A stretch of DNA of 64,000 bases from an uncultured Elusimicrobium sp. (GTDB lineage: Bacteria > Elusimicrobiota > Elusimicrobia > Elusimicrobiales > Elusimicrobiaceae), in the NCBI GenBank assembly GCA_902766765.1, contig CACXER010000017.1, forward strand, positions 3 through 64,002. Reading direction: 5' to 3'. A program made the translations under genes and the position numbers. The notes under the pieces were generated by a model. That model saw only the letters and a list, made by a program, of their open reading frames with translations. It made no database searches and was not told the origin of the DNA. Positions 1 through 64,000 of this stretch are shown one piece after another. Numbering within the stretch: the first letter of the stretch is position 1; each line of letters opens with the position of its first letter.

Positions 1-812
1 ACATTGGCAATTTCCGCTTGCGATAAAAACCCAAACGGAAGCACAGACAGCCCGATATAAATAACTAAACACCCCACAAAGCCCAGGAACGTCGCTTTGC
101 TCACAGCCGCCTGGCTTTTGGCACGGTTAGACAGCACCACCGCTCCCTCAATACCGATAAAAGCCCACAAGGTTACAAGCATCGTACTTTTGAGTTGGGC
201 GGGCAAACTGCCCAGCGATTTGCCGTTTTCCATTAAATGACCCCAAAAATTCGTATCAAATTTATCCCAATGGAAAGCGAGCAACATAATCAAGCAGAAT
301 AACAAGAGCGGCACCAGTTTGCCGATCGTACCGATGACGTTTAAAATCGCCGCTTGTTTAACACCGCGTAGTACAATCCAGTTAAATCCCCAGATAAGTA
401 CGGAACCGCATACGATAGACAAGAGGTTATTTCCACCCGCAAAATGTGGGGGGAAAAAGTAATTGAGTGCGTCCATCGTAATAACTGCATACCCCACGTT
501 ACCAAAGATTTGGCACAGCCAATAACCCCAGCCGATCGTAAAGCCCACATAGGGCCCGAATCCCTCGCGCGCATACATATAGATACCGGAAGTCAAATCC
601 GGCTTAACGCGCGAAAGCACACTAAACGTGTTGGCAATAAAATACATCCCCACGCCGGTAATCACCCACGCCAGGAGCACCGCCCCCGCACTGGCTCCGG
701 CGGCCATGTTTTGGGGGAGGGAGAAAACTCCGCCCCCAACCATGGAACTAATCACAATACACGCAAGTCCGATGACGCCCAGTTTGGCGGCAGACCGATT
801 TTTTTCTCCCAT
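1..812 (-). CDS. aaxC: Arginine/agmatine antiporter (APC family, AaxC-like), running off the left edge of the window
   Basis: Not in the ORF track; I translated it by hand on the minus strand: [41 protein letters not shown]...[24 protein letters not shown]...[17 protein letters not shown], open to position 1. These are ArcD/AaxC-type APC motifs. An alternative in-frame ATG lies at 827. Confidence 0.88.
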
Positions 813-830
813 AAATCCCCCAAACATTTC

Positions 831-1430
831 CTATTTCAAATTGACCGGTTCGGCAAATTTGAAATTTAAAAAGCCCATACACGTCAAGCAATATGCAAAC
901 GGTTGGGTGATATTGATATAGTTGTGCCAGATTTGAAATTCGCTATGTTTTTCTACCCCGCGGATTTCCAACTCGTGCCGGAGTGATTTGTTGAGCCACA
1001 TACGCGCGTGTCCTTCGGCAATTTCATCGTCAATGGGCGTATCAAAATACTCCACGTATTCCGCCGCCCAACCGCCGATCAGTTTGCCTTGCGCGTCTTT
1101 ACCCCAGCACACCCCTACGCCGGTGGCGATGGCTTTATGATCTTCCATACGCGACCCGTTTCCGGCGATAATCGTTTCCAACACGGCCCCGTGTTTGAAG
1201 TACGGCGTTACTTTATCTACAGGTACGATATTGCCATGTAATTCTTTCGGTAGCACCGAAGTATACGGCACAATATTGAAGTTTTCAATTTTGGCTTGCA
1301 ACAGCGCCGAGTCGTAGCAGAACGTCTCAAACGGTTGCGGCGGGATGCCGTCCGCGGCTTGGCCGGCGCCCCCGGTAATAAACGCTAACGTCGGATAGCG
1401 TGTACCTAATACGAGTTCGTTTTTTTCCAT
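831..1430 (-). CDS. aaxB: Pyruvoyl-dependent arginine decarboxylase (chlamydial AaxB type)
   Basis: [11 protein letters not shown]...[38 protein letters not shown] matches the chlamydial AaxB N-terminus as I recall it, including the Thr-Ser self-cleavage site. GGWAAEY is also present. Confidence 0.92.
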
Positions 1431-1448
1431 CGTTTTTTCTCCTTATAA

Positions 1449-2696
1449 TTACAACATAATCGTTGTGCGCAGGCCGACTACCGTTACGCTGTCTTGCCCG
1501 CGGTCTAACCCGGCTTTTGGATAGAATTGCAAATCGGGCGTAAGAGTAATCCAGTTACCAATGCCCCAAATCCATTGCAGTTCTAATGCCATTTCGTTAT
1601 CACGCATGGTCGGTAAGCCACCATAGGCGCTACGGCTTAAATCGTTATATGCCACCCCGGCAATAATGGCATCCGCCGCATTACGATTGAGCGGATTTAA
1701 CATTGCCATACCGAGCCCGTAGGAATTTTTAACACCCGTAGCCACGCCTTTACTTACCCCGTTGGCGCGGCCGAACAAGGCCCATTTTTCGCCCATGTTT
1801 TGTTGCATATTAAACGACCAACCATTGATATATTCGGGTTGTTTGCTTACAGACGGCTGATAATAATAGAGCACGCTGTATTGGCCTTGGCCCAGTTCAA
1901 ATTCCGGGTTCCACGCCACCGAGCCAAAAAGCGTATATTTGCCGTCAAATGCATCTTTGAGGCGAATATCTTGGCCGGAAATATTTGTGCCATCCTGATA
2001 CCCGGCCGCTAACGTCCATTGGCCGACTTGCGCTTGCATATAACCACCCAAAGAGGCCGATGGATACACACTTGTCGCATTTTGCGAAAGTGCATAGTTC
2101 ATAAGCGCAGTTTGTTGGTTATCCACATATTGCGTGCCGTCAAAGTTGTAGAGCGGAAATTGGCCGAGGGTAATACTCATCCAATTAAACACGCCCGGCA
2201 TCGTATGCGTGTAGGAAAATTGCGAGAAAATTTCCTGGTTGGCCGGATAGTCGTTAAACGCCACGGCGTTATCCACGCGGTTTTGGAGTGTAGCGGCTTG
2301 CTTTCCCCAGTAGCGTACTAGCGTATAGTTGATGTTTAACTGTCCGGAACCCACGGCCGTATCTTTAAATAAATTCCAGGTTAAATACGGATAGTAAACA
2401 CCCTGAATAGCCGTATTTTTACCCGAAGGCGCTGCCCGCTGAGCGAGGTAGGAAATATCAATCCCCACTTCCAACCCCAATTTTTTCAGTTCGTTTTTTC
2501 CGGCACGGACCAGTTTTTCGGCCGGGTCCAACGCCGGGCCTTGCGCCGTTTTGCGGCGTTCTTGTAAGCGTTGTTCATGTTTGACAGGTGTAAGCCAAAC
2601 CGTTTCGCTTACGTCTTCTTCGTATAATTGCGCTCCTGCGACCGATGGCAAACAAAATACTGCCAACATCGCCAAAGCGCGGATTTTATCATTCAT
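1449..2696 (-). CDS. aaxA: OprB-family outer-membrane porin (AaxA-like)
   Basis: Signal peptide from MNDKIRALAMLAVFCLPSVAGA (GGGAGA RBS upstream). OprB-like segments ITLGQFPLY.FD, WALFGRANG and C-terminal ITLTPDLQF...VVGLRT. Lies directly upstream of aaxB. Confidence 0.8.
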   Translation of the reverse strand: MNDKIRALAMLAVFCLPSVAGAQLYEEDVSETVWLTPVKHEQRLQERRKTAQGPALDPAEKLVRAGKNELKKLGLEVGIDISYLAQRAAPSGKNTAIQGVYYPYLTWNLFKDTAVGSGQLNINYTLVRYWGKQAATLQNRVDNAVAFNDYPANQEIFSQFSYTHTMPGVFNWMSITLGQFPLYNFDGTQYVDNQQTALMNYALSQNATSVYPSASLGGYMQAQVGQWTLAAGYQDGTNISGQDIRLKDAFDGKYTLFGSVAWNPEFELGQGQYSVLYYYQPSVSKQPEYINGWSFNMQQNMGEKWALFGRANGVSKGVATGVKNSYGLGMAMLNPLNRNAADAIIAGVAYNDLSRSAYGGLPTMRDNEMALELQWIWGIGNWITLTPDLQFYPKAGLDRGQDSVTVVGLRTTIML

Positions 2697-2860
2697 TTTT
2701 CTCTCCCAGTAAGTAAATTGACGCACAAAACGTCCCATTCACAATATCAATATGTATTTCTCCGCTCAACACAAAAAATGGATTAGAATTAGTATCTACG
2801 CCGAGCCCTTTTCAAACTAACCTTTTTTTAGTCTCATAAAATTGTTACAATAAGGGCACA

Positions 2861-3496
2861 ATGCGTGATTTATGGAATGATTTTTGGGATTTGATAGATC
2901 CGGACCGTAAAGGACCCTTATTTTGGAAATACGGATGGAAAGGGATCTTATTTATCGGTGTGGTCACTTATTTTACTTACCAATGGTTTGTCGGCCCGCG
3001 CCACAATCCGTTTGCGGGTGTATTGTGGCTGATGACTATCGGTATTCATGAAGCCGGGCATCCCATTTTCCGCATGTTGTTTTTCGGAAATTTCAAGATG
3101 ACAATTTGGGGCGGGACCTTGATGGAATTGGGAGTACCGCTTTTGGCCTTTTTTGTATTTTTACGGCGAGGAAAAGAAATTCAGGCCGACGTCTGTTTGT
3201 TGTTGTTGGCTATAGCGTGCTACAGTGTAGGACACTACGCCGGGTGCAGTTTAGACCCGGTAATTACCCTTTTAAACGCCGGGCCCGAAACACTCCCCGA
3301 TTGGGACTATATGCACAAGTGGCTCGGAACGGAAGGATATGAGTGGCATTTCCGCCACGCATTTTACGGCATCAGTGCCTTTTTGACGGGGTTAGGCAGT
3401 TACTTGTGTTTAGCCCATTTTTGGGCGTGGAACAACCCCGAAGGCCATAATTATAATAACGATGACGACGGACACGATCGGTTTTTTACAAATTAG
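2861..3496 (+). CDS. Membrane protein with HEXXH motif, M50-like metallopeptidase candidate
   Basis: Several hydrophobic segments, IHEAGH in a membrane segment and a downstream DW motif. Confidence 0.55.
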   Translation: MRDLWNDFWDLIDPDRKGPLFWKYGWKGILFIGVVTYFTYQWFVGPRHNPFAGVLWLMTIGIHEAGHPIFRMLFFGNFKMTIWGGTLMELGVPLLAFFVFLRRGKEIQADVCLLLLAIACYSVGHYAGCSLDPVITLLNAGPETLPDWDYMHKWLGTEGYEWHFRHAFYGISAFLTGLGSYLCLAHFWAWNNPEGHNYNNDDDGHDRFFTN

Positions 3497-3578
3497 TAAT
3501 TTGTAAATTCAAATGGAAAAAAATAAGTTTTTTTTATAAAATAAAAGGGTATTTACAATTCTTCACAAAGGAGTCTGT

Positions 3579-3899
3579 ATGAAAAAATTAGCATTACTGA
3601 TGTTAGCCGTCTCTACGGTAGGTTGTGCCACCACGGGAACGACGGGTAATACCACCGGCACCCAAACTGCCATGCAAACTATTACCTTGGAACAAGCCTT
3701 GCAAAAATCGGCTGAAACGCGCGAAAAATTGTTGGAAGCCAAAAAGCAATATGAGCAAGCCAAATTGGCCGCCGAAGTAGCCTCCGGTAAAAAAACCGCC
3801 GCGCAAGCCGCGCAAGAGCAAATTGAAACCCAATTAGATGCGGCTAAAAAACAATTGCAAGATGAAAAGAATGCATGGGCTGAATTATTGAAAAAATAA
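3579..3899 (+). CDS. Small coiled-coil lipoprotein, unknown function
   Basis: AGGAG RBS, lipobox TVGC, Thr-rich linker and an Ala/Glu/Lys/Gln helical body. Confidence 0.75.
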   Translation: MKKLALLMLAVSTVGCATTGTTGNTTGTQTAMQTITLEQALQKSAETREKLLEAKKQYEQAKLAAEVASGKKTAAQAAQEQIETQLDAAKKQLQDEKNAWAELLKK

Positions 3900-3921
3900 T
3901 TGTCCGCTTGAGTATAAGAAC

Positions 3922-3950
3922 GAAACCCCCGGCGAAAACCGGGGGTTTTT
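3922..3950. terminator. Intrinsic terminator between convergent genes
   Basis: aaacccccgg-cgaaaa-ccgggggttttt hairpin. Confidence 0.85.
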
Positions 3951-3968
3951 ACTGCATCAACTAAATAC

Positions 3969-4568
3969 TTATTTTTCTTCTACCGGCGGGGGCGGAGGCG
4001 GATTGAGACCTACGCGTCCACCGTCTTTGGGGCCACCGAAATGCGGACCTTTAGGGCCTTTGTGCCCTTTGAAAAAACCTTTTTTGCCTTTCGGGCCTTT
4101 CGGACCGAACTGGGCACCTTTGGGAGCAAACAGCACTTTTACGTCACCGTCAGCTTCAATGAGCGCGTTGGTTTTTTCATCCACCCACATCTTTTTGCCC
4201 TCGTCGGATTTTTCTTCGTCTAAGTGTTTCTTCATTTCTTCCAAACGCTTAGCAAATTGATCCAACTGGTCTTGTTTGAATTTCAATTGTTCTTCGTGGA
4301 TTTTTTCCACTTCGGCAACAATTTCGGCCTTTTTGGCTTCTTGTTTTTTGCCTTTTAACTTCTTATATTCTTTAACCAGTTTCTCCATTTTTTCTTCGGT
4401 GGCTTTCATTTTGGCGCGGTGTTCCTTCTGCGCTTTTAAAAACTCACCTTTCTTTTGCGCCATTACCGGGCGATCATCGGCTTTGGCGGGAGCAACGGTT
4501 TCTTCGGCGGCAAAAGCCGGCACGAATAAACCTAATACCAGCAGTGTCATCAACAGTCTGTTTTTCAT
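3969..4568 (-). CDS. Exported helical protein, loosely Spy/CpxP-like, downstream of the anti-sigma gene
   Basis: Signal peptide ending AFA, Lys/Glu-rich helices, GPKG repeats and a poly-Pro C-terminus. GGAGG RBS. Confidence 0.55.
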   Translation of the reverse strand: MKNRLLMTLLVLGLFVPAFAAEETVAPAKADDRPVMAQKKGEFLKAQKEHRAKMKATEEKMEKLVKEYKKLKGKKQEAKKAEIVAEVEKIHEEQLKFKQDQLDQFAKRLEEMKKHLDEEKSDEGKKMWVDEKTNALIEADGDVKVLFAPKGAQFGPKGPKGKKGFFKGHKGPKGPHFGGPKDGGRVGLNPPPPPPVEEK

Positions 4569-4577
4569 AACATCCTC

Positions 4578-4973
4578 CTAAAAATAATCTTCCATATCGT
4601 TTAGTTCTTGTGCAAACGAACTATATTCATCATCACTGGATGCGTTCATATACGCGACCAACTCGTGCGCATTAAACGGCTCCTGGGAAGGCAGAAACGT
4701 CCACACAAACGCCGCACACGCTGCCGCAGTTAGTCCCGCCAGTTCCCACTTAAACCGCGCCCAAAACGGTTTTTTACGTGTCGTACGGGCCAGCAATTTA
4801 TCTATCACACGCTGCGGCGCGGCGGGGGGAGTTAAACCTTCGTCCAACTTGGCCAAAAATTTCAGTTCGGCTTGGCAAGCGGCGCACGTTTTCAAATGCC
4901 CCTCAAACGCCGTTTTTTCGGCCGGGTTTAATTCGCCTTGCGCGTATAACAAAACTTGTTCACACGGTTTCAT
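4578..4973 (-). CDS. Zinc-finger (zf-HC2/ZAS) membrane anti-sigma factor
   Basis: Start at MKPCEQ overlaps the sigma-factor stop (ATGA). HLKTCAAC (HxxxCxxC) motif followed by a single TM helix. Confidence 0.85.
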   Translation of the reverse strand: MKPCEQVLLYAQGELNPAEKTAFEGHLKTCAACQAELKFLAKLDEGLTPPAAPQRVIDKLLARTTRKKPFWARFKWELAGLTAAACAAFVWTFLPSQEPFNAHELVAYMNASSDDEYSSFAQELNDMEDYF

Positions 4974-5560
4974 ACTATTTCCTCTTGCGCCGTATCTTGC
5001 GCGATCAACTGCCTTATTTTTTTTACCGCCCGATGGCAATCGGCCAATACAGTGCCGAGCGGTCTGCCGACGGTATCGGCAATTTCTTGGAACGACATAA
5101 ACTGCCGCAAATACATCATTTCCCGTTGGCGGGGGGACAACTTTTCTAACGCTTGCCGGACGGTTTCCTGCAATTCTTGCCAGGATAATTCTTCTAATAC
5201 CGGGCGGGAATCATCCGCCAAGGTTTCTTGTAAATAAGCGTTTCCGTCTTCGTCCGTCTGGTCCAGCGAAGTGGCATTTTTGCTGTCGCGCCAGTAGTTC
5301 AATACTTTGTTGCGCGCCGTCAAAAACAACCACGCCTTAAATTTTCCTTCCGGTTTGTACGTCCCGGCGTGTTTAAATAACGAAATAAACACGTCCTGAA
5401 ATAAATCTTCGGCTATACTTTCGTTTTTCACAAGCGAAAGAATATATTGGTAAAGCGAATTTTTATAGCGCAGCACCAATTCTTCAAACGCCTGGTTATT
5501 GCCTTTACAAAACGAGACGACCAGTTCATCATCGTTTTGTATGTCTTTTTGGATATCCAT
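4970..5560 (-). CDS. ECF sigma-70 family RNA polymerase sigma factor
   Basis: AFEELVLRY, AEDLFQDVF, FKAWLF..ARN (region 2) and LSPRQRE...SFQEIADTVGRPLGTV (region 4). Confidence 0.92.
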   Translation of the reverse strand: MDIQKDIQNDDELVVSFCKGNNQAFEELVLRYKNSLYQYILSLVKNESIAEDLFQDVFISLFKHAGTYKPEGKFKAWLFLTARNKVLNYWRDSKNATSLDQTDEDGNAYLQETLADDSRPVLEELSWQELQETVRQALEKLSPRQREMMYLRQFMSFQEIADTVGRPLGTVLADCHRAVKKIRQLIAQDTAQEEIV

Positions 5561-5671
5561 AACTATATAACCCAAAACCTTAAATTTTTATTGCACTTGT
5601 TTAAATTATAATAAATCCCCGGTCGGGTTGCGTCCTTTATTGATATAATATTTCAGTGGAGGACAAAAAGA

Positions 5672-6640
5672 ATGTCTTTAGCAAAAAAAACAGAAAATTG
5701 GGTCAATGAACAAATTATTACCCGCGAACAACAAACCAAAATTTTGGCGTTTGAGGGTTCCCACGGAAACAATACTTTTTGGAACGTGGCCATGGGGATA
5801 GCCGGCAGTTTGATTGGGCTGGGGTTTTGTCTGCTGATTGCGGCCAACTGGCAAACCATTCCCGACGAGATAAAACTGGCGGGGGATTTTGCCGTGTTGG
5901 GTGGTTTTTTCTATGCTGCCTATTGGAGCGTGCAAAACCAACGCAACGGACTAAAAGAATTATTTGTCATTTTATCTTTCTTAGGTATCGGAGCCACGAT
6001 CGGGCTGGTAGGTCAGATTTTCCAACTCTCCGGCGGATGGACGAAAGCCGCTTTATTTTGGGCCATTCTCAGTTTGCCGTTTATATGGGTCAGCCGGGTC
6101 ATGTTCTTTAACGTCGTTTGGGTACTGTTAGTTTTAAGCACGTGTGATTTTGCGTGGCTGGAAAAATTCTGCAAGTATGCTTTTGAAGAGTTAAACATGG
6201 GCACGTTGCTTTCGCTAGTGGGCACGTATGCCATTTACACCAGTCTTGAGAATGCACGCCCGCAAACCGATAAATACACCCTGTTGCCCGCCGCTTTGGC
6301 TAAAATAGCCCTCGCCGGCGCGTATGCTATTGTGTGTTACGTCGGTATGCGGTGGGGCATTATAACGGAGAGCGCGATGGATATGGCAGGTGCGTACATC
6401 ATTGTATTTGGTTTTTTTGCCATGCGTATGTATATGGCCGTACGACACCAGGACAGGGGATCCTTTAAACGTAACGCCATTTGGGCGGAAGTCTATATCT
6501 TTATCATTTTCTCTTCCCGTTTAAACAATTTAGGACTGTCCGGGCTGGGATTTATCGGCAGCGGTTTACTCATCTTATTCTTTATTTGGGTCATGCGCCG
6601 TACCAGCCGGTATATTAAACAAATGGAGATTTTCAAATGA
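5672..6640 (+). CDS. DUF2157-family membrane protein
   Basis: W..EQIITREQ N-terminus, LIGLG..LLIAANWQTIP and IGLVGQIFQLSG. Paired with a GDYXXLXY gene, as is usual for this family. Confidence 0.8.
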   Translation: MSLAKKTENWVNEQIITREQQTKILAFEGSHGNNTFWNVAMGIAGSLIGLGFCLLIAANWQTIPDEIKLAGDFAVLGGFFYAAYWSVQNQRNGLKELFVILSFLGIGATIGLVGQIFQLSGGWTKAALFWAILSLPFIWVSRVMFFNVVWVLLVLSTCDFAWLEKFCKYAFEELNMGTLLSLVGTYAIYTSLENARPQTDKYTLLPAALAKIALAGAYAIVCYVGMRWGIITESAMDMAGAYIIVFGFFAMRMYMAVRHQDRGSFKRNAIWAEVYIFIIFSSRLNNLGLSGLGFIGSGLLILFFIWVMRRTSRYIKQMEIFK

Positions 6641-7074
6641 AAAAATATACATTAGCCGTCTTTTTTCTATTACCGTGGTTAGTATTAGCGGGTTGGGTCG
6701 TCAGTTTGTCTTGTATACGGGCCAACGGAACGGAAGTTACCGTGGCTATTATGGGGTATGATCCGCGCGATTTACTGTCCGGGCGGTATATTGCTTATCA
6801 AATTGACTGGAAGAAAACAAATTGTGCGCAATTTCCTCACAATCAATGTCCTTCCGAAAAAGAGTTTTGCACCGATGCCCGGTGGGGGCGGCAATGCCGC
6901 TTTTACGTGCCGGAAACGTTTGCTAACGACTTAGATAAATTATTCCGCCGCCGTAGCGATCAACTCCGTTTTGAGGTGGTCTATTCATACACACCGCGCA
7001 AAACGCCGATTGCCAAGAAGTTACTCATCAACGGCACCCCTTGGCAAACGTATTTGATGGAAAACCCGCAATAA
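6637..7074 (+). CDS. GDYXXLXY-domain protein
   Basis: N-terminal TM, GYDPRDLLSGRYIAY motif and RFYVPE. Overlaps the DUF2157 stop. Confidence 0.8.
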   Translation: MKKYTLAVFFLLPWLVLAGWVVSLSCIRANGTEVTVAIMGYDPRDLLSGRYIAYQIDWKKTNCAQFPHNQCPSEKEFCTDARWGRQCRFYVPETFANDLDKLFRRRSDQLRFEVVYSYTPRKTPIAKKLLINGTPWQTYLMENPQ

Positions 7075-7089
7075 GGTCTTTTCACACCA

Positions 7090-7122
7090 AAAAACAGCCC
7101 GAAATTTCTTCGGGCTGTTTTT
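7090..7122. terminator. Bidirectional intrinsic terminator
   Basis: aaaaacagcccgaa-atttc-ttcgggctgttttt between convergent genes. Confidence 0.85.
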
Positions 7123-7571
7123 CATTTATTCTCTTGCAAATATTTCTCTAGAATTTCCGCTGCGCATTTGACTTTGTCGGCACACGTGCGGTGCTGATAA
7201 TACGCATCTGTGCGCTTTTCGGGTGTTGGGGCAGAAGGGCCCGCAGGCAAACCGAGTAGTTCGCGGCAGATAATAGAACCGTTTTCTTTTTTAAAAGCGG
7301 CGCAGAGTTCTTGAATTTGCACGTAAAATTTGGCTTTGGCCACCTGGTCGGTGGGATCCTTTGGCGCAAATTTTGACGAAAGCGCCATACACATCCCGCT
7401 GACCGCGCCGCACACTTCGCGCTGACGCCCCAAGCCGCCACCAAAACAAGCAGAAAGCGTGAGGGCCGTGTTGTTATCCAGGCCGAGTTCATCGGCGAAC
7501 GCGCAAAACACCGCTTGCGCGCAGTTGTGACCGTTTAAAAATAATTGTTTGGCTTGTTCTGCTTTAGTCAT
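7122..7571 (-). CDS. C-GCAxxG-C-C family putative redox protein
   Basis: GHNCAQAV, GGGLG...VCGAVSG, GSIICRELLG and terminal TC. Confidence 0.85.
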   Translation of the reverse strand: MTKAEQAKQLFLNGHNCAQAVFCAFADELGLDNNTALTLSACFGGGLGRQREVCGAVSGMCMALSSKFAPKDPTDQVAKAKFYVQIQELCAAFKKENGSIICRELLGLPAGPSAPTPEKRTDAYYQHRTCADKVKCAAEILEKYLQENK

Positions 7572-7598
7572 GCAGATATAATAGCAAAAATGGGGAAG

Positions 7599-8195
7599 TT
7601 ATGGCATCACCCATACATCCGTCGCACACCCAGAATCTGAACCACACAAAAAGGTTTCCGCCTTCATGATTTTCTTACAAAAATCTCCTCTCTTGCGTTG
7701 AAAATTAGGACCGAAGTTTTTTATTTCAAAGCAAGTGAATTTTCCGCTGGCAAAATTACCAAATAGATTTTTCCCTTGTGTATTGTAACTAAAACCTGCC
7801 CCCTGGTACGCATGCCCCTCCGGATGCCCAATCATAATACCACCGCTGTTGCCTTCTGTTGAAATTTGTACAACCCATTCTCCGTTGGTATGATTATCTA
7901 CCATCATATATGTATAAAGAGCCCCGCCCGGAACAAACCCCGCCGGTAAATCTATGGATAATTCATCAAACGAAGTAGCATACTGCCCGTTGGCTAAATA
8001 ATAGGCCTCTTGCGCTTGCCCGAGTGATTTTAAAAGCGTGAATGCTTGCGTAGCTTTTGATTTTTCCACGGCCTTATTATATTGCGGCAACGCAACCGCG
8101 GCGAGAATGCCAATGATAAGTACGACAACTAGTAGTTCAATCAGCGTAAATCCTTTGGTGTCTAAACTTCCCTTAAAACAACTTTTCTTTTTCAT
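7599..8195 (-). CDS. Type IV pilin-like protein (PilE-like)
   Basis: Prepilin cleavage/methylation motif KG|FTLIELLVVVLIIGILAAVALPQY; C-terminal cysteines; GGAGG RBS. Confidence 0.92.
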   Translation of the reverse strand: MKKKSCFKGSLDTKGFTLIELLVVVLIIGILAAVALPQYNKAVEKSKATQAFTLLKSLGQAQEAYYLANGQYATSFDELSIDLPAGFVPGGALYTYMMVDNHTNGEWVVQISTEGNSGGIMIGHPEGHAYQGAGFSYNTQGKNLFGNFASGKFTCFEIKNFGPNFQRKRGDFCKKIMKAETFLCGSDSGCATDVWVMP

Positions 8196-8228
8196 ACATA
8201 TCCCTCCACAGGAATTTAAGATACGTTT

Positions 8229-8256
8229 ATTAAAGCAAAAAAAAAAACAAAGTCAA
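8229..8256 (-). promoter_or_regulatory. Putative sigma70 promoter of the pilin gene with a T11 tract in the spacer
   Basis: The minus strand reads TTGACT-16 nt-TTTAAT; the spacer contains the 11-nt homopolymer at 8237-8247. Confidence 0.5.
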
Positions 8257-8276
8257 GCCCTTTTTATTTCACGACG

Positions 8277-8310
8277 AAAAAACACCCCTAAGAAAAATCT
8301 CAGGGGTGTT
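8277..8310 (-). terminator. Intrinsic terminator of the POT transporter gene
   Basis: aacacccct...aggggtgtt stem with a T-run on the minus strand, just past the 8333 stop. Confidence 0.7.
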
Positions 8311-8332
8311 CGCAAACAAAGTAACTATTTTC

Positions 8333-9649
8333 TTATTGTACGCCGTTCATCCATTTCTTAATGGGTTTAATCAGCACCAGCAGTACCAGCGAGGCGCATA
8401 TCGGCACAATCACCGGCCACGTAAAGAATTGCTGGAGCGTCATCTTGCTGAGTTGGCCCGAGTAGAGCCCTGCCAATTTCCCAGCCACAGACGTAGCCAA
8501 AAACCAAATACCCATAAACAGCGAAATAAACTTGGTGGGGGATAGTTTCGTTACCATAGACAGCCCCACCGGGCTCAAGCACAATTCACCCATGGTAAAC
8601 ATAAAGTACGCACCCACAATCCACCAGATACCCATTTTGTTATCGCCGCAGACAATCGTGGAGAGTAACAAAATGATATACCCCGTGGCAATGAGCCAAA
8701 ACGCCACCATAAATTTGGCGGGCACGCTCAAATCTTTGCCTCGCTTGCCCAAGTTGACCCACAGTTTAGAGAGCACCGGGGCAAACAACATAATAAACAA
8801 GGGGTTAATGGACTGAAACCATGCCGTCGGAATTTCAAACGCATGACCGAAGAAGTGAATAATACGATTGACGTGTTGGTCGGCAATTAAGTTGAGAGCC
8901 GCCCCTTTTTGTTCAAAAATCGCCCAGAAGAAAATGGTAAAGAATGCCATAATACATATAACGGCAATACGTTGCCATTCTTCTTTGGTAAGCGGGGCAT
9001 TTTTGACTTCTTTCACACTTTCCTTGACATATTCTTTGGGAGCTTTGCCTTTGCCTTGTAAATATTTGTCTTTTCCCCAAATGAATAAAGACAACCCGAA
9101 AATCATTCCGACTGCGGCCGAACCGAATCCGTAGACCCAACCGAATTTATGCGCCAGCGTTCCGGCGATAATCCCAGCCAGAAACGAACCTAAATTGATA
9201 CCCATGTAGAAAATGGTAAATCCACCGTCGCGGCGGGGATCGTTTTTCTCATACAAATCACCGACGATGCTGGAAATATTCGGTTTGAAAAATCCGTTAC
9301 CGATAATAATTAAGCCCATTGCTACCCACACGGCCGGCAAGGAGCCCTGCCCCATGCAAAACTGCCCCAACGCAATACAAATGCCGCCAATAATGATACA
9401 GGCACGTTTGCCGAGCCACCTGTCGGCAATATATCCACCGAACAAGGGGGATAGAAAAATCAAACTCATTAAATTGCCAAAGTATCCGCTGGCTTTTTCG
9501 GTAGAGAGGAGTAACTCTTTGGTAAGGTATAAAATAAATAAGGCTTTTAACGAATAGAAACTAAACCTCTCCCACATTTCCGTAGCAAATAAAAGGTAAA
9601 GTCCCGCGGGTTGCTTCTGTTTCATTGGAAGTGTCGTATCGTTTGACAT
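8333..9649 (-). CDS. Proton-dependent di/tripeptide transporter (POT/PTR family)
   Basis: EMWERFSFY (ExxERFxYY-like), GGYIADRWLG, GNGFFKPNIS, FYMGINLGS and GELCLSPVGLS. Confidence 0.93.
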   Translation of the reverse strand: MSNDTTLPMKQKQPAGLYLLFATEMWERFSFYSLKALFILYLTKELLLSTEKASGYFGNLMSLIFLSPLFGGYIADRWLGKRACIIIGGICIALGQFCMGQGSLPAVWVAMGLIIIGNGFFKPNISSIVGDLYEKNDPRRDGGFTIFYMGINLGSFLAGIIAGTLAHKFGWVYGFGSAAVGMIFGLSLFIWGKDKYLQGKGKAPKEYVKESVKEVKNAPLTKEEWQRIAVICIMAFFTIFFWAIFEQKGAALNLIADQHVNRIIHFFGHAFEIPTAWFQSINPLFIMLFAPVLSKLWVNLGKRGKDLSVPAKFMVAFWLIATGYIILLLSTIVCGDNKMGIWWIVGAYFMFTMGELCLSPVGLSMVTKLSPTKFISLFMGIWFLATSVAGKLAGLYSGQLSKMTLQQFFTWPVIVPICASLVLLVLIKPIKKWMNGVQ

Positions 9650-9799
9650 GAAGTGCTCCTTCGGATAAAAAATATTCTTACTTTCTCATTATAACATTAT
9701 TTTTATCCCCAAGCGCAAGGGGGGGAAAAGGTAAATTGTTTTCCCTTTCGTCAATATGGTAGAATAAGAAGGTGTATAAAACCTTATTTGGGAGGCACT

Positions 9800-10579
9800 A
9801 TGAAAGTTCTTATTTTAGCGGGCGGGCTGGGTTCGCGCCTGAGTGAAGAAACTGTTTTAAAGCCTAAACCGATGGTAGAAATCGGCGGACATCCGATCTT
9901 GTGGCATATTATGAAGATCTATTCGCATTACGGATTTAATGATTTTGTGATTTTAACCGGGTATAAATCGCACGTAATTAAGGACTATTTCGTCAATTAT
10001 TATCAACAATACTCCGATATTACCGTTAATATGGCTACTAATGAGGTCACTATCCACAAAACACGCCAAGAGCCCTGGCAAGTGACCATGCTCTACACCG
10101 GGCAAGACACCATGACCGGCGGACGTATTAAAAAGGCAACTTCTTACATCAATAACGAACCGTTCCTATTAACCTATGGCGACGGCGTAAGCGATGTGGA
10201 TATTGCGGCGTCTATTGCCGCCCACAAAGCATCTGGCAAACTGTGCACCATGACGGCTGTTAAGCCTTCCGGGCGTTTCGGGGCACTCACGATTGACAGC
10301 ACCGATACAATCACCTCATTTCAGGAAAAACCCAAAGGCGACGGGGCTTATATCAACGGCGGATTTTTTGTGTGTGAGCCGCAAGTAATGGATTATATTG
10401 GCGCGGGAGATGACGTTATTTTTGAACGAGCCCCCTTGGAAAAACTCGCCAAAGAAGGGCAACTCCATGCTTACAAACACGACGGTTTTTGGCAACCAAT
10501 GGATACCTTGAAAGATAAGACTTTCCTGACGGATTTGTGGCAAAGCGGTAAAGCCCCGTGGCAGAAATGGGAGGACTAA
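9800..10579 (+). CDS. rfbF: Glucose-1-phosphate cytidylyltransferase
   Basis: ILAGGLGSRLSEET..KPKPMVEIGG.PILWHIMK, TMTGGR, LTYGDG and FWQPMDTLKDK. GGAGG RBS before ATG 9800. Confidence 0.95.
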   Translation: MKVLILAGGLGSRLSEETVLKPKPMVEIGGHPILWHIMKIYSHYGFNDFVILTGYKSHVIKDYFVNYYQQYSDITVNMATNEVTIHKTRQEPWQVTMLYTGQDTMTGGRIKKATSYINNEPFLLTYGDGVSDVDIAASIAAHKASGKLCTMTAVKPSGRFGALTIDSTDTITSFQEKPKGDGAYINGGFFVCEPQVMDYIGAGDDVIFERAPLEKLAKEGQLHAYKHDGFWQPMDTLKDKTFLTDLWQSGKAPWQKWED

Positions 10580-10582
10580 ACC

Positions 10583-11653
10583 ATGTTTGCAAACACCTAT
10601 AAAGGCAAACGGATACTTGTAACCGGACATACCGGGTTTAAAGGAAGTTGGCTAACGCTGTGGCTTAAAGACCTCGGCGCCGATGTGTGTGGCTACGCGC
10701 TGGCCCCCAATACCACACCGAATTTATTTGAAGCCGTCCACGTAGCCGAAGGCATTAAATCGGTCATTGGCGATATCCGCGACCGCGAACTGTTAAACAA
10801 GACGTTCCAAGAATTCCAGCCGGAAATCGTTTTTCATTTAGCCGCCCAACCACTCGTGCGCTTATCGTATACGGAGCCCGTTTTGACGTATGAAACAAAC
10901 GTCATCGGTTCACTAAACGTATTAGAAGCCGCCCGCGCTTGCGGCAGCGTCAAAGCATTTGTCAACGTGACTACCGACAAATGCTACGAAAACAAGGAAA
11001 TCGCACGCGGCTACAAAGAAGATGAACCCATGGGCGGATATGATATGTATTCGTCCTCCAAAGGATGTGTGGAAATTTTATCTTCCTCCTACCGCCGATC
11101 TTTCTTGCAACAACCGGGAGCGTACGCTCTAGCCACTGCCCGCGCCGGAAACGTTATTGGCGGGGGGGATTGGGCCTTAGACCGTTTAATCCCCGACTGC
11201 GTGCGCAGTATTGAAGCCGGTAACGAAATTGAAATCCGTAACCCCGTAGCCACCCGCCCGTGGCAACACGTGCTGGAACCGCTTTCGGGTTACATACTCA
11301 TCGGTTATTTACTGCTGACCCAAGGGGCCAAATATGCCGAAGGGTTCAATTTGGGTCCGAAGCCCGATAGCGTACTGACCGTGGCGGATGTAGCCCAGCA
11401 AGTCGTTAAAAACTACGGCAAAGGTTCCGTTCACGTACATAAACGCGACAATCTGCACGAAGCCAATTTGCTGATGTTGGACATTACCAAAGCCAAAGAA
11501 GTCCTCGGCTGGTGGCCCACGTATACCGCTCCGGAAGCCATTGAAAAAACCGTGGCGTGGTACAAGCGTTTTTATCAAGGTGAGCCCATGCGTGGATTTA
11601 CCTTGCAACAAATTCACGAATACGAAGAGAAAATCACATGGAAAAAGAACTAA
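10583..11653 (+). CDS. rfbG: CDP-glucose 4,6-dehydratase
   Basis: VTGHTGFKGSWL, HLAAQPLVR, TTDKCY, YSSSK, ARAGNVIGGGDW and RPWQHVLEPL. Confidence 0.95.
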   Translation: MFANTYKGKRILVTGHTGFKGSWLTLWLKDLGADVCGYALAPNTTPNLFEAVHVAEGIKSVIGDIRDRELLNKTFQEFQPEIVFHLAAQPLVRLSYTEPVLTYETNVIGSLNVLEAARACGSVKAFVNVTTDKCYENKEIARGYKEDEPMGGYDMYSSSKGCVEILSSSYRRSFLQQPGAYALATARAGNVIGGGDWALDRLIPDCVRSIEAGNEIEIRNPVATRPWQHVLEPLSGYILIGYLLLTQGAKYAEGFNLGPKPDSVLTVADVAQQVVKNYGKGSVHVHKRDNLHEANLLMLDITKAKEVLGWWPTYTAPEAIEKTVAWYKRFYQGEPMRGFTLQQIHEYEEKITWKKN

Positions 11654-12996
11654 GACAAGCCGTAAAAGATGCAGCCAGCAACTATTTCCGCCAAGTTCAC
11701 GGCGGGAAACGGGAATTTAAATATATTCCGCCGTCCGGCAAATTGCTAGACGAAAACGATTTGCTCAACATGATTGATGCCAGTTTGGACATGTGGCTAA
11801 CCGCCGGACGTTTCAACGATCAATTTGAAAAAGAGTTTGCCCAATTTTTAGGCGTTAAATTTGCCCTGTCTACCAACTCCGGATCCTCGGCTAATTTGTT
11901 GGCACTCTCGGCGCTTACTTCTCACAAATTGGGAGATAAACGCTTGAAAAGAGGCGATGAAGTCATCACCGTAGCAGCCGGATTTCCTACCACGGTCAAC
12001 CCCATTATCCAACAAGGGTTAGTCCCTGTATTTGTAGATTGTGAAGTCGGCACCTACAATATCAACGCGTCACAAATTGAAGCGGCCCTATCGCCAAAAA
12101 CAAAAGCCATTTTTGTCGCCCACACCTTAGGCAACATGTTTGACATGGACGAAATTTTGGCCCTTTGTAAAAAACATAACTTGTGGCTCATTGAGGACTC
12201 CTGCGATGCCTTAGGGGCCGAGTGGAACGGTAAAAAAGCCGGAACGATCGGTCACATCGGTACGTATAGTTTCTATCCGGCTCACCATTTAACCATGGGC
12301 GAAGGTGGAGCCGTCGTTACGAACGACCCGCAACTCTACCGCATTATTTTATCCTTCCGCGATTGGGGACGCGATTGCTGGTGTAAACCCGGCGTGGATA
12401 ATACGTGCAAAAACCGTTTTAATATGCAACTGGGTAATTTGCCGTTTGGATACGATCATAAATATACGTACTCCCATATCGGCTTTAACCTCAAAATTAC
12501 CGACTGGCAAGCTGCTATCGGTGTGAGCCAGGTTAAAAAACTTCCGGCCTACATCCAAAAACGTACCGATAACGCTGCTTATTTAACAAAAGCCTTATCT
12601 GATTTACAAGATTATTTAATTTTGCCCACCGTCAAAGAAGGGGTAAAACCCTCGTGGTTTGGGTATCTGATTTCCGTGCGTGAAAATGCCCCGTTCACGA
12701 AACAAGAACTCGTGGAATATTTAGAGAAAAACGGCATCGGCACACGCCAATTATTCGCCGGAAACCTGTTGCGTCAACCCATGATGGTAGACAACGAAAT
12801 TGATTTGCGCATCGGCAATTCGCCCGTCTTAAAATCGTGTGATTTGACCGAAAAAGAATATGCTCTCTTACCGCAGACCGATTTTATTATGAATCATACC
12901 TTTTGGGTAGGCACGTTCCCGGCGCTTGGCGAAGAACAACTGGCTAAAACGTCGGCTGTTATTCACGCGTTTGTAAAAGAGAAAACGAACTCATGA
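11638..12996 (+). CDS. rfbH: CDP-4-keto-6-deoxyglucose 3-dehydrase E1 (RfbH/DdhC)
   Basis: FYPAHHLTMGEGG (His in place of the Schiff-base Lys), Fe-S motif RDCWC.PG.DNTC, YDHKYTY and GTRQLFAGN. Confidence 0.93.
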   Translation: MEKELRQAVKDAASNYFRQVHGGKREFKYIPPSGKLLDENDLLNMIDASLDMWLTAGRFNDQFEKEFAQFLGVKFALSTNSGSSANLLALSALTSHKLGDKRLKRGDEVITVAAGFPTTVNPIIQQGLVPVFVDCEVGTYNINASQIEAALSPKTKAIFVAHTLGNMFDMDEILALCKKHNLWLIEDSCDALGAEWNGKKAGTIGHIGTYSFYPAHHLTMGEGGAVVTNDPQLYRIILSFRDWGRDCWCKPGVDNTCKNRFNMQLGNLPFGYDHKYTYSHIGFNLKITDWQAAIGVSQVKKLPAYIQKRTDNAAYLTKALSDLQDYLILPTVKEGVKPSWFGYLISVRENAPFTKQELVEYLEKNGIGTRQLFAGNLLRQPMMVDNEIDLRIGNSPVLKSCDLTEKEYALLPQTDFIMNHTFWVGTFPALGEEQLAKTSAVIHAFVKEKTNS

Positions 12997-13877
12997 AAAC
13001 AATACTCCTCACCGGCGGAAATGGATTTATCGGCAAGAACATTCAAGAAAGTTTTTTAGCCGACAAGTACCATATTGTCGCGCCGCGGAGTTTTGAACTC
13101 AACTTGGCCGACACGCAAGCGGTAGATGATTATTTTAAGGACCACTCGTTTGATGTCGTCTTGCATGCCGCCACCAAACCCGGCCACCGTAACGCCAAAG
13201 ACCCGACGAATCTGTTTTACAACAACGTTCGTATGTTTGAAAACCTCGTACGCCACGCGGACAAATTCGGTAAGATGATCAATTTCGGCAGTGGGGCGGT
13301 ATATGATGTTGCCGCTGACAACCGCTTAGTTACCGAGGACCAAATCGGCCTGCGTTGCGGCAAAGACGATCATAGTTTTTGCAAATACGTAGTCCACAAA
13401 CGGATTGAAAATTTACCCAACGTGATGGACTTAAATATCTTCGGTATTTTTGGCAAATACGAAGATTGGGAAATCCGGTTTATTTCCAATGCCATTTGCA
13501 AAACGCTGTTTGGCTTACCCATTACGTTGCGGCAAAACCGCCGTTTCAGTTATTTGTACGTAAACGACCTAATGCCTATTTTGGAATATTTTATTGAAAA
13601 CACCCCCAAATACAAAAGTTATAATGTCACCCCCGACGCAGAAACGGAACTCTTACAAGCCGCACAACTCATTCAAAAAATTGCCGGGGGGAAAAATGAA
13701 ATACGCATAGCTGCCCCGGGGTATGGCCTTAGTTATACAGGCAGTAATGCGCGGCTAAAAAGCGAAATCAAAAATTTGCAATTTACCTCGCTTGAAAAAG
13801 CTATAACAGAATTGTACACTTATTATCAGACAAATCAAGATAAAATTGACCGAAATTTGCTCTTGGAGGATAAATGA
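12993..13877 (+). CDS. NAD-dependent epimerase/reductase (extended SDR)
   Basis: LTGGNGFIG and FGSGAVY. The catalytic YxxxK position reads HSFCK, which is atypical. Confidence 0.8.
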   Translation: MKTILLTGGNGFIGKNIQESFLADKYHIVAPRSFELNLADTQAVDDYFKDHSFDVVLHAATKPGHRNAKDPTNLFYNNVRMFENLVRHADKFGKMINFGSGAVYDVAADNRLVTEDQIGLRCGKDDHSFCKYVVHKRIENLPNVMDLNIFGIFGKYEDWEIRFISNAICKTLFGLPITLRQNRRFSYLYVNDLMPILEYFIENTPKYKSYNVTPDAETELLQAAQLIQKIAGGKNEIRIAAPGYGLSYTGSNARLKSEIKNLQFTSLEKAITELYTYYQTNQDKIDRNLLLEDK

Positions 13878-14551
13878 AAACATTGTTTTTATTAGGTGGC
13901 GGCGGAGCTATCGGCGGAGCCGTTAAAGATTTTTTTACCCAACAAGGGTATACCGTTTTGGCCCCGCGCAGTAAAGAATTGGATTTGTCCGATGAAAAGG
14001 CCGTCGTTACTTACATGAAACAATTTACTACGCCGGTGGATGCACTCATTTTCTGTGCGGGCCACAACGACCCTGCCGAAGTCGGTCAATTGACTACCCA
14101 GGAAATCAAAAAAACCTATCAAATCAATACCGTCAGTTTTGCTACCATTGTGGCGTATCTACGGAAACAATTTGAACAACGCAAGCAAGGCCACATTCTG
14201 GGCATATCTTCCTTATACGGCACGATTAGCCGCGAAGGCCGGGCCGCCTATGCGATGTCCAAACACGCCATGAACGGGCTGATACAAACTTTGGCCTTGG
14301 AACTGGGGCCTCACGGAATTTTATGCAACACGCTTTCCCCGGGGTTTGTGATGACACCGATGACCCAAAAAAACAACACCCCGCAAATGATAGAAACGTT
14401 GGCGCGGAAAATTCCGCTTGGGCACTTGGCTTCCCCGCAAGACATTGCCCGCGTTGCCTATTTTTTGTGTAGTGAACAAAATCAATACATTACCGGTCAA
14501 GACATTATTGTTGACGGCGGATTTATGGCAGGAGGATTTCAACACGTATGA
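13874..14551 (+). CDS. Classical short-chain dehydrogenase/reductase
   Basis: GGGGAIG, ISS, YAMSK, N.LSPGFV.TPMT and YITGQDIIVDGG. Confidence 0.9.
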   Translation: MKTLFLLGGGGAIGGAVKDFFTQQGYTVLAPRSKELDLSDEKAVVTYMKQFTTPVDALIFCAGHNDPAEVGQLTTQEIKKTYQINTVSFATIVAYLRKQFEQRKQGHILGISSLYGTISREGRAAYAMSKHAMNGLIQTLALELGPHGILCNTLSPGFVMTPMTQKNNTPQMIETLARKIPLGHLASPQDIARVAYFLCSEQNQYITGQDIIVDGGFMAGGFQHV

Positions 14552-15696
14552 GCGCATATCAATTTACCGTAGAAAACGAGGCCTTTTCTTTTGACACTTC
14601 TTTTTTGGAAAGCAAGTCTTTTACCGTTCATTCGGTACCCCGGGATTATCCGGTATCGCTTCCTCAAACGGACAATCCGGCCGAACTGATCCAACAAATG
14701 TTGGATGAAAACCCGAAAAATTTGTTACTCATTGACCAAAACGTGTGGAACTTATACCATGCTAATTTGCACGTAGATGAAAAGCGCGTGATGTTTGTGC
14801 AAGCCAACGAAGAATTTAAAACCTTTCACAACGGCGTAGAACAAGCCCTGACGTTTTTGGAAAAGAACGGTTTTGGCAAGGGGGAAACACTTATCGTCGT
14901 CGGTGGAGGTGTCACGGAAGATATCGGTGCCTTTGTAGGGGCCGTATATAAACGCGGGATTGCCTGGCGCTTTTTTCCGACTACGCTCCTGTCCATGTGC
15001 GACTCTTGCATCGGCGGAAAAACCGGTATCAATTACCATAAAGCCAAAAACCAACTGGCGCTTTTCTCGGCTCCGCGCCAAGTGATTATTTGTCCGGCCT
15101 TCTTACGCACGTTGCACGCGCGGGAGATTAAATCGGGCCTGGGCGAAATTTTAAAACTGTTTATCACAGGTGGGGAAAAACTGCTAGCCCAATTCCCCCG
15201 GTATGTATCTAAGGACGGAGAAGTCAAAGATTTTGCTTCTTTTACGCCTCTTATTTTAGGTGCCTTGGGTGTAAAAAAACAAATCGTGGAAAAAGATGAA
15301 TTTGAACTTAATATCCGCAAGAGTCTCAATTATGGGCATACGTTAGGTCACGCCATTGAAGTATTATCCGATTACGCTATTCCGCACGGCCAGGCCGTTA
15401 CGATGGGGGTACTCATCGTTAACGAAATGAGCCGCCGGCGCGGGTTGCTTTCCCAAAAGGAGTGTGATGAAATCCGTCAGTTGGCGCGCAACCTGTTTCA
15501 ATCGGCTCGGTTGTCGGCAAATATCGTCAAAGAATTGCCCTCGCTACTCTTAAAAGACAAAAAGAGCGTGGGTAACGCCGTCAACTTTGTATTTATTAAA
15601 CGTCCGGGTGAGACGGTTTTTGTAAAATTAGAAGTAAATGATGCGTTGACCCAAGAATTATTAGACATTATGCACGGAGAATTTGATGTCCTATAG
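14548..15696 (+). CDS. 3-dehydroquinate synthase / sugar-phosphate cyclase family protein
   Basis: VGGGVTEDIGAF, PTTLLSMCDSCIGGKTGIN, KNQL, SGLGEILK, LNYGHTLGHAIE and IPHGQAV; the metal ligands Glu/His/His are retained. Confidence 0.88.
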   Translation: MSAYQFTVENEAFSFDTSFLESKSFTVHSVPRDYPVSLPQTDNPAELIQQMLDENPKNLLLIDQNVWNLYHANLHVDEKRVMFVQANEEFKTFHNGVEQALTFLEKNGFGKGETLIVVGGGVTEDIGAFVGAVYKRGIAWRFFPTTLLSMCDSCIGGKTGINYHKAKNQLALFSAPRQVIICPAFLRTLHAREIKSGLGEILKLFITGGEKLLAQFPRYVSKDGEVKDFASFTPLILGALGVKKQIVEKDEFELNIRKSLNYGHTLGHAIEVLSDYAIPHGQAVTMGVLIVNEMSRRRGLLSQKECDEIRQLARNLFQSARLSANIVKELPSLLLKDKKSVGNAVNFVFIKRPGETVFVKLEVNDALTQELLDIMHGEFDVL

Positions 15697-16981
15697 TTTG
15701 CTACTGGATTTTGGTGCTACACGTATTAAATCCGCCCTGGTAGATGATACTACCGGGCAGATTGAGCACGTGCAGAGCCGCGCCTGTACACCCGCTATCT
15801 GCCACGGGGCACAATTTGAAATTCCGTTAGCGGAACTGACACATGATTTTTTGGAAATATGTAAAATCTACGAAGGATATGACTTTAAGCGGATTTTTGT
15901 GTGTAGCCAAATGCACGGCTTTGTGTTGTGTGATGAAAAGGAACAACCCCTCACCGAATATATCAGTTGGCAAGATGAACGGGCCACTTTGCCTCTATCG
16001 TCGGGCCCGAGTTCGTGGGAATTATTTTCTAACGCGTTTGATTCCACTTTTAAAGAAAAAACCGGCATGCGGCTACGCAGTTGCTTTCCCGTAGTCAAGA
16101 TTTTAGATTATGTGCGCCAACACCGGGCCGATTACATTAAAGTCCTTTCCTTGCCCGAAGCGTTGCTACTGGTCGGCAAGCCGTCCCATCAAGTGCACAT
16201 TACTATGGCCGCCGGAAGCGGCATGGTGGATTTTACTTCTTGTCAGCCCGATAAAGACATGTGCGACTTTTTACATCAAGAAGGCAAGGGTACCAAAATT
16301 GCGTTTAATACAATTTCTAAACAGGTCATTCCGGCCGGAACGGTTGAAATCAACCACCGGGACATCCCTGTCTATACGGCCATCGGTGACCACCAATGTG
16401 CTGTGTGGGGCGCGGGAAATACGTTGGAAACACTATCGTTTAATATCGGAACCGGCTCGCAGGTTTCCGCCATTTGTACACAAGCGCCTAATATCCCTCA
16501 GACCGAACGGCGCCACTTTTTAAACGGACTGGAATTGCAAACCATTACCCACATCCCGGCCGGGCGGGTCTTGGCGGCGTTGATGGATTTTTATCATGCG
16601 CTAACCGGGCGCGACGGTTGGGAGCATTTTACGGCCGTACCGTTGGAAAAAATCCAGCAAGTTACCGGACGGTTTAATTTATCATTTTTTAAAGATGCTT
16701 GGAATTACACAGACGGCGGCGGTATTACCGGGTTGACACTTACCGACTTAAACGAGCCTATTTTATGGGCTGAGTTATTCCGGTCGTTTGCCCAACAATA
16801 CGTACGGGCCGCCAACTATTTTTCTCCACCTAGAAAGCAACTGGTTCTAAGCGGAGGCAAATTAGCAAAACTACCTGCACTGGCTGGATTTTTTGAACAG
16901 GAATTATCTATGTCAGTGCACTTGTCGGCACAGACCGACGAAACTTTAGTAGGACTGGCAAAATTAGCACAAGAAATATAA
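15686..16981 (+). CDS. FGGY-family carbohydrate kinase (sedoheptulokinase-like)
   Basis: LDFGATRIKSAL, SQMHG, ISWQDER, AIGDHQCA, NIGTGSQVS and LSGG. Confidence 0.82.
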   Translation: MSYSLLLDFGATRIKSALVDDTTGQIEHVQSRACTPAICHGAQFEIPLAELTHDFLEICKIYEGYDFKRIFVCSQMHGFVLCDEKEQPLTEYISWQDERATLPLSSGPSSWELFSNAFDSTFKEKTGMRLRSCFPVVKILDYVRQHRADYIKVLSLPEALLLVGKPSHQVHITMAAGSGMVDFTSCQPDKDMCDFLHQEGKGTKIAFNTISKQVIPAGTVEINHRDIPVYTAIGDHQCAVWGAGNTLETLSFNIGTGSQVSAICTQAPNIPQTERRHFLNGLELQTITHIPAGRVLAALMDFYHALTGRDGWEHFTAVPLEKIQQVTGRFNLSFFKDAWNYTDGGGITGLTLTDLNEPILWAELFRSFAQQYVRAANYFSPPRKQLVLSGGKLAKLPALAGFFEQELSMSVHLSAQTDETLVGLAKLAQEI

Positions 16982-16994
16982 GAGAAGAACTTGT

Positions 16995-18077
16995 ATGAAA
17001 AATAAAATATTTGAAGACTTGTTTGTATTGGAACTCGCCAATAACCACTGGGGACGTGTGGACCGTGGTATTAAAATTATAGAAGACTTCGCTAAAATTA
17101 TCCGCTTTAATAACGTGCGCGCGGCCATTAAACTGCAGTTTCGCGACGTAGATTCTTTTATTCATAAAGATTTCAAAAGTCGCGAAGATATTCGCTATAT
17201 CAAAAAAACCATGGCAACTAAAATGGATATTAAAGACTATCAAATTTTAGTAGATGCCGTGCACAACAATAGTTGTATTACCATGTCTACCCCGTTTGAT
17301 GAAAAATCAGTGGACACGTGTGTCAAATTGGGTGTGGAGATTATCAAAATTGCCAGTTCGGATATCAACGATTGGATTTTAATTGAAAAAATTGCCACCA
17401 CCCGCAAACCGGTCATCGTATCTACCGGGGGGGCTTCTTTAAAAGATATAGACGATTTGGTGTTGTTCTTTGAACACCGCGATATTCCGCTCGCTATCAA
17501 CCATTGTGTCAGCGTGTATCCCTCCGAAAAAGAAGAACTGGAACTTAACCAAATTGACTTCTTGAAAAAACGGTATCCGGGCCACGTGATTGGTTTTTCC
17601 ACACACGAGAAAAATGACGATATAGAAAGCGCTATGCTCATGGCCTATGCCAAAGGCGCGCGCACTTTTGAACGCCACATTGATATTGAAGCGGACAATA
17701 TCCCCGTTTCGCCGTACTGCTCGCTACCGGAAGATTTGGACCGCTGGATCAAAGCATACCAAAAAGCCGTGCGCATTTGCGGACATGGGGCTGACACGAA
17801 ATCTATTCCTCCCCGCAAAGAAATTACATACTTAGACGCGTTAGTGCGCGGCGTGTATGCGCGGTGGGATTTGCCCAAAGGCCATAAACTTACCGAAGAC
17901 GACGTTTATTTGGCCATTCCGCTGCAAAAAGGACAAATTTCTTGCCGGGAATTCATGCGCGGGGAAGAATTACTCACAGATATTAAAAAAGATGAACCCA
18001 TTAAAATCAGTCAAATTGACAGCCCGTACGCACACAACAAGGCCTTAAAAGAACTGATTGAAAACCGCGGATTATAA
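16995..18077 (+). CDS. NeuB-family PEP-dependent ulosonic acid synthase with C-terminal SAF domain
   Basis: ELANNHWG, IKLQ, STPFD, KIASSD, KPVIVSTGG, HCVSVYP, GFSTHE, FERH and a SAF-like RGVYA..DLPKG tail. Confidence 0.88.
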   Translation: MKNKIFEDLFVLELANNHWGRVDRGIKIIEDFAKIIRFNNVRAAIKLQFRDVDSFIHKDFKSREDIRYIKKTMATKMDIKDYQILVDAVHNNSCITMSTPFDEKSVDTCVKLGVEIIKIASSDINDWILIEKIATTRKPVIVSTGGASLKDIDDLVLFFEHRDIPLAINHCVSVYPSEKEELELNQIDFLKKRYPGHVIGFSTHEKNDDIESAMLMAYAKGARTFERHIDIEADNIPVSPYCSLPEDLDRWIKAYQKAVRICGHGADTKSIPPRKEITYLDALVRGVYARWDLPKGHKLTEDDVYLAIPLQKGQISCREFMRGEELLTDIKKDEPIKISQIDSPYAHNKALKELIENRGL

Positions 18078-18079
18078 GT

Positions 18080-19852
18080 ATGATTAAACTGTCCGATTAC
18101 TTAGTTAAAAAACTGGAAAAATACGGCGTGCGTCACGTGTTCATGGTTACCGGTGGCGGCGCCATGCACTTGGACGATAGTTTCGGCCAGAGCAAAAAAA
18201 TCACACGTATTTTTAACCACCACGAGCAGGGTTCTGCCTTGGCCGCCGAGGGATACGCCCGTACCCACCAACAATTAGCCGTCGCGTGCGTAACAACGGG
18301 ACCGGGGGGGCTCAACTGTTTAAACGGAGTTTTCGGGGCGTGGACGGACAGCGCACCTATCTTGTTTATTTCCGGTCAGGTTAAATTTTCTACGACGATG
18401 GCCTCGTGTCCGCAAGTTCCTTTGCGGCAGTTGGGCGACCAAGAAGTGGATATCGTCCGCGTCGTAAAACCGCTTACCAAATACGCTAAAATGGTAACGG
18501 ACCCCTATGAGATTGACGCCGTCTTAGACGAAGCCATTTATCACGCCACCACGGGCCGCCCGGGCCCGGTATGGGTGGACGTACCGATAAATATCCAAGC
18601 CGCGCCGATTGACCCTAAAAAATTAAAAAAATTCCGCACACCTAAACCAAAAGCCGTTTCCGTGGAAAAAGCCCTTACCAAGGCGGCGGCTCTGTTGCAA
18701 AAAGCCAAACGGCCGCTTATTGTGGCCGGGCATGGCGTTCGCATTAGCGGCACGCTGGAAGTGCTGGAAAAATTACTGACCCAAACAAAACTCCCCGTCG
18801 TAACTACATTTAACGGAATTGACATTGTGCCGTCCGCACATGCTCAATTTGTGGGCCGCATCGGCACCGTGGGACAACGCGCCGGAAATTTTGCCTTGCA
18901 AAATGCCGATGTGATTTTGTTTTTGGGAACGCGCAATAATATCCGCCAAGTCAGTTATAACTGGGAAAACTTTGCCAAAAACGCGAAAAAAATTATCGTA
19001 GACATTGACCCCGCCGAACTAAAAAAACCGACGGTAAAGCCAGATTTGCCCATTTGCGGCGATTTAAAACAGGTCTTGCCGCTACTGGTTAAAAAACTTA
19101 AAAAACCGTTGGGAAGTAACGGCTGGCTCAAACATTGCCAACAATTGCGCGCCAAATATCCGCCGCTGCGCGAATTTGACATCAAACCCGCGGACAAAAT
19201 CCATCCGTATTATTTTATGGAACGGTTAGGGAAACTCTTACCCAAAGACGGTGTGCTGGTGGCCTCCAACGGTACAGCCTGCGTCACACTGTTTCAGGCG
19301 TGCGAATCCAAAAAAGGCCAGCGGTTATTTCTGAACTCCGGCGATGCGTCTATGGGCTATGGTTTACCCGCCGCTATCGGTGCCTGCGCGGCCAGCGGAA
19401 AAGACACCATGTGCATAGAAGGCGACGGAAGTATTATGATGAATTTGCAGGAATTGCAAACCGTTAAAACCAACAACTTGCCGATTAAAATATTTGTGAT
19501 TAAAAACGGCGAATATATTTCCATTATTCAAACTCAGCGCAACTTTTTCAACGGACGCTTGACAGGTTGTAATGCCCAAAGCGGCGTGGAAGTGCCGGAC
19601 TTTGTAAAAGTGGCCCAATCGTTTGGGTTACCCGCAGTACGCCTGAACAAAAACCGCGACTTGGAAAAGGGCCTTAAAAAAGTGCTTGCCATGCGCGGGC
19701 CCGTGGTGTGTGAGTTGGATTGTACGCCCAACTATACGTTTGCACCGAAACTCTCCGCGCGCAAATTACCCGACGGAACCATGGTTAGCCCCACGCTAGA
19801 AGACATGTTCCCGTTCTTGGATAGAAAAGAATTTGAGGAGAATAAATTATGA
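18080..19852 (+). CDS. ThDP-dependent acetolactate-synthase-like enzyme (YerE-like sugar C-branching enzyme)
   Basis: VTGGGAMHLDDS, HHEQ, TTGPGG, LRQLGDQE, GRPGPVWVDVP, SMGYGLPAAIG and ThDP motif GDGS...N. Sits inside a CDP-dideoxyhexose locus. Confidence 0.88.
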   Translation: MIKLSDYLVKKLEKYGVRHVFMVTGGGAMHLDDSFGQSKKITRIFNHHEQGSALAAEGYARTHQQLAVACVTTGPGGLNCLNGVFGAWTDSAPILFISGQVKFSTTMASCPQVPLRQLGDQEVDIVRVVKPLTKYAKMVTDPYEIDAVLDEAIYHATTGRPGPVWVDVPINIQAAPIDPKKLKKFRTPKPKAVSVEKALTKAAALLQKAKRPLIVAGHGVRISGTLEVLEKLLTQTKLPVVTTFNGIDIVPSAHAQFVGRIGTVGQRAGNFALQNADVILFLGTRNNIRQVSYNWENFAKNAKKIIVDIDPAELKKPTVKPDLPICGDLKQVLPLLVKKLKKPLGSNGWLKHCQQLRAKYPPLREFDIKPADKIHPYYFMERLGKLLPKDGVLVASNGTACVTLFQACESKKGQRLFLNSGDASMGYGLPAAIGACAASGKDTMCIEGDGSIMMNLQELQTVKTNNLPIKIFVIKNGEYISIIQTQRNFFNGRLTGCNAQSGVEVPDFVKVAQSFGLPAVRLNKNRDLEKGLKKVLAMRGPVVCELDCTPNYTFAPKLSARKLPDGTMVSPTLEDMFPFLDRKEFEENKL

Positions 19853-20712
19853 GTACTCTTCTTATTACCGGAGCAAGCGGCTATTTAGGTTCGCGTGTTA
19901 CCAAGCAGTTGCTTGCCAAAGGGCACACGGTTTTGGCTTTGACGCGTGACGAACACGACGTTCCAAAAGCACACAAAAACCTTAAAATATGCCCTCTTGA
20001 TAAAATAACGCCGCAAGATGTTTTTGCTCAAAATAAAATAGACGGTATTTTTCATTTTGCCACGTGTTATGGCAGGAGTGAACAAACAGCGGCTTACATC
20101 GCGCAAGTTAATTTACTCTTGCCGCTTACACTGCTGAGTTTGGCAGTCAAACAAGGAGTTCAATTTTTTATCAATACGGACACTATTTTACAGCCGAATA
20201 TCAATCCGTATTCGCTTACCAAAAACCAATTTTCACAATGGCTTGCGTTTTATGCAGACAAAATTCAAGCAATTAATATGAGGTTGGACCATTTTTACGG
20301 GCCCCATGACCACCCCGTAAAATTTATTGCATGGCTTATTAAAAATTTTAAAGAAAACGTAGATCACATTGACTTGACCGAAGGAGCCCAAACACGTGAT
20401 TTTGTCTATATCGATGATGTTGTAGCAGCATATATGTGTGTGTTTGAATCCCTTGACAAATTGCCGAAAGGGAAATTGAATAATTTTGAAGTAGGTTCCG
20501 GCGTAAAAACCAGCATTAAAGCCATGGTATTACAACTCCAAAAATTGATGCACAAAGAAAATGTAAAACTGAATTTTGGGGCTGTTCCTTATCGCAAAAA
20601 TGAAATGTTAGCGTACACGGTAGATATTTCCGCGTTGGAAGGCTTGGGATGGAAGGCCAAAGTTGTTTTACAAGAAGGATTACAAAAAATCATCACGGAG
20701 GAAAAATTATGA
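19849..20712 (+). CDS. CDP-3,6-dideoxyhexose 4-ketoreductase (paratose/abequose synthase, RfbS/RfbJ-like)
   Basis: ITGASGYLG, HFATCYGR, FINTDT, YSLTK, RLDHFYGP, LTEGAQTRDFVYIDDVV and FGAVPYR.NE. Confidence 0.8.
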   Translation: MSTLLITGASGYLGSRVTKQLLAKGHTVLALTRDEHDVPKAHKNLKICPLDKITPQDVFAQNKIDGIFHFATCYGRSEQTAAYIAQVNLLLPLTLLSLAVKQGVQFFINTDTILQPNINPYSLTKNQFSQWLAFYADKIQAINMRLDHFYGPHDHPVKFIAWLIKNFKENVDHIDLTEGAQTRDFVYIDDVVAAYMCVFESLDKLPKGKLNNFEVGSGVKTSIKAMVLQLQKLMHKENVKLNFGAVPYRKNEMLAYTVDISALEGLGWKAKVVLQEGLQKIITEEKL

Positions 20713-21734
20713 AATATTTAATTACCGGCGGTTGTGGTTTTTTGGGCTCTAACATTGCAGCCCGCATTTTGAAGGAAAACTTGGGTGAAGTGCTACTTCT
20801 GGATAATCTTTCCCGCGTCGGAAGCGACCAAAATTATACTTGGCTTAAAACTCTGGGTAAATTCACGTTCGTCAAAGCCAACACTTACGATTTTGAGGAT
20901 GTATTAAAAACAATTAAAAATTTCCAACCGGATATTATTTTCCACTTTGCCGGACAAGTCGCCATGACGACTTCCATTGCCAATCCCCGTTTAGATTTCA
21001 ACACCAATGTGTTGGGCGCTTTTAACGTGTTAGAAGCAGTCCGTCAGGTTGCCCCCAAATGCGGTATCATTTTCTCCAGTACCAATAAAGTATATGGCGA
21101 TTTAGAGCAATATACTTACGAGGAGGGGGAAACCCGCTATAATTGCGTAGAATGCCCTAAAGGATTTACCGAAAACACCCAGTTGGAATTTCATTCGCCC
21201 TACGGTTGCTCTAAAGGAGCCGCGGACCAATATATGTTGGATTGGGCGCGCATTTTCGGCTTAAAAACAGCTGTTTTCCGCCATTCTTCCATGTATGGCA
21301 GCCGCCAATTTGGAACATTTGATCAGGGGTGGATTAGTTGGTTCTGCCAAAAAGCCGTAGAAACGGAAAAAAATCCGGCCAATACATTTACCATCGCTGG
21401 AAACGGCAAGCAGGTACGTGACGTTTTGCATGCGCAAGACATGGCTGATTTATATTTGGCGGCCGCTAAAAACATTGAAAAAATTAAAGGGCAAGCCTTT
21501 AATATCGGCGGCGGAATTGAGAACAGTTTGTCACTCTTAGAATTATTTGCACTACTTGAAAAAATGTTGGGCATCAAACTAAATTACACCAAACTGGCCC
21601 CGCGTCAAAGCGACCAAAAATTCTTCGTGGCCGACATTACAAAGGCCACCCAACTTTTAGGATGGAAACCGCGCGTAAGCAAAGAAGATGGCATTGCCGA
21701 GATGGTAGCGTGGATTAAAGAAATGCAGAAATAA
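20709..21734 (+). CDS. rfbE: CDP-paratose 2-epimerase (CDP-tyvelose synthesis)
   Basis: LITGGCGFLGSN, AGQVAMTTSI, SSTNKVYGDL, SPYGCSKGAADQY, FRHSSMYG, DQGW and GNGKQVRDVLH. Confidence 0.88.
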   Translation: MKYLITGGCGFLGSNIAARILKENLGEVLLLDNLSRVGSDQNYTWLKTLGKFTFVKANTYDFEDVLKTIKNFQPDIIFHFAGQVAMTTSIANPRLDFNTNVLGAFNVLEAVRQVAPKCGIIFSSTNKVYGDLEQYTYEEGETRYNCVECPKGFTENTQLEFHSPYGCSKGAADQYMLDWARIFGLKTAVFRHSSMYGSRQFGTFDQGWISWFCQKAVETEKNPANTFTIAGNGKQVRDVLHAQDMADLYLAAAKNIEKIKGQAFNIGGGIENSLSLLELFALLEKMLGIKLNYTKLAPRQSDQKFFVADITKATQLLGWKPRVSKEDGIAEMVAWIKEMQK

Positions 21735-21744
21735 GGAAAAACCA

Positions 21745-23073
21745 ATGAATAAAGAATTTTTTTATAAACAAATTGATGCCTTGGAAAAACTGCACCCTGA
21801 CATTAACGAAATGGCATTGGCAAGACACATGAATTCGGTTTTTGTAAATTTACAAGCCGATCCATTTCAGTTAAGAGAACGAAAAAATAACAAAAAAATT
21901 CTTTCCGTTGAAGTGGGTTACGGACATGATGTCATCCGGCCCAGTTTATATAAATATTTCCGAGGACTCGGCTATGAAGTGGATTTTTTATTGTGCGGAA
22001 ATAAACCGGAAGACCGATGGAATTTTTTTCACCGAATTAAAGATTACAAAGCACGGGAACTTATCGGGAATGAGGCTTTTATCGCGGCGGTATTATCGTT
22101 GCCTGTTATGGAAGAATACGACTATATCTTTCTAAATTCCAACTTTGTTTATAATCAAAATCGCTTTGATTCTAATTTGGATTATAAGAAATTTATGAGA
22201 GCACTCGGTTTGAAAGATCGCTGTAAACATGGCTTCTTAACGATACCGCCGCATCCGGCCTATTATGAGAATACCGATACCAATCTCCGACACTTTACCC
22301 ATTTGGGCACCAAACATACGCCTATGCTAAGCGTTTCGTACTTTGGAGATGTTAAGATAACTCCCAAATCAGATAAAAATATTTTCTTAGTAACTGGTAA
22401 TATCAATCATGATCAGAAAAATCACGACATGGTTTTTGAGGCCGTCCGGCAATTACTTGACGAAGGAGTAACTAATTTTGAACTTTGGATAAACGGAATG
22501 CTCATGAACGAACTTGTCATTCCGCCCGCACTAAAGGAACATATTAAATATTTGGGTGAAAATAAACCGGAAACGCTTTTCCCGATTTTAGAACAAGCTG
22601 ATTTTATTATTGCCGGTTTGGATAGTACACAGCAGTGGCAAAGAAATAGTTACGCCCAAGGTACCTGTTCGGTGGGACTGATGTATTCAATGGGTTTTGG
22701 AAAAGTATATATTCTTGAAGATATGTTTGCCAGCGCATTTGGTTTAAATGACCAACAAGCCATCATCTATTCCAAAGGCATGTTAGCAAGCGCAATGAAA
22801 AAGGCCATTGCGTTATCGACAGTAGATTACGCCTCTATCCAAGGCCAAATTTTACAAGAAGCAGCCCGGCGAGAGGAACGTTCCTTCAAAGATATTGAAC
22901 AAACACTTAAAGAGTTAAAACGTGTTTACCGCAAGAGTGTAAACTCGGGGTTTATCTGGGATTTAATAAATAAACTCAATTACCTCCGCTTGAAAATTTG
23001 TTATTTTATCTTCAAAAACAGACGCGAACACTATGCGGAAAAATTAAAAAAATATACTAAAATTTTCCTATGA
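21745..23073 (+). CDS. Hypothetical protein in the glycan locus, possibly a divergent GT-B glycosyltransferase
   Basis: AT-rich 442-aa ORF. The C-terminal half has a GT-B-like pattern (KNHDMVFEAVRQL...IKYLG...EQADFII); no clear family motif. Confidence 0.45.
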   Translation: MNKEFFYKQIDALEKLHPDINEMALARHMNSVFVNLQADPFQLRERKNNKKILSVEVGYGHDVIRPSLYKYFRGLGYEVDFLLCGNKPEDRWNFFHRIKDYKARELIGNEAFIAAVLSLPVMEEYDYIFLNSNFVYNQNRFDSNLDYKKFMRALGLKDRCKHGFLTIPPHPAYYENTDTNLRHFTHLGTKHTPMLSVSYFGDVKITPKSDKNIFLVTGNINHDQKNHDMVFEAVRQLLDEGVTNFELWINGMLMNELVIPPALKEHIKYLGENKPETLFPILEQADFIIAGLDSTQQWQRNSYAQGTCSVGLMYSMGFGKVYILEDMFASAFGLNDQQAIIYSKGMLASAMKKAIALSTVDYASIQGQILQEAARREERSFKDIEQTLKELKRVYRKSVNSGFIWDLINKLNYLRLKICYFIFKNRREHYAEKLKKYTKIFL

Positions 23074-23127
23074 TAAATAATTATTTGTGCCTGCTTCTAA
23101 ATCAAGCAAACTGCAATTGTTAAAAAT

Positions 23128-23370
23128 ATGTCTATACCAAAACACATTACACTATCAGATATTCAATTTTTTGTGGCTACGCACAACAGGGCTGGCTTAT
23201 TGAAAACAACCCTGGAAAGTTTACTATCCCAAACCGCAGGGATTCCCCAAATTATAGCCCTTGATTTTGCTAGCGTAAAAGACATGGCCCAACAACTATT
23301 CAAATTGGATGCATCAAAACAAAAATTTGGCCCAAAAACAAGAAAAATAACTTCAACGGAAATATGCTAG
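23128..23370 (+). pseudogene. Truncated GT2 glycosyltransferase remnant
   Basis: The first ~45 aa are a GT2 N-terminus (FFVATHNRAGLLKTTLESLLSQT..PQIIALD); the ORF then becomes unrecognisable and stops at 80 aa with no DxD motif. Confidence 0.65.
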
Positions 23371-23441
23371 AATAAGGAATACAATTTCCCGAACAAACCC
23401 CCGGGGTATTGTGTCAGGAAATTCCCTAACAGGAGATAACT

Positions 23442-24503
23442 GTGAACCCAATTATAGAAAGTGATTTCTCTTCTATTCTTGCTGACAATAGTATCTCTTG
23501 GTCAGAGTTCGCGGGGAGAACGGTAGTCATTTCCGGCGCGGCGGGATTTTTGCCTTTCTACATGGCAGGGACGTTGCTTTTTCTCAATAAAACCCAAAAA
23601 TTGAATAAACCCGTCCGCGTGATTGCCTTAGTGCGCAACCTGGAAAAAGCGCACAAAAAATTCCACGATTTTTTAGACGATAAAAATTTAATCTTTGTAA
23701 AAAGCGATTTATCTTCGCCCATTACCATTGATGGGGACGTAGATTATATCGTGCATGCCGCCGGCCATGCCAGTCCCAAACTGTTTTTTACCGACCCGGT
23801 AGGCACCATCAAAGCCAACACCGCAGGAATCATTCATTTGTTAGATTTAGCGGTTAAAAAGAAAGTAAAAAGTTTTCTCTATTTTTCCACCGGGGAAGTA
23901 AACGGCAACATTTTTGACGCGTTGGATAACGTCACCGAAAACGACTACGGCGTTGTTGACCCGCTTGCCGTGCGGAGTTGCTATGCCGAATCCAAACGCA
24001 TGGGCGAAAACTTATGCGTCGCGTATGCGCACCAATACGGTTTAAACACCAAAATCGTCCGGCCGTCACATACGTACGGACCGGGATTTGCCCTAGACGA
24101 CGGACGCGTCTTTGCCGCCTTTGTTTCAGATGTATTGACGGACAAAGACATTGTCCTCAAAAGTGACGGCAAAGCCAACCGCTGTTTTCTTTACCTAACC
24201 GATGCTACACGGGGTTATTTTACCGTATTGTTAAAAGGCACCTCCGCTAACGCGTATAACGTGTCAAACGATTATGAAATTCCCATTTTGGAACTGGCGC
24301 AACTTATTTTAGAAGTTTCCGGAAAGAAAAATTTAAAGGTATGTTTTGACGTGGCTATCTCGCCCAGCGCCACAAACAAACATGCCCGTATGGATAACAG
24401 CAAATTAAAAGCCCTGGGCTGGAAACCTACAATTAAAGAGCGCGAAGGTTTTGCGCGGGTGATTTCCTATTTTCAGAAGGAAAATTATGACCTTGCAAGA
24501 TAA
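23442..24503 (+). CDS. NAD-dependent nucleotide-sugar epimerase/reductase (UXS-like extended SDR)
   Basis: ISGAAGFL, HAAGHASP, FSTGEV, RSCYAESKRMGE, HTYGPG and DDGRVFA.F. GTG start with AGGAG RBS. Confidence 0.85.
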   Translation: MNPIIESDFSSILADNSISWSEFAGRTVVISGAAGFLPFYMAGTLLFLNKTQKLNKPVRVIALVRNLEKAHKKFHDFLDDKNLIFVKSDLSSPITIDGDVDYIVHAAGHASPKLFFTDPVGTIKANTAGIIHLLDLAVKKKVKSFLYFSTGEVNGNIFDALDNVTENDYGVVDPLAVRSCYAESKRMGENLCVAYAHQYGLNTKIVRPSHTYGPGFALDDGRVFAAFVSDVLTDKDIVLKSDGKANRCFLYLTDATRGYFTVLLKGTSANAYNVSNDYEIPILELAQLILEVSGKKNLKVCFDVAISPSATNKHARMDNSKLKALGWKPTIKEREGFARVISYFQKENYDLAR

Positions 24504-25572
24504 ACTTCAAATTGTACTCATTACCTATAACAGAAAAAAATACCTGAAACGGACGCTGGATGAAATTTTGGCGGAGGGTTCTCCCATCCGGGATTTTAGT
24601 ATAACTATTTTGGATAATGCTTCAACGGATGGCACTTCCGAACTGATTGATGAATATTGTACAAAATTTCCGAACATTACCCATATCAGACATAAAATCA
24701 ATATAGGCGGGTGTGCCAATGTTTGCCGGGGTTATGAATACGGTGTCAGTTCCGGTAAAGAATATGTATGGGTACTTTGTGATGATGACCGGTATGATTT
24801 TTCAAACTGGAAAGCCGTTGAAGATTTGGTAAATAAAAAGACAGACATCATTTGTGTCTCAAATTACTCCTTCCCGACAGAAAAAGACCAACAGGACCTC
24901 AAGTACCAATTATTTCAACTTACGTTTGTACCGGCCTTGATTTGCCGTGCGGAACTGATAACCGATAATGTAATGATGAACATGTATAACGGCATTTACA
25001 CCATGTTCCAATCGCCCTGCATTGTGATTAGTGCCATCAATAAAAAAAAGCAAATAAAAGTTCTTTCGCAACCTATTGTGTTCAACGGGTTCCAATCCGA
25101 CGATGCGTGTACAGACGTTTCGTACACCCGGGGCCTCAAAAAAGGAGAATCCATTCTGGATCGCACAAAAAACAACCAATGGGTTTTAGGTTACGCCAAT
25201 ATACTATCACTTCTTAATAACAAAAGTATTATGACCGAATGTCTTGAAACAGCCATTGTGTATAAAGATATTTGTAATTCCTGGAAAAATTTTTATGATT
25301 GTTTAGGAGTACAATTGGGCGGTAAAGACAGATTTAATTATTTTTATGAAGTGTATCATTTATTATCGGATGCCCGCAAACGTGAAATCAATGCCCGGTA
25401 TGCCTCCGCCATTCAACTATGGCTGAAACAAGCAGGATTCCCTGTTCGGATGACGCTATCTATGAGAGCGTCTTCTATTCAAATGGGATTTAAACGGATC
25501 AAACTATTTGTTAAAATCAAGACAGCGGCATTAAAAGATCGTATAAGGATTTACCTAAAAAGAAAAAAGTGA
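24487..25572 (+). CDS. GT2 glycosyltransferase (RfbV/dideoxyhexosyltransferase-like)
   Basis: LITYNR, LDNASTDGT, NIGG and YVWVLCDDD. Confidence 0.85.
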   Translation: MTLQDKLQIVLITYNRKKYLKRTLDEILAEGSPIRDFSITILDNASTDGTSELIDEYCTKFPNITHIRHKINIGGCANVCRGYEYGVSSGKEYVWVLCDDDRYDFSNWKAVEDLVNKKTDIICVSNYSFPTEKDQQDLKYQLFQLTFVPALICRAELITDNVMMNMYNGIYTMFQSPCIVISAINKKKQIKVLSQPIVFNGFQSDDACTDVSYTRGLKKGESILDRTKNNQWVLGYANILSLLNNKSIMTECLETAIVYKDICNSWKNFYDCLGVQLGGKDRFNYFYEVYHLLSDARKREINARYASAIQLWLKQAGFPVRMTLSMRASSIQMGFKRIKLFVKIKTAALKDRIRIYLKRKK

Positions 25573-25582
25573 GGTGTCATAT

Positions 25583-26755
25583 ATGACAAATTCATCTGCT
25601 CCTCTCGTTTCAATTATTACGTCTTATTACAACGACCAAGAATTTTTGGCCGATGCTATTTCGTCCGTTTTGGCACAAACCTATACAAATTTTGAATATA
25701 TTCTAGTTAATCATGCCTCTACGGACAATAGCCGGCAGATTGCCCACTCTTTCCACGATGCACGAATCAAACATATAGACTTACCCCGTAACTACGGGGC
25801 TTCCGGCAATATCCTTATCAAAAAAGCCATGGAAAAAGCTTCTTCCCAAGGACAATACATTAAACTGCTTTGTGCAGATGATTATTTGCTACCGGACAGT
25901 CTTGAAAAATTAGTCGCTGCAGCCCAGCAAACAAATGCCGATTTAGTGTTCGGAAATATTGCCTTTGTTTCCAAAAACAGGGATTTATTAAATAAAACGT
26001 GGTTTACCCACCGTTTCCCTGCTAACAAGCCCACCGCTGTATATGTAAAAGAGTTATTACAAGGTAATTCTTGCTTGCCCTACGCGGGTAACTTAATTAA
26101 GCGTACTGCCTTTGAAAAAATACCGTTAGACTATACCTGTGTTAATATAGCGGATATGAGTTTATGGGCGTGTTTACTTTTGCAGGGGGCTTCTCTTAAT
26201 TTTGTAGAAGATACCGTATGCCAGTACCGTATTCATTCCGGTAATTTATGCAGTTTTCGCAAGAAAAAAGTAATTGAAAAAAGAAATCTATTTGAACATG
26301 TACTTTTTATCAAGCAATGTATCCGCACGGCTAGCTCCGTAGCGATACTAAAGCAACTATTCCCAAAAGATCCTTTTGCTCAACAATTGCAAGACGAAGA
26401 CGGCTGTTTAGTCCCTTTTGTACTGGCCCGCATCTTACACGAACATGCGAATCTTCTGGCTTTCCGTTATGCAGCCAGGTTGGCTATCGCCGAGATATTA
26501 AATGATTATGCTTTACAACAAAAAATAGAAGAAAAATTCGGTTATTCCCTGCGTGATTTTAGGCAACGACTCATAGCCGAACCCTATCAAATTCTTCCTT
26601 TTTATGGTAAAAACAGAGATATGAAAACAGCCGGGTTAGGCAGTTTGTCCTATTTTTTCTTCCGCAAAATACTTCATATCCTTACATTACACGATTATAA
26701 AGAAAAGAAAAAACACGCCCCAGATCCTAAAAAACAAAGTTCGGATGTTGTATAA
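25583..26755 (+). CDS. GT2 glycosyltransferase
   Basis: PLVSIITSYYN, SVLAQTYTNFE, NHASTDNS, YIKLLCADD and YRIH. Confidence 0.88.
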   Translation: MTNSSAPLVSIITSYYNDQEFLADAISSVLAQTYTNFEYILVNHASTDNSRQIAHSFHDARIKHIDLPRNYGASGNILIKKAMEKASSQGQYIKLLCADDYLLPDSLEKLVAAAQQTNADLVFGNIAFVSKNRDLLNKTWFTHRFPANKPTAVYVKELLQGNSCLPYAGNLIKRTAFEKIPLDYTCVNIADMSLWACLLLQGASLNFVEDTVCQYRIHSGNLCSFRKKKVIEKRNLFEHVLFIKQCIRTASSVAILKQLFPKDPFAQQLQDEDGCLVPFVLARILHEHANLLAFRYAARLAIAEILNDYALQQKIEEKFGYSLRDFRQRLIAEPYQILPFYGKNRDMKTAGLGSLSYFFFRKILHILTLHDYKEKKKHAPDPKKQSSDVV

Positions 26756-26763
26756 ATACGAAT

Positions 26764-27705
26764 ATGGAAATTTTTAAAACCGAAGAACAGTTAGAAATTC
26801 TTATCCCGACGTATAACCGTAAGCCGCATATCATGCGTACGCTGGCCCAACTGACCGCGCCCGATAGCCCCGTACGTGCATGTTCCATTACCGTATTGGA
26901 TAACGCATCCGAGGACGGCTCCAGTGAAGTAATTGCCGAATTTGCCGCTAAATATCCCAACGTCAAACACATCCGTCACGAAAAAAATATCGGCGGGAAC
27001 GCCAACATTACCCGCGCATATGAATTGGCACGCGCCCCGTATGTATGGGTCGTTTGCGACGATGATTCTTTCCGTTGGGAGGCGTGGGGGGAAATCCAAA
27101 CCGCGATGGAAACAAACCAGTATGATTTACTGCTTACCCGCAAAGATGATTTAAAAGGCACCAGCGACATTGCCCGCATTTTCCGTCAATGCACGTTCGT
27201 TCCGGCGGGAATTTACCGCACGTCTATTATCACGGGAGGCGTGCTGATAAATATGTACAACAATATCCCCAATATGTTCCCGCATTTGGCACTTATCAGC
27301 GAGATTTTAAACAGGCAAGGCCTTATCTTCTTGCCGCAAGGGGAAATTATGGCCGAGTGTACCTTTGACGTGGCAACCTCAGGGGATAAACATATTGGGC
27401 GTGGTGCTGAACAAACGTATCGTCCCGACGTAAGCAAGAATATGTTTTGGACGGTGGGTTTTCTTAATTCCATCCAACTCGTACAAGATAAAAAACTGCG
27501 TGCCTATATATGGGACCATGTGGGGAATCACGGATTTTTCGGCTATATCGTAGGCGCGTTCCGCAAAAACTATACCGAATACGGCGGATATGCACTCAAC
27601 GAGGCCTTCATCCGCAGCGGACTTGATTTTAAGCACCGCTTACAATTTGAGATAGCGTGTTTGTTTCTTAAAGTCACTTCTTTCTTTCATCGTAAGAAAA
27701 AATAA
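26764..27705 (+). CDS. GT2 glycosyltransferase, paralog of 24487..25572
   Basis: LIPTYNR, LDNASEDGS, NIGGNANI, YVWVVCDDD and TFVPA.I.R. Confidence 0.85.
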   Translation: MEIFKTEEQLEILIPTYNRKPHIMRTLAQLTAPDSPVRACSITVLDNASEDGSSEVIAEFAAKYPNVKHIRHEKNIGGNANITRAYELARAPYVWVVCDDDSFRWEAWGEIQTAMETNQYDLLLTRKDDLKGTSDIARIFRQCTFVPAGIYRTSIITGGVLINMYNNIPNMFPHLALISEILNRQGLIFLPQGEIMAECTFDVATSGDKHIGRGAEQTYRPDVSKNMFWTVGFLNSIQLVQDKKLRAYIWDHVGNHGFFGYIVGAFRKNYTEYGGYALNEAFIRSGLDFKHRLQFEIACLFLKVTSFFHRKKK

Positions 27706-27706
27706 T

Positions 27707-28831
27707 ATGCATACAGAAAACCCCTCTTTGGTACGGGAAAAAATTATTGTTAAAACGAGCACCGTCGGTGTCATTACCAACCTCCTTTTGGCTGCAGCCA
27801 AAGCGGCAGTGGGCCTGTTGGCTAATTCTATTGCCGTGGTGTTGGACGCCCTCAACAATCTATCCGATGCGCTTTCTTCCGTCATCACAATTATCGGAGC
27901 CAAACTGGCTAACCAAGCACCGGACAAAAAACATCCCCTTGGGCACGGGCGTATTGAATATATGAGTGCCATGCTCGTATCGGCTATCATCTTATACGCC
28001 GGGATAACGGCGCTCATTGAATCGGTTAAAAAAATATTCCAGCCGCAACTGCCGCAATATACAACTCTATCACTGGTAATTATCGCAGGAACGGTCGTCG
28101 TCAAACTGGTTCTCAGCCACTACGTCAAAGCACAAGGGAAAAAGGCAGATTCGGATGCTTTAGTAGCATCGGGTTCGGACGCATTTTTTGATGCGGTGAT
28201 CTCCGCCTCTGTGCTAGGTTGTGCTATTTTTTATCTGATTTTTCACATTGCGTTGGAAGCGTATATGGGAATTATCATTTCTCTCGTTATTATCAAGGCC
28301 GGTTTTGAAATGCTGGAAGGGCCTTTCCACGACATCGTGGGCCAACGCGTAGATGCCAAAATGAGCCGGCAAATCAAACGAATTATCAGCCAAGAACCCG
28401 CCGTTCGCGGAGTGTATGATTTAATCATCAATAACTACGGCCCCAATAAAAATTATGCGTCGCTACATATAGAATTACCCGATACAATGTGCGTGGAAGA
28501 AGTGGACCGCCTCACTCGAAAATTGGAAGAGAATGTCTATCATCAAACGGGCGTAATTTTAACCGGAGTGGGGGTGTATTCCTACAACACCCAGGGGGGA
28601 GAGGCCGCCCATATCCGCAATCATATTCAGCAAATCGTATTAGCGCACGACTGGGCCTTGCAATTACACGGCTTTTACGTGAATTTAGACGACAAATCCC
28701 TACGTTTTGACGTAGTACTCAGTTTTGATATTGCCCAACAAAAAGCGTTGGCCATTTTACAAGAAGAAATACAGCATGCGTATCCGACCTATAAAATTCA
28801 AATTACTCCGGACGTAGATATTACGGATTAG
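27707..28831 (+). CDS. Cation diffusion facilitator (CDF) transporter
   Basis: SIAVVLDALNNLSD, PDKKHPLGHGRIEY, six TM helices and a duplicated C-terminal dimerisation-like domain. Confidence 0.9.
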   Translation: MHTENPSLVREKIIVKTSTVGVITNLLLAAAKAAVGLLANSIAVVLDALNNLSDALSSVITIIGAKLANQAPDKKHPLGHGRIEYMSAMLVSAIILYAGITALIESVKKIFQPQLPQYTTLSLVIIAGTVVVKLVLSHYVKAQGKKADSDALVASGSDAFFDAVISASVLGCAIFYLIFHIALEAYMGIIISLVIIKAGFEMLEGPFHDIVGQRVDAKMSRQIKRIISQEPAVRGVYDLIINNYGPNKNYASLHIELPDTMCVEEVDRLTRKLEENVYHQTGVILTGVGVYSYNTQGGEAAHIRNHIQQIVLAHDWALQLHGFYVNLDDKSLRFDVVLSFDIAQQKALAILQEEIQHAYPTYKIQITPDVDITD

Positions 28832-28860
28832 TACGCGGCTATGCACAACAAAGGTTCCCT

Positions 28861-30114
28861 ATGACAATCCGGCATTTACCGCAAGAATTTACCACGTATA
28901 CAGCAGAACTGTTCGGTCCGGAACGTTGGGCACAATTTTTGCACTCTTTTGAGGAGTCATCCGTTACCAGTATCCGGTTTAATCCTTGGAAATACGCCCA
29001 AGAATCGATTTTTCCGCAGATAGAAGCCGTCCCCTGGTGCGAGCAAGGTTATTGGCTCACAGAACGCCCCAATTTCACACTGGATCCGCTTTTCCACGCG
29101 GGTGTTTATTATGTACAAGAGGCCGGCTCGTTATTTTTAGACCATGTTTTACGTGAGCACATTAATTCGCCCGTTTTGGTCTTGGATCTATGCGCTGCGC
29201 CGGGGGGAAAATCTACTTTAATGCGTGCGGCTCTGCCGGAAGGATCTATGCTGGTTAGTAACGAGCCCGATCGCCGCCGCGCCAATATTCTACTGGAAAA
29301 TATGCTCAAACAAGGCCACCCTGACGTACTGGTTACACATAATTATGCGTCAGACTTTGCCAAAACAAAGTGGACCTTTGACGTGATTTTAACGGATGTA
29401 CCTTGTTCGGGGGAGGGCCTTTTCCGGCGCGATGAAAAAACAATCAGCGAATGGAGTGTGGACAATGTTCACTTCTGCCAAAAACGACAACGCCAAATTT
29501 TGCAAGATATCTGGCCGTGTCTGCGTCCGGGCGGCCTCCTCATTTACAGCACCTGCACATTTAACACACACGAAAACGAAGAAAATGTACGCTTTATTGC
29601 AGACGAACTGGGCGCGGAAATTTTACCCGTTTCCGTTTGCCCCCAGTGGCAAATTACCGGCTCATTACTCCCAGGTTGGACGCAACCCGTGTATCGTTTT
29701 ATCCCCGGGGTTTCCCGCAGCGAAGGACTTTTCATAGCCGTACTGCGCAAAAAGGGGGAAACTTCGGCCGCGCCCTTGCTGCCCGGTTCAGCGAGGCATC
29801 ACGCACATATCCATCGTTTGATTCACTTATTATCTGACGGCATCCCGACACCCGAACAAAAGGGAAAGGAACAAATCCCTTCGGCGGCGCAAGCGCTTTC
29901 TATCCGTTTGTCAGCAGATGAATATCCGCGCGTAGAGTTGCCGTTGGCAGAAGCGCAACGCTATTTGCGCCGTGAAAGTTTTGCCTTACCCGCCGGAACC
30001 CCCAGGGGATTTGTCCTCGTGACCTACGGCGGGCATCCGCTTGGATTTATGAAAAATCTGGGCGACCGAGCCAACAATCTCTATCCTAAAAACTGGGCCA
30101 TCCGCAGTTTATAA
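28861..30114 (+). CDS. RsmF/NOP2-family rRNA m5C methyltransferase
   Basis: GVYYVQEAGS, VLDLCAAPGGKST, DVPCSGEG.FR, YSTCTFN..ENE and a C-terminal PUA-like region. Confidence 0.9.
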   Translation: MTIRHLPQEFTTYTAELFGPERWAQFLHSFEESSVTSIRFNPWKYAQESIFPQIEAVPWCEQGYWLTERPNFTLDPLFHAGVYYVQEAGSLFLDHVLREHINSPVLVLDLCAAPGGKSTLMRAALPEGSMLVSNEPDRRRANILLENMLKQGHPDVLVTHNYASDFAKTKWTFDVILTDVPCSGEGLFRRDEKTISEWSVDNVHFCQKRQRQILQDIWPCLRPGGLLIYSTCTFNTHENEENVRFIADELGAEILPVSVCPQWQITGSLLPGWTQPVYRFIPGVSRSEGLFIAVLRKKGETSAAPLLPGSARHHAHIHRLIHLLSDGIPTPEQKGKEQIPSAAQALSIRLSADEYPRVELPLAEAQRYLRRESFALPAGTPRGFVLVTYGGHPLGFMKNLGDRANNLYPKNWAIRSL

Positions 30115-30178
30115 CGAAACGCCGGCTCGATATACCCACACGAACGCTCTTTATTTTCTAAAATATTAGTAAGAGGTT

Positions 30179-31003
30179 ATGATGAAAAAATTGTTACTTT
30201 CTGTCTTGTTTACTTTACTGGGCATAGGATGCTACGCCGATGAGCCGATTCAATATCCCTTCACAGTACAAGGGGACCACGGGAAATTAGCGGGTATTGT
30301 ATCCGTACCGGCCAATAAAAAAACATATCCGCTGGTCATGATTTTACACGGATTTAACGGGAGCCGCAAATTACCCATATTTCCCGAATTATCCAAGCAA
30401 CTCAATGCGCGCGGCATCGCCACCGTGTTATTTGATTTTAACGGACAGGGAGAAAGTGAAGGATCCTTTTTAGATATGACCATCCCCAACGAATTAGAGG
30501 ATGCACGCCGCGTCTATGAATATGTCAGCCAACTTCCGGGAGTAACTTCCGTTTCCGCCACCGGACACTCGCAAGGAGGCGTCATTACGGCCATGTTGGC
30601 AGGGGAACTGGGCAAAGATAAATTAAAAAGTATTGCCCTTTTAGCCCCGGCGGCTGAATTAAAAGACGATACCGCCAAAGGCGATTTATTCGGCACACAG
30701 TTTGATCCAACCCATATTCCGGAATATATCGTCTTATTTAATGGGTTAAAAGTCGGGCGCGCCTTTTTGGCCACTACTCCTCATCTACCGATTTATGAGA
30801 CGGCGGCTCCTTATACCGGACCGGTACTTATCGTGCACAGTGTAAAAGATGAGTTAGTGCCTTATGAGTATGGGGTGCGTTTCCATCAACTGTATCAAAA
30901 TTCCCAATTAGAAACGCTCTACAAATTTGACCACAGTTTTACGCAAGATGTGCCCGCCGTGTGCAAAATCGTAACAGATTTTTTTGCCGAGCAACTTTTG
31001 TAA
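30179..31003 (+). CDS. Exported alpha/beta hydrolase (esterase-like)
   Basis: Signal peptide, HGF, FDFNGQGESEG, GHSQGG nucleophile elbow, D.LVP and DHSF. Confidence 0.88.
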   Translation: MMKKLLLSVLFTLLGIGCYADEPIQYPFTVQGDHGKLAGIVSVPANKKTYPLVMILHGFNGSRKLPIFPELSKQLNARGIATVLFDFNGQGESEGSFLDMTIPNELEDARRVYEYVSQLPGVTSVSATGHSQGGVITAMLAGELGKDKLKSIALLAPAAELKDDTAKGDLFGTQFDPTHIPEYIVLFNGLKVGRAFLATTPHLPIYETAAPYTGPVLIVHSVKDELVPYEYGVRFHQLYQNSQLETLYKFDHSFTQDVPAVCKIVTDFFAEQLL

Positions 31004-31088
31004 ATAGCCGTTTAATTGTTACTTCATAGTTTCTGTTGGCGCAGCAGAAAATGTTACAATTTTCTTACATACCAAGAGGAGTTTTAAT

Positions 31089-32126
31089 ATGAAAATAAAT
31101 CGCACAAAATCCGTCTTTCTTACCCTCGTCTGTTTGATACTTACCAGTCTACTGACGACCGGTTGCGCTTCTCTTAAAAAGGAGCCCCTTTCCCTGTGGA
31201 ATAACAACGCACCGGCTAAGAATGCCCTGGTACAGTATGTACAAACAGTTACAAACCCGAAATCAGCCGATTTTATCCCGGTGGAAAACCGCATTGCCGT
31301 ATTTGATTTAGACGGTACCCTCATCCTGGAAACGGACCCCACGTATTTTGACTGGGCCTTATTTGAACACCGCGTACTGGACGACCCGAATTACAAACCC
31401 ACCGGCGAACAACTGGCAGCTGCCCGAGCCTCGCGCGAAAAAGGAATTTTCCCGCCGCTAGATGCCAACCGTGAGAAAATGGTTTCCGAAGTTTATCAAG
31501 GGCTCACGGTAGAGGAATTCTACACATTTATCCGCGATTTCATGCAAGAAGACCAACCCGGATTTATCGGCATGAAGCGGGGGGAGATTTTTTATAAGCC
31601 CATGTTGGAAGTAGTAAAATACCTCGTCAAAAACAAGTTTACCGTCTATATTTGCAGCGGCAGTGACCGCTTGACCGTCCGACCGCTTATTGAAAAAAAT
31701 ATGCCCTACATTCCACCGCACCAGGTTATCGGCTCGGACAGTACGCTTGTATCCAGCAATCAAGGTAATACGGATGGCCTTTCTTACACTTTTCAAAAAG
31801 GGGATACCGTTATCCTGGGTGGAAAGAACCTAGTAAAAAATCTTCAGATGAACAAAGTAGCTATTATCGCACGGGAAATCGGTATACAGCCGGTGTTGGC
31901 CTTCGGGAACACGTTTAGTGATGCCAGCATGGTAAATTATACTATCAACGATAACAAGTATAAATCACTGGGTTTTATGCTCTGTTGCGATGACCTCAAA
32001 CGAGAGTATGGCAACCTGCAGAAAGCCGAAAAAATGCGCGAAGGATGCGATAAATACGGTTGGATCCCCATCTCTATGCGAGACGACTGGAAAACAATTT
32101 ATGGCAACCACGTTAAACGCCGATAA
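31089..32126 (+). CDS. HAD-superfamily phosphatase lipoprotein
   Basis: Lipobox LTTGC, RIAVFDLDGTL, CSGS, PVLAFGN..SD and W..ISMRDDWKTIY. Confidence 0.85.
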   Translation: MKINRTKSVFLTLVCLILTSLLTTGCASLKKEPLSLWNNNAPAKNALVQYVQTVTNPKSADFIPVENRIAVFDLDGTLILETDPTYFDWALFEHRVLDDPNYKPTGEQLAAARASREKGIFPPLDANREKMVSEVYQGLTVEEFYTFIRDFMQEDQPGFIGMKRGEIFYKPMLEVVKYLVKNKFTVYICSGSDRLTVRPLIEKNMPYIPPHQVIGSDSTLVSSNQGNTDGLSYTFQKGDTVILGGKNLVKNLQMNKVAIIAREIGIQPVLAFGNTFSDASMVNYTINDNKYKSLGFMLCCDDLKREYGNLQKAEKMREGCDKYGWIPISMRDDWKTIYGNHVKRR

Positions 32127-32165
32127 AAAAGCCGATAGGGTAGCCGACACCCTATCGGCTGATTT
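32126..32165. terminator. Intrinsic terminator between convergent genes
   Basis: 12-bp stem agccgatagggt/accctatcggct with an A-run on the left and a short T-run on the right. Confidence 0.85.
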
Positions 32166-32178
32166 TGACTGAATCTAT

Positions 32179-32856
32179 TTATTCCACATCAAAATTAAAG
32201 TAAGTATCTTTGTAGGGTTCGTCTTTAAGGGTGAAGTGCCACCATTCCGATTCAAGGGGCAGAAACCCCGCCTTTATCATAGCTTCCCGTAAGATTTGTC
32301 TATTTCTTTTCTGCTTTTTAGTAATTTTCTTGTAATTGGGGTGGGAAATTTCCGAGAATAAATCAAATGTTCCTCCCATATCCACAAAGGACCCATCTTT
32401 TTTAATAAGTGTCAAATCCACGGTACTGCCGCGGGTATGGCCCGACTTAGCCATAATGTACTCCCCGGCAAGTAAATCGGATTTTTGTAACGCGGGGTAA
32501 AATGTTTTGTCGCCGGGATTGGTCGGATCGTTGATCCATGCCACAAAGTCATCCACGGCTTTTTGTGGGCGGTACGAATCCCAAATAAGCAAACGATATC
32601 CTTGTTTGCGTAAATCGGCCGCGGCTTGGGCCAAGGCGGCGAGGGCTTTTTTGGTCATGTAGGCTCTGGGCGCTTTATAACCGTTGATTTTATGCCCTGT
32701 AAAGTTATTAGGCGAATAATAACGGATGTCATACGCCGCATCGTCAATTACGGTATTGATTTCGGCAAAATCTGATTTATCATATGAAACGGTGTCCGCC
32801 CAAAGGGGGGCAAAACTACTAACAACAAACAACAAGGTCACTACCAGTTTTTTCAT
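32179..32856 (-). CDS. D-Ala-D-Ala dipeptidase (M15D, VanX/DdpX family), with signal peptide
   Basis: DIRY...NFTG, DSYRPQKAV, SGHTRGSTVDLT, DMGGTFDLF and EWWHF. Confidence 0.9.
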   Translation of the reverse strand: MKKLVVTLLFVVSSFAPLWADTVSYDKSDFAEINTVIDDAAYDIRYYSPNNFTGHKINGYKAPRAYMTKKALAALAQAAADLRKQGYRLLIWDSYRPQKAVDDFVAWINDPTNPGDKTFYPALQKSDLLAGEYIMAKSGHTRGSTVDLTLIKKDGSFVDMGGTFDLFSEISHPNYKKITKKQKRNRQILREAMIKAGFLPLESEWWHFTLKDEPYKDTYFNFDVE

Positions 32857-32920
32857 AACAATTCTCCTCTATTAAATACACATAAACTATATCACAAAAA
32901 TCGTATCTGGTACAAGGCGC

Positions 32921-33424
32921 TCAGTTCCCCTGCAATAACGTATCGTAGATATTTTTATCTTCTGCCTCAAAGCATACAAAAATGATTTCTTTGACAGATT
33001 TAAGTGGCACGTGTTTAACAACGGTGCACGCAATTTGTGCGGCTAGTTCCTTAGGAAAACGGTATACTCCCGTAGAGATACACGGAAAAGCCACGGTTTT
33101 GCATGCATGTTCTTCGGCCAGCCGAAGGGAATTTACGTAACATTTTTTCAAATATTCTTCTTCCTGCTTCGTACCGCCGTACCACACCGGACCAACGGTA
33201 TGAATAACATATTTACAAGGCAGATGATACCCCGCGGTGAGTTTGGCTTCCCCGGTCGGGCACCCACCCAGCGTGCGGCACTCTTTTAGCAGTTCCGGCC
33301 CGGCGGCGCGGTGTATAGCGCCATCCACGCCACCGCCACCGAGCAGTGTATGGTTGGCGGCGTTGACGATAGCGTCTACACGCAGTTGGGTAATATCACC
33401 CTGAATAACAGTCAGTTTCAACAT
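32921..33424 (-). CDS. Macrodomain O-acetyl-ADP-ribose deacetylase (YmdB-like)
   Basis: [35 protein letters not shown] and [12 protein letters not shown]. Confidence 0.92.
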
Positions 33425-33513
33425 AGGTACATTGTAGAAAATTTGAATCAATAAAATTTCATTACTTCATTTTTCTCTTTACGTTTCAATCAAAAAATTA
33501 TAATGTTATAAGT

Positions 33514-34599
33514 ATGATTGAAGTGACAACAAAAGACAACTGCTTAGTCTGTACTTTAAAGGATGTTTTGGACGAAACAACACGGTTGAATATATCTGCC
33601 GCACAATTACATAATAAAAAAATACAACTGGTGGGTTCCAATATTAAATCGTGGAATACCGATTTTGTCGTTACTCTTTTTAATGCATTGAAAGATGTCC
33701 CCAAAGAAAATCTTTCCTATTCGCACCTGCCGGAAGGGATGGAACAACTCCTGCGCCTGGCCTTTCAAGCCCCTCATCACGAGCCAACAAACCCCCGCCC
33801 CAAATTGCCCTTTTTAGATAGCGTCGGCGAGGGGGGAATCCGTTTTTGCCGTTGCGTTAAAAAAGGGTGTGGGTTTATTCACGATTGTTTGTCCGCCTGG
33901 GGCAGGCAACTGACCGGAAAAGCCGTTTACCGCAGTAAAGATTTTTGGATGATTTTAGCCGATTGCGGCCCTAAATCTATTCTCATCGTATCGCTTATCA
34001 GTTTTATGGTGGGGCTGATTTTGGCTTTTGTGGGGGCCATTCAACTTAAAACCTTCGGTGCGCAAATTTATGTGGCTAGTTTAGTAACTATCGGTATGAC
34101 ACGTATTATGGGCGCTGTGATGACGGGCGTAATTATGGCCGGCCGGACGGGGGCCTCTTACGCGGCGACCATCGGCACCATGCAAGTCAACGAAGAACTG
34201 GACGCCTTGCAAACCATGGGAATTTCACGCACGGATTTTTTGGTTTTGCCACGTATGAATGCGCTACTGCTTGCCATGCCTATTCTGATTTTACTGGCTG
34301 ACTTTATGGGCATTTTGGGCGGATGTTTTGTGTGCGTGTCATTTTGGGATATTCCCTTATCGGAATACATTAAATATACAGTCAACTCTTTTTACATGAA
34401 CCATTTTTTGGTGGGCGTTTTCCACGGGATTGTTTTTGGTTGGATTATTGCTTTATGCGGATGTTATTTTGGCGTGCATTGTGGCCGCAATGCAGATAGC
34501 GTAGGCGCAGCCACCACCAAGGCCGTTGTATATTCAATCGTATGGATGATTGTAACAACGGGGTTACTTACTGTCGTCTTTCAATGGTTGGGGGTTTAA
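33514..34599 (+). CDS. mlaE: MlaE-family ABC permease with N-terminal STAS-like domain
   Basis: MAGRTGASYAATIGTMQVNEELDAL.TMG, LVLPR and SVGAATTKAVV. Confidence 0.88.
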   Translation: MIEVTTKDNCLVCTLKDVLDETTRLNISAAQLHNKKIQLVGSNIKSWNTDFVVTLFNALKDVPKENLSYSHLPEGMEQLLRLAFQAPHHEPTNPRPKLPFLDSVGEGGIRFCRCVKKGCGFIHDCLSAWGRQLTGKAVYRSKDFWMILADCGPKSILIVSLISFMVGLILAFVGAIQLKTFGAQIYVASLVTIGMTRIMGAVMTGVIMAGRTGASYAATIGTMQVNEELDALQTMGISRTDFLVLPRMNALLLAMPILILLADFMGILGGCFVCVSFWDIPLSEYIKYTVNSFYMNHFLVGVFHGIVFGWIIALCGCYFGVHCGRNADSVGAATTKAVVYSIVWMIVTTGLLTVVFQWLGV

Positions 34600-34601
34600 G
34601 G

Positions 34602-35369
34602 ATGCAAAATTCAATTATTCGCGCAGAAAACTTGAGCATCGGCTATGACGACAAGGTCATCATGAAGAATTTGTCGTTTGATATTCCCAAAGGTGATATT
34701 TTTATCATTATGGGGGGATCCGGTTGCGGGAAGAGCACGCTACTTCGTACGCTGACCGGCCTCATCCCCGCCCACTCTGGCCAAATTTGGATACGGGACA
34801 TAGATTTTATAAATGCCGACCCGTCGGAAAAATTAGAAGTAATGAAACACAGCGGTATCTTGTACCAAAGCGGCGCGCTGTTTAGTTCCATGACACTGGC
34901 AGAAAACGTGGCCCTACCGCTGCAACAATATACCTCGTACTCACCGGATAAAATCAGCCGAATTGTGGCTTTTAAATTGGCGCTAGTCGGACTGGCAGGA
35001 TATGAAGATTATTACCCGTCAGAAATAAGCGGAGGAATGCGTAAACGCGCCGGACTTGCACGCGCACTGGCCCTAGATCCCGAAATTGTATATTTTGACG
35101 AGCCCTCGGCCGGGTTGGACCCGATTAGTTCTAAAAACTTGGACGATTTGATATTGGAAATCAATAAAACATTGGGCACGACAATTATTGTAGTAACGCA
35201 TGAATTATCTTCCATTTTCGCCATTGGTAAAAATAGTATTTTTTTGGATAAAACCATCAAAACCATCTCGGCAAAAGGGAACCCAAAAGAACTGCTAAAA
35301 AATCCACCCAATGAACAAGTCTATGAATTTTTAACAAGAGGAGAACGACATGAAAAAGGAACCAAATAA
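34602..35369 (+). CDS. mlaF: MlaF-family ABC ATPase
   Basis: GGSGCGKST, YQSGALF.SMT, ISGGMRKRAGLARALALDP, DEPSAGLDP and VTH. Confidence 0.9.
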   Translation: MQNSIIRAENLSIGYDDKVIMKNLSFDIPKGDIFIIMGGSGCGKSTLLRTLTGLIPAHSGQIWIRDIDFINADPSEKLEVMKHSGILYQSGALFSSMTLAENVALPLQQYTSYSPDKISRIVAFKLALVGLAGYEDYYPSEISGGMRKRAGLARALALDPEIVYFDEPSAGLDPISSKNLDDLILEINKTLGTTIIVVTHELSSIFAIGKNSIFLDKTIKTISAKGNPKELLKNPPNEQVYEFLTRGERHEKGTK

Positions 35370-36150
35370 AAAAGCAATCGGGCTATTCTTAGTTATCGGC
35401 TTTGCATTATTTTTGGGGCTGATTGGAAAATCTGTCCTCAATAAAATACATGCAGATACGAAAGATCTGGTGGTGATGTATTTTAATGAATCGTTACAGG
35501 GCTTATCGGAGGGATCTCCTGTCATATTTCAGGGGGTGGAAGTCGGTAAAGTAACGCGCATTGTACTGGTAACCAACAAAGATAATTTGAAGTTTAATGT
35601 GGCGGTTTATGCTCGTTTTAAAGAAACAGAAATTATCAGCGAGGGCTCGCTTTGGGAAAAATTGTGGAAAAAAGAAAATTTCAATTTCTTGGATATCATG
35701 ATTGAACAAGGCCTGCGCGCCCGGCTTGCTTCCCAAAGTTATTTAACGGGGCAACTGCGGATCGATCTGGTGATGTTACCGGAGACGGAAGTCAAAATGT
35801 TTGAGAGCCCCAAAAAGGAGAATATCCCGCAAATTCCGACTGTTTTATCAGCCAGGGAAGAACTGGCCCGGGGATTTAACGCCTTGCAACTTCAAGAGAC
35901 CATCAACCGCTTTAACCACGTCACGGAAGTGCTGGGCAAAGAACTGCCTGTCTTGTTACCGGCCCTTACCAAAAGTTCCCAAAACTTGGACCAAACACTT
36001 GCCAAGGTAGCCGGAAGCAGTGACGAAACTATTTCCAATTTAAATGAAGCGTTACACGACGTTTCGGATGCAGCCAAATCTTTACAAAATCTGGCAGATT
36101 ACTTGGAAAGACATCCGGAGTCCCTGATTAAAGGAAAAAAAGGAGAATAA
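35350..36150 (+). CDS. mlaD: MCE/MlaD-domain protein
   Basis: N-terminal TM, GLSEGSPV.FQGVEVGKV, GLRARL..QSYLTGQ and C-terminal LADYLERHPESLIKG. Confidence 0.88.
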   Translation: MKKEPNKKAIGLFLVIGFALFLGLIGKSVLNKIHADTKDLVVMYFNESLQGLSEGSPVIFQGVEVGKVTRIVLVTNKDNLKFNVAVYARFKETEIISEGSLWEKLWKKENFNFLDIMIEQGLRARLASQSYLTGQLRIDLVMLPETEVKMFESPKKENIPQIPTVLSAREELARGFNALQLQETINRFNHVTEVLGKELPVLLPALTKSSQNLDQTLAKVAGSSDETISNLNEALHDVSDAAKSLQNLADYLERHPESLIKGKKGE

Positions 36151-36151
36151 T

Positions 36152-36721
36152 ATGCGACTTATAAAAATCATTGTTCCTTGTTTATTATTGGGTGCCTGTA
36201 TTTTTGGAACGAGCCAAAATGCTAAATTTTACACCCAATCAACCACTCCTCAGATGGCGGTATCGGCTGACTTTGCCGCTTTTGTAGGGGTCAACCGGGT
36301 TCAACTGCCTAAATATGTGGACCGCCCGCAAATGGTTACGCAACGTAAAGATTCTGCGCAAGTCAACATATCCGAATATAACCGTTGGGTAGAACCTCCT
36401 GCGGTATTGGCTACCCGCGTAATAACAGAGGACTTAAGTGCCTTGCTGCCGGCGGCACAAATCAAAACGAACCATATCAAGGGGGAGCGGTTTGATTGGA
36501 CTATTTCTATAGAAATTGTAGAAATAAACGCCGTATTGGGAGATAAAGCGGAAATCGTCGCGTGGTACACCATTAAAGACAAAGCGGGGAAAACACACAC
36601 CCATCAAAAATTTGCTGCGGCCGTGCTGATTGGCAAAACATACGATGATTTAGCTAAAGGTTACAGCGAACTATTGGCCCAACTAAGCCATGAAATTGCC
36701 GGAGCGTTAATTCAAAAATAA
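36152..36721 (+). CDS. PqiC-like ABC auxiliary lipoprotein
   Basis: Lipobox LLGAC, LPKYVDRPQMV and RWVEP. Last gene of the MCE operon. Confidence 0.85.
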   Translation: MRLIKIIVPCLLLGACIFGTSQNAKFYTQSTTPQMAVSADFAAFVGVNRVQLPKYVDRPQMVTQRKDSAQVNISEYNRWVEPPAVLATRVITEDLSALLPAAQIKTNHIKGERFDWTISIEIVEINAVLGDKAEIVAWYTIKDKAGKTHTHQKFAAAVLIGKTYDDLAKGYSELLAQLSHEIAGALIQK

Positions 36722-36732
36722 CGCGGAAAAAT

Positions 36733-37146
36733 ATGTTTATCTACAACAAAAAAGCACAATACCACGAGACGGACCAAATGGGTATCATCCACCACGCCAA
36801 CTACGTGAAATGGATGGAAGAAGCCCGTTTGGCGTACTTGGAAGAATTGGGGCTTGGCTATAAGCAGGTAGAAAATGAGCAGGTTTTTTCGCCGGTAGTC
36901 AGCGTGGCGGTGCAATATAAATCCCCGGTACATTTTGCCGACGAGGTAGCAATCAACGTGTCCGTAAAAGCGTACACGGCTGTAAAGTTGGAACTGGCGT
37001 ACGAATTCTTCAATAAAACTACCCAACAACTGTGCGCCACGGCATCTTCGGTACATTGTTTTATTAAGAACGGCAAAATCATTTCCCTAAAAAAAGAAAT
37101 GCCCGTTTTGCACGAAAAAATTTCCGCCCTGACGGCCGGTAATTGA
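36733..37146 (+). CDS. YbgC/4HBT-family acyl-CoA thioesterase
   Basis: YHETDQMGIIHHANYVKWMEEAR and YKSP..F.D. Confidence 0.9.
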   Translation: MFIYNKKAQYHETDQMGIIHHANYVKWMEEARLAYLEELGLGYKQVENEQVFSPVVSVAVQYKSPVHFADEVAINVSVKAYTAVKLELAYEFFNKTTQQLCATASSVHCFIKNGKIISLKKEMPVLHEKISALTAGN

Positions 37147-37180
37147 GCGTATCCCGTCCTAAAGTTATAGAATAAGTAAT

Positions 37181-38632
37181 ATGATTAGTTTCTTTGTTTG
37201 TTTGGGACTACTGATCCTCTCTTATTTCACGTACGGTAAATATGTGGAACATGTTTTCGGCCCGACTACGGACCCAACGCCCGCCGTCCGCTTTGCCAAC
37301 GGCGTAGATTATGTGCCGATGCCCTTGTGGCGTATAGTCCTTGTACAGCTGTTAAATATCGCCGGGCTTGGGCCGGTATTCGGCGCGATTGCGGGTGCGT
37401 TATGGGGGCCTTGTGTATTTTTGTGGATTACGCTGGGAACTATTTTTGCCGGAGCCGTGCATGATTTTGCATGCGGGTTTTTATCTATCCGCAACGACGG
37501 CAAATCCGTTTCCGAAATTACAGGCATTTACTTGGGACCGCGTATTCATATGTTCATGCGCATTTTCAGCGTGATTTTGCTTGTCATGGTGGGCACGGTG
37601 TTTGCGGTGGGGCCCGCTAACTTGCTGGTATTTTTATTCAAAGGCCACGCGGCGCAAAGCAGTTTGCTCACCAATATGTATTTTTGGCTCGCGCTCATTT
37701 TCCTATATTATTTCTTTGCTACGTTTCTTCCGGTGGATAAAATTATCGGGCGCATTTATCCGCTGTTCGGTATTTGTTTGATCGTAATGGCGCTGGGTGT
37801 AACGGGGGGGATGTTTGCACAAGGATACCAAATCCCCGAGATTACACTGCACAACTTACACCCCACGCATTTGCCCATTTGGCCGCTTATGTTTGTGACG
37901 GTGGCGTGCGGGGCTATATCGGGCTTTCATGCCACACAATCGCCGCTAATGGCGCGGTGCGTAACAAACGAATACCAAGCGCGCAAAGTCTTTTACGGAG
38001 CCATGGTGTTGGAAGGCGTTATTGCGCTCATCTGGGCGGCGGCGGGTTGTGCCGTATATGAGCGTACCGGCGGTCTAATGACAGGTTTACAAGAAATGCT
38101 GCAACATAGCGGACAAGCCGGCGTAGTGTACGATATTTGTTTAAAAACAATCGGACCGTTGAAATGGGGGACGATCTCTTTTGGACTGTTGTTTGTAATG
38201 ATTGGCGTAATTGCTTGCCCAATTACGTCGGGCGATACGGCGTTTCGCGCGTCGCGCTTGGTGCTGGCCGATTGGTTTAAAATAGACCAAAAGCCCTTCT
38301 TAAAACGCTTTTATTTAAGTGCGCCGCTACTGCTGGCCGGCGTGATTATCAGCCAATTACCCTACGACATTATATGGCGTTATTTCAGTTGGTCTAACCA
38401 GACGCTGGCCATGATTGTATTATGGGCCGCTACGTTTTACTTATACGGAAAAAAACGCAATTACTTTATCGCGCTAATCCCTGCTATGTTTATGACGACG
38501 GTCAGCGTGACCTACTTCTTGATCGCGCCGGAATGCTTGCACTTACCCGCTGCAGTTGCGTGGCCGCTAGGTTTTGCGCTGATGGCGGTAATATCATCTT
38601 ACATGATACTGAAAATGAAAAAGGGGGAATAG
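37181..38632 (+). CDS. Carbon starvation protein CstA family transporter
   Basis: DYVP, LNIAGLGPVFG, GAVHDF, ACGAISGFHATQSP, TSGDTAFR and WRYFSWSNQ. Confidence 0.92.
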   Translation: MISFFVCLGLLILSYFTYGKYVEHVFGPTTDPTPAVRFANGVDYVPMPLWRIVLVQLLNIAGLGPVFGAIAGALWGPCVFLWITLGTIFAGAVHDFACGFLSIRNDGKSVSEITGIYLGPRIHMFMRIFSVILLVMVGTVFAVGPANLLVFLFKGHAAQSSLLTNMYFWLALIFLYYFFATFLPVDKIIGRIYPLFGICLIVMALGVTGGMFAQGYQIPEITLHNLHPTHLPIWPLMFVTVACGAISGFHATQSPLMARCVTNEYQARKVFYGAMVLEGVIALIWAAAGCAVYERTGGLMTGLQEMLQHSGQAGVVYDICLKTIGPLKWGTISFGLLFVMIGVIACPITSGDTAFRASRLVLADWFKIDQKPFLKRFYLSAPLLLAGVIISQLPYDIIWRYFSWSNQTLAMIVLWAATFYLYGKKRNYFIALIPAMFMTTVSVTYFLIAPECLHLPAAVAWPLGFALMAVISSYMILKMKKGE

Positions 38633-38634
38633 TT

Positions 38635-39186
38635 ATGAGAAAAGGGAAATTGGAAAAAGCATTTACGTATTTTGAATCCGGCTCGGTGCTGCTGGTAACC
38701 TCGCACGACCGCCAAAAAGATAATGTGATGACGATATCGTGGCAAATGGTGCTTGATTTTACGCCGAGAATTGCTATTTGCACGGGCTCTTGGAACGATT
38801 CTTTTGACGCTATTATTCGCACCAAACAGTGCACGTTGTGCGTGCCCACGGTAGACATGTTGGATAAGGCGGTGGGCATTGGCACGGTGCACGCTAGCGA
38901 ATGTGATAAGTTTAAACACTTCCGTCTTAAAAAACAAAAACCCGCCAAAGTAAAAGCCCCGCTGCTTGCGGACTGTTTAGCCGCATTAGAGTGTAAAGTA
39001 GTAGATTATGTAGAAAAGCACGGGATCCTCGTTTTAGACGGTGTGCAACTGTGGGAAAACACGCGTAAAAAAGAGCACCGCGTGCTCCACGCCAATGGAG
39101 ACGGCACTTTCTTTGCCGACGGAAAATTTTATAACCGCCGCAAAGAAATGAAGTCCCGCTTGCCCGAGGGCGTAAAACGGTTTTAA
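38635..39186 (+). CDS. Flavin reductase family protein
   Basis: Start at MRKGKL after the GGGGG RBS. LVTS...NVMTISW, DKFK.F.L, VKAPL...C.A.LECKV and LH..GDG.F. Confidence 0.85.
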   Translation: MRKGKLEKAFTYFESGSVLLVTSHDRQKDNVMTISWQMVLDFTPRIAICTGSWNDSFDAIIRTKQCTLCVPTVDMLDKAVGIGTVHASECDKFKHFRLKKQKPAKVKAPLLADCLAALECKVVDYVEKHGILVLDGVQLWENTRKKEHRVLHANGDGTFFADGKFYNRRKEMKSRLPEGVKRF

Positions 39187-39743
39187 GAACGGGCTTTACT
39201 AACCACGCTGTCAGTTTTCAACGCTTTTAGGTCTGAGCGGAATTCAATGATGAGTACGATCTGCCAAAACAGGAATATAAGCGTTACGATATCGTCACAC
39301 ATACGATTCTGAACAATGCCAGTAAGGGCAAAAAGATATCCTTGCTCCGTTGTCACAAAAAGCATGGCTGTTTCCCACGCAAACATAGAGAATCGTTTAT
39401 CTATAATCGGAATCAAGTGATTATTTTCATCATAAACGATACGACGAACGCGTTTGATTTTGTATGAAAAACGTTTCACGATAAATACAAAAGCACAAAT
39501 AAACAGTTGCAATAAAACATTTACCCAAATCCATTGTTTCTCGCAAATGTTATTGGGTACGCCGGAAAAATCATAATCGTATTGGATCATATCCGGAATA
39601 GAATCCCAACACACGCAGTAAATTACAACTTCCGTGATGAGAACAAAAAAAGTTAAGACAATAGACAACTCGGTTCTAAACCGAATTCCTTTTGACGTAT
39701 TCCCGGATATAAGCAGTTTTATGAATTGTATAAATGAGGACAT
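39183..39743 (-). CDS. Hypothetical multi-pass membrane protein
   Basis: About four hydrophobic segments; the IP...DFSG.PN segment resembles DUF1648-type proteins. AGGAG RBS. Confidence 0.55.
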   Translation of the reverse strand: MSSFIQFIKLLISGNTSKGIRFRTELSIVLTFFVLITEVVIYCVCWDSIPDMIQYDYDFSGVPNNICEKQWIWVNVLLQLFICAFVFIVKRFSYKIKRVRRIVYDENNHLIPIIDKRFSMFAWETAMLFVTTEQGYLFALTGIVQNRMCDDIVTLIFLFWQIVLIIEFRSDLKALKTDSVVSKARS

Positions 39744-39813
39744 ATTTGCTCCTGTCTAGTAAAACATGCACACATACTATTTTAGAAAAAATTAAAAAAT
39801 AAAGACATACGCC

Positions 39814-39841
39814 GGCCCCCTATTTGTTTAGGGGGCCTTTT
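39814..39841. terminator. GC-rich hairpin, probable terminator
   Basis: ggcccccta-tttgtt-tagggggcc-tttt. Confidence 0.6.
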
Positions 39842-39866
39842 ATTGCGCAACGTGTTTTCCTTTGAA

Positions 39867-40205
39867 TTAGTGTTGAAGTTGCTGACGGGCAACAGGGTTG
39901 TCTACGCAATACACCGTAAACGTTCTTGTATAATAAACGCCCATAGTCAAAGCGACCAGGGTTTCATCAATCAAATCATTATTTGTTGTCAACTTCACAA
40001 TTTTTCCATTTGGGCAAATTTTGGAAAAATCATGAATATGTTTCCGGCCCATACCCCAGAAGAAAAAATGGTCTCTTTCGGAATACTTTTGAACATTGGA
40101 ATAACTGTTCGCCTTTTTATCTATAATAAACTGTGAATTGGTGCAACCACACAAAACGCCTGCACATAAAACAGCACATAAAATAAATAATTTTTGTTTT
40201 TTCAT
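39867..40205 (-). CDS. Bor/Iss-family lipoprotein
   Basis: Lipobox LCGC, HFFFWGMG, ..IC.. and C-terminal LT.GVYY.R...VYC, matching the lambda Bor/Iss pattern. Confidence 0.75.
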   Translation of the reverse strand: MKKQKLFILCAVLCAGVLCGCTNSQFIIDKKANSYSNVQKYSERDHFFFWGMGRKHIHDFSKICPNGKIVKLTTNNDLIDETLVALTMGVYYTRTFTVYCVDNPVARQQLQH

Positions 40206-40387
40206 AGGATAGTTTCTTCCTCGATTAAAATATCAATGGTTTGAGTTTACTTCTAATTTTTATTGTACAAAATAAAAGGGAGAATTACACTGGCAACTTG
40301 CGTAGCATATTACAAAAAAATTGCCAGCGCCCGCCAAATTATGCTAAATTTTACGAATAATCCTATTTGTAAGAATAAAAATTTAAC

Positions 40388-41788
40388 ATGATTACCTCTC
40401 TTGAAAACGTATTATATCCCTTTGTTGTTAAGTTCAATGAATATTTATCCAACTATATATTGGTGTTTTTACTCGTTGGAGTGGGCCTTTGGTACACCCT
40501 AAAAACCCGGTTTGTGCAAATCCGTTGTTTTAAAGAAGGATTGTGCAACTCGTTTGGCGGCCTTAGTTTATTTGGTGAAAAGAACAAAAACAGCATCAGT
40601 CCTTTCCAAGCATTTACCACAGCCATAGCGGCACAAGTCGGCACCGGAAACATCGTCGGTGCATCTGCGGCTATTTTGGTGGGAGGCCCGGGAGCCGTAT
40701 TTTGGATGTGGGTAATCGCTTTCTTTGGTATGGCCACCATCTATGCGGAAGCCACACTGGCTGTAAAAACAAGAATAGTCGAAGAAAACGGAAATATAAA
40801 AGGCGGACCTGTCTATTACATCACCACCGCATTTCAAGGCAAACTGGGTAAGTGGCTGGCCGCCTTCTTTGCCGTAGCCATCATTCTGGCACTTGGCTTT
40901 ATGGGATGCATGGTGCAATCCAATTCCATCAGTTACACCATGCAAACGGCTTTTTCAGTTCAACCTTGGATCGTCGGGGTTATATTAGTCATTTTATCCG
41001 GAATTATTCTGGTAGGCGGAGTAGACAGACTTGCCTCCGTAACCGAAAAATTGACCCCCGTTATGGCCATCATCTTTTTAGTCGGCGCGTTTTTCGTTTT
41101 AATCGTAAGGCATAATTATATCTTCGAAACATTTAGAATGATTTTTACGTACGCCTTTGAACCGCAGGCTATCATAGGTGGGGGTTTTTGGTACGCTATC
41201 AAAACGGTTGTCAGTCAAGGGGCTAAAAGAGGGTTGTTTTCTAACGAGGCAGGCATGGGATCTACACCGCATATTCACGCCTTGGCCCGCGTTCAAACTC
41301 CTCACGAAGAAGGTACGATTGCTATGATGGGGGTTTTTGTAGATACGTTTGTTATTTTAACTTTAAATGCGCTGGTAATTATTTCAACCCTCTACACTTC
41401 CGATGGGATATTAGCCCACGGTTACACCGGGTCTGTTACGGATGTATTGAATAAAACCAATCTGGTACAAAATGCTTTCGGCGGTATTATGGGGACGAAT
41501 GCCGGAGCGATATTTGTGGCAATTTGTCTTTGCTTTTTTGCATTTTCTTCTATTCTTTGTTGGAATTTTTTCGGCAAGATAAACGTTCTCTATTTGTTTA
41601 GAAGAAGAAATACTAAAAAAGCCATTTTGGTGTACACCTTAATCTCGCTCTGTTTCGTCATGCTCGGTTCACTGGTCTCCAGTGATTTTGTTTGGGAACT
41701 GACCGATATGTTTAATAACCTCATGGTGATCCCGAACGTGCTTGCCTTATTTGCTTTGACCCATATGGTAATCGGTAAGGCTAAATAA
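40388..41788 (+). CDS. Sodium:alanine/glycine symporter (AGCS family)
   Basis: AAQVGTGNIVG, GGPGAVFWMW, GGPVYYI, RGLFSNEAGMGSTP and LMVIPN. Confidence 0.93.
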   Translation: MITSLENVLYPFVVKFNEYLSNYILVFLLVGVGLWYTLKTRFVQIRCFKEGLCNSFGGLSLFGEKNKNSISPFQAFTTAIAAQVGTGNIVGASAAILVGGPGAVFWMWVIAFFGMATIYAEATLAVKTRIVEENGNIKGGPVYYITTAFQGKLGKWLAAFFAVAIILALGFMGCMVQSNSISYTMQTAFSVQPWIVGVILVILSGIILVGGVDRLASVTEKLTPVMAIIFLVGAFFVLIVRHNYIFETFRMIFTYAFEPQAIIGGGFWYAIKTVVSQGAKRGLFSNEAGMGSTPHIHALARVQTPHEEGTIAMMGVFVDTFVILTLNALVIISTLYTSDGILAHGYTGSVTDVLNKTNLVQNAFGGIMGTNAGAIFVAICLCFFAFSSILCWNFFGKINVLYLFRRRNTKKAILVYTLISLCFVMLGSLVSSDFVWELTDMFNNLMVIPNVLALFALTHMVIGKAK

Positions 41789-41922
41789 ACTCTCTACGTC
41801 CATTGAAAAATCCTCACCTACAAGACAACTTCCGGATAATCATTTTTTCTCTATAGATTGACGGGAAATATGATATAATATATAGGTAAATTTTAAGTAG
41901 AGATTTTAATTTGTAACAAAAT

Positions 41923-44900
41923 ATGAAGCGGGATTTTCAAAAAAACATAAAAAAAATTAAAAAAATCATCGTCGTAATAACTATACTACAATTCTCCTGT
42001 CTTTCCGGTGTAAATAGCCTGTGGGGGGCGGAATATGCTTCGCTTTTGGACGCAATAAAAGCAACAGATACGCCGAGAACATACACGCTTGATGCCAACG
42101 AAACATCCTCAACTGTCTTGGGAGATATTGGGGGAACGAATTCTGTTCTCACTATCGATGGTGGAACCGGACACTATGGAATACATAATACTTCAACAGC
42201 CAACGAAGTAAGAATTTTTGTAGACAATCCCCAAACTCTTAACTTGCAAAATCTCGGCACTTATACTACAACCACCTCAAGTTCTATCGTCGATGGGATG
42301 GATATTATTACCAGCGTTGCGGTAGGAAATTCCGTGGACAATTTTGGCAAAACAACTGACAGAGCCGGATTTATCAGATCAGCGGGGACTACATCCGTTA
42401 CTGATTCTGTCTTTTTTAATAACCGCGGTCAATACGGCGTATTACAAAACAGAGAAGAAGGGACCATGTCTATCACCGGTTCTGTTTTTGTCGCGAACAA
42501 TTCGCCGCAAGGTACAGTTCATAACGATAGCACAAATAAAATAACTCAAATATTAAATTCTATATTTTATAATAATATAGCCACCGCTCCGGCTTCCGGC
42601 TCAGTCGAAGTGAAGAATCGCGGTGGCAGTGCTATTTATAATAAAATCACCACAACGATAGACCTTATTTCCGGTACCCAGTTCGTCGGTAACAGCACAA
42701 TTTCTACGGCCGCTAATCAGCAAACCGGAACTATCTATAACGGCGGTACCATCGGCACTATATTAAATTCTATATTCTATAACAACAGTAACCAAAGCGG
42801 ATCTGTCTTACATAACATAAGCGATAGCACTGTAAACACGATTTCAGGTTCAACCTTTGTCCAAAATACTACCGATACGTCCGGTGCGGCCATCATCAAT
42901 GCAAGCGGTTCAAGCATAGGGGCAATAACAGATTCCCTTTTTACTGCTAATACAGCCACAGGTAACGGCGGGGCTATTTATAACGAGGGTACGATTACAG
43001 ATTTTGCAGGTACTTATACCGCTAACAGCGCTACGGGTAACGGCGGTGCCTTATATAATAACGGCGTAATCACCAATGCCATTAGTGCGACGTTCGGCGG
43101 TGATAATGCAGCCGACGGTAACGTTGCCGATTTAGGTGGTGCTATTTATAACGCCGCTGGGCAAACCGTATCCATAGATTCCGCTTCCATATTTAAGAAC
43201 AACACGGCTACAACCAACGGCGGTGCTATTTATAACGCCGGAACGATTGCCGATTTAGCAGGTACTTATGCTGCTAACGGGGCTACAACCGACGGCGGTG
43301 CTATTCATAACGTGGGTACAATTACGGATTTCACCGGTACTTACACCGCTAACATCGCTCTGGGAAACGGGGGGGCCTTATATAATAACGGTACAATCAC
43401 CAATGCCATCAATGCCACCTTTGGCGGAGACAATGCGGCCGATGGTAACAGTGCCGATTTCGGGGGTGCTATTTATAACGCAGTGGGGCAAACCGTGTCC
43501 ATAGACGCCGCTTCCATATTTAAGAACAACAGCGCCACAACTGCCGGTGGTGCAATTTATAACGCCGGAACGATTGCTGATTTGGCGGGTACGTATGCTT
43601 CTAACGACGCTACGGGTGACGGCGGTGCAATAAGCAATGTCGGAACAATTACCACGTTCGCAGGTACTTACAGTGCTAACAGCGCTGCGGGCAACGGCGG
43701 TGCCTTATACAATAACGGCACAATCACCAATGCTATTAGTGCTACCTTCGGCGGAGACAATGCGGCCGACGGTAATATCGCCGATTACGGGGGGGCTATT
43801 TATAACGCAGCGGGGCAAACCGTGTCCATAGACTCCGCTTCAATATTTAAAAATAATGGTGCAACAACTGACGGCGGTGCTATTTATAACGCCGGAACGA
43901 TTACAGATTTAGCAGGCACATATACTTCCAATAGCGCTGCGGGCAACGGCGGTGCGATAAACAACGTCGGCACGATTACCGCATTGGCGGGTACGTATAC
44001 TTCTAACAATGCGGCAAACGGCGGCGCAGTCTATAATACCGGAACAATCAGTAATTTATCAGGCACTTATACCTCTAATAGTGCTACAACCGCCGGCGGT
44101 GCTATTTATAACACCGGAACAGTAACCATTACCTCATCCAATGGCGCAGACACCGTATTTAGCGGCAACCAAGCCAATAGCGTTTCAAATGCATTGTACA
44201 ACAGCGGAACCGTTAATATGAACGCCGGGGCCAATAGTTCCATCACGTTTGACGATAAAATCACTGGTTCAAACGGTACGATTGTGTTGGGTGGTGCGGG
44301 CATTGTAGAGTTTAATGATACGGTGACCGGCAATAGCGTGGCGTTAAATTCGGGCACGTTAAAACTGGGTGCGACCAATAGTATAGAAGACGTGACGAAT
44401 TTTACGGCTAGCGGCGGACTGTTAGATTTACGTAATAGCGCGACAGGAAATTATCAATTGGGGCAAAGCACGACTATAAACGGTACGGTAGATTTGGCGA
44501 TAGATGTCAATTTAGCGGGTGCAACCCCGGTAGCGGATGTGATCAGCGCAAAGAATGCCGGAGCCGTTAGCGGAACAGGTAGTTTTGTGTTTTCATCGGC
44601 GAATATCAACCTGCTAAATGATGCCGATACCCAGATACCGTTGTGGGTCCAAGTAACCGATGAATATTTACGCAATAATGCAGGTTTAGGTTCCAATGCA
44701 AATATAACGATAACGGGCACGGAAAGTTATCTTGTTACCTATGAAACTTCCCACGAGAGTGTAAATGCGGGTTTCTTGAAATTTGAATATAGCACTTTGG
44801 CAAATGCCATTGCATCTACGGTAACAGAAAAAGCATATACGCTGGGTAATAATGCGGCGTTGGCAAGCACTCCTGCATTAGGCGGTACCAGTTTAACCGT

Positions 44901-47900
44901 AAACGGAAACACGGCGGGATATTCTGTCACCGGCGATACAGGTGCAGGAATCGCGGTCGGAAGCGGCCAAACCTTGTCATTAAACGACATAGGGGTAGAT
45001 AGTTCCGGCAATGTAACCGGAGCCGGCTTGAATAATTTTTCTACTGCCCTAACCAATGCCGCTGGCGGAACAATCAATTTGTATAACACAAAATTAAGCG
45101 GTAATACTACCGATATTGATAACGATGGTATTGTGAATATGTCCGGTACGGTTATATTGGATAATGCCCAAGGAACAGGTACCGTAAATATCACGAAAGA
45201 TACCGGCGGCAATGCGTCTTCAGTAACGGTAAACAATAGTTTAGAACAAAATAATATTACGGTAGCAAGCGAAAATACTTTAACGAACAATAATGCCACT
45301 ATCACCGCAAATACGAACTTAACTAACGCGGGAACTATAACGGGCACCGGAACAAGTTCCCTTGTAATCAATGGAAATTCCAGCAACAGCGGAACGATTA
45401 CGCAAGGGACATTGGCAACCGCCGCAAGCACTACATTAACAAATACTGGAACCGTAACTGTAAATAGTGCGTTGAATAATAATGGATCTATCATCGGAGA
45501 TGCGGGCACGTTAAATATCAATGCCACAACGAGCAACGCCGGAACAATTTCGCAAGGAACGTTGGCAACTGCCGCAAGCACCACATTAACAAATACGGGT
45601 GATATCACGGTCAAGACCACGCTCACCAATAACGGCACCCTTGATAATAGCAACACGTTGACGTTAGCCGGTACCGGTATGACGAATGCCGGCACCATCA
45701 GCAATACCGCCGGAACGACCAACATCACCGGCACCTTAACCAATAGCGGCACCATTTCTCAAAAAGAAGTAAACGTATCCGCCGGCGGCGCATTGACATC
45801 TAATGCAAGTGCGGTCACAGCGACGGACGGCATTACAAACAACGGTACCTTGAATTTAACCGGCGGTAATATCACCAGCCAAATATTAAGCGGCGGAACG
45901 ACTAATATTACCGGAACAGTAACCAATACTGCCAATTATTCAATTGCCAACGCTGTTGACGTAAAAAACGGGGCTAAATTAACCACCCAGGCCGGTGCTC
46001 TGGCAAACACCACCAACAACGACGGTACATTAGAATTGACTGGCGGCATCCTTACAACGAATATTTCGGGCTCCGGTTCGTTAGCCGTTACAAACAGTAT
46101 TCAAAATTCAGCCACTATAGCACAAAATTCCGTAACCGTTGATAACGGGCAAACTCTCACCAATAACGGTGGGGCCACTATCACCACTACGGATACGACA
46201 CCCGGTGCGGGATTCCAAAATAACGGAACCGTAGTAAACAACGGTTCGATTACCGTTGCGGGCGGCGGCAATACCGGTTCCATTACGGGAAGCGGAAACT
46301 TTACCAATAGCGGCGATTTTACCAATAGCAATATTATCAACCAAAATACTATCACCAATACCGGTACCATCACTACCAATTCGGAGAATTTAGTGGCGAC
46401 AAGCGGCATTGCTAATAACGGTACCTTGGTATATAATACCGGCAGTCAAACCGTCAGTGATATTACGGGGGATGGCAGCGCCGGTTCCCACGTTGAATTA
46501 AGAGTCAATGCACCGTTTACCATTGATAATACGATCTCGAACACATATGTCGACCTGTATAATTCGACCTTGAGATTTGGTAGTAATGGTGATATTTCGG
46601 GCGCTACTGCGTTCAATGTCAACGGTGGCGGAATGGATTTGATTGACGGCAATATTACTTCCACCAACCTCGGTACAGTCAACTTAAATGCCCAATCTAA
46701 TCTCGGTATCGATTTAGATTTGAGTACCTTAACATCTGATACTTTCACTGCGGTTGTGAATAATAGTGGCGGTATATTCAATGTGAGTCAAGTCAATGTG
46801 TTTGGCACTACTACCCAAGATAACATTAACATCCATTTGGGTGATATGACGCAATTAGGGCAGGCCAATGTGACCTCTGAAACTTTCGAATTACCGTCTA
46901 TTATGACTCCTATCCGCAGAATTAACGGACGCATAGCAAACGGATGGTTAACTTACTCGGGAGGTTCGGGCACGGATGTGTCTGACTTCAATCCGGCCGT
47001 GTTGGCTACGCCGGTGATTGCGCAGGCCGGTATGCAGACAATCATGGCTAATACTTTCCAACGTGCTTACGAGCATGCGGATTGGTACACCAAATTCCCT
47101 GCGGACGAAAGATTCTCCCTAGCCAATGAAAACTCTACAACAGATTATGTTGCGAAGAGGGGGAACTATGATAAGTTGAGTCTGAGCGGCCAAGATAAGG
47201 ACAAATTGGCTATATGGCTCACCTCGTATGCTACTTTTGAAGATGTTCCGCTGCGACAGGGCCCGAAGGCAGATGTCAACTCGTATGGCTCCTTGGTGGG
47301 GATTGACTCCCATTTCCAAGATTGGGGCCGCGATTGGTACGGGGTTACTACCGGGTACATCGGATATAACGGCGCCAAGACCGACTATCCGGAGGTTAAT
47401 TCCTCTATGGATGGTGGGCTGTTCGGCTTAACTCAAACTTTCTACAAAGATAATTTCTGGACCGGCGTTACCGCCAATGTGGGGGCCAGTTTCGTAGATA
47501 CTCGCACGATGTACGGACGTGAAAATTCCACCTTATTCGCAACCGGGTTAGGTTCTCAAACCGGTTATAACATTGAATTGGGTAACGGCAATTTCATCCT
47601 TCAGCCCATTTGGTTGATGAACTACAGTATGATTAAGACGTTTGATTATACGAATGCGGCCGGGGTAAAAATTGCTCCTAAACCGTTACATACGGTCCAA
47701 TTGAATCCGACCTTGAGATTGATTGGAAATGTAAAGGGCTGGCAGCCCTATGCCTCCGTCGGCATGGTTTGGAACTTAATGAATAAAACCTCTGTCACAG
47801 CCAATTCAATAGAATTACCTGAAATGAGCATTAAACCGTATATGCGGTATGATGTGGGGGTACAAAAAGCATTTAGCGACCGGTTTACTGGATTTATACA

Positions 47901-48402
47901 GGCCATGGGCTACAATGGCGGCAGAAACGGTATAGATGTCGTCGGCGGTATCCGCTGGGCTTTCGGTAAAGGCGATCAAACTGCTGCGACGGTTGTTAAG
48001 AAGGATAATGGTGTCGCAACTGCTACCGTGCGCGAAAATATTCAAGAATCTCACGCCGAAGAACCGGTTGTGACTGTAGTGGCTGTAGATGAAACTGATA
48101 AGAAACAACAAGAAGAAGATGTCCAAGTGAAAGAAACCGTTGCCAATGTACGGGAAATCGCTAAGAAACAGCAAGATGCCAAAGAACCCGTTGTAAAAGA
48201 GGACATCCACGAGGACCGGCAGGATACTAAGGTCGAAAAGCCGGTTGAAAAGCCCCAAGACCTCAATAAAGAACAGCAAATCGTTCGGATGGAAGAACCT
48301 ACTACGGAAACGCAAAGTAATAATGGCTTGACGATGTTACTGATTGCGTGTGGAATCGTTTTATTCTTCCTCCTGCTCATACAACAAAGAAAGGGAAAGT
48401 AA
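41923..48402 (+). CDS. Large autotransporter adhesin with Pmp-like GGAI/FxxN repeats, beta-barrel and C-terminal membrane-anchored extension
   Basis: Signal peptide; many GGA(I/L/V)YN and FxxN motifs; T/N/G-rich beta-helix passenger; aromatic-rich barrel ending GIRWAF at aa 2014; then a 145-aa charged tail ending in a TM helix and QQRKGK. Confidence 0.85.
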   Translation: MKRDFQKNIKKIKKIIVVITILQFSCLSGVNSLWGAEYASLLDAIKATDTPRTYTLDANETSSTVLGDIGGTNSVLTIDGGTGHYGIHNTSTANEVRIFVDNPQTLNLQNLGTYTTTTSSSIVDGMDIITSVAVGNSVDNFGKTTDRAGFIRSAGTTSVTDSVFFNNRGQYGVLQNREEGTMSITGSVFVANNSPQGTVHNDSTNKITQILNSIFYNNIATAPASGSVEVKNRGGSAIYNKITTTIDLISGTQFVGNSTISTAANQQTGTIYNGGTIGTILNSIFYNNSNQSGSVLHNISDSTVNTISGSTFVQNTTDTSGAAIINASGSSIGAITDSLFTANTATGNGGAIYNEGTITDFAGTYTANSATGNGGALYNNGVITNAISATFGGDNAADGNVADLGGAIYNAAGQTVSIDSASIFKNNTATTNGGAIYNAGTIADLAGTYAANGATTDGGAIHNVGTITDFTGTYTANIALGNGGALYNNGTITNAINATFGGDNAADGNSADFGGAIYNAVGQTVSIDAASIFKNNSATTAGGAIYNAGTIADLAGTYASNDATGDGGAISNVGTITTFAGTYSANSAAGNGGALYNNGTITNAISATFGGDNAADGNIADYGGAIYNAAGQTVSIDSASIFKNNGATTDGGAIYNAGTITDLAGTYTSNSAAGNGGAINNVGTITALAGTYTSNNAANGGAVYNTGTISNLSGTYTSNSATTAGGAIYNTGTVTITSSNGADTVFSGNQANSVSNALYNSGTVNMNAGANSSITFDDKITGSNGTIVLGGAGIVEFNDTVTGNSVALNSGTLKLGATNSIEDVTNFTASGGLLDLRNSATGNYQLGQSTTINGTVDLAIDVNLAGATPVADVISAKNAGAVSGTGSFVFSSANINLLNDADTQIPLWVQVTDEYLRNNAGLGSNANITITGTESYLVTYETSHESVNAGFLKFEYSTLANAIASTVTEKAYTLGNNAALASTPALGGTSLTVNGNTAGYSVTGDTGAGIAVGSGQTLSLNDIGVDSSGNVTGAGLNNFSTALTNAAGGTINLYNTKLSGNTTDIDNDGIVNMSGTVILDNAQGTGTVNITKDTGGNASSVTVNNSLEQNNITVASENTLTNNNATITANTNLTNAGTITGTGTSSLVINGNSSNSGTITQGTLATAASTTLTNTGTVTVNSALNNNGSIIGDAGTLNINATTSNAGTISQGTLATAASTTLTNTGDITVKTTLTNNGTLDNSNTLTLAGTGMTNAGTISNTAGTTNITGTLTNSGTISQKEVNVSAGGALTSNASAVTATDGITNNGTLNLTGGNITSQILSGGTTNITGTVTNTANYSIANAVDVKNGAKLTTQAGALANTTNNDGTLELTGGILTTNISGSGSLAVTNSIQNSATIAQNSVTVDNGQTLTNNGGATITTTDTTPGAGFQNNGTVVNNGSITVAGGGNTGSITGSGNFTNSGDFTNSNIINQNTITNTGTITTNSENLVATSGIANNGTLVYNTGSQTVSDITGDGSAGSHVELRVNAPFTIDNTISNTYVDLYNSTLRFGSNGDISGATAFNVNGGGMDLIDGNITSTNLGTVNLNAQSNLGIDLDLSTLTSDTFTAVVNNSGGIFNVSQVNVFGTTTQDNINIHLGDMTQLGQANVTSETFELPSIMTPIRRINGRIANGWLTYSGGSGTDVSDFNPAVLATPVIAQAGMQTIMANTFQRAYEHADWYTKFPADERFSLANENSTTDYVAKRGNYDKLSLSGQDKDKLAIWLTSYATFEDVPLRQGPKADVNSYGSLVGIDSHFQDWGRDWYGVTTGYIGYNGAKTDYPEVNSSMDGGLFGLTQTFYKDNFWTGVTANVGASFVDTRTMYGRENSTLFATGLGSQTGYNIELGNGNFILQPIWLMNYSMIKTFDYTNAAGVKIAPKPLHTVQLNPTLRLIGNVKGWQPYASVGMVWNLMNKTSVTANSIELPEMSIKPYMRYDVGVQKAFSDRFTGFIQAMGYNGGRNGIDVVGGIRWAFGKGDQTAATVVKKDNGVATATVRENIQESHAEEPVVTVVAVDETDKKQQEEDVQVKETVANVREIAKKQQDAKEPVVKEDIHEDRQDTKVEKPVEKPQDLNKEQQIVRMEEPTTETQSNNGLTMLLIACGIVLFFLLLIQQRKGK
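43015..43995 (+). repeat. Three tandem 327-bp (109-aa) repeats in the autotransporter passenger
   Basis: The FGGDNAADGN codons recur at 43093, 43420 and 43747 (exact 327-nt period). Confidence 0.9.
45391..45600 (+). repeat. 150-bp-period internal duplication in the autotransporter passenger
   Basis: GTI(T/S)QGTLATAASTTLTNTG begins at 45391 and again at 45541. Confidence 0.75.
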
Positions 48403-48437
48403 AATAACCGCAACGAATAAACGATTACAGTATAAAT

Positions 48438-48488
48438 TTGGGCACTATACGTATTAGCATATAGAACCGGATACGTTATAGTGCCCAA
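48438..48488. other. Long imperfect inverted repeat (hairpin) downstream of the autotransporter
   Basis: ttgggcactata-cgtat ... atacg-t-tatagtgcccaa: 17 bp with one bulged base and a 16-nt loop. Confidence 0.7.
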
Positions 48489-48564
48489 TGTATTTGGCGT
48501 TGTCAGTTGGATTTGGATATAATATATATAAGTTTTATAGGCCTATTAACGAGGTGCCAACATC

Positions 48565-49689
48565 ATGAAAATAAATAAAAATATAGTTCTGTTATTTACC
48601 TTTTTGACTTTTTTGCTAGTTGCTTGTTCCGATAAGGCAAATATCGCTGCGATCGTAAACGGGACAAAAATAACCAAGAAAACATACGAAGCCACTTTAG
48701 GTAACTTGATATTACAACAAAAACAAAATAATCCTAACTTCGTTGACAACGAGCAGACCCGTTTGTTACTGGGGAAAATGGCCTTAGAACAACTCATTAC
48801 AAACGAAGTGTTATTCCAAGAGTCTCAAAAGGCAAAGATCACAGTGAACGAGGAGGCAGTAGACCAAAATATAAATAATCTTAAACAAATCCTTGCCGTC
48901 GATGAAAACGGAAAGGTCCTTACAGATAAAAAACAAATAAAGGATAAATTTAATAAAAAATTGAAAACGGACGGAGTAACGTTAAAACAATTAAGAAAAA
49001 ACATACGCAAAGAGTTAAGTGTAAAACTTTTCTTAAAAGATTTGTCAGATAAACAGAAAATAGAATTAAGTGAAGACATCTTAGAGAAATTTTATGACGG
49101 GACAATGGCAGTCGCACGTAAGAATCAAAATAAAATCAAGTCTTTATCAACAGAAGATTTGGCATTAATCACCCCTTTTGCCTCGGAAGTGAAAAAAATT
49201 ACGGCTGAACGTGTTTCTATTTCAACTATATTTTTAGCAACCCCTGAAACAATGGATAGCACAGAGATTGCGAATAAAAAAGAGTTAGCCAATAAAATTG
49301 TACAGGAATTAAGAAATCGTAAGATCGTTTTTATACAAGCCATACAAATGTATTCCGACGATAAAAGTGCCTTACAAACAAACGGGGAGCAACTGATAAT
49401 CCGCGGAACATTGCCAAGAGATTTAGATAAAAAAATATTTGAAGCGCGTTTAGGCAGAGTGATTGGCCCCATTACTAAGCCGGAAGGGATCTATATCCTA
49501 CGCGTGAATGAAAAACGAGCCGCCACGCCTTTAACCTACGGGCAACTCCGTTCTGATATAATTAACTATCTCATATCGGTAGCGTTACAACAAAAAGTGC
49601 AACAACAAGTAAAAGAGTTGGTGCAAAAATCTAACGTAAAAATCCTTTTACCGGAATACAAGGTAAACGCCCCGGCGGCCTCAAATTAG
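48565..49689 (+). CDS. SurA/PrsA-like foldase lipoprotein (SurA N-terminal plus parvulin-like domain)
   Basis: Lipobox LVAC, AAIVNGTKIT, LEQLI..E.L.QE, YSDDKS...NG and GPI...EGIYILRV. Confidence 0.8.
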   Translation: MKINKNIVLLFTFLTFLLVACSDKANIAAIVNGTKITKKTYEATLGNLILQQKQNNPNFVDNEQTRLLLGKMALEQLITNEVLFQESQKAKITVNEEAVDQNINNLKQILAVDENGKVLTDKKQIKDKFNKKLKTDGVTLKQLRKNIRKELSVKLFLKDLSDKQKIELSEDILEKFYDGTMAVARKNQNKIKSLSTEDLALITPFASEVKKITAERVSISTIFLATPETMDSTEIANKKELANKIVQELRNRKIVFIQAIQMYSDDKSALQTNGEQLIIRGTLPRDLDKKIFEARLGRVIGPITKPEGIYILRVNEKRAATPLTYGQLRSDIINYLISVALQQKVQQQVKELVQKSNVKILLPEYKVNAPAASN

Positions 49690-49955
49690 AATCTTTTGTG
49701 GGGGGGAGTGGGCCTTTTTCCTCCATAGAAAGGGCTCTTTAAAAGTGCGCCAAACAGCAGGCTCGTATGGCCAAACGCTGTGTTCACAGGCTGTTATTCT
49801 TATACAAAAAGTAATGAAAATGCTTAAATTTTAAGGATTTTTTATATTGTGGAGCTGAGTATTTGGGCAGAAAAGTGCCTTGCAAAACGCGGGATATTAG
49901 AAAGTGTTATAATTAATTACAAGTATTATACAATAACATCAAAAAGGATCCTACA

Positions 49956-50378
49956 ATGAATAACGAATTTTACTCATGGGGTGATGGAGATCTTTTTTTG
50001 GGAAAATTTCCACCAGAATTTGGACTCTATGTTTTGGGAGCTTATGTACTTGTGGTATTCGTAATTTTTGTATTTATGGATATCTTTTCCAAAAAAAGAC
50101 GAAGGCAATTTTTTCATCGTTATTTTAGTCTTGTGCTCTGCGGCTTTTGGGGATTCTTATATCCAGTTATTCATGGAGAATTGCCATTTTGGTGCGTAGG
50201 ATTATTATGTGCGGCCATAATATGGTTGGCCCGTTATTTATGGGTAGTTGATGAGCGTAGGCACAAAAAAAATGAAGAATTAATGGTCAGCCCGAATTGG
50301 AAGATATGTTCCCGTTTTTGGATCGGAAAGAATTTGAAGGGAACAAATGGTAACGCTCTTTATAATTTGCTACAATAG
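49956..50378 (+). CDS. Hypothetical membrane protein
   Basis: Three hydrophobic segments; AAGGA RBS; AT-rich. Confidence 0.5.
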   Translation: MNNEFYSWGDGDLFLGKFPPEFGLYVLGAYVLVVFVIFVFMDIFSKKRRRQFFHRYFSLVLCGFWGFLYPVIHGELPFWCVGLLCAAIIWLARYLWVVDERRHKKNEELMVSPNWKICSRFWIGKNLKGTNGNALYNLLQ

Positions 50379-50421
50379 GAAATAAGAATGGCCGTAGGCA
50401 AAAAGGATCTAAGAGAATAAA

Positions 50422-51141
50422 ATGACGATTTATGTTTTTGATATGGATGGCACATTAACCCCTCCGAGGTTACCGATGACGGCGCCTTTCGCGGCGGAGT
50501 TTGTACCGTGGCAGAAATTCCACCGTTGTTTTATTGCCACCGGGTCGGATTATCCTAAAGTGACTGAACAGCTTCCTGCGGAGGTAATAAATGCTTTTAC
50601 GGGGATCTATTGCTCTATGGGTAACCTGTTAAAAGCCCAAAATCAAATTATCTATGAAAACACTTTTGAACCTGAACCAGCACTCCTCGAAAAATTGGAA
50701 TTTTATCGCACTCATACCCAATATCCGGGGCCGCTCTTCCCTAACTACATCGAGAAGCGCACCGGCATGGTTAATTTCTCTGTTTTGGGCCGCAACTGTC
50801 CCTACGCCGAGCGGGAAAAATACGCCGCTTGGGATAAAACAGTCCATGAGCGTTTAACTCTGAAAGAGGAACTTTCCCATTTATTTCCTCAATATGATAT
50901 AGTAGTAGGTGGGTCTATATCGATGGATATTACCCCTAAAGGGCGCGGCAAAGAGCAAATTGCCCATCATTTACGTCAAACGTATCCACAAGATAAAATT
51001 ATCTTCTTCGGCGATAGAACGTATCCTGGGGGGAACGATTATGAATTAGCTTGTGCATTGCGTAATTTACCTAATACGCAGATTATCCAAGTAAACGGTC
51101 CGCAAGACGTATTAAACTTTTTGCAACAAGGAGAAAATTAA
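50422..51141 (+). CDS. Eukaryote-type (HAD IIB) phosphomannomutase
   Basis: FDMDGTLTPPR, TGSD..K..EQL, IEKRTGMVNFSVLGR, GGSISMDI.P.G..K and FFGDRT.PGGNDYE, i.e. the PMM2/Sec53 motif set. Confidence 0.85.
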   Translation: MTIYVFDMDGTLTPPRLPMTAPFAAEFVPWQKFHRCFIATGSDYPKVTEQLPAEVINAFTGIYCSMGNLLKAQNQIIYENTFEPEPALLEKLEFYRTHTQYPGPLFPNYIEKRTGMVNFSVLGRNCPYAEREKYAAWDKTVHERLTLKEELSHLFPQYDIVVGGSISMDITPKGRGKEQIAHHLRQTYPQDKIIFFGDRTYPGGNDYELACALRNLPNTQIIQVNGPQDVLNFLQQGEN

Positions 51142-51576
51142 ATGGCTACGTATTACATTGTTTCCGGCGGATTTGACCCTATTCACGAGGGGCACATCGC
51201 TATGATTAAAGCGGCCAAAGCCAAAAGCGATGGCGTCATTTTGCTGCTTAATTCCGATGAATGGCTGATTCGTAAAAAAGGCAAAAATTTTATGAGCTTT
51301 GATTCTCGCCGCATTATTTGTGAAAACATCAAAGGTGTTACCTGCGTTCTTGGGTTTAACGATGCCGATAACAGTGCTTGCGACGGTATTGCCAAAGCCC
51401 GTGTGATGTTTCCCAATGACAGATTGGTGTTTGCCAACGGAGGAGACCGCACGAAAGAGAATATCCCTGAATTGGCCGCGTGCGAACGCTGCCATGTGGA
51501 TGTGGAATTTGGCGTAGGTGGAGAAAATAAAGCCAATTCTTCGTCTTGGATTTTGAACCGCTGGGAAGGAAAATAG
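51142..51576 (+). CDS. HxGH-motif nucleotidyltransferase (TagD/RfaE-domain-II-like)
   Basis: SGGFDPIHEGH, LNSDEWL.RKKG, FANGGDR and K.NSSSWIL. Confidence 0.85.
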   Translation: MATYYIVSGGFDPIHEGHIAMIKAAKAKSDGVILLLNSDEWLIRKKGKNFMSFDSRRIICENIKGVTCVLGFNDADNSACDGIAKARVMFPNDRLVFANGGDRTKENIPELAACERCHVDVEFGVGGENKANSSSWILNRWEGK

Positions 51577-51579
51577 ACT

Positions 51580-51978
51580 ATGGCCAATGCGTATTCTACC
51601 GGAGAGAAAGAAACCCGCGGTTGGGGTGATTTTGAAGTGCTCCATACCGGGAATACGCACACATGTAAGGTGCTGTGCGTCAAACCGCATTGCTGTTTAT
51701 CTTTACAGGCGCACCAATACCGAGCAGAGCATTGGATTGTCGTGAGGGGAACAGCCACCGTGCAACTTGATGAAGAAGTGTTCGAAGTCCCCGTACATAA
51801 ACATATTTTTATCAATAAAAAACAAATCCATTGCTTGGCCAATAACACTGAAAAAGATTTAGTACTGATAGAAGTACAAACTGGGGATGTGTTGGATGAA
51901 ACCGATATTACCCGTTATACACAGACCAAAAATTTAATTCGCAAAACACGCGAAAAATGTTTACAGGGAGTGAAGTAA
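51580..51978 (+). CDS. Stand-alone cupin resembling the type II phosphomannose isomerase C-terminal domain
   Basis: RGWG.F, LSLQAHQYRAEHWIVVRG.A, H.LAN and IEVQTG..LDE.DI.R. Confidence 0.85.
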   Translation: MANAYSTGEKETRGWGDFEVLHTGNTHTCKVLCVKPHCCLSLQAHQYRAEHWIVVRGTATVQLDEEVFEVPVHKHIFINKKQIHCLANNTEKDLVLIEVQTGDVLDETDITRYTQTKNLIRKTREKCLQGVK

Positions 51979-52887
51979 GTGTTCAATATGCTATCAAAAG
52001 TTACTATCATTACGGTGGTGCGCAATTTGATTGATGCTGGCCGAAAAGATACATTTTTGCAAATGTTGCAAAGTGTGCGCCAGCAAGACTATTCTGCTAT
52101 TGAACATTTGGTGATAGATGGCGCGTCTACCGATGGAACCGTAGAATTACTTCAACAGGAGGGAGTGTCTTTTATTTCTGAACCGGATAATGGGATTCAT
52201 CCAGCTTCCAATAAAGGGATTGCGCGCGCCCAAGGGAAATATATTGCTTTTTTAAATTCTGATGATTTTTACGAAAGTTCTCAAGTAGTTTCTCAGGCAG
52301 TGGAAGCTTTGGAACACAGTGGGGCTGATTTTACATATGCTCCGATGTTTGTTTTAGAAAGAAATGGTTGCAGGACTCTTCGCAAACCACACTGGAAAGC
52401 TTGTTTTTGTACCTATCCGATAGCCACCCCTACGATGTTTATGTCTAAAAAAATGCTAGAGGATTTGGGTGGATTTGATGAATCATACAAAATAGCTGCT
52501 GATTATGATTTGATTATGCGGGCTTTATTGCGTGGTTACCGCCCTGTGTCAGTTTCTGAACCCGGGGTTGTTTTTCGTATGGGGGGAATTTCTGATACCG
52601 AAGGATCGCAATTACGTAAAGAAGAGATTCGTGTCATAGAAAGCAATTTTGGCCTTTCACACAAACAAGCTATACGAGCTAGAGATTTTCAGTGTATGCC
52701 GCAAGATACGCTCAAACAATTGCTTCACCGGACGCGTGATTTTCCGGCGACCAAGGAATTATTGCGCCGGAATTTGTTTTTTAATTTTAAGTTTATATTA
52801 CGTCAGTTGATTACCATACGTTTAACACCGGGGAGACGCTGCTTTCGGTTGTTGGGTATAACTTTTTATAATCAGGAGAACTTATGA
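51979..52887 (+). CDS. GT2 glycosyltransferase (WcaE/WfgS-like, deoxyhexose transferase candidate)
   Basis: [39 protein letters not shown] and FRMGGIS. Confidence 0.88.
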
Positions 52888-53957
52888 AAAAAGCACTTAT
52901 TACAGGTATTACCGGACAAGACGGCTCGTATTTGGCCGAATTTCTGCTTGAAAAAGGATATGAGGTACATGGCCTAAAACGTCGGGCTTCTTCCTTTAAT
53001 ACTAGCCGTATTGAACATTTGCTAGACAATCCGCATATCAAACTTCACGACAGCGATATGAGCGATTCAACGAGTCTTATTCGTCTTCTTAAAGAAATTG
53101 AACCGGATGAAATTTACAACTTAGCCGCACAAAGTCATGTGAAAGTATCGTGGGACTGCCCGGAATTTACAGCACAGACGGACGCTATCGGTACGTTACG
53201 TTTATTAGAAGCTATCCGCATCAATAAACTGGAAAAGAAAACGAAATTTTACCAAGCTTCTACGTCGGAATTGTTTGGCTTGGTGCAAGAACCCGTCCAA
53301 TCCGAAAAAACACCCTTCTATCCGCGTTCTCCTTACGGCGTAGCTAAGCTGTATGCGTATTGGATTGTGGTTAACTACCGCGAAAGTTTTGGGATGTTTG
53401 CCTGCAATGGAATTTTGTTTAACCACGAAAGCCCGCGCCGCGGGGAAACTTTTGTTACCCGTAAGATTACTATGGCGGCTTCTCGTATTTCGCTGGGGAT
53501 GCAAGATAAGCTGTATTTGGGCAACTTAAACTCCAAACGCGATTGGGGGCATGCCAAAGATTATGTAGAAGGAATGTGGCGTATTTTACAACACGATACT
53601 GCCGAAGATTTTGTGCTTGCTACTGGGAAAACTACGTCCATCCGCGATTTCGTAACGATGACATTTAAGGAGCTGGGGATTGAGTTGGAATGGAAAGGCA
53701 CAGGCGTTGATGAAAAAGGGATTGATAAGAAAACGGGAAAGGTTTTAGTTGCCGTGGATCCGCAATTCTTCCGCCCGGCCGAAGTAGATCTTTTGCTAGG
53801 TAATCCGGCCAAAGCCCAAGCTAAATTGGGATGGAAACCGACGTATGATTTAGCGGCCCTTTGCAAAGAAATGGTTGCGTATGACCTGGATTTAGCCAAA
53901 CGGGAAAAATTGTTGAATGATAACGGTTTTAAGACGGTTACTCCGCGTAATGTGTAA
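52884..53957 (+). CDS. gmd: GDP-mannose 4,6-dehydratase
   Basis: [60 protein letters not shown] and RDWGHA.DY. Confidence 0.96.
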
Positions 53958-53959
53958 TT

Positions 53960-55024
53960 ATGGAGAAGAATAGCAAAATCTATGTAGCTGGCCATACCGG
54001 GCTTGTGGGCTCTGCCATTTATCGTGAATTGCAACGGCAGGGCTACACGCGTTTGGTGGTTCGCACACATGCGGAACTTGATTTAACCAATCAGACGGCC
54101 GTAGATACATTTTTTGATCAAGAAAAACCGGAGTATGTCTTCTTGGCGGCAGCGCGGGTGGGGGGAATTGTAGGTAATAGCACCTATCCTGCAGAGTTTA
54201 TTTACACAAACTTAATGATTGGCACAAACATCGTTCAGGCCAGTTACAAACACGGTGTAAAAAAATTACTCAATTTGGCTTCTTCTTGTATCTATCCCAA
54301 AGAAGCTCTCCAACCGATGAAAGAGGAGTATTTGCTTGCGGGAGACTTGGAGAAAACGTCAGAAGCGTATTCTATCGCAAAAATTGCCACACTCAAGTTA
54401 TGCCATTATTACAACAAGCAGTACGGTACGCAATTTTTAACGGTTATGCCACCCAATCAATACGGCATTGGCGATAATTTTAATATGCAAACGGCGCATT
54501 TCTTGCCGATGATTATCCGCCGGTTTGAGCTATCTAAATTATTGCAACAGCAAGATTTTGAGGCCATCCGCCGCAACTTAAAAGCAGATAAGTTGGGTTG
54601 GGAAATAGATGAAAAAATTGATTTTTCCGATAACAAGTCTTTGGAAGAAGCTTGCCACCAAGTAGGCGCGTTTGCCGATCAAGTAACGGCGTGGGGCGAT
54701 GGGAGTGTATACCGAGAGCTTATGAACTCCGACGATTTAGCCGCGATTTGCGTGAATGTTATTAACCACTATACAGCTGCTCAGCTAGGCGAGTTTGTGA
54801 ATGTAGGAGCCGGGGGAGATATTCAAATGCGGGATTTGCTGGAATTGGTTAAACAAATAGTGGGTTTTGAAGGAAAAATTGCCTTTGACCCTACTAAACC
54901 AAACGGCGTAGCACGTAAATTATTGGATACCACCAAAATGCAATCGTTAGGGATTGCTCTTCCTGGTAAACTGGAAGACGGTATCCGCCGCTTTTACAGT
55001 TGGTATTTACAACGTATTCAATAG
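53960..55024 (+). CDS. fcl: GDP-4-keto-6-deoxy-sugar epimerase/reductase (GDP-fucose/colitose synthase family)
   Basis: YVAGHTGLVGSA, AARVGGI, SSCIYPK, YSIAK, H.LP, WGDG..YRE and FD.TKP.G..RKLLD. Contains an ~45-aa insertion. Confidence 0.88.
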   Translation: MEKNSKIYVAGHTGLVGSAIYRELQRQGYTRLVVRTHAELDLTNQTAVDTFFDQEKPEYVFLAAARVGGIVGNSTYPAEFIYTNLMIGTNIVQASYKHGVKKLLNLASSCIYPKEALQPMKEEYLLAGDLEKTSEAYSIAKIATLKLCHYYNKQYGTQFLTVMPPNQYGIGDNFNMQTAHFLPMIIRRFELSKLLQQQDFEAIRRNLKADKLGWEIDEKIDFSDNKSLEEACHQVGAFADQVTAWGDGSVYRELMNSDDLAAICVNVINHYTAAQLGEFVNVGAGGDIQMRDLLELVKQIVGFEGKIAFDPTKPNGVARKLLDTTKMQSLGIALPGKLEDGIRRFYSWYLQRIQ

Positions 55025-55033
55025 GAGAAAAGT

Positions 55034-55822
55034 ATGTTGCCTGTTACAGAAATCAGAAAAGAAATCTTAGATATGGGCTACCGTTCTAAGGCGTCCCATT
55101 TGGGCTCCGCATTAAGTTTGGTGGAAATCCTCTATACACTTTATTTTAAGGTGGCTAATTACAGCAAAGATAATTATCAAGAGCCCACCCGTGATAAAAT
55201 TGTACTTAGCAAAGGGCACGGCAGTGCAGCGTTGTATGCTGTATTACATAAGAAAGGGATTATCAGTGATGAAGCCATTAACCATTATTCCGTGAACGGC
55301 GGTATTTTGCCTTGCCATATTGATATGACAGCCGCTCCCGGTTTTGAAGCGTCTGCGGGTGCTCTGGGGCACGGTATTGGTATCGCAGTAGGTTTGGCAA
55401 TGGCTAAAAAAATGGATGACTTGCCGGGCCATGTGTATACTATTATCGGCGATGGAGAAGCCCAAGAAGGTTCTGTTTGGGAAGCGGCAGAATTAGCTTC
55501 CACGCGCCATTTGGACAATTTTACCGTCATTGTGGATTTTAATGAAATTCAGGCCTCCGGCTTTAGCAACAAAATCATTGATCAACGCAACTTGTCGGAA
55601 CGCTTCAAATCTTTCGGATTTACGGTTTATGATGTAGACGGACATAATATAGAAGAGTTGGAAAAAGTTCTCAAAATTCCATCCGATAAACCCAAAGCTA
55701 TTGTTGCCCACACAATTAAGGGAAAGGGCGTCAAGTTTATGGAGGGAACAGTCCACTCTCACTACGTGCGTTTAAACGATGAATTGTATGCCCAAGCATT
55801 AGCTGAATTGGAGGATAAATAA
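55034..55822 (+). CDS. Split transketolase, N-terminal ThDP-binding subunit
   Basis: HLGSALS, RD..VLSKGH, GALGHGI..AVG.A, GDGE.QEGSVWEA, VDGHN and AHTIKGKG. Confidence 0.9.
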   Translation: MLPVTEIRKEILDMGYRSKASHLGSALSLVEILYTLYFKVANYSKDNYQEPTRDKIVLSKGHGSAALYAVLHKKGIISDEAINHYSVNGGILPCHIDMTAAPGFEASAGALGHGIGIAVGLAMAKKMDDLPGHVYTIIGDGEAQEGSVWEAAELASTRHLDNFTVIVDFNEIQASGFSNKIIDQRNLSERFKSFGFTVYDVDGHNIEELEKVLKIPSDKPKAIVAHTIKGKGVKFMEGTVHSHYVRLNDELYAQALAELEDK

Positions 55823-55824
55823 TT

Positions 55825-56709
55825 ATGAGGATGGTATTTGCGCAAACCTTAACTGAGCTGGCCCGTACCGATAAAGATATTTGTTTAGTTACCCCCGATA
55901 TGGGCTATAGCATTTTAGATTGTTTTGAAAAAGAATTCCCGGACCGATTTTTTAACGTAGGTATTGCCGAGCAAAATGCGGTTTCCGTCGCCGCCGGATT
56001 AGCTTTATCAGGAAAGAAACCCTATGTATATAGCATTATTCCTTTCGTTACGATGCGTTGTTTTGAACAAATTCGTGTGGATGTGGCCTATATGAACACC
56101 AACGTCAAGTTAGTCGGCGTAGGGGCCGGATTTGAATATGGTGCCGCCGGGTATACACACCAAGGTGTGGAAGATTTTTCCGTGATGCGCTGCCTGCCCA
56201 ATATGATTGTTTGCGGGGCAGGAGATAACCGCGAAATGGAAGAAATAGTTAAACAAAGTACGCAAATAAAAACCCCGATGTATATGCGTATCGGTCGCCA
56301 CAACAAAGGTATTTTCAATCATACGGACAACATTATCGTGGGCAAAGCATCGGTGCTCGAGGAAGGCGAAGATATTGCCCTAATCGGGGTAAGCAATATG
56401 ATGCCAGACGTGATGGATTATGCTAAAAAGCTCAAGGCCCAAGGGCGCAAACCCTATATTATCAGTATGCATACGGTCAAACCTATTGACAAAGATTTAA
56501 TTTTGTCCTTGGTGGATAAAGGCGTGGAAATTAACACCTTTGAAGAGCATACGATTATCGGAGGCCTCGGGTCGGCCGTGGCTGAAGTAATTGCCGAAAG
56601 CGGTAAAGCGGTTAAATTCAAGCGTTACGGTGTGCCCGATAAGTTCTCGCACTATGTCGGTAATCAATACTATATCAAAGAGAAATTTGGCTTAAATTTT
56701 GATAAATAA
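55825..56709 (+). CDS. Split transketolase, C-terminal subunit
   Basis: FPDRFFNVGIAEQN, RCFEQIR, GYTHQGVED, P.YMRIGR and EEHTIIGGLGSAVAE. Confidence 0.9.
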   Translation: MRMVFAQTLTELARTDKDICLVTPDMGYSILDCFEKEFPDRFFNVGIAEQNAVSVAAGLALSGKKPYVYSIIPFVTMRCFEQIRVDVAYMNTNVKLVGVGAGFEYGAAGYTHQGVEDFSVMRCLPNMIVCGAGDNREMEEIVKQSTQIKTPMYMRIGRHNKGIFNHTDNIIVGKASVLEEGEDIALIGVSNMMPDVMDYAKKLKAQGRKPYIISMHTVKPIDKDLILSLVDKGVEINTFEEHTIIGGLGSAVAEVIAESGKAVKFKRYGVPDKFSHYVGNQYYIKEKFGLNFDK

Positions 56710-56720
56710 GGAGAGAGCGT

Positions 56721-57749
56721 ATGTTCTTATACGAGTTTCTAAAAGAAGAATACGATCAAATCAACTTGGCATTTGATGTCAATGAATTAAAAAACAAGAC
56801 AGTGCTCGTAACGGGAGCGAATGGCTTAATCGGTAGCAATTTAGTCAATGTGCTTTATTACTTGAGCCACAAACACGATTTAAACTTGCACCTTATTGCT
56901 CACTCTTTTTCCGAACCGGTAACGTGGTTACCGAAGGATAAAAATATAAAGTATTTATCATCGGATTTATCACAAGGGTTGAAGGAATTGTCTTTTGATG
57001 TGCTTATTCATACAGCAACGTACGGACAACCAAAGAAATTTATCCAAAACAAATTGGCTACCGTACAATTAAATACACAAACGCTCATTGGGTTATTACA
57101 AAACAGCCAAAAAAACCACGCCAAAGTGTTGTTCATTAGTTCGTCTGAAGTATACGGGCAAGTGCCGCTTGAAATTATGCCTGTAAAAGAAACGTATTTT
57201 GGTAACGTAGACACCCTTTCTCCGCGTGCGGTATATGCCGAATCCAAACGTATGGCTGAAACCATCTGCAATATCTTTGCCGAAGAAGGTTTGTGGGTAA
57301 AAATGGTACGTTTGGCTATTGGGTATGGCCCGGGCGTAAAATGGACGGATAGCCGCTTTATGAACGAATTTATCAAGCGCGCTCTTAACGATAAGGAACT
57401 CACCATGATGGACGCCGGGCGTGCGATACGATGTTTCTGCTTTATTTCCGACATTGTGGAAATGATGCTCAACACGCTGTTTGCTTCCAAAGAGATGTTA
57501 TACAACTTGGCCGGTGTAGACAATAAAACCATCCGTCAAGTGGCTGAAATGATTACGCAAGACCTGCAAGTGCCATTGCATTTACCAAAAGAGGAAGAAA
57601 AGATCGGTGGCACGCCGTCCCAACTGGCATTGGATAACAGCAAGTACTGCCAAGAATTTAAGAAGGACAAATTTATCCCGTTTGAGACGGGGCTTAAGAA
57701 AACAATTGAATGGATTAAAATCTTGAAACAAGAAGAGGTTGCAAAATGA
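56721..57749 (+). CDS. NAD-dependent nucleotide-sugar epimerase/reductase (extended SDR)
   Basis: VTGANGLIG, H.A.YGQP, SSSEVYG, RAVYAESKR..E and YGPG. Similar to 23442..24503. Confidence 0.85.
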   Translation: MFLYEFLKEEYDQINLAFDVNELKNKTVLVTGANGLIGSNLVNVLYYLSHKHDLNLHLIAHSFSEPVTWLPKDKNIKYLSSDLSQGLKELSFDVLIHTATYGQPKKFIQNKLATVQLNTQTLIGLLQNSQKNHAKVLFISSSEVYGQVPLEIMPVKETYFGNVDTLSPRAVYAESKRMAETICNIFAEEGLWVKMVRLAIGYGPGVKWTDSRFMNEFIKRALNDKELTMMDAGRAIRCFCFISDIVEMMLNTLFASKEMLYNLAGVDNKTIRQVAEMITQDLQVPLHLPKEEEKIGGTPSQLALDNSKYCQEFKKDKFIPFETGLKKTIEWIKILKQEEVAK

Positions 57750-58909
57750 AATACGAATTAGCTAGTTCCTCTTGGGACCAAAAAGAAATAGACGCCATCC
57801 ACAATGTGATCCGGCGTGATAACTACACTCTGGGGCCATCGGTGCGGCAGTTTGAAGAAGATTTTGCTAAATATACGCATCATAAATATTGTGTGATGGT
57901 CAATTCCGGTTCTTCCGCAAATTTGGTTGCTATCGCCGCCATGTTTTACAAAAAAGACAATCCGCTTAAACGTGGGGATGAAGTCATTGTGCCGGCAGTT
58001 TCTTGGGCGACAACGTACTATCCCCTATACCAATATGGCTTAAAATTAAAATTTATTGATGTGGATAAACATACGTTAAATTTTGATCTTAATGAACTTC
58101 AAAAAGCCATTACGGATAAAACCCGTTTGATTTTTGCGGTCAATTTGTTGGGTAATCCGAACGATTACGATGCTATCAACGCCATGATTAAAGGCAAAAA
58201 CATTTATTTGTTAGAAGATAACTGCGAATCGTTGGGCGGGGTCTACAAAGGTAAACCGCTTGGTTCTATCGGGTTGATGGGCACGTATTCCACTTTCTTC
58301 TCGCACCACATGGCTACCATGGAAGGCGGTTTAGTGGGTACCGATGATGAAGAGTTATATCATATTCTCTTGGCGTTGCGTTCGCACGGTTGGACGCGTC
58401 ACTTGCCTAAAGAAAATAAACTCTGTGTTAAGACGGATAATTATTTTGAAGAAAGTTGGCGTTTTATCTTGCCGGGCTATAACGTCCGTCCCGTGGAAAT
58501 GATGGGAGCTATCGGTATAGAACAACTTAAGAAACTGCCGGAATTTATCCGTCATCGCCGTGACAATGCCGCTTATTTTAAGCAACTTTTCGGTAACGAC
58601 AAACGCTTTATTATCCAGCAAGAAATTGAACAATCCAGTTGGTTCGGTTTCTCTTTCTTAATTAAAGAAGAATCCGGCCTTCAACGCAGTAAAATAATTG
58701 AAGCATTAACGAAGGCCAACATTGATACCCGCCCTATCGTGGCTGGTAACTTCGCCAAGAAAGAAGTGGTTAAATGGTTTGACTACGAAATACAGGGAAA
58801 TCTGCCCAATGCGGACTATGTGGATAAATACGGTTTCTTTGTAGGCAATCACCAATTCCCGATTAAGGATAAATTAGATTATTTAAAAGACATCTTGGAT
58901 AAACAATAA
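57746..58909 (+). CDS. colD: GDP-4-keto-6-deoxymannose 3-dehydratase (ColD-like, DegT family)
   Basis: MVNSGSSANL, VPAVSW.TTY.P, VNLLGN, EDNCES, FFSHHMATMEGG (His for Lys), LRSHGW, LPGYNVRP and RPIVAGN. Lacks the Fe-S cysteine motif of RfbH. Confidence 0.82.
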   Translation: MKYELASSSWDQKEIDAIHNVIRRDNYTLGPSVRQFEEDFAKYTHHKYCVMVNSGSSANLVAIAAMFYKKDNPLKRGDEVIVPAVSWATTYYPLYQYGLKLKFIDVDKHTLNFDLNELQKAITDKTRLIFAVNLLGNPNDYDAINAMIKGKNIYLLEDNCESLGGVYKGKPLGSIGLMGTYSTFFSHHMATMEGGLVGTDDEELYHILLALRSHGWTRHLPKENKLCVKTDNYFEESWRFILPGYNVRPVEMMGAIGIEQLKKLPEFIRHRRDNAAYFKQLFGNDKRFIIQQEIEQSSWFGFSFLIKEESGLQRSKIIEALTKANIDTRPIVAGNFAKKEVVKWFDYEIQGNLPNADYVDKYGFFVGNHQFPIKDKLDYLKDILDKQ

Positions 58910-58958
58910 TAGGAAGGTTGCTTTGTGCCTTCGGCGTCTTGAAGGGAAAACAAGATAT

Positions 58959-60191
58959 ATGAAGCATATAGCAAGTGTTGTTTTATACTTTTTTTGTTCA
59001 TTTTTAATTGCTTCCCGAATTTGGATTAAATATAAATTCGGGAAGATTACCGCAGAACAAATATTGTTTTTTGTGTATACGGATACGCATGGAACAGATA
59101 AAAGTTTGCTCGCATCCTTTGCTATTTTTGTCATTATAATTCCGCTTATTTTATCCATAGGTCTTGGCTTTTTACAAAAGTTTTTAGACACTTTAAATGT
59201 CTCAAAAATAAATCTTACATTTTTGACGAAAATCAAAAGGTTGTTTTATATTTTAGCCACCCAAATAGCGGGCACTATAAAAAAATATTTTTCAACTGCC
59301 CTTGTTTTGGCCTCCCTATTCCTGTTAATATACGCAGGGGTTCAAACGCAACGTTTCAAAATAGAAAAAAGTAAATTCTATAAAGAAAGCGCAGCGTATA
59401 CCGGGGAAATCATGGAACACTATTATACCGGCTCTAAAAATGACATTTTGTCCAACCCGGAATATCTAATCGCGCATGCCGGGGGGGCTTTATTAAAACC
59501 GGAGCCGTATCTTTTTTATACAAACTCGCAAGAAGCGGTTAAAAATTCGCTGCACAACGGATTCAAATATATAGAGATTGATATCCAACAGTTAAAAGAT
59601 GGACGTTTAGTAGCCTTCCATGATATTGCCTTATTTCGCAATTTAACACAAGACAATCCTTTTAAGCCGGGTCCATTAACAGTTGCTGATTTCAAAACCA
59701 AAAAAATCCAAGGATTATATACCCCTATCGGAGATATGGCGTATATTAGAGAAATGATGCAAAAGTATCCGGATATGGTTTTAGTCACCGATATTATAAA
59801 CAATTTTGTCGCCCTGAAAAAAGAGTTCCCTGATACTTCACGGCTGATTGTGGAAGCATATAACCTGGGTGACTATATCCGCGCCAAAGAAGAAGGTTTT
59901 GAAAATGTTGCTCTTAATATTTCATACTTAAAAAACCTCAAAAAACTAAAATCTGCTCTTAAAAAAGGGGTTAATATTATTACCGTAGGTATGCCGCAAT
60001 TATTAGAAAATGAAGCATTTTTCCGACGATTGCACGACGAGGGTATGACCATTTTTGTATGGGGCGATGTCATTGAGATGGGGATAAGAGAACAGTTACG
60101 GCATTTTTTGGGTGTATTTGCCGATATGGCGTACGTTGACTACGATGTTAACAAAAATAATTATTTTATTTTGAAAGGAGCAGATAAATGA
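58959..60191 (+). CDS. Membrane-anchored glycerophosphodiester phosphodiesterase (GDPD)-like protein
   Basis: Three N-terminal TMs, then IAHAGG, YTNS.EA and GFKYIEID...KDG.LV.FHD. Confidence 0.7.
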   Translation: MKHIASVVLYFFCSFLIASRIWIKYKFGKITAEQILFFVYTDTHGTDKSLLASFAIFVIIIPLILSIGLGFLQKFLDTLNVSKINLTFLTKIKRLFYILATQIAGTIKKYFSTALVLASLFLLIYAGVQTQRFKIEKSKFYKESAAYTGEIMEHYYTGSKNDILSNPEYLIAHAGGALLKPEPYLFYTNSQEAVKNSLHNGFKYIEIDIQQLKDGRLVAFHDIALFRNLTQDNPFKPGPLTVADFKTKKIQGLYTPIGDMAYIREMMQKYPDMVLVTDIINNFVALKKEFPDTSRLIVEAYNLGDYIRAKEEGFENVALNISYLKNLKKLKSALKKGVNIITVGMPQLLENEAFFRRLHDEGMTIFVWGDVIEMGIREQLRHFLGVFADMAYVDYDVNKNNYFILKGADK

Positions 60192-61588
60192 GATTTCTAA
60201 TTTTGCTCTCTGCCTTTGTTATATCTCTGCTTGTAATACTTGGGCATAAATTCGGTTTCTTTATGGTTGATATCGCGTTAATCAAAGCGCTTTACGCAAC
60301 TAACAAACTACCCCACGTGCTCCTCCGCGCCGCTTTTATACCCTTTTTGATGCTCTTAATTTTTACGGTTTCAGACGTTGTTAAAAAGAAAAAACAGATA
60401 TCTTCCGTTTTTATTTTATTGGGAGTTTCGTTGCTGATATTTCAAGTTGTTGATATTTTTAAAAATTATAGATTAAATGAATTTTTTTACGACTATTCCG
60501 AAAAATCATATTTTTTTAAAAATCATTATATCCCTTATGAAAAAACCAACCATACTATCGCCAAAAAAAGAAACATTATTGTCATCTCTATTGAAAGCAT
60601 GGAAACAACCTTAAGCCGTCCGGAATTTTTTGGAACGAATATCATTCCTCATTTAAGCAAGGTGGCTGACGAAAATATTTCGTTTTCAAATTATGTAGAC
60701 GGATATGCCCAGAATTGGACACAGGCTTCTTTAGTGGCCCTTCATGCGGGAGTCCCGCTGAATATAAACAGTCTGGGGTTTAAGATGGATAATGTGAATT
60801 ACGTATCGGAAAGATTGAAAAAATTCTTGCCGAATGTGAAGACGCTCACAGATATTTTATCGGAAAACGGATACCATCTGTTATATATGCAGCCGGGTAA
60901 CCTCAAGTTTTCTAACGCTGATTTATTTTTGTTAACTCACGGTTACAAAAAAGAAGAAATTTATGGGGAAGAGGAATTAGCAAAAGAAGGGGTGGCCTAT
61001 TCTTATAACCAAAATTGGTGGGGACAGCCGGATTCTGCGACGTTGGAAGTATTCAAAAAGAAACTTTTGGAATTATCAAAAAGAGGAAATTTCTTTGCAT
61101 TTTATTCCAGCATTGATACACACCCGGGCGACTACCCCTATGATGACTTGGAACATCCTTTTAAAGCGACCCTTTTAAACCAATATTACCACGAATCACG
61201 TTTAGTAGCCGATTTTGTGAATTGGGCCAAAAAACAAAACTTTTATAAAGATACGACTCTTGTTTTAATCGGAGACCATTCGCGTTGTTCTTCTTTCTCC
61301 AAGAGCGAATCGCATCCTATTGCGGAAAAAGAACGACGTGTTTACAACGCATTCATCAATGTTCCTCTTTCTCTACAAGCCACTGTTAATAAAAATAGAA
61401 CATTTAATCAGGTGGACCTGTTTCCTACTATTTTAGAATTGGCAGGATGGAACATTGAAGGACATAAGATAGGAATAGGGACTTCCATCTTTTCCCAGCA
61501 AGCCACTATGGCAGAAGAATATGGTGGTGATTATTTGAGAGAACAACTGCGAAAGTTTAGTAAAGAAAATTTTGAATTATGGAAATAA
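60188..61588 (+). CDS. LTA synthase / phosphoglycerol transferase (OpgB-like) sulfatase-fold protein
   Basis: N-terminal TMs, NII.ISIESME, WT (catalytic Thr), DTHP, IGDH, D.FPTILE..G and IG.G.S.F. Confidence 0.82.
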   Translation: MRFLILLSAFVISLLVILGHKFGFFMVDIALIKALYATNKLPHVLLRAAFIPFLMLLIFTVSDVVKKKKQISSVFILLGVSLLIFQVVDIFKNYRLNEFFYDYSEKSYFFKNHYIPYEKTNHTIAKKRNIIVISIESMETTLSRPEFFGTNIIPHLSKVADENISFSNYVDGYAQNWTQASLVALHAGVPLNINSLGFKMDNVNYVSERLKKFLPNVKTLTDILSENGYHLLYMQPGNLKFSNADLFLLTHGYKKEEIYGEEELAKEGVAYSYNQNWWGQPDSATLEVFKKKLLELSKRGNFFAFYSSIDTHPGDYPYDDLEHPFKATLLNQYYHESRLVADFVNWAKKQNFYKDTTLVLIGDHSRCSSFSKSESHPIAEKERRVYNAFINVPLSLQATVNKNRTFNQVDLFPTILELAGWNIEGHKIGIGTSIFSQQATMAEEYGGDYLREQLRKFSKENFELWK

Positions 61589-62625
61589 AATTAACCGCTG
61601 TAAACCGAAAAAAAATAACCGTTATTACAGCTACCTTTAATTTGATTAAAGGAGAGCGTCAAAATGTTTTTGTCAAAATGTTCAAAAGCGTTCATGCACA
61701 AACATATCCCAATATAGAACATTTAATTATAGATGGCGGGTCAAAAGACGGCACATTGGAATTTATTGAGCAGATAAACAAAAAATACGGTAAGAAAGAA
61801 TTACGGGTGATATCCGAACCGGACAAAGGAATTACCGACGCCACCATTAAAGGGTACAAAAATGCTCGCGGAGAATATATCATTTTGATGTGCTCGGATG
61901 ATTATTACTTGCGTAATGATGCGTTAGAACTATTGGCCAATGAGTTAGAAAAAGAACAAGCGGACTTTGTATGTGCCGATGGTTGGTGGCTGTTTTGCCG
62001 GGTGTGGAAGGCGGACTTGGAATCTTTTGTGTCACGCCATCCGTTTATAATTAGCACTATGCTGGGGAAGAAGTCCCTTTTTGATAAATATGGGCATTTT
62101 GATCCTTCCTATGAGATGTTGGCGGATTATGAACTGATGTTTCGCCTATTAACCAACCCTGCCATAAAGGGAGCCGTCGTTCCGCAGACGCTGACTGTAT
62201 TGCGACCGGGGGGATTCTCTCAAACGAAGATGGATTTGTTTGTTAAAGAAACCGTACAAATTTATCAAAAATATTTTAATCCCAAGTGCCGCTTGTCCAC
62301 CAAGGATTGCAAGATGCTCCATTGGGCCAAACCTACTGCAAAACTCTACGCAAGGATTCTCCGCCTGGAAACTAATCCCCGTATTTTGAATTCCATACGC
62401 AAGTATCACAACAAAAGGGAATTATTTTTTTACAGACGGCGTATAGCCTTCCTTTCCCTCATGTGGAACAAATTATATTACTTCTTATTCCGGAAGCATT
62501 ATTTTGATCGCGATACTCCGGAATTGTTTCTGCCAAGCTGGTTGGGACACATGTGTTGTTGGTTTATTTGGAAGAAAGAAAATCGTCATAAATTTAGAGC
62601 AAAATATGTACGCCCCCAAAAATAA
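61579..62625 (+). CDS. GT2 glycosyltransferase, paralog of 51979..52887
   Basis: IEHLIIDGGSKDGT, SEPDKGI, CSDD, FDPSY..LADYE and RPGGFS. Confidence 0.87.
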   Translation: MEIKLTAVNRKKITVITATFNLIKGERQNVFVKMFKSVHAQTYPNIEHLIIDGGSKDGTLEFIEQINKKYGKKELRVISEPDKGITDATIKGYKNARGEYIILMCSDDYYLRNDALELLANELEKEQADFVCADGWWLFCRVWKADLESFVSRHPFIISTMLGKKSLFDKYGHFDPSYEMLADYELMFRLLTNPAIKGAVVPQTLTVLRPGGFSQTKMDLFVKETVQIYQKYFNPKCRLSTKDCKMLHWAKPTAKLYARILRLETNPRILNSIRKYHNKRELFFYRRRIAFLSLMWNKLYYFLFRKHYFDRDTPELFLPSWLGHMCCWFIWKKENRHKFRAKYVRPQK

Positions 62626-62643
62626 GCCACTTGCATAAACTTT

Positions 62644-62671
62644 AAAAACTCCCGCGTAAGCGGGAGTTTTT
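62644..62671. terminator. Bidirectional intrinsic terminator
   Basis: aaaaactcccgc-gtaa-gcgggagttttt between convergent glycosyltransferase genes. Confidence 0.88.
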
Positions 62672-63740
62672 AATGACGGGATGTTGAGAATTTACCCTTC
62701 AATTTGTAGTATGGATTTAGAAATATCATCGCGATATTTCGCAGTTTGCGCAGGCGGCGGGGAAATTTCAAATCGTTTTTGGTCAGTGCACGCTGTAAAC
62801 CGCGCACTTTCCACCTAAACCACGCATTTCTACGGGCGAATAAATCGGCAGGCAATTCTAAAACATCCTTACGGATTAAATCATACGCTTTTTGCACGGT
62901 CCCCTGTGGCACATTTCCAAGCCGCCCGGCAAATATGCGCTCATCGCCGATAAGCAGATTCATTTTATTAAACCAAAATGTTTCTTTTACTTCTTCAAAT
63001 ACACCGTATTCACGTAAATTATCTTCCAGCATACCGAAATTTTTAATGCCGTCGAGTAACATCCGCTCGGCCTTGCCGGAAATACTGCCAGGCCGGCCTA
63101 CGCGGTAATAATACAATAAATCGGGAATACGCTTGACGCGCCGCGCCTGCACAAAACACATCACGATAAATGGCACATCCTCCACAATCCCGGAAGGAAA
63201 CCTAATTTTGTTATTTTCTATAATTTCCCGTCGGTATAATCGGCCCCACACAAAGGAACACGCAAACGCAAACTTGGCAAATTCTTCCACGCTATCACCC
63301 TTGTCCCGGTCCAGAGTATCTTTATGTGCCAGTTCAAGTCCTGCAGAAGAGGGTGCTGCTTGTCCGGAGTCGTTGTGATAGTTATAAAATCGACAAACCA
63401 CAATATCTAAATTATCTTTTTTCAACGCATTAAGTAACGTTTCACACGCGGAAGGAGCTAAGAAATCGTCGGAATCCACAAATAAAATATATTCCCCTTT
63501 TGCTTCATCCAGCCCTTTGTTCCGGCACGCTCCCGGTCCCTGATTGGCCATTGAAAAAATACGCACGCGCGAGTCTTCGGCTGCCAAATTCTCCAACACT
63601 TTCAGCGAATTATCAGACGAACCGTTATCCACACAAATTACTTCTATGTCGGTAAATGTTTGCTCCAATATGCTGCGCAGACATTTTTCTACATAGTTTT
63701 CTACATTATAAACGGGGATAATTACGCTGATTTGCGGCAT
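62670..63740 (-). CDS. GT2 glycosyltransferase
   Basis: Start at MPQISVIIPVYNVE (GAGG RBS), VDNGSSD, NQG...RN.GL..A.GEYILFVDSDD, ED..F and YYYR. Confidence 0.92.
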   Translation of the reverse strand: MPQISVIIPVYNVENYVEKCLRSILEQTFTDIEVICVDNGSSDNSLKVLENLAAEDSRVRIFSMANQGPGACRNKGLDEAKGEYILFVDSDDFLAPSACETLLNALKKDNLDIVVCRFYNYHNDSGQAAPSSAGLELAHKDTLDRDKGDSVEEFAKFAFACSFVWGRLYRREIIENNKIRFPSGIVEDVPFIVMCFVQARRVKRIPDLLYYYRVGRPGSISGKAERMLLDGIKNFGMLEDNLREYGVFEEVKETFWFNKMNLLIGDERIFAGRLGNVPQGTVQKAYDLIRKDVLELPADLFARRNAWFRWKVRGLQRALTKNDLKFPRRLRKLRNIAMIFLNPYYKLKGKFSTSRH

Positions 63741-64000
63741 AGAATCCTCTTGGGCTATTCTACTAAAATTTACTTTGCCCGGGCAATGCTCTTTCGCCCG
63801 GGTGTTTTTGAATGTTGTAAAGTATAAGTATGAACACCACAAATCCGGCTTTTGCTCGAGAACAAACTAAGGTATAATTAGTTTTTGTCGACGAGAAGTA
63901 GGGAAAGATTTAAGGGTTTGCTGTGTACCATACAGGGTCCACTAACAATATACAAGATTTGCGTAATCTTGCTCATTTTGCTCAAAAAACACCGACGAGG

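Follow-up and report, generated by a model that had tools for sequence, protein, structure and literature searches.

A predicted operon for a caryophyllose-type branched sugar in an uncultured Elusimicrobium, with a donor module of NeuB-like, kinase and DHQS-like enzymes

In the yersiniose A pathway of Yersinia pseudotuberculosis (DdhA-D, YerE and YerF), the ThDP enzyme YerE transfers a two-carbon branch from pyruvate to C4 of CDP-4-keto-3,6-dideoxyglucose, and the acyl carbonyl is then reduced. In vitro, ErwE, MMAR_2332 and MyGE take hydroxylated 2-keto acids as donors; the aldolase genes beside them were proposed as the source of those acids (PMC9306805). The erwiniose cluster of Pectobacterium atrosepticum (ErwE/ErwF/ErwI/ErwJ) and the 'gastriose' cluster of M. 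gastri (MyGE/MygF/MygI) follow, with the scheme of Steitz et al. (PMC9306805), a single logic. Each has its own C-C bond-forming enzyme for a 4-hydroxy-2-keto acid, which a YerE-like enzyme then attaches to CDP-4-keto-3,6-dideoxyglucose; the branch is completed by an NAD(P)H-dependent reductase. For caryophyllose, whose linear side chain ends in CH3-CHOH (PMC5706390), the donor is drawn as pyruvate plus an aldehyde (compound 28), the origin of the aldehyde being absent from the main text (PMC9306805).

The caryophyllose (LOS) locus of Mycobacterium marinum combines CDP-dideoxy-keto sugar genes, as stated by Steitz et al. (PMC9306805), with a YerE-like ThDP enzyme, an HpcH-type aldolase and a GT2 gene. 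Two genes from the aldolase (MMAR_2331) and ThDP (MMAR_2332) genes lies MMAR_2329, of unpublished function, whose link to the DHQS family is its database product name only ('3-dehydroquinate synthase family protein').

We analysed a stretch of 64,000 nucleotides, hereafter the window, from a host quite different from M. marinum: a gut Elusimicrobium (Candidatus Avelusimicrobium) with a reduced genome. Nine tightly coupled genes occupy positions 9788-19852, all on the + strand and where the original prediction had placed them. Their order is rfbF, rfbG, rfbH, an extended SDR, a classical SDR, a DHQS-like gene, an FGGY kinase, a NeuB-like gene and a YerE-like ThDP gene, with gaps of 2-13 nt or overlaps of 4-16 nt between neighbours. 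The same nine genes stand in identical order in Elusimicrobium simillimum (locus L030) and on an ENA metagenome contig (L032), and in a different order in a Brevinemataceae genome (L115) and on a JGI metagenome contig (L116). The block thus recurs across phyla, as the original prediction had proposed to check, and its arrangement is not a matter of chance.

The acceptor sugar can be assigned from strong family matches, given here as bits against the curated cut-off. RfbF, the glucose-1-phosphate cytidylyltransferase (9788-10579, +), scores 402 with TIGR02623 (cut-off 300); RfbG, the CDP-glucose 4,6-dehydratase (10583-11653, +), 476 with TIGR02622 (cut-off 278); and RfbH or E1, the PMP-dependent CDP-6-deoxy-4-keto-glucose 3-dehydrase (11638-12996, +), 679 with NF011936 (cut-off 423). 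Together they are assigned to the synthesis of CDP-4-keto-3,6-dideoxyglucose, the acceptor of the yersiniose pathway. The Yersinia cluster also carries the E3 reductase gene ddhD. In contrast, the window's operon has no E3/AscD partner for RfbH, and a search of the genome gave a single FNR-like ORF of 289 aa; 3-deoxygenation must therefore draw on another electron donor. The extended SDR that follows (12993-13877, +; Pfam Epimerase family) keeps its position after rfbH in L030, L032 and L013, with 76% identity in L013. It is predicted to be a YerF-like reductase of the C1' ketone left by the ThDP step.

The last gene of the block (18080-19852, +) encodes all three ThDP domains. Its top PDB match is JanthE (8RPH), at 395 bits versus 254 for AHAS, and it is 42-78% identical to the ThDP genes of 80 YerE-like loci, mostly beside rfbFGH genes. 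On these matches we assign it to the YerE-like clade, with the type of C4 carboligation seen in yersiniose synthesis. Those 80 loci, from many phyla and each from the genome of a different species, served as a census of possible donor enzymes. A NeuB-like gene is found at 20 loci, an HpcH aldolase at 25 and an HMGL/BphI-type aldolase at 10, and at none of the 80 do two of the three occur together. In 18 of the 20 NeuB-type loci the NeuB-like and ThDP genes are no more than 1.5 kb apart. This mutual exclusion and proximity indicate that the NeuB-like gene fills the slot of the aldolase.

A swap of this kind is apparent within the genus. In G018, a genome of the same genus, rfbF, rfbG, rfbH, the extended SDR and the ThDP gene are 75-86% identical to the window's, but an HpcH aldolase replaces the FGGY and NeuB-like genes, and the classical SDR and DHQS-like proteins are only 40% and 36% identical. 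By sequence comparison, this is a cassette swap.

The window's NeuB-like protein (16995-18077, +) has NeuB and SAF domains, and its top PDB match is 3g8r, deposited as 'probable SpsE' (239 bits versus 85 for NeuB). Orthologues with 57-77% identity adjoin YerE-like genes in many phyla. Enzymes of the NeuB family, such as NeuB, PseI, LegI and the Kdn-9-phosphate synthase that Bacteroides thetaiotaomicron carries with its phosphatase, condense PEP with an aldose. Unlike their products, that of the window's enzyme is predicted to be an acyl donor, a 3-deoxy-2-ulosonic acid, and not to be CMP-activated. Read by Pfam and NCBIfam names alone, the operon is also compatible with two unrelated pathways: one in which rfbFGH and the ThDP enzyme yield plain yersiniose or some other 3,6-dideoxyhexose with pyruvate as donor, and one in which the NeuB-like enzyme makes a sialic-acid-like or Kdo-like acid. 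A gene of the CMP-sugar synthetase family elsewhere in the genome, which we guess to be kdsB, would suit such an acid. We nevertheless find such a pairing very improbable. The protein lies far under the equivalog cut-offs (127 bits for NeuB, cut-off 400; 117 for PseI, cut-off 340), a domain search of the operon genes gave no NeuA, NeuC or amino-sugar genes, and the orthologues that stand beside YerE-like genes in 20 of the 80 loci never do so with aldolases.

The classical SDR (13874-14551, +; adh_short_C2, 144 bits) directly precedes the DHQS-like gene in every locus whose gene order was read. The DHQS-like protein (14548-15696, +) has both DHQS Pfam domains, with 308 bits for TIGR04425 (cut-off 400) and 253 for aroB (cut-off 305). 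With a TIGR04425 score under the cut-off and 36% identity to the subtype linked to aldolases in the same genus, it represents a second subtype. It shares its fold with AroB and the sugar phosphate cyclases and keeps all 13 active-site residues of DHQS (R136, D152, K158, N168, E200, K203, K243, R257, N261, H264, H268, H280 and K339), which are invariant in both subtypes. Among these are the equivalents of K250 and R264 of DHQS, which bind the substrate carboxylate. Such an active site suggests a DAHP-like acid as substrate.

The original prediction had named, as evidence against its reading, the gene being the genome's only aroB. It is indeed the sole aroB-like gene, but not a housekeeping one: a search for chorismate synthase, taken as the marker of the shikimate pathway, found nothing in the genome (87% complete), and of 24 further genomes of the genus examined, 22 lack any aroB-like gene. 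In the census the pair of DHQS-like gene and SDR is an optional add-on, present at 9 of the 80 YerE-like loci; an SDR-type gene of the classical kind accompanies all nine DHQS-like genes, and all nine loci are of aldolase or NeuB type. One orphan copy occurs in a CPR bacterium.

A HAD phosphatase, a pairing like that of the Bacteroides thetaiotaomicron Kdn enzymes, accompanies 10 of the 20 NeuB-type loci. It is found at none of the nine census loci with a DHQS-like gene versus 23 of the 71 without (one-sided Fisher p 0.04, uncorrected for relatedness), although the archaeal locus L031 carries both. This exclusion would agree with two different ways of dealing with a terminal phosphate. We predict that the DHQS-like enzyme is a phospholyase that does not cyclise its substrate, a DAHP-like 3-deoxy-2-ulosonate 7-phosphate. 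It would run the first half of the DHQS reaction, with NAD-mediated oxidation, phosphate elimination and re-reduction, and would stop, unlike AroB, before the aldol cyclisation; its place in a sugar operon and its constant pairing with an SDR also set it apart from AroB. The classical SDR would then reduce the remaining (omega-1) ketone.

The sequence itself gives no sign of a stop before cyclisation, as its catalytic residues are the same as in true AroB. Late steps of DHQS catalysis, moreover, can run spontaneously. Kinase, NeuB-like enzyme, DHQS-like enzyme and SDR might yield a quinate-like or other carbocycle, either as a glycan substituent in its own right or as a carbocyclic branch, with the ThDP enzyme using pyruvate or the unmodified NeuB product. 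The orphan copy, and a cassette found away from the sugar genes in genome G019, would agree with this. But a complete reaction would consume the 2-keto acid required by the ThDP enzyme and leave a dedicated donor synthase without purpose. The confinement of the pair to aldolase- or NeuB-type YerE-like loci, the missing chorismate synthase and the linear side chain made by M. marinum with its annotated DHQS-family gene likewise speak against a carbocycle, which we regard as unlikely.

The FGGY-family sugar kinase (15683-16981, +) is divergent: it matches FGGY_N only (55.7 bits) and no equivalog, and its sole PDB match is the gluconate kinase 3gbt (E 0.005). Its predicted role is to provide the terminal phosphate for later elimination by the DHQS-like enzyme. 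The order of classical SDR, DHQS-like gene and kinase is constant in six contexts, and in G019 the three have moved as one unit, apart from the sugar genes including the NeuB-like and ThDP genes. No kinase lies within 10 kb of the NeuB-like and DHQS-like genes of the Verrucomicrobia locus L051, so the kinase step does not occur everywhere and may come at another point of the route. The self-contained unit of G019 would also suit another order of steps to the same sugar: the kinase would phosphorylate a small sugar in its free form, the DHQS-like enzyme and SDR would turn the product into a deoxy-ended aldose such as 4-deoxytetrose, and the NeuB-like enzyme would condense this aldose with PEP. 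The caryophyllose donor drawn from pyruvate and an aldehyde (compound 28) points the same way (PMC9306805). Yet every DAHP-contacting residue is invariant, including the K250 and R264 equivalents, which is unexpected for a substrate with neither carboxylate nor pyranose ring, and by our own chemical reasoning oxidation of a hydroxyl beside a free aldehyde is awkward. We therefore doubt that the steps follow this order.

The operon continues beyond 19852 to 27705 with three extended SDRs, one GT1-like gene and three GT2 genes. Two of the extended SDRs (19849-20712 and 20649-21734, +; Pfam Epimerase and GDP_Man_Dehyd families) stand outside the conserved block shared with L030 and L032 and possibly serve further tailoring or a second sugar. 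They are followed by a GT1-like protein of 442 aa (21745-23073, +) with a weak Glyco_trans_1_4 match under the gathering score, and by the third extended SDR (23442-24503, +; Pfam Epimerase family); weakly similar SDRs (~26-29% identity) are found beside ThDP genes from several other phyla. The three GT2 enzymes (24487-25572, 25574-26755 and 26764-27705, +; Pfam Glycos_transf_2) are candidates for transfer of the sugar. Over its first 45 residues, the third is 73% identical to a GT2 fragment that ends the G018 locus.

Altogether, we rate as somewhat better than even the chance that the operon makes a CDP-3,6-dideoxyhexose with a long, hydroxylated and deoxy-ended C4 side chain, caryophyllose or an isomer. 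The NeuB-like enzyme would condense PEP with a four-carbon aldose to a 3-deoxy-heptulosonic acid, a seven-carbon donor suggested solely by the DHQS-type active site. The kinase would phosphorylate its terminus, most likely on the free acid and less likely before condensation. Phosphate elimination and reduction by the classical SDR would give a 3,7-dideoxy-4,5,6-trihydroxy-2-keto acid, which the ThDP enzyme would decarboxylate and join to the CDP-sugar at its C4 ketone. C1' would be reduced by the extended SDR that follows rfbH, and the GT2 enzymes would transfer the sugar to a surface glycan. Chain length, stereochemistry, the kinase's point of action and non-cyclisation are all inferences in this scheme.

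The predicted side chain, 1,3,4,5-tetrahydroxyhexyl and 2',6'-dideoxy, matches in constitution that of caryophyllose, a sugar which the original prediction described correctly, and its end is exactly the published one (PMC5706390). The core of that prediction, a sugar-derived 2-keto acid in place of pyruvate with a deoxy end made by the DHQS-like enzyme and SDR, fits all comparative evidence; its account of the chemistry's novelty needs correction. The general scheme, of which it knew no biochemical description, was published in 2022 by Steitz et al. (PMC9306805). The NeuB-like/kinase/DHQS-like donor module was not found in the literature searched: here the donor synthase has a fold of a different family and takes PEP rather than pyruvate, and the kinase, phospholyase and ketoreductase steps are without counterpart in that scheme (PMC9306805). 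In M. marinum, where the original prediction had proposed to look for the block, the annotated DHQS-family gene is present, but an HpcH-type aldolase takes the place of the NeuB-like synthase and kinase. As the known caryophyllose producer uses an aldolase, the window would carry a variant of the 'acyl-branched sugar' route rather than the known gene set.

Nine open reading frames on the + strand, at 9788-19852, are joined by overlaps of 4-16 nt or gaps of 2-13 nt. The first three, rfbF (TIGR02623, 402 bits), rfbG (TIGR02622, 476 bits) and rfbH (NF011936, 679 bits), all score above their curated cut-offs. They are followed on the same strand by an extended SDR (SDRe1), a classical SDR (SDRc), a dehydroquinate synthase (DHQS)-like protein with both dehydroquinate synthase domains, an FGGY kinase with the FGGY N-terminal domain only, a NeuB-like protein with NeuB plus SAF domains, and a YerE-like ThDP enzyme with three ThDP domains. 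Family searches thus recover the gene set of the original prediction, which nevertheless ended the unit too early: the operon runs on through three extended SDRs, a GT1-like gene and three GT2 genes, up to 27705. A promoter and terminator scan of 9400-29000 returned the same counts as shuffled sequence and is silent on the operon limits. Further along the window lie a single 2159-aa ORF (+ strand, 41923-48402) and a second sugar operon (51979-62625). The latter encodes a GT2, a GDP-mannose 4,6-dehydratase (507 bits), an epimerase-family protein, a split transketolase, an SDR, a DegT-type aminotransferase, a GDPD-like protein, a sulfatase-family protein and another GT2. The two transketolase parts (N part 55034-55822, C part 55825-56709) are the best transketolase match of the genome; within a GDP-sugar cluster, they could serve to add a two-carbon branch to another sugar or to extend its chain.

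The ThDP enzyme carries all three Pfam ThDP domains, and its GDG ThDP-binding motif (G448, D449, G450) is invariant. Against solved structures it scores 395 bits with the YerE-like JanthE (8RPH) and 254 bits with the best AHAS/acetolactate synthase. By its sequence it belongs to the YerE-like clade, and it is predicted to carboligate a 2-keto acid onto a ketone. Genes rfbF, rfbG and rfbH share its operon, and rfbH occurs in 46/80 related loci. The extended SDR after rfbH is kept in relatives and has a predicted YerF-like reductase role. Neither the operon nor the conserved block elsewhere contains an E3/AscD partner of RfbH; a single FNR-like ORF was found in the genome, on another contig.

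Steitz et al. (2022) put forward a unifying proposal for acyl-branched sugars: a 2-keto acid bearing hydroxyl groups comes from an aldolase, is joined to CDP-4-keto-3,6-dideoxyglucose by a YerE-like ThDP enzyme, and a YerF-like reductase completes the branch (PMC9306805). There, use of hydroxylated donor acids is shown in vitro for ErwE, for MMAR_2332 and for MyGE, and the aldolases are assigned by gene neighbourhood and similarity (PMC9306805). Of the full CDP-4-keto-3,6-dideoxyglucose gene set, E3 included, the window operon has rfbF, rfbG and rfbH. One feature sets it apart from those clusters: their donor acid is assigned to a pyruvate aldolase, whereas the operon has no pyruvate aldolase of HpcH/HpaI or BphI type and a NeuB-like gene takes that place. 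The novelty originally claimed for the pathway must be narrowed: its principle (long keto acid, YerE-like enzyme, reductase) was already known (PMC9306805), but the NeuB-like/FGGY/DHQS-like/SDR module is absent from the searched literature, which likewise yielded nothing joining YerE with NeuB or with dehydroquinate. New here is this widespread module for the donor acid, in which a NeuB-like synthase is combined with an FGGY kinase, a DHQS-like phospholyase and an SDR.

The NeuB-like protein matches Pfam NeuB (PF03102) with 134.7 bits and SAF with 26.2 bits, the domain architecture of the NeuB family. A sialic-acid-type synthase (NeuB, PseI or LegI) would be expected to reach an equivalog-level score and to have NeuA and NeuC partner genes. 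The window protein lies far below the equivalog cut-offs of both NeuB (127 against 400) and PseI (117 against 340), and neither NeuA nor NeuC was found in the operon. A sialic acid pathway is rejected on these grounds. The genome does contain a strong CMP-sugar synthetase family match on another contig, which may be kdsB.

One genome per species was scanned with the ThDP alignment, and neighbouring genes were counted by tblastn. The resulting census comprises 80 YerE-like loci from many phyla, at 42-64% identity and with no known producer among them. An HpcH/HpaI aldolase gene is present in 25/80 loci, a NeuB-like gene in 20/80 and an HMGL/BphI-type aldolase gene in 10/80; not one of the 80 holds two of these types. 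The NeuB-like gene lies at most 1.5 kb from the ThDP gene in 18 of its 20 loci. No evidence speaks more strongly for the NeuB-like enzyme standing in for the aldolase as donor synthase (the predicted maker of the 2-keto acid used by the ThDP enzyme) than this mutual exclusion, together with the closeness to the ThDP gene. A separate protein search with the Bradyrhizobium aldolase retrieved close relatives only (at least 69% identity) and did not reach the M. marinum and R. palustris loci.

The block recurs elsewhere, as the original prediction had asked of it. Elusimicrobium simillimum (L030) and an ENA contig (L032) have the identical nine-gene order; a Brevinemataceae genome (L115) and a JGI contig (L116) have the same gene set in other orders. 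NeuB-like orthologues of 70-77% identity occur in Gastranaerophilales, Endomicrobium and others. In these organisms, the NeuB-like gene sits between rfbFGH and the ThDP gene, without DHQS-like or kinase genes and often with a HAD phosphatase.

Several of these relatives carry additional genes. In three loci (4170-4586 in L013, 15323-19125 in L030, 13181-17032 in the Endomicrobium contig L028), the ThDP gene is followed by GtrA, GT2 and an unannotated 640-835 aa protein, a set compatible with carrier-based transfer (polyprenyl phosphate) to an acceptor in the periplasm. In the window, GtrA is missing and there are three GT2 genes instead. A Stercorousia contig (L025) bears an Acyl_transf_3 gene between the NeuB-like and ThDP genes, then a polysaccharide pyruvyl transferase gene (11108-12247, 14039-15157), which suggests that Gastranaerophilales decorate the branched sugar further. 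Directly upstream of the NeuB-like gene, L028 retains a 99-aa HAD phosphatase remnant (9698-9997); a few kb downstream, a UDP-GlcNAc 2-epimerase gene accompanies a second NeuB gene (19004-21086), likely a true sialic-acid-type pair.

In G018, another genome of the genus, RfbF, RfbG, RfbH, SDRe1 and the ThDP enzyme are 75-86% identical to those of the window. G018 has an HpcH aldolase where the window has FGGY and NeuB-like genes, and its SDRc and DHQS-like proteins are only 40% and 36% identical to those of the window. The whole donor cassette has thus been exchanged while acceptor and coupling enzymes were kept, which argues that both cassettes deliver a similar acid.

The DHQS-like protein scores 253 bits with aroB (TIGR01357, cut-off 305) and about 305-308 bits with TIGR04425, the AroB-related putative sugar phosphate phospholyase (cut-off 400). 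The aldolase-linked subtype of G018 passes the latter cut-off with 409 bits; the difference between 308 and 409 bits marks the window protein as a sister subtype. In an alignment to Helicobacter pylori DHQS and in the family alignment, the DHQS active-site residues for NAD, metal, phosphate and carboxylate are invariant (13/13) in both subtypes and in true AroB. Mapped by motif and exact spacing, they are, in A. nidulans numbering, R130, D146, K152, N162, E194, K197, K250, R264, N268, H271, H275, H287 and K356; K250 and R264 bind the carboxylate of DAHP. Conservation of all 13, carboxylate binders included, points to a DAHP-like substrate, most probably the donor synthase's own product, a 3-deoxy-2-ulosonate 7-phosphate with seven carbons, rather than a small sugar phosphate. 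It also supports the order of steps proposed in the original prediction. With a seven-carbon substrate, the NeuB-like enzyme would have a four-carbon aldose, or the phosphate of one, as its partner. A reading in which the DHQS-like enzyme acts on the CDP-sugar once it is coupled, giving a caryose-type carbocycle, was set aside, since the equivalents of the carboxylate-binding residues are conserved. An orphan copy of this DHQS-like subtype (51% identity) lies at 4558-5700 of a Candidatus Magasanikbacteria (CPR) contig, L114, with no partner genes within 8 kb.

Could the gene simply be aroB? Both proteins have the same active-site residues (13/13), but the window protein falls below the AroB equivalog cut-off and is without shikimate-pathway context. 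It is the only aroB-like match of its genome (G000; 1.36 Mb, 87% complete), an outcome that the original prediction had counted against itself. Yet chorismate synthase was not found in this 87%-complete genome, and 22/24 other genomes of the genus searched have no aroB-like gene. A housekeeping aroB is therefore rejected. A homologue in the same genus, at 87% identity, carries the name Candidatus Avelusimicrobium luingense, which marks the host as a gut Elusimicrobium.

The active site being that of true AroB, sequence does not separate a non-cyclising from a cyclising DHQS. A cyclised product would lose the 2-keto acid needed by the ThDP enzyme; by this retro-biosynthetic argument, which is not proof, the step is probably non-cyclising. 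Chain length and stereochemistry of the product are predictions.

The FGGY kinase gives no indication of its substrate in equivalog, PDB or atlas searches. FGGY_N is detected with 55.7 bits, the C-terminal domain is undetected and no equivalog matches; the atlas neighbours are generic FGGY clusters, and the single PDB match, to a gluconate kinase, is marginal. The order SDRc, DHQS-like, FGGY is constant in six contexts. In Ca. Avelusimicrobium luingense (G019), this unit stands beside an Mla operon (L010, C2). A second contig (L024, C7) holds the NeuB-like and ThDP genes by themselves; on a third (L117, C8), another and distant ThDP gene (35% identity) has rfbH ~860 bp upstream of it. L116 has both kinase and HAD, which fits an order phosphatase, free aldose, NeuB-like, kinase, DHQS-like. 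In a verrucomicrobial locus (L051), NeuB-like, SDRc and DHQS-like genes occur with no kinase or HAD within 10 kb, which counts against a universal kinase step. We commit only to the kinase adding the phosphate that the DHQS-like enzyme would later remove; that it does so on the free ulosonic acid is the likelier version.

The DHQS-like gene occurs in 9/80 census loci, and an SDRc-type gene accompanies it in all nine; the donor synthase is HpcH in eight of them and NeuB-like in the ninth. No census locus combines the pair with a HAD phosphatase, a gene that 23 of the loci have (one-sided Fisher p 0.04, kinship ignored). Outside the census, the archaeal locus L031 has the pair together with a BphI-like aldolase and HAD. 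Having been seen with HpcH, NeuB-like and BphI-like genes, the pair is an optional module able to follow any of the three donor synthases. L031, a Methanomassiliicoccaceae contig, encodes rfbF, rfbH, ThDP, extended SDR, SDRc, DHQS-like, BphI-like aldolase, HAD and GT87-family genes, its DHQS-like protein being 54% identical to that of the window; with this cluster type the pathway crosses the domain boundary.

Caryophyllose is 3,6-dideoxy-4-C-(D-altro-1,3,4,5-tetrahydroxyhexyl)-D-xylo-hexopyranose (PMC5706390), as the original prediction had it. Phosphate elimination followed by ketone reduction would give a linear chain ending in CHOH-CH3, as in this sugar; the searched literature does not give the origin of its deoxy end. 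In Mycobacterium marinum, MMAR_2329 is annotated as a '3-dehydroquinate synthase family protein', MMAR_2331 as an aldolase/citrate lyase family protein, MMAR_2332 as a ThDP-binding protein and MMAR_2333 as a GT2 (PMC12395582, supplementary table); the same paper sets mmar_2329 within the LOS locus. Going by annotation, the caryophyllose section of that locus thus has a DHQS-family gene beside aldolase and ThDP genes. No function of MMAR_2329 is stated in the searched literature.

The mechanism first proposed is the best-supported reading. In its full form, the DHQS-family enzyme would be an 'interrupted' DHQS that, with the FGGY kinase and SDR, makes a three-gene cassette (phosphorylate, eliminate, reduce) converting the terminal CH2OH of a sugar acid to CH3. 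The NeuB-family synthase would be a third, widespread source of donor acid for YerE-like enzymes. Between them, they would account for the 6'-deoxy terminus that caryophyllose-type sugars carry, and for the role of MMAR_2329 in M. marinum. We regard this full proposal as evenly poised between right and wrong.

Long-branched sugars such as caryophyllose affect how hosts and phages perceive bacterial surfaces, and their side-chain assembly is partly known; we know of no glycan chemistry for this phylum. There is also biocatalytic interest in YerE-like enzymes and the acids they use as donors, for making chiral tertiary alcohols. The answer suggested by this operon and its relatives is a testable one: the dehydroquinate synthase fold would have a new, non-cyclising task, and the NeuB fold a new role as acyl-donor maker. 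In routine annotation, such genes are called aroB, neuB, xylulokinase and acetolactate synthase, so genome-based metabolic models wrongly credit organisms, the reduced gut Elusimicrobia included, with parts of aromatic amino acid, branched-chain amino acid and sialic acid synthesis.
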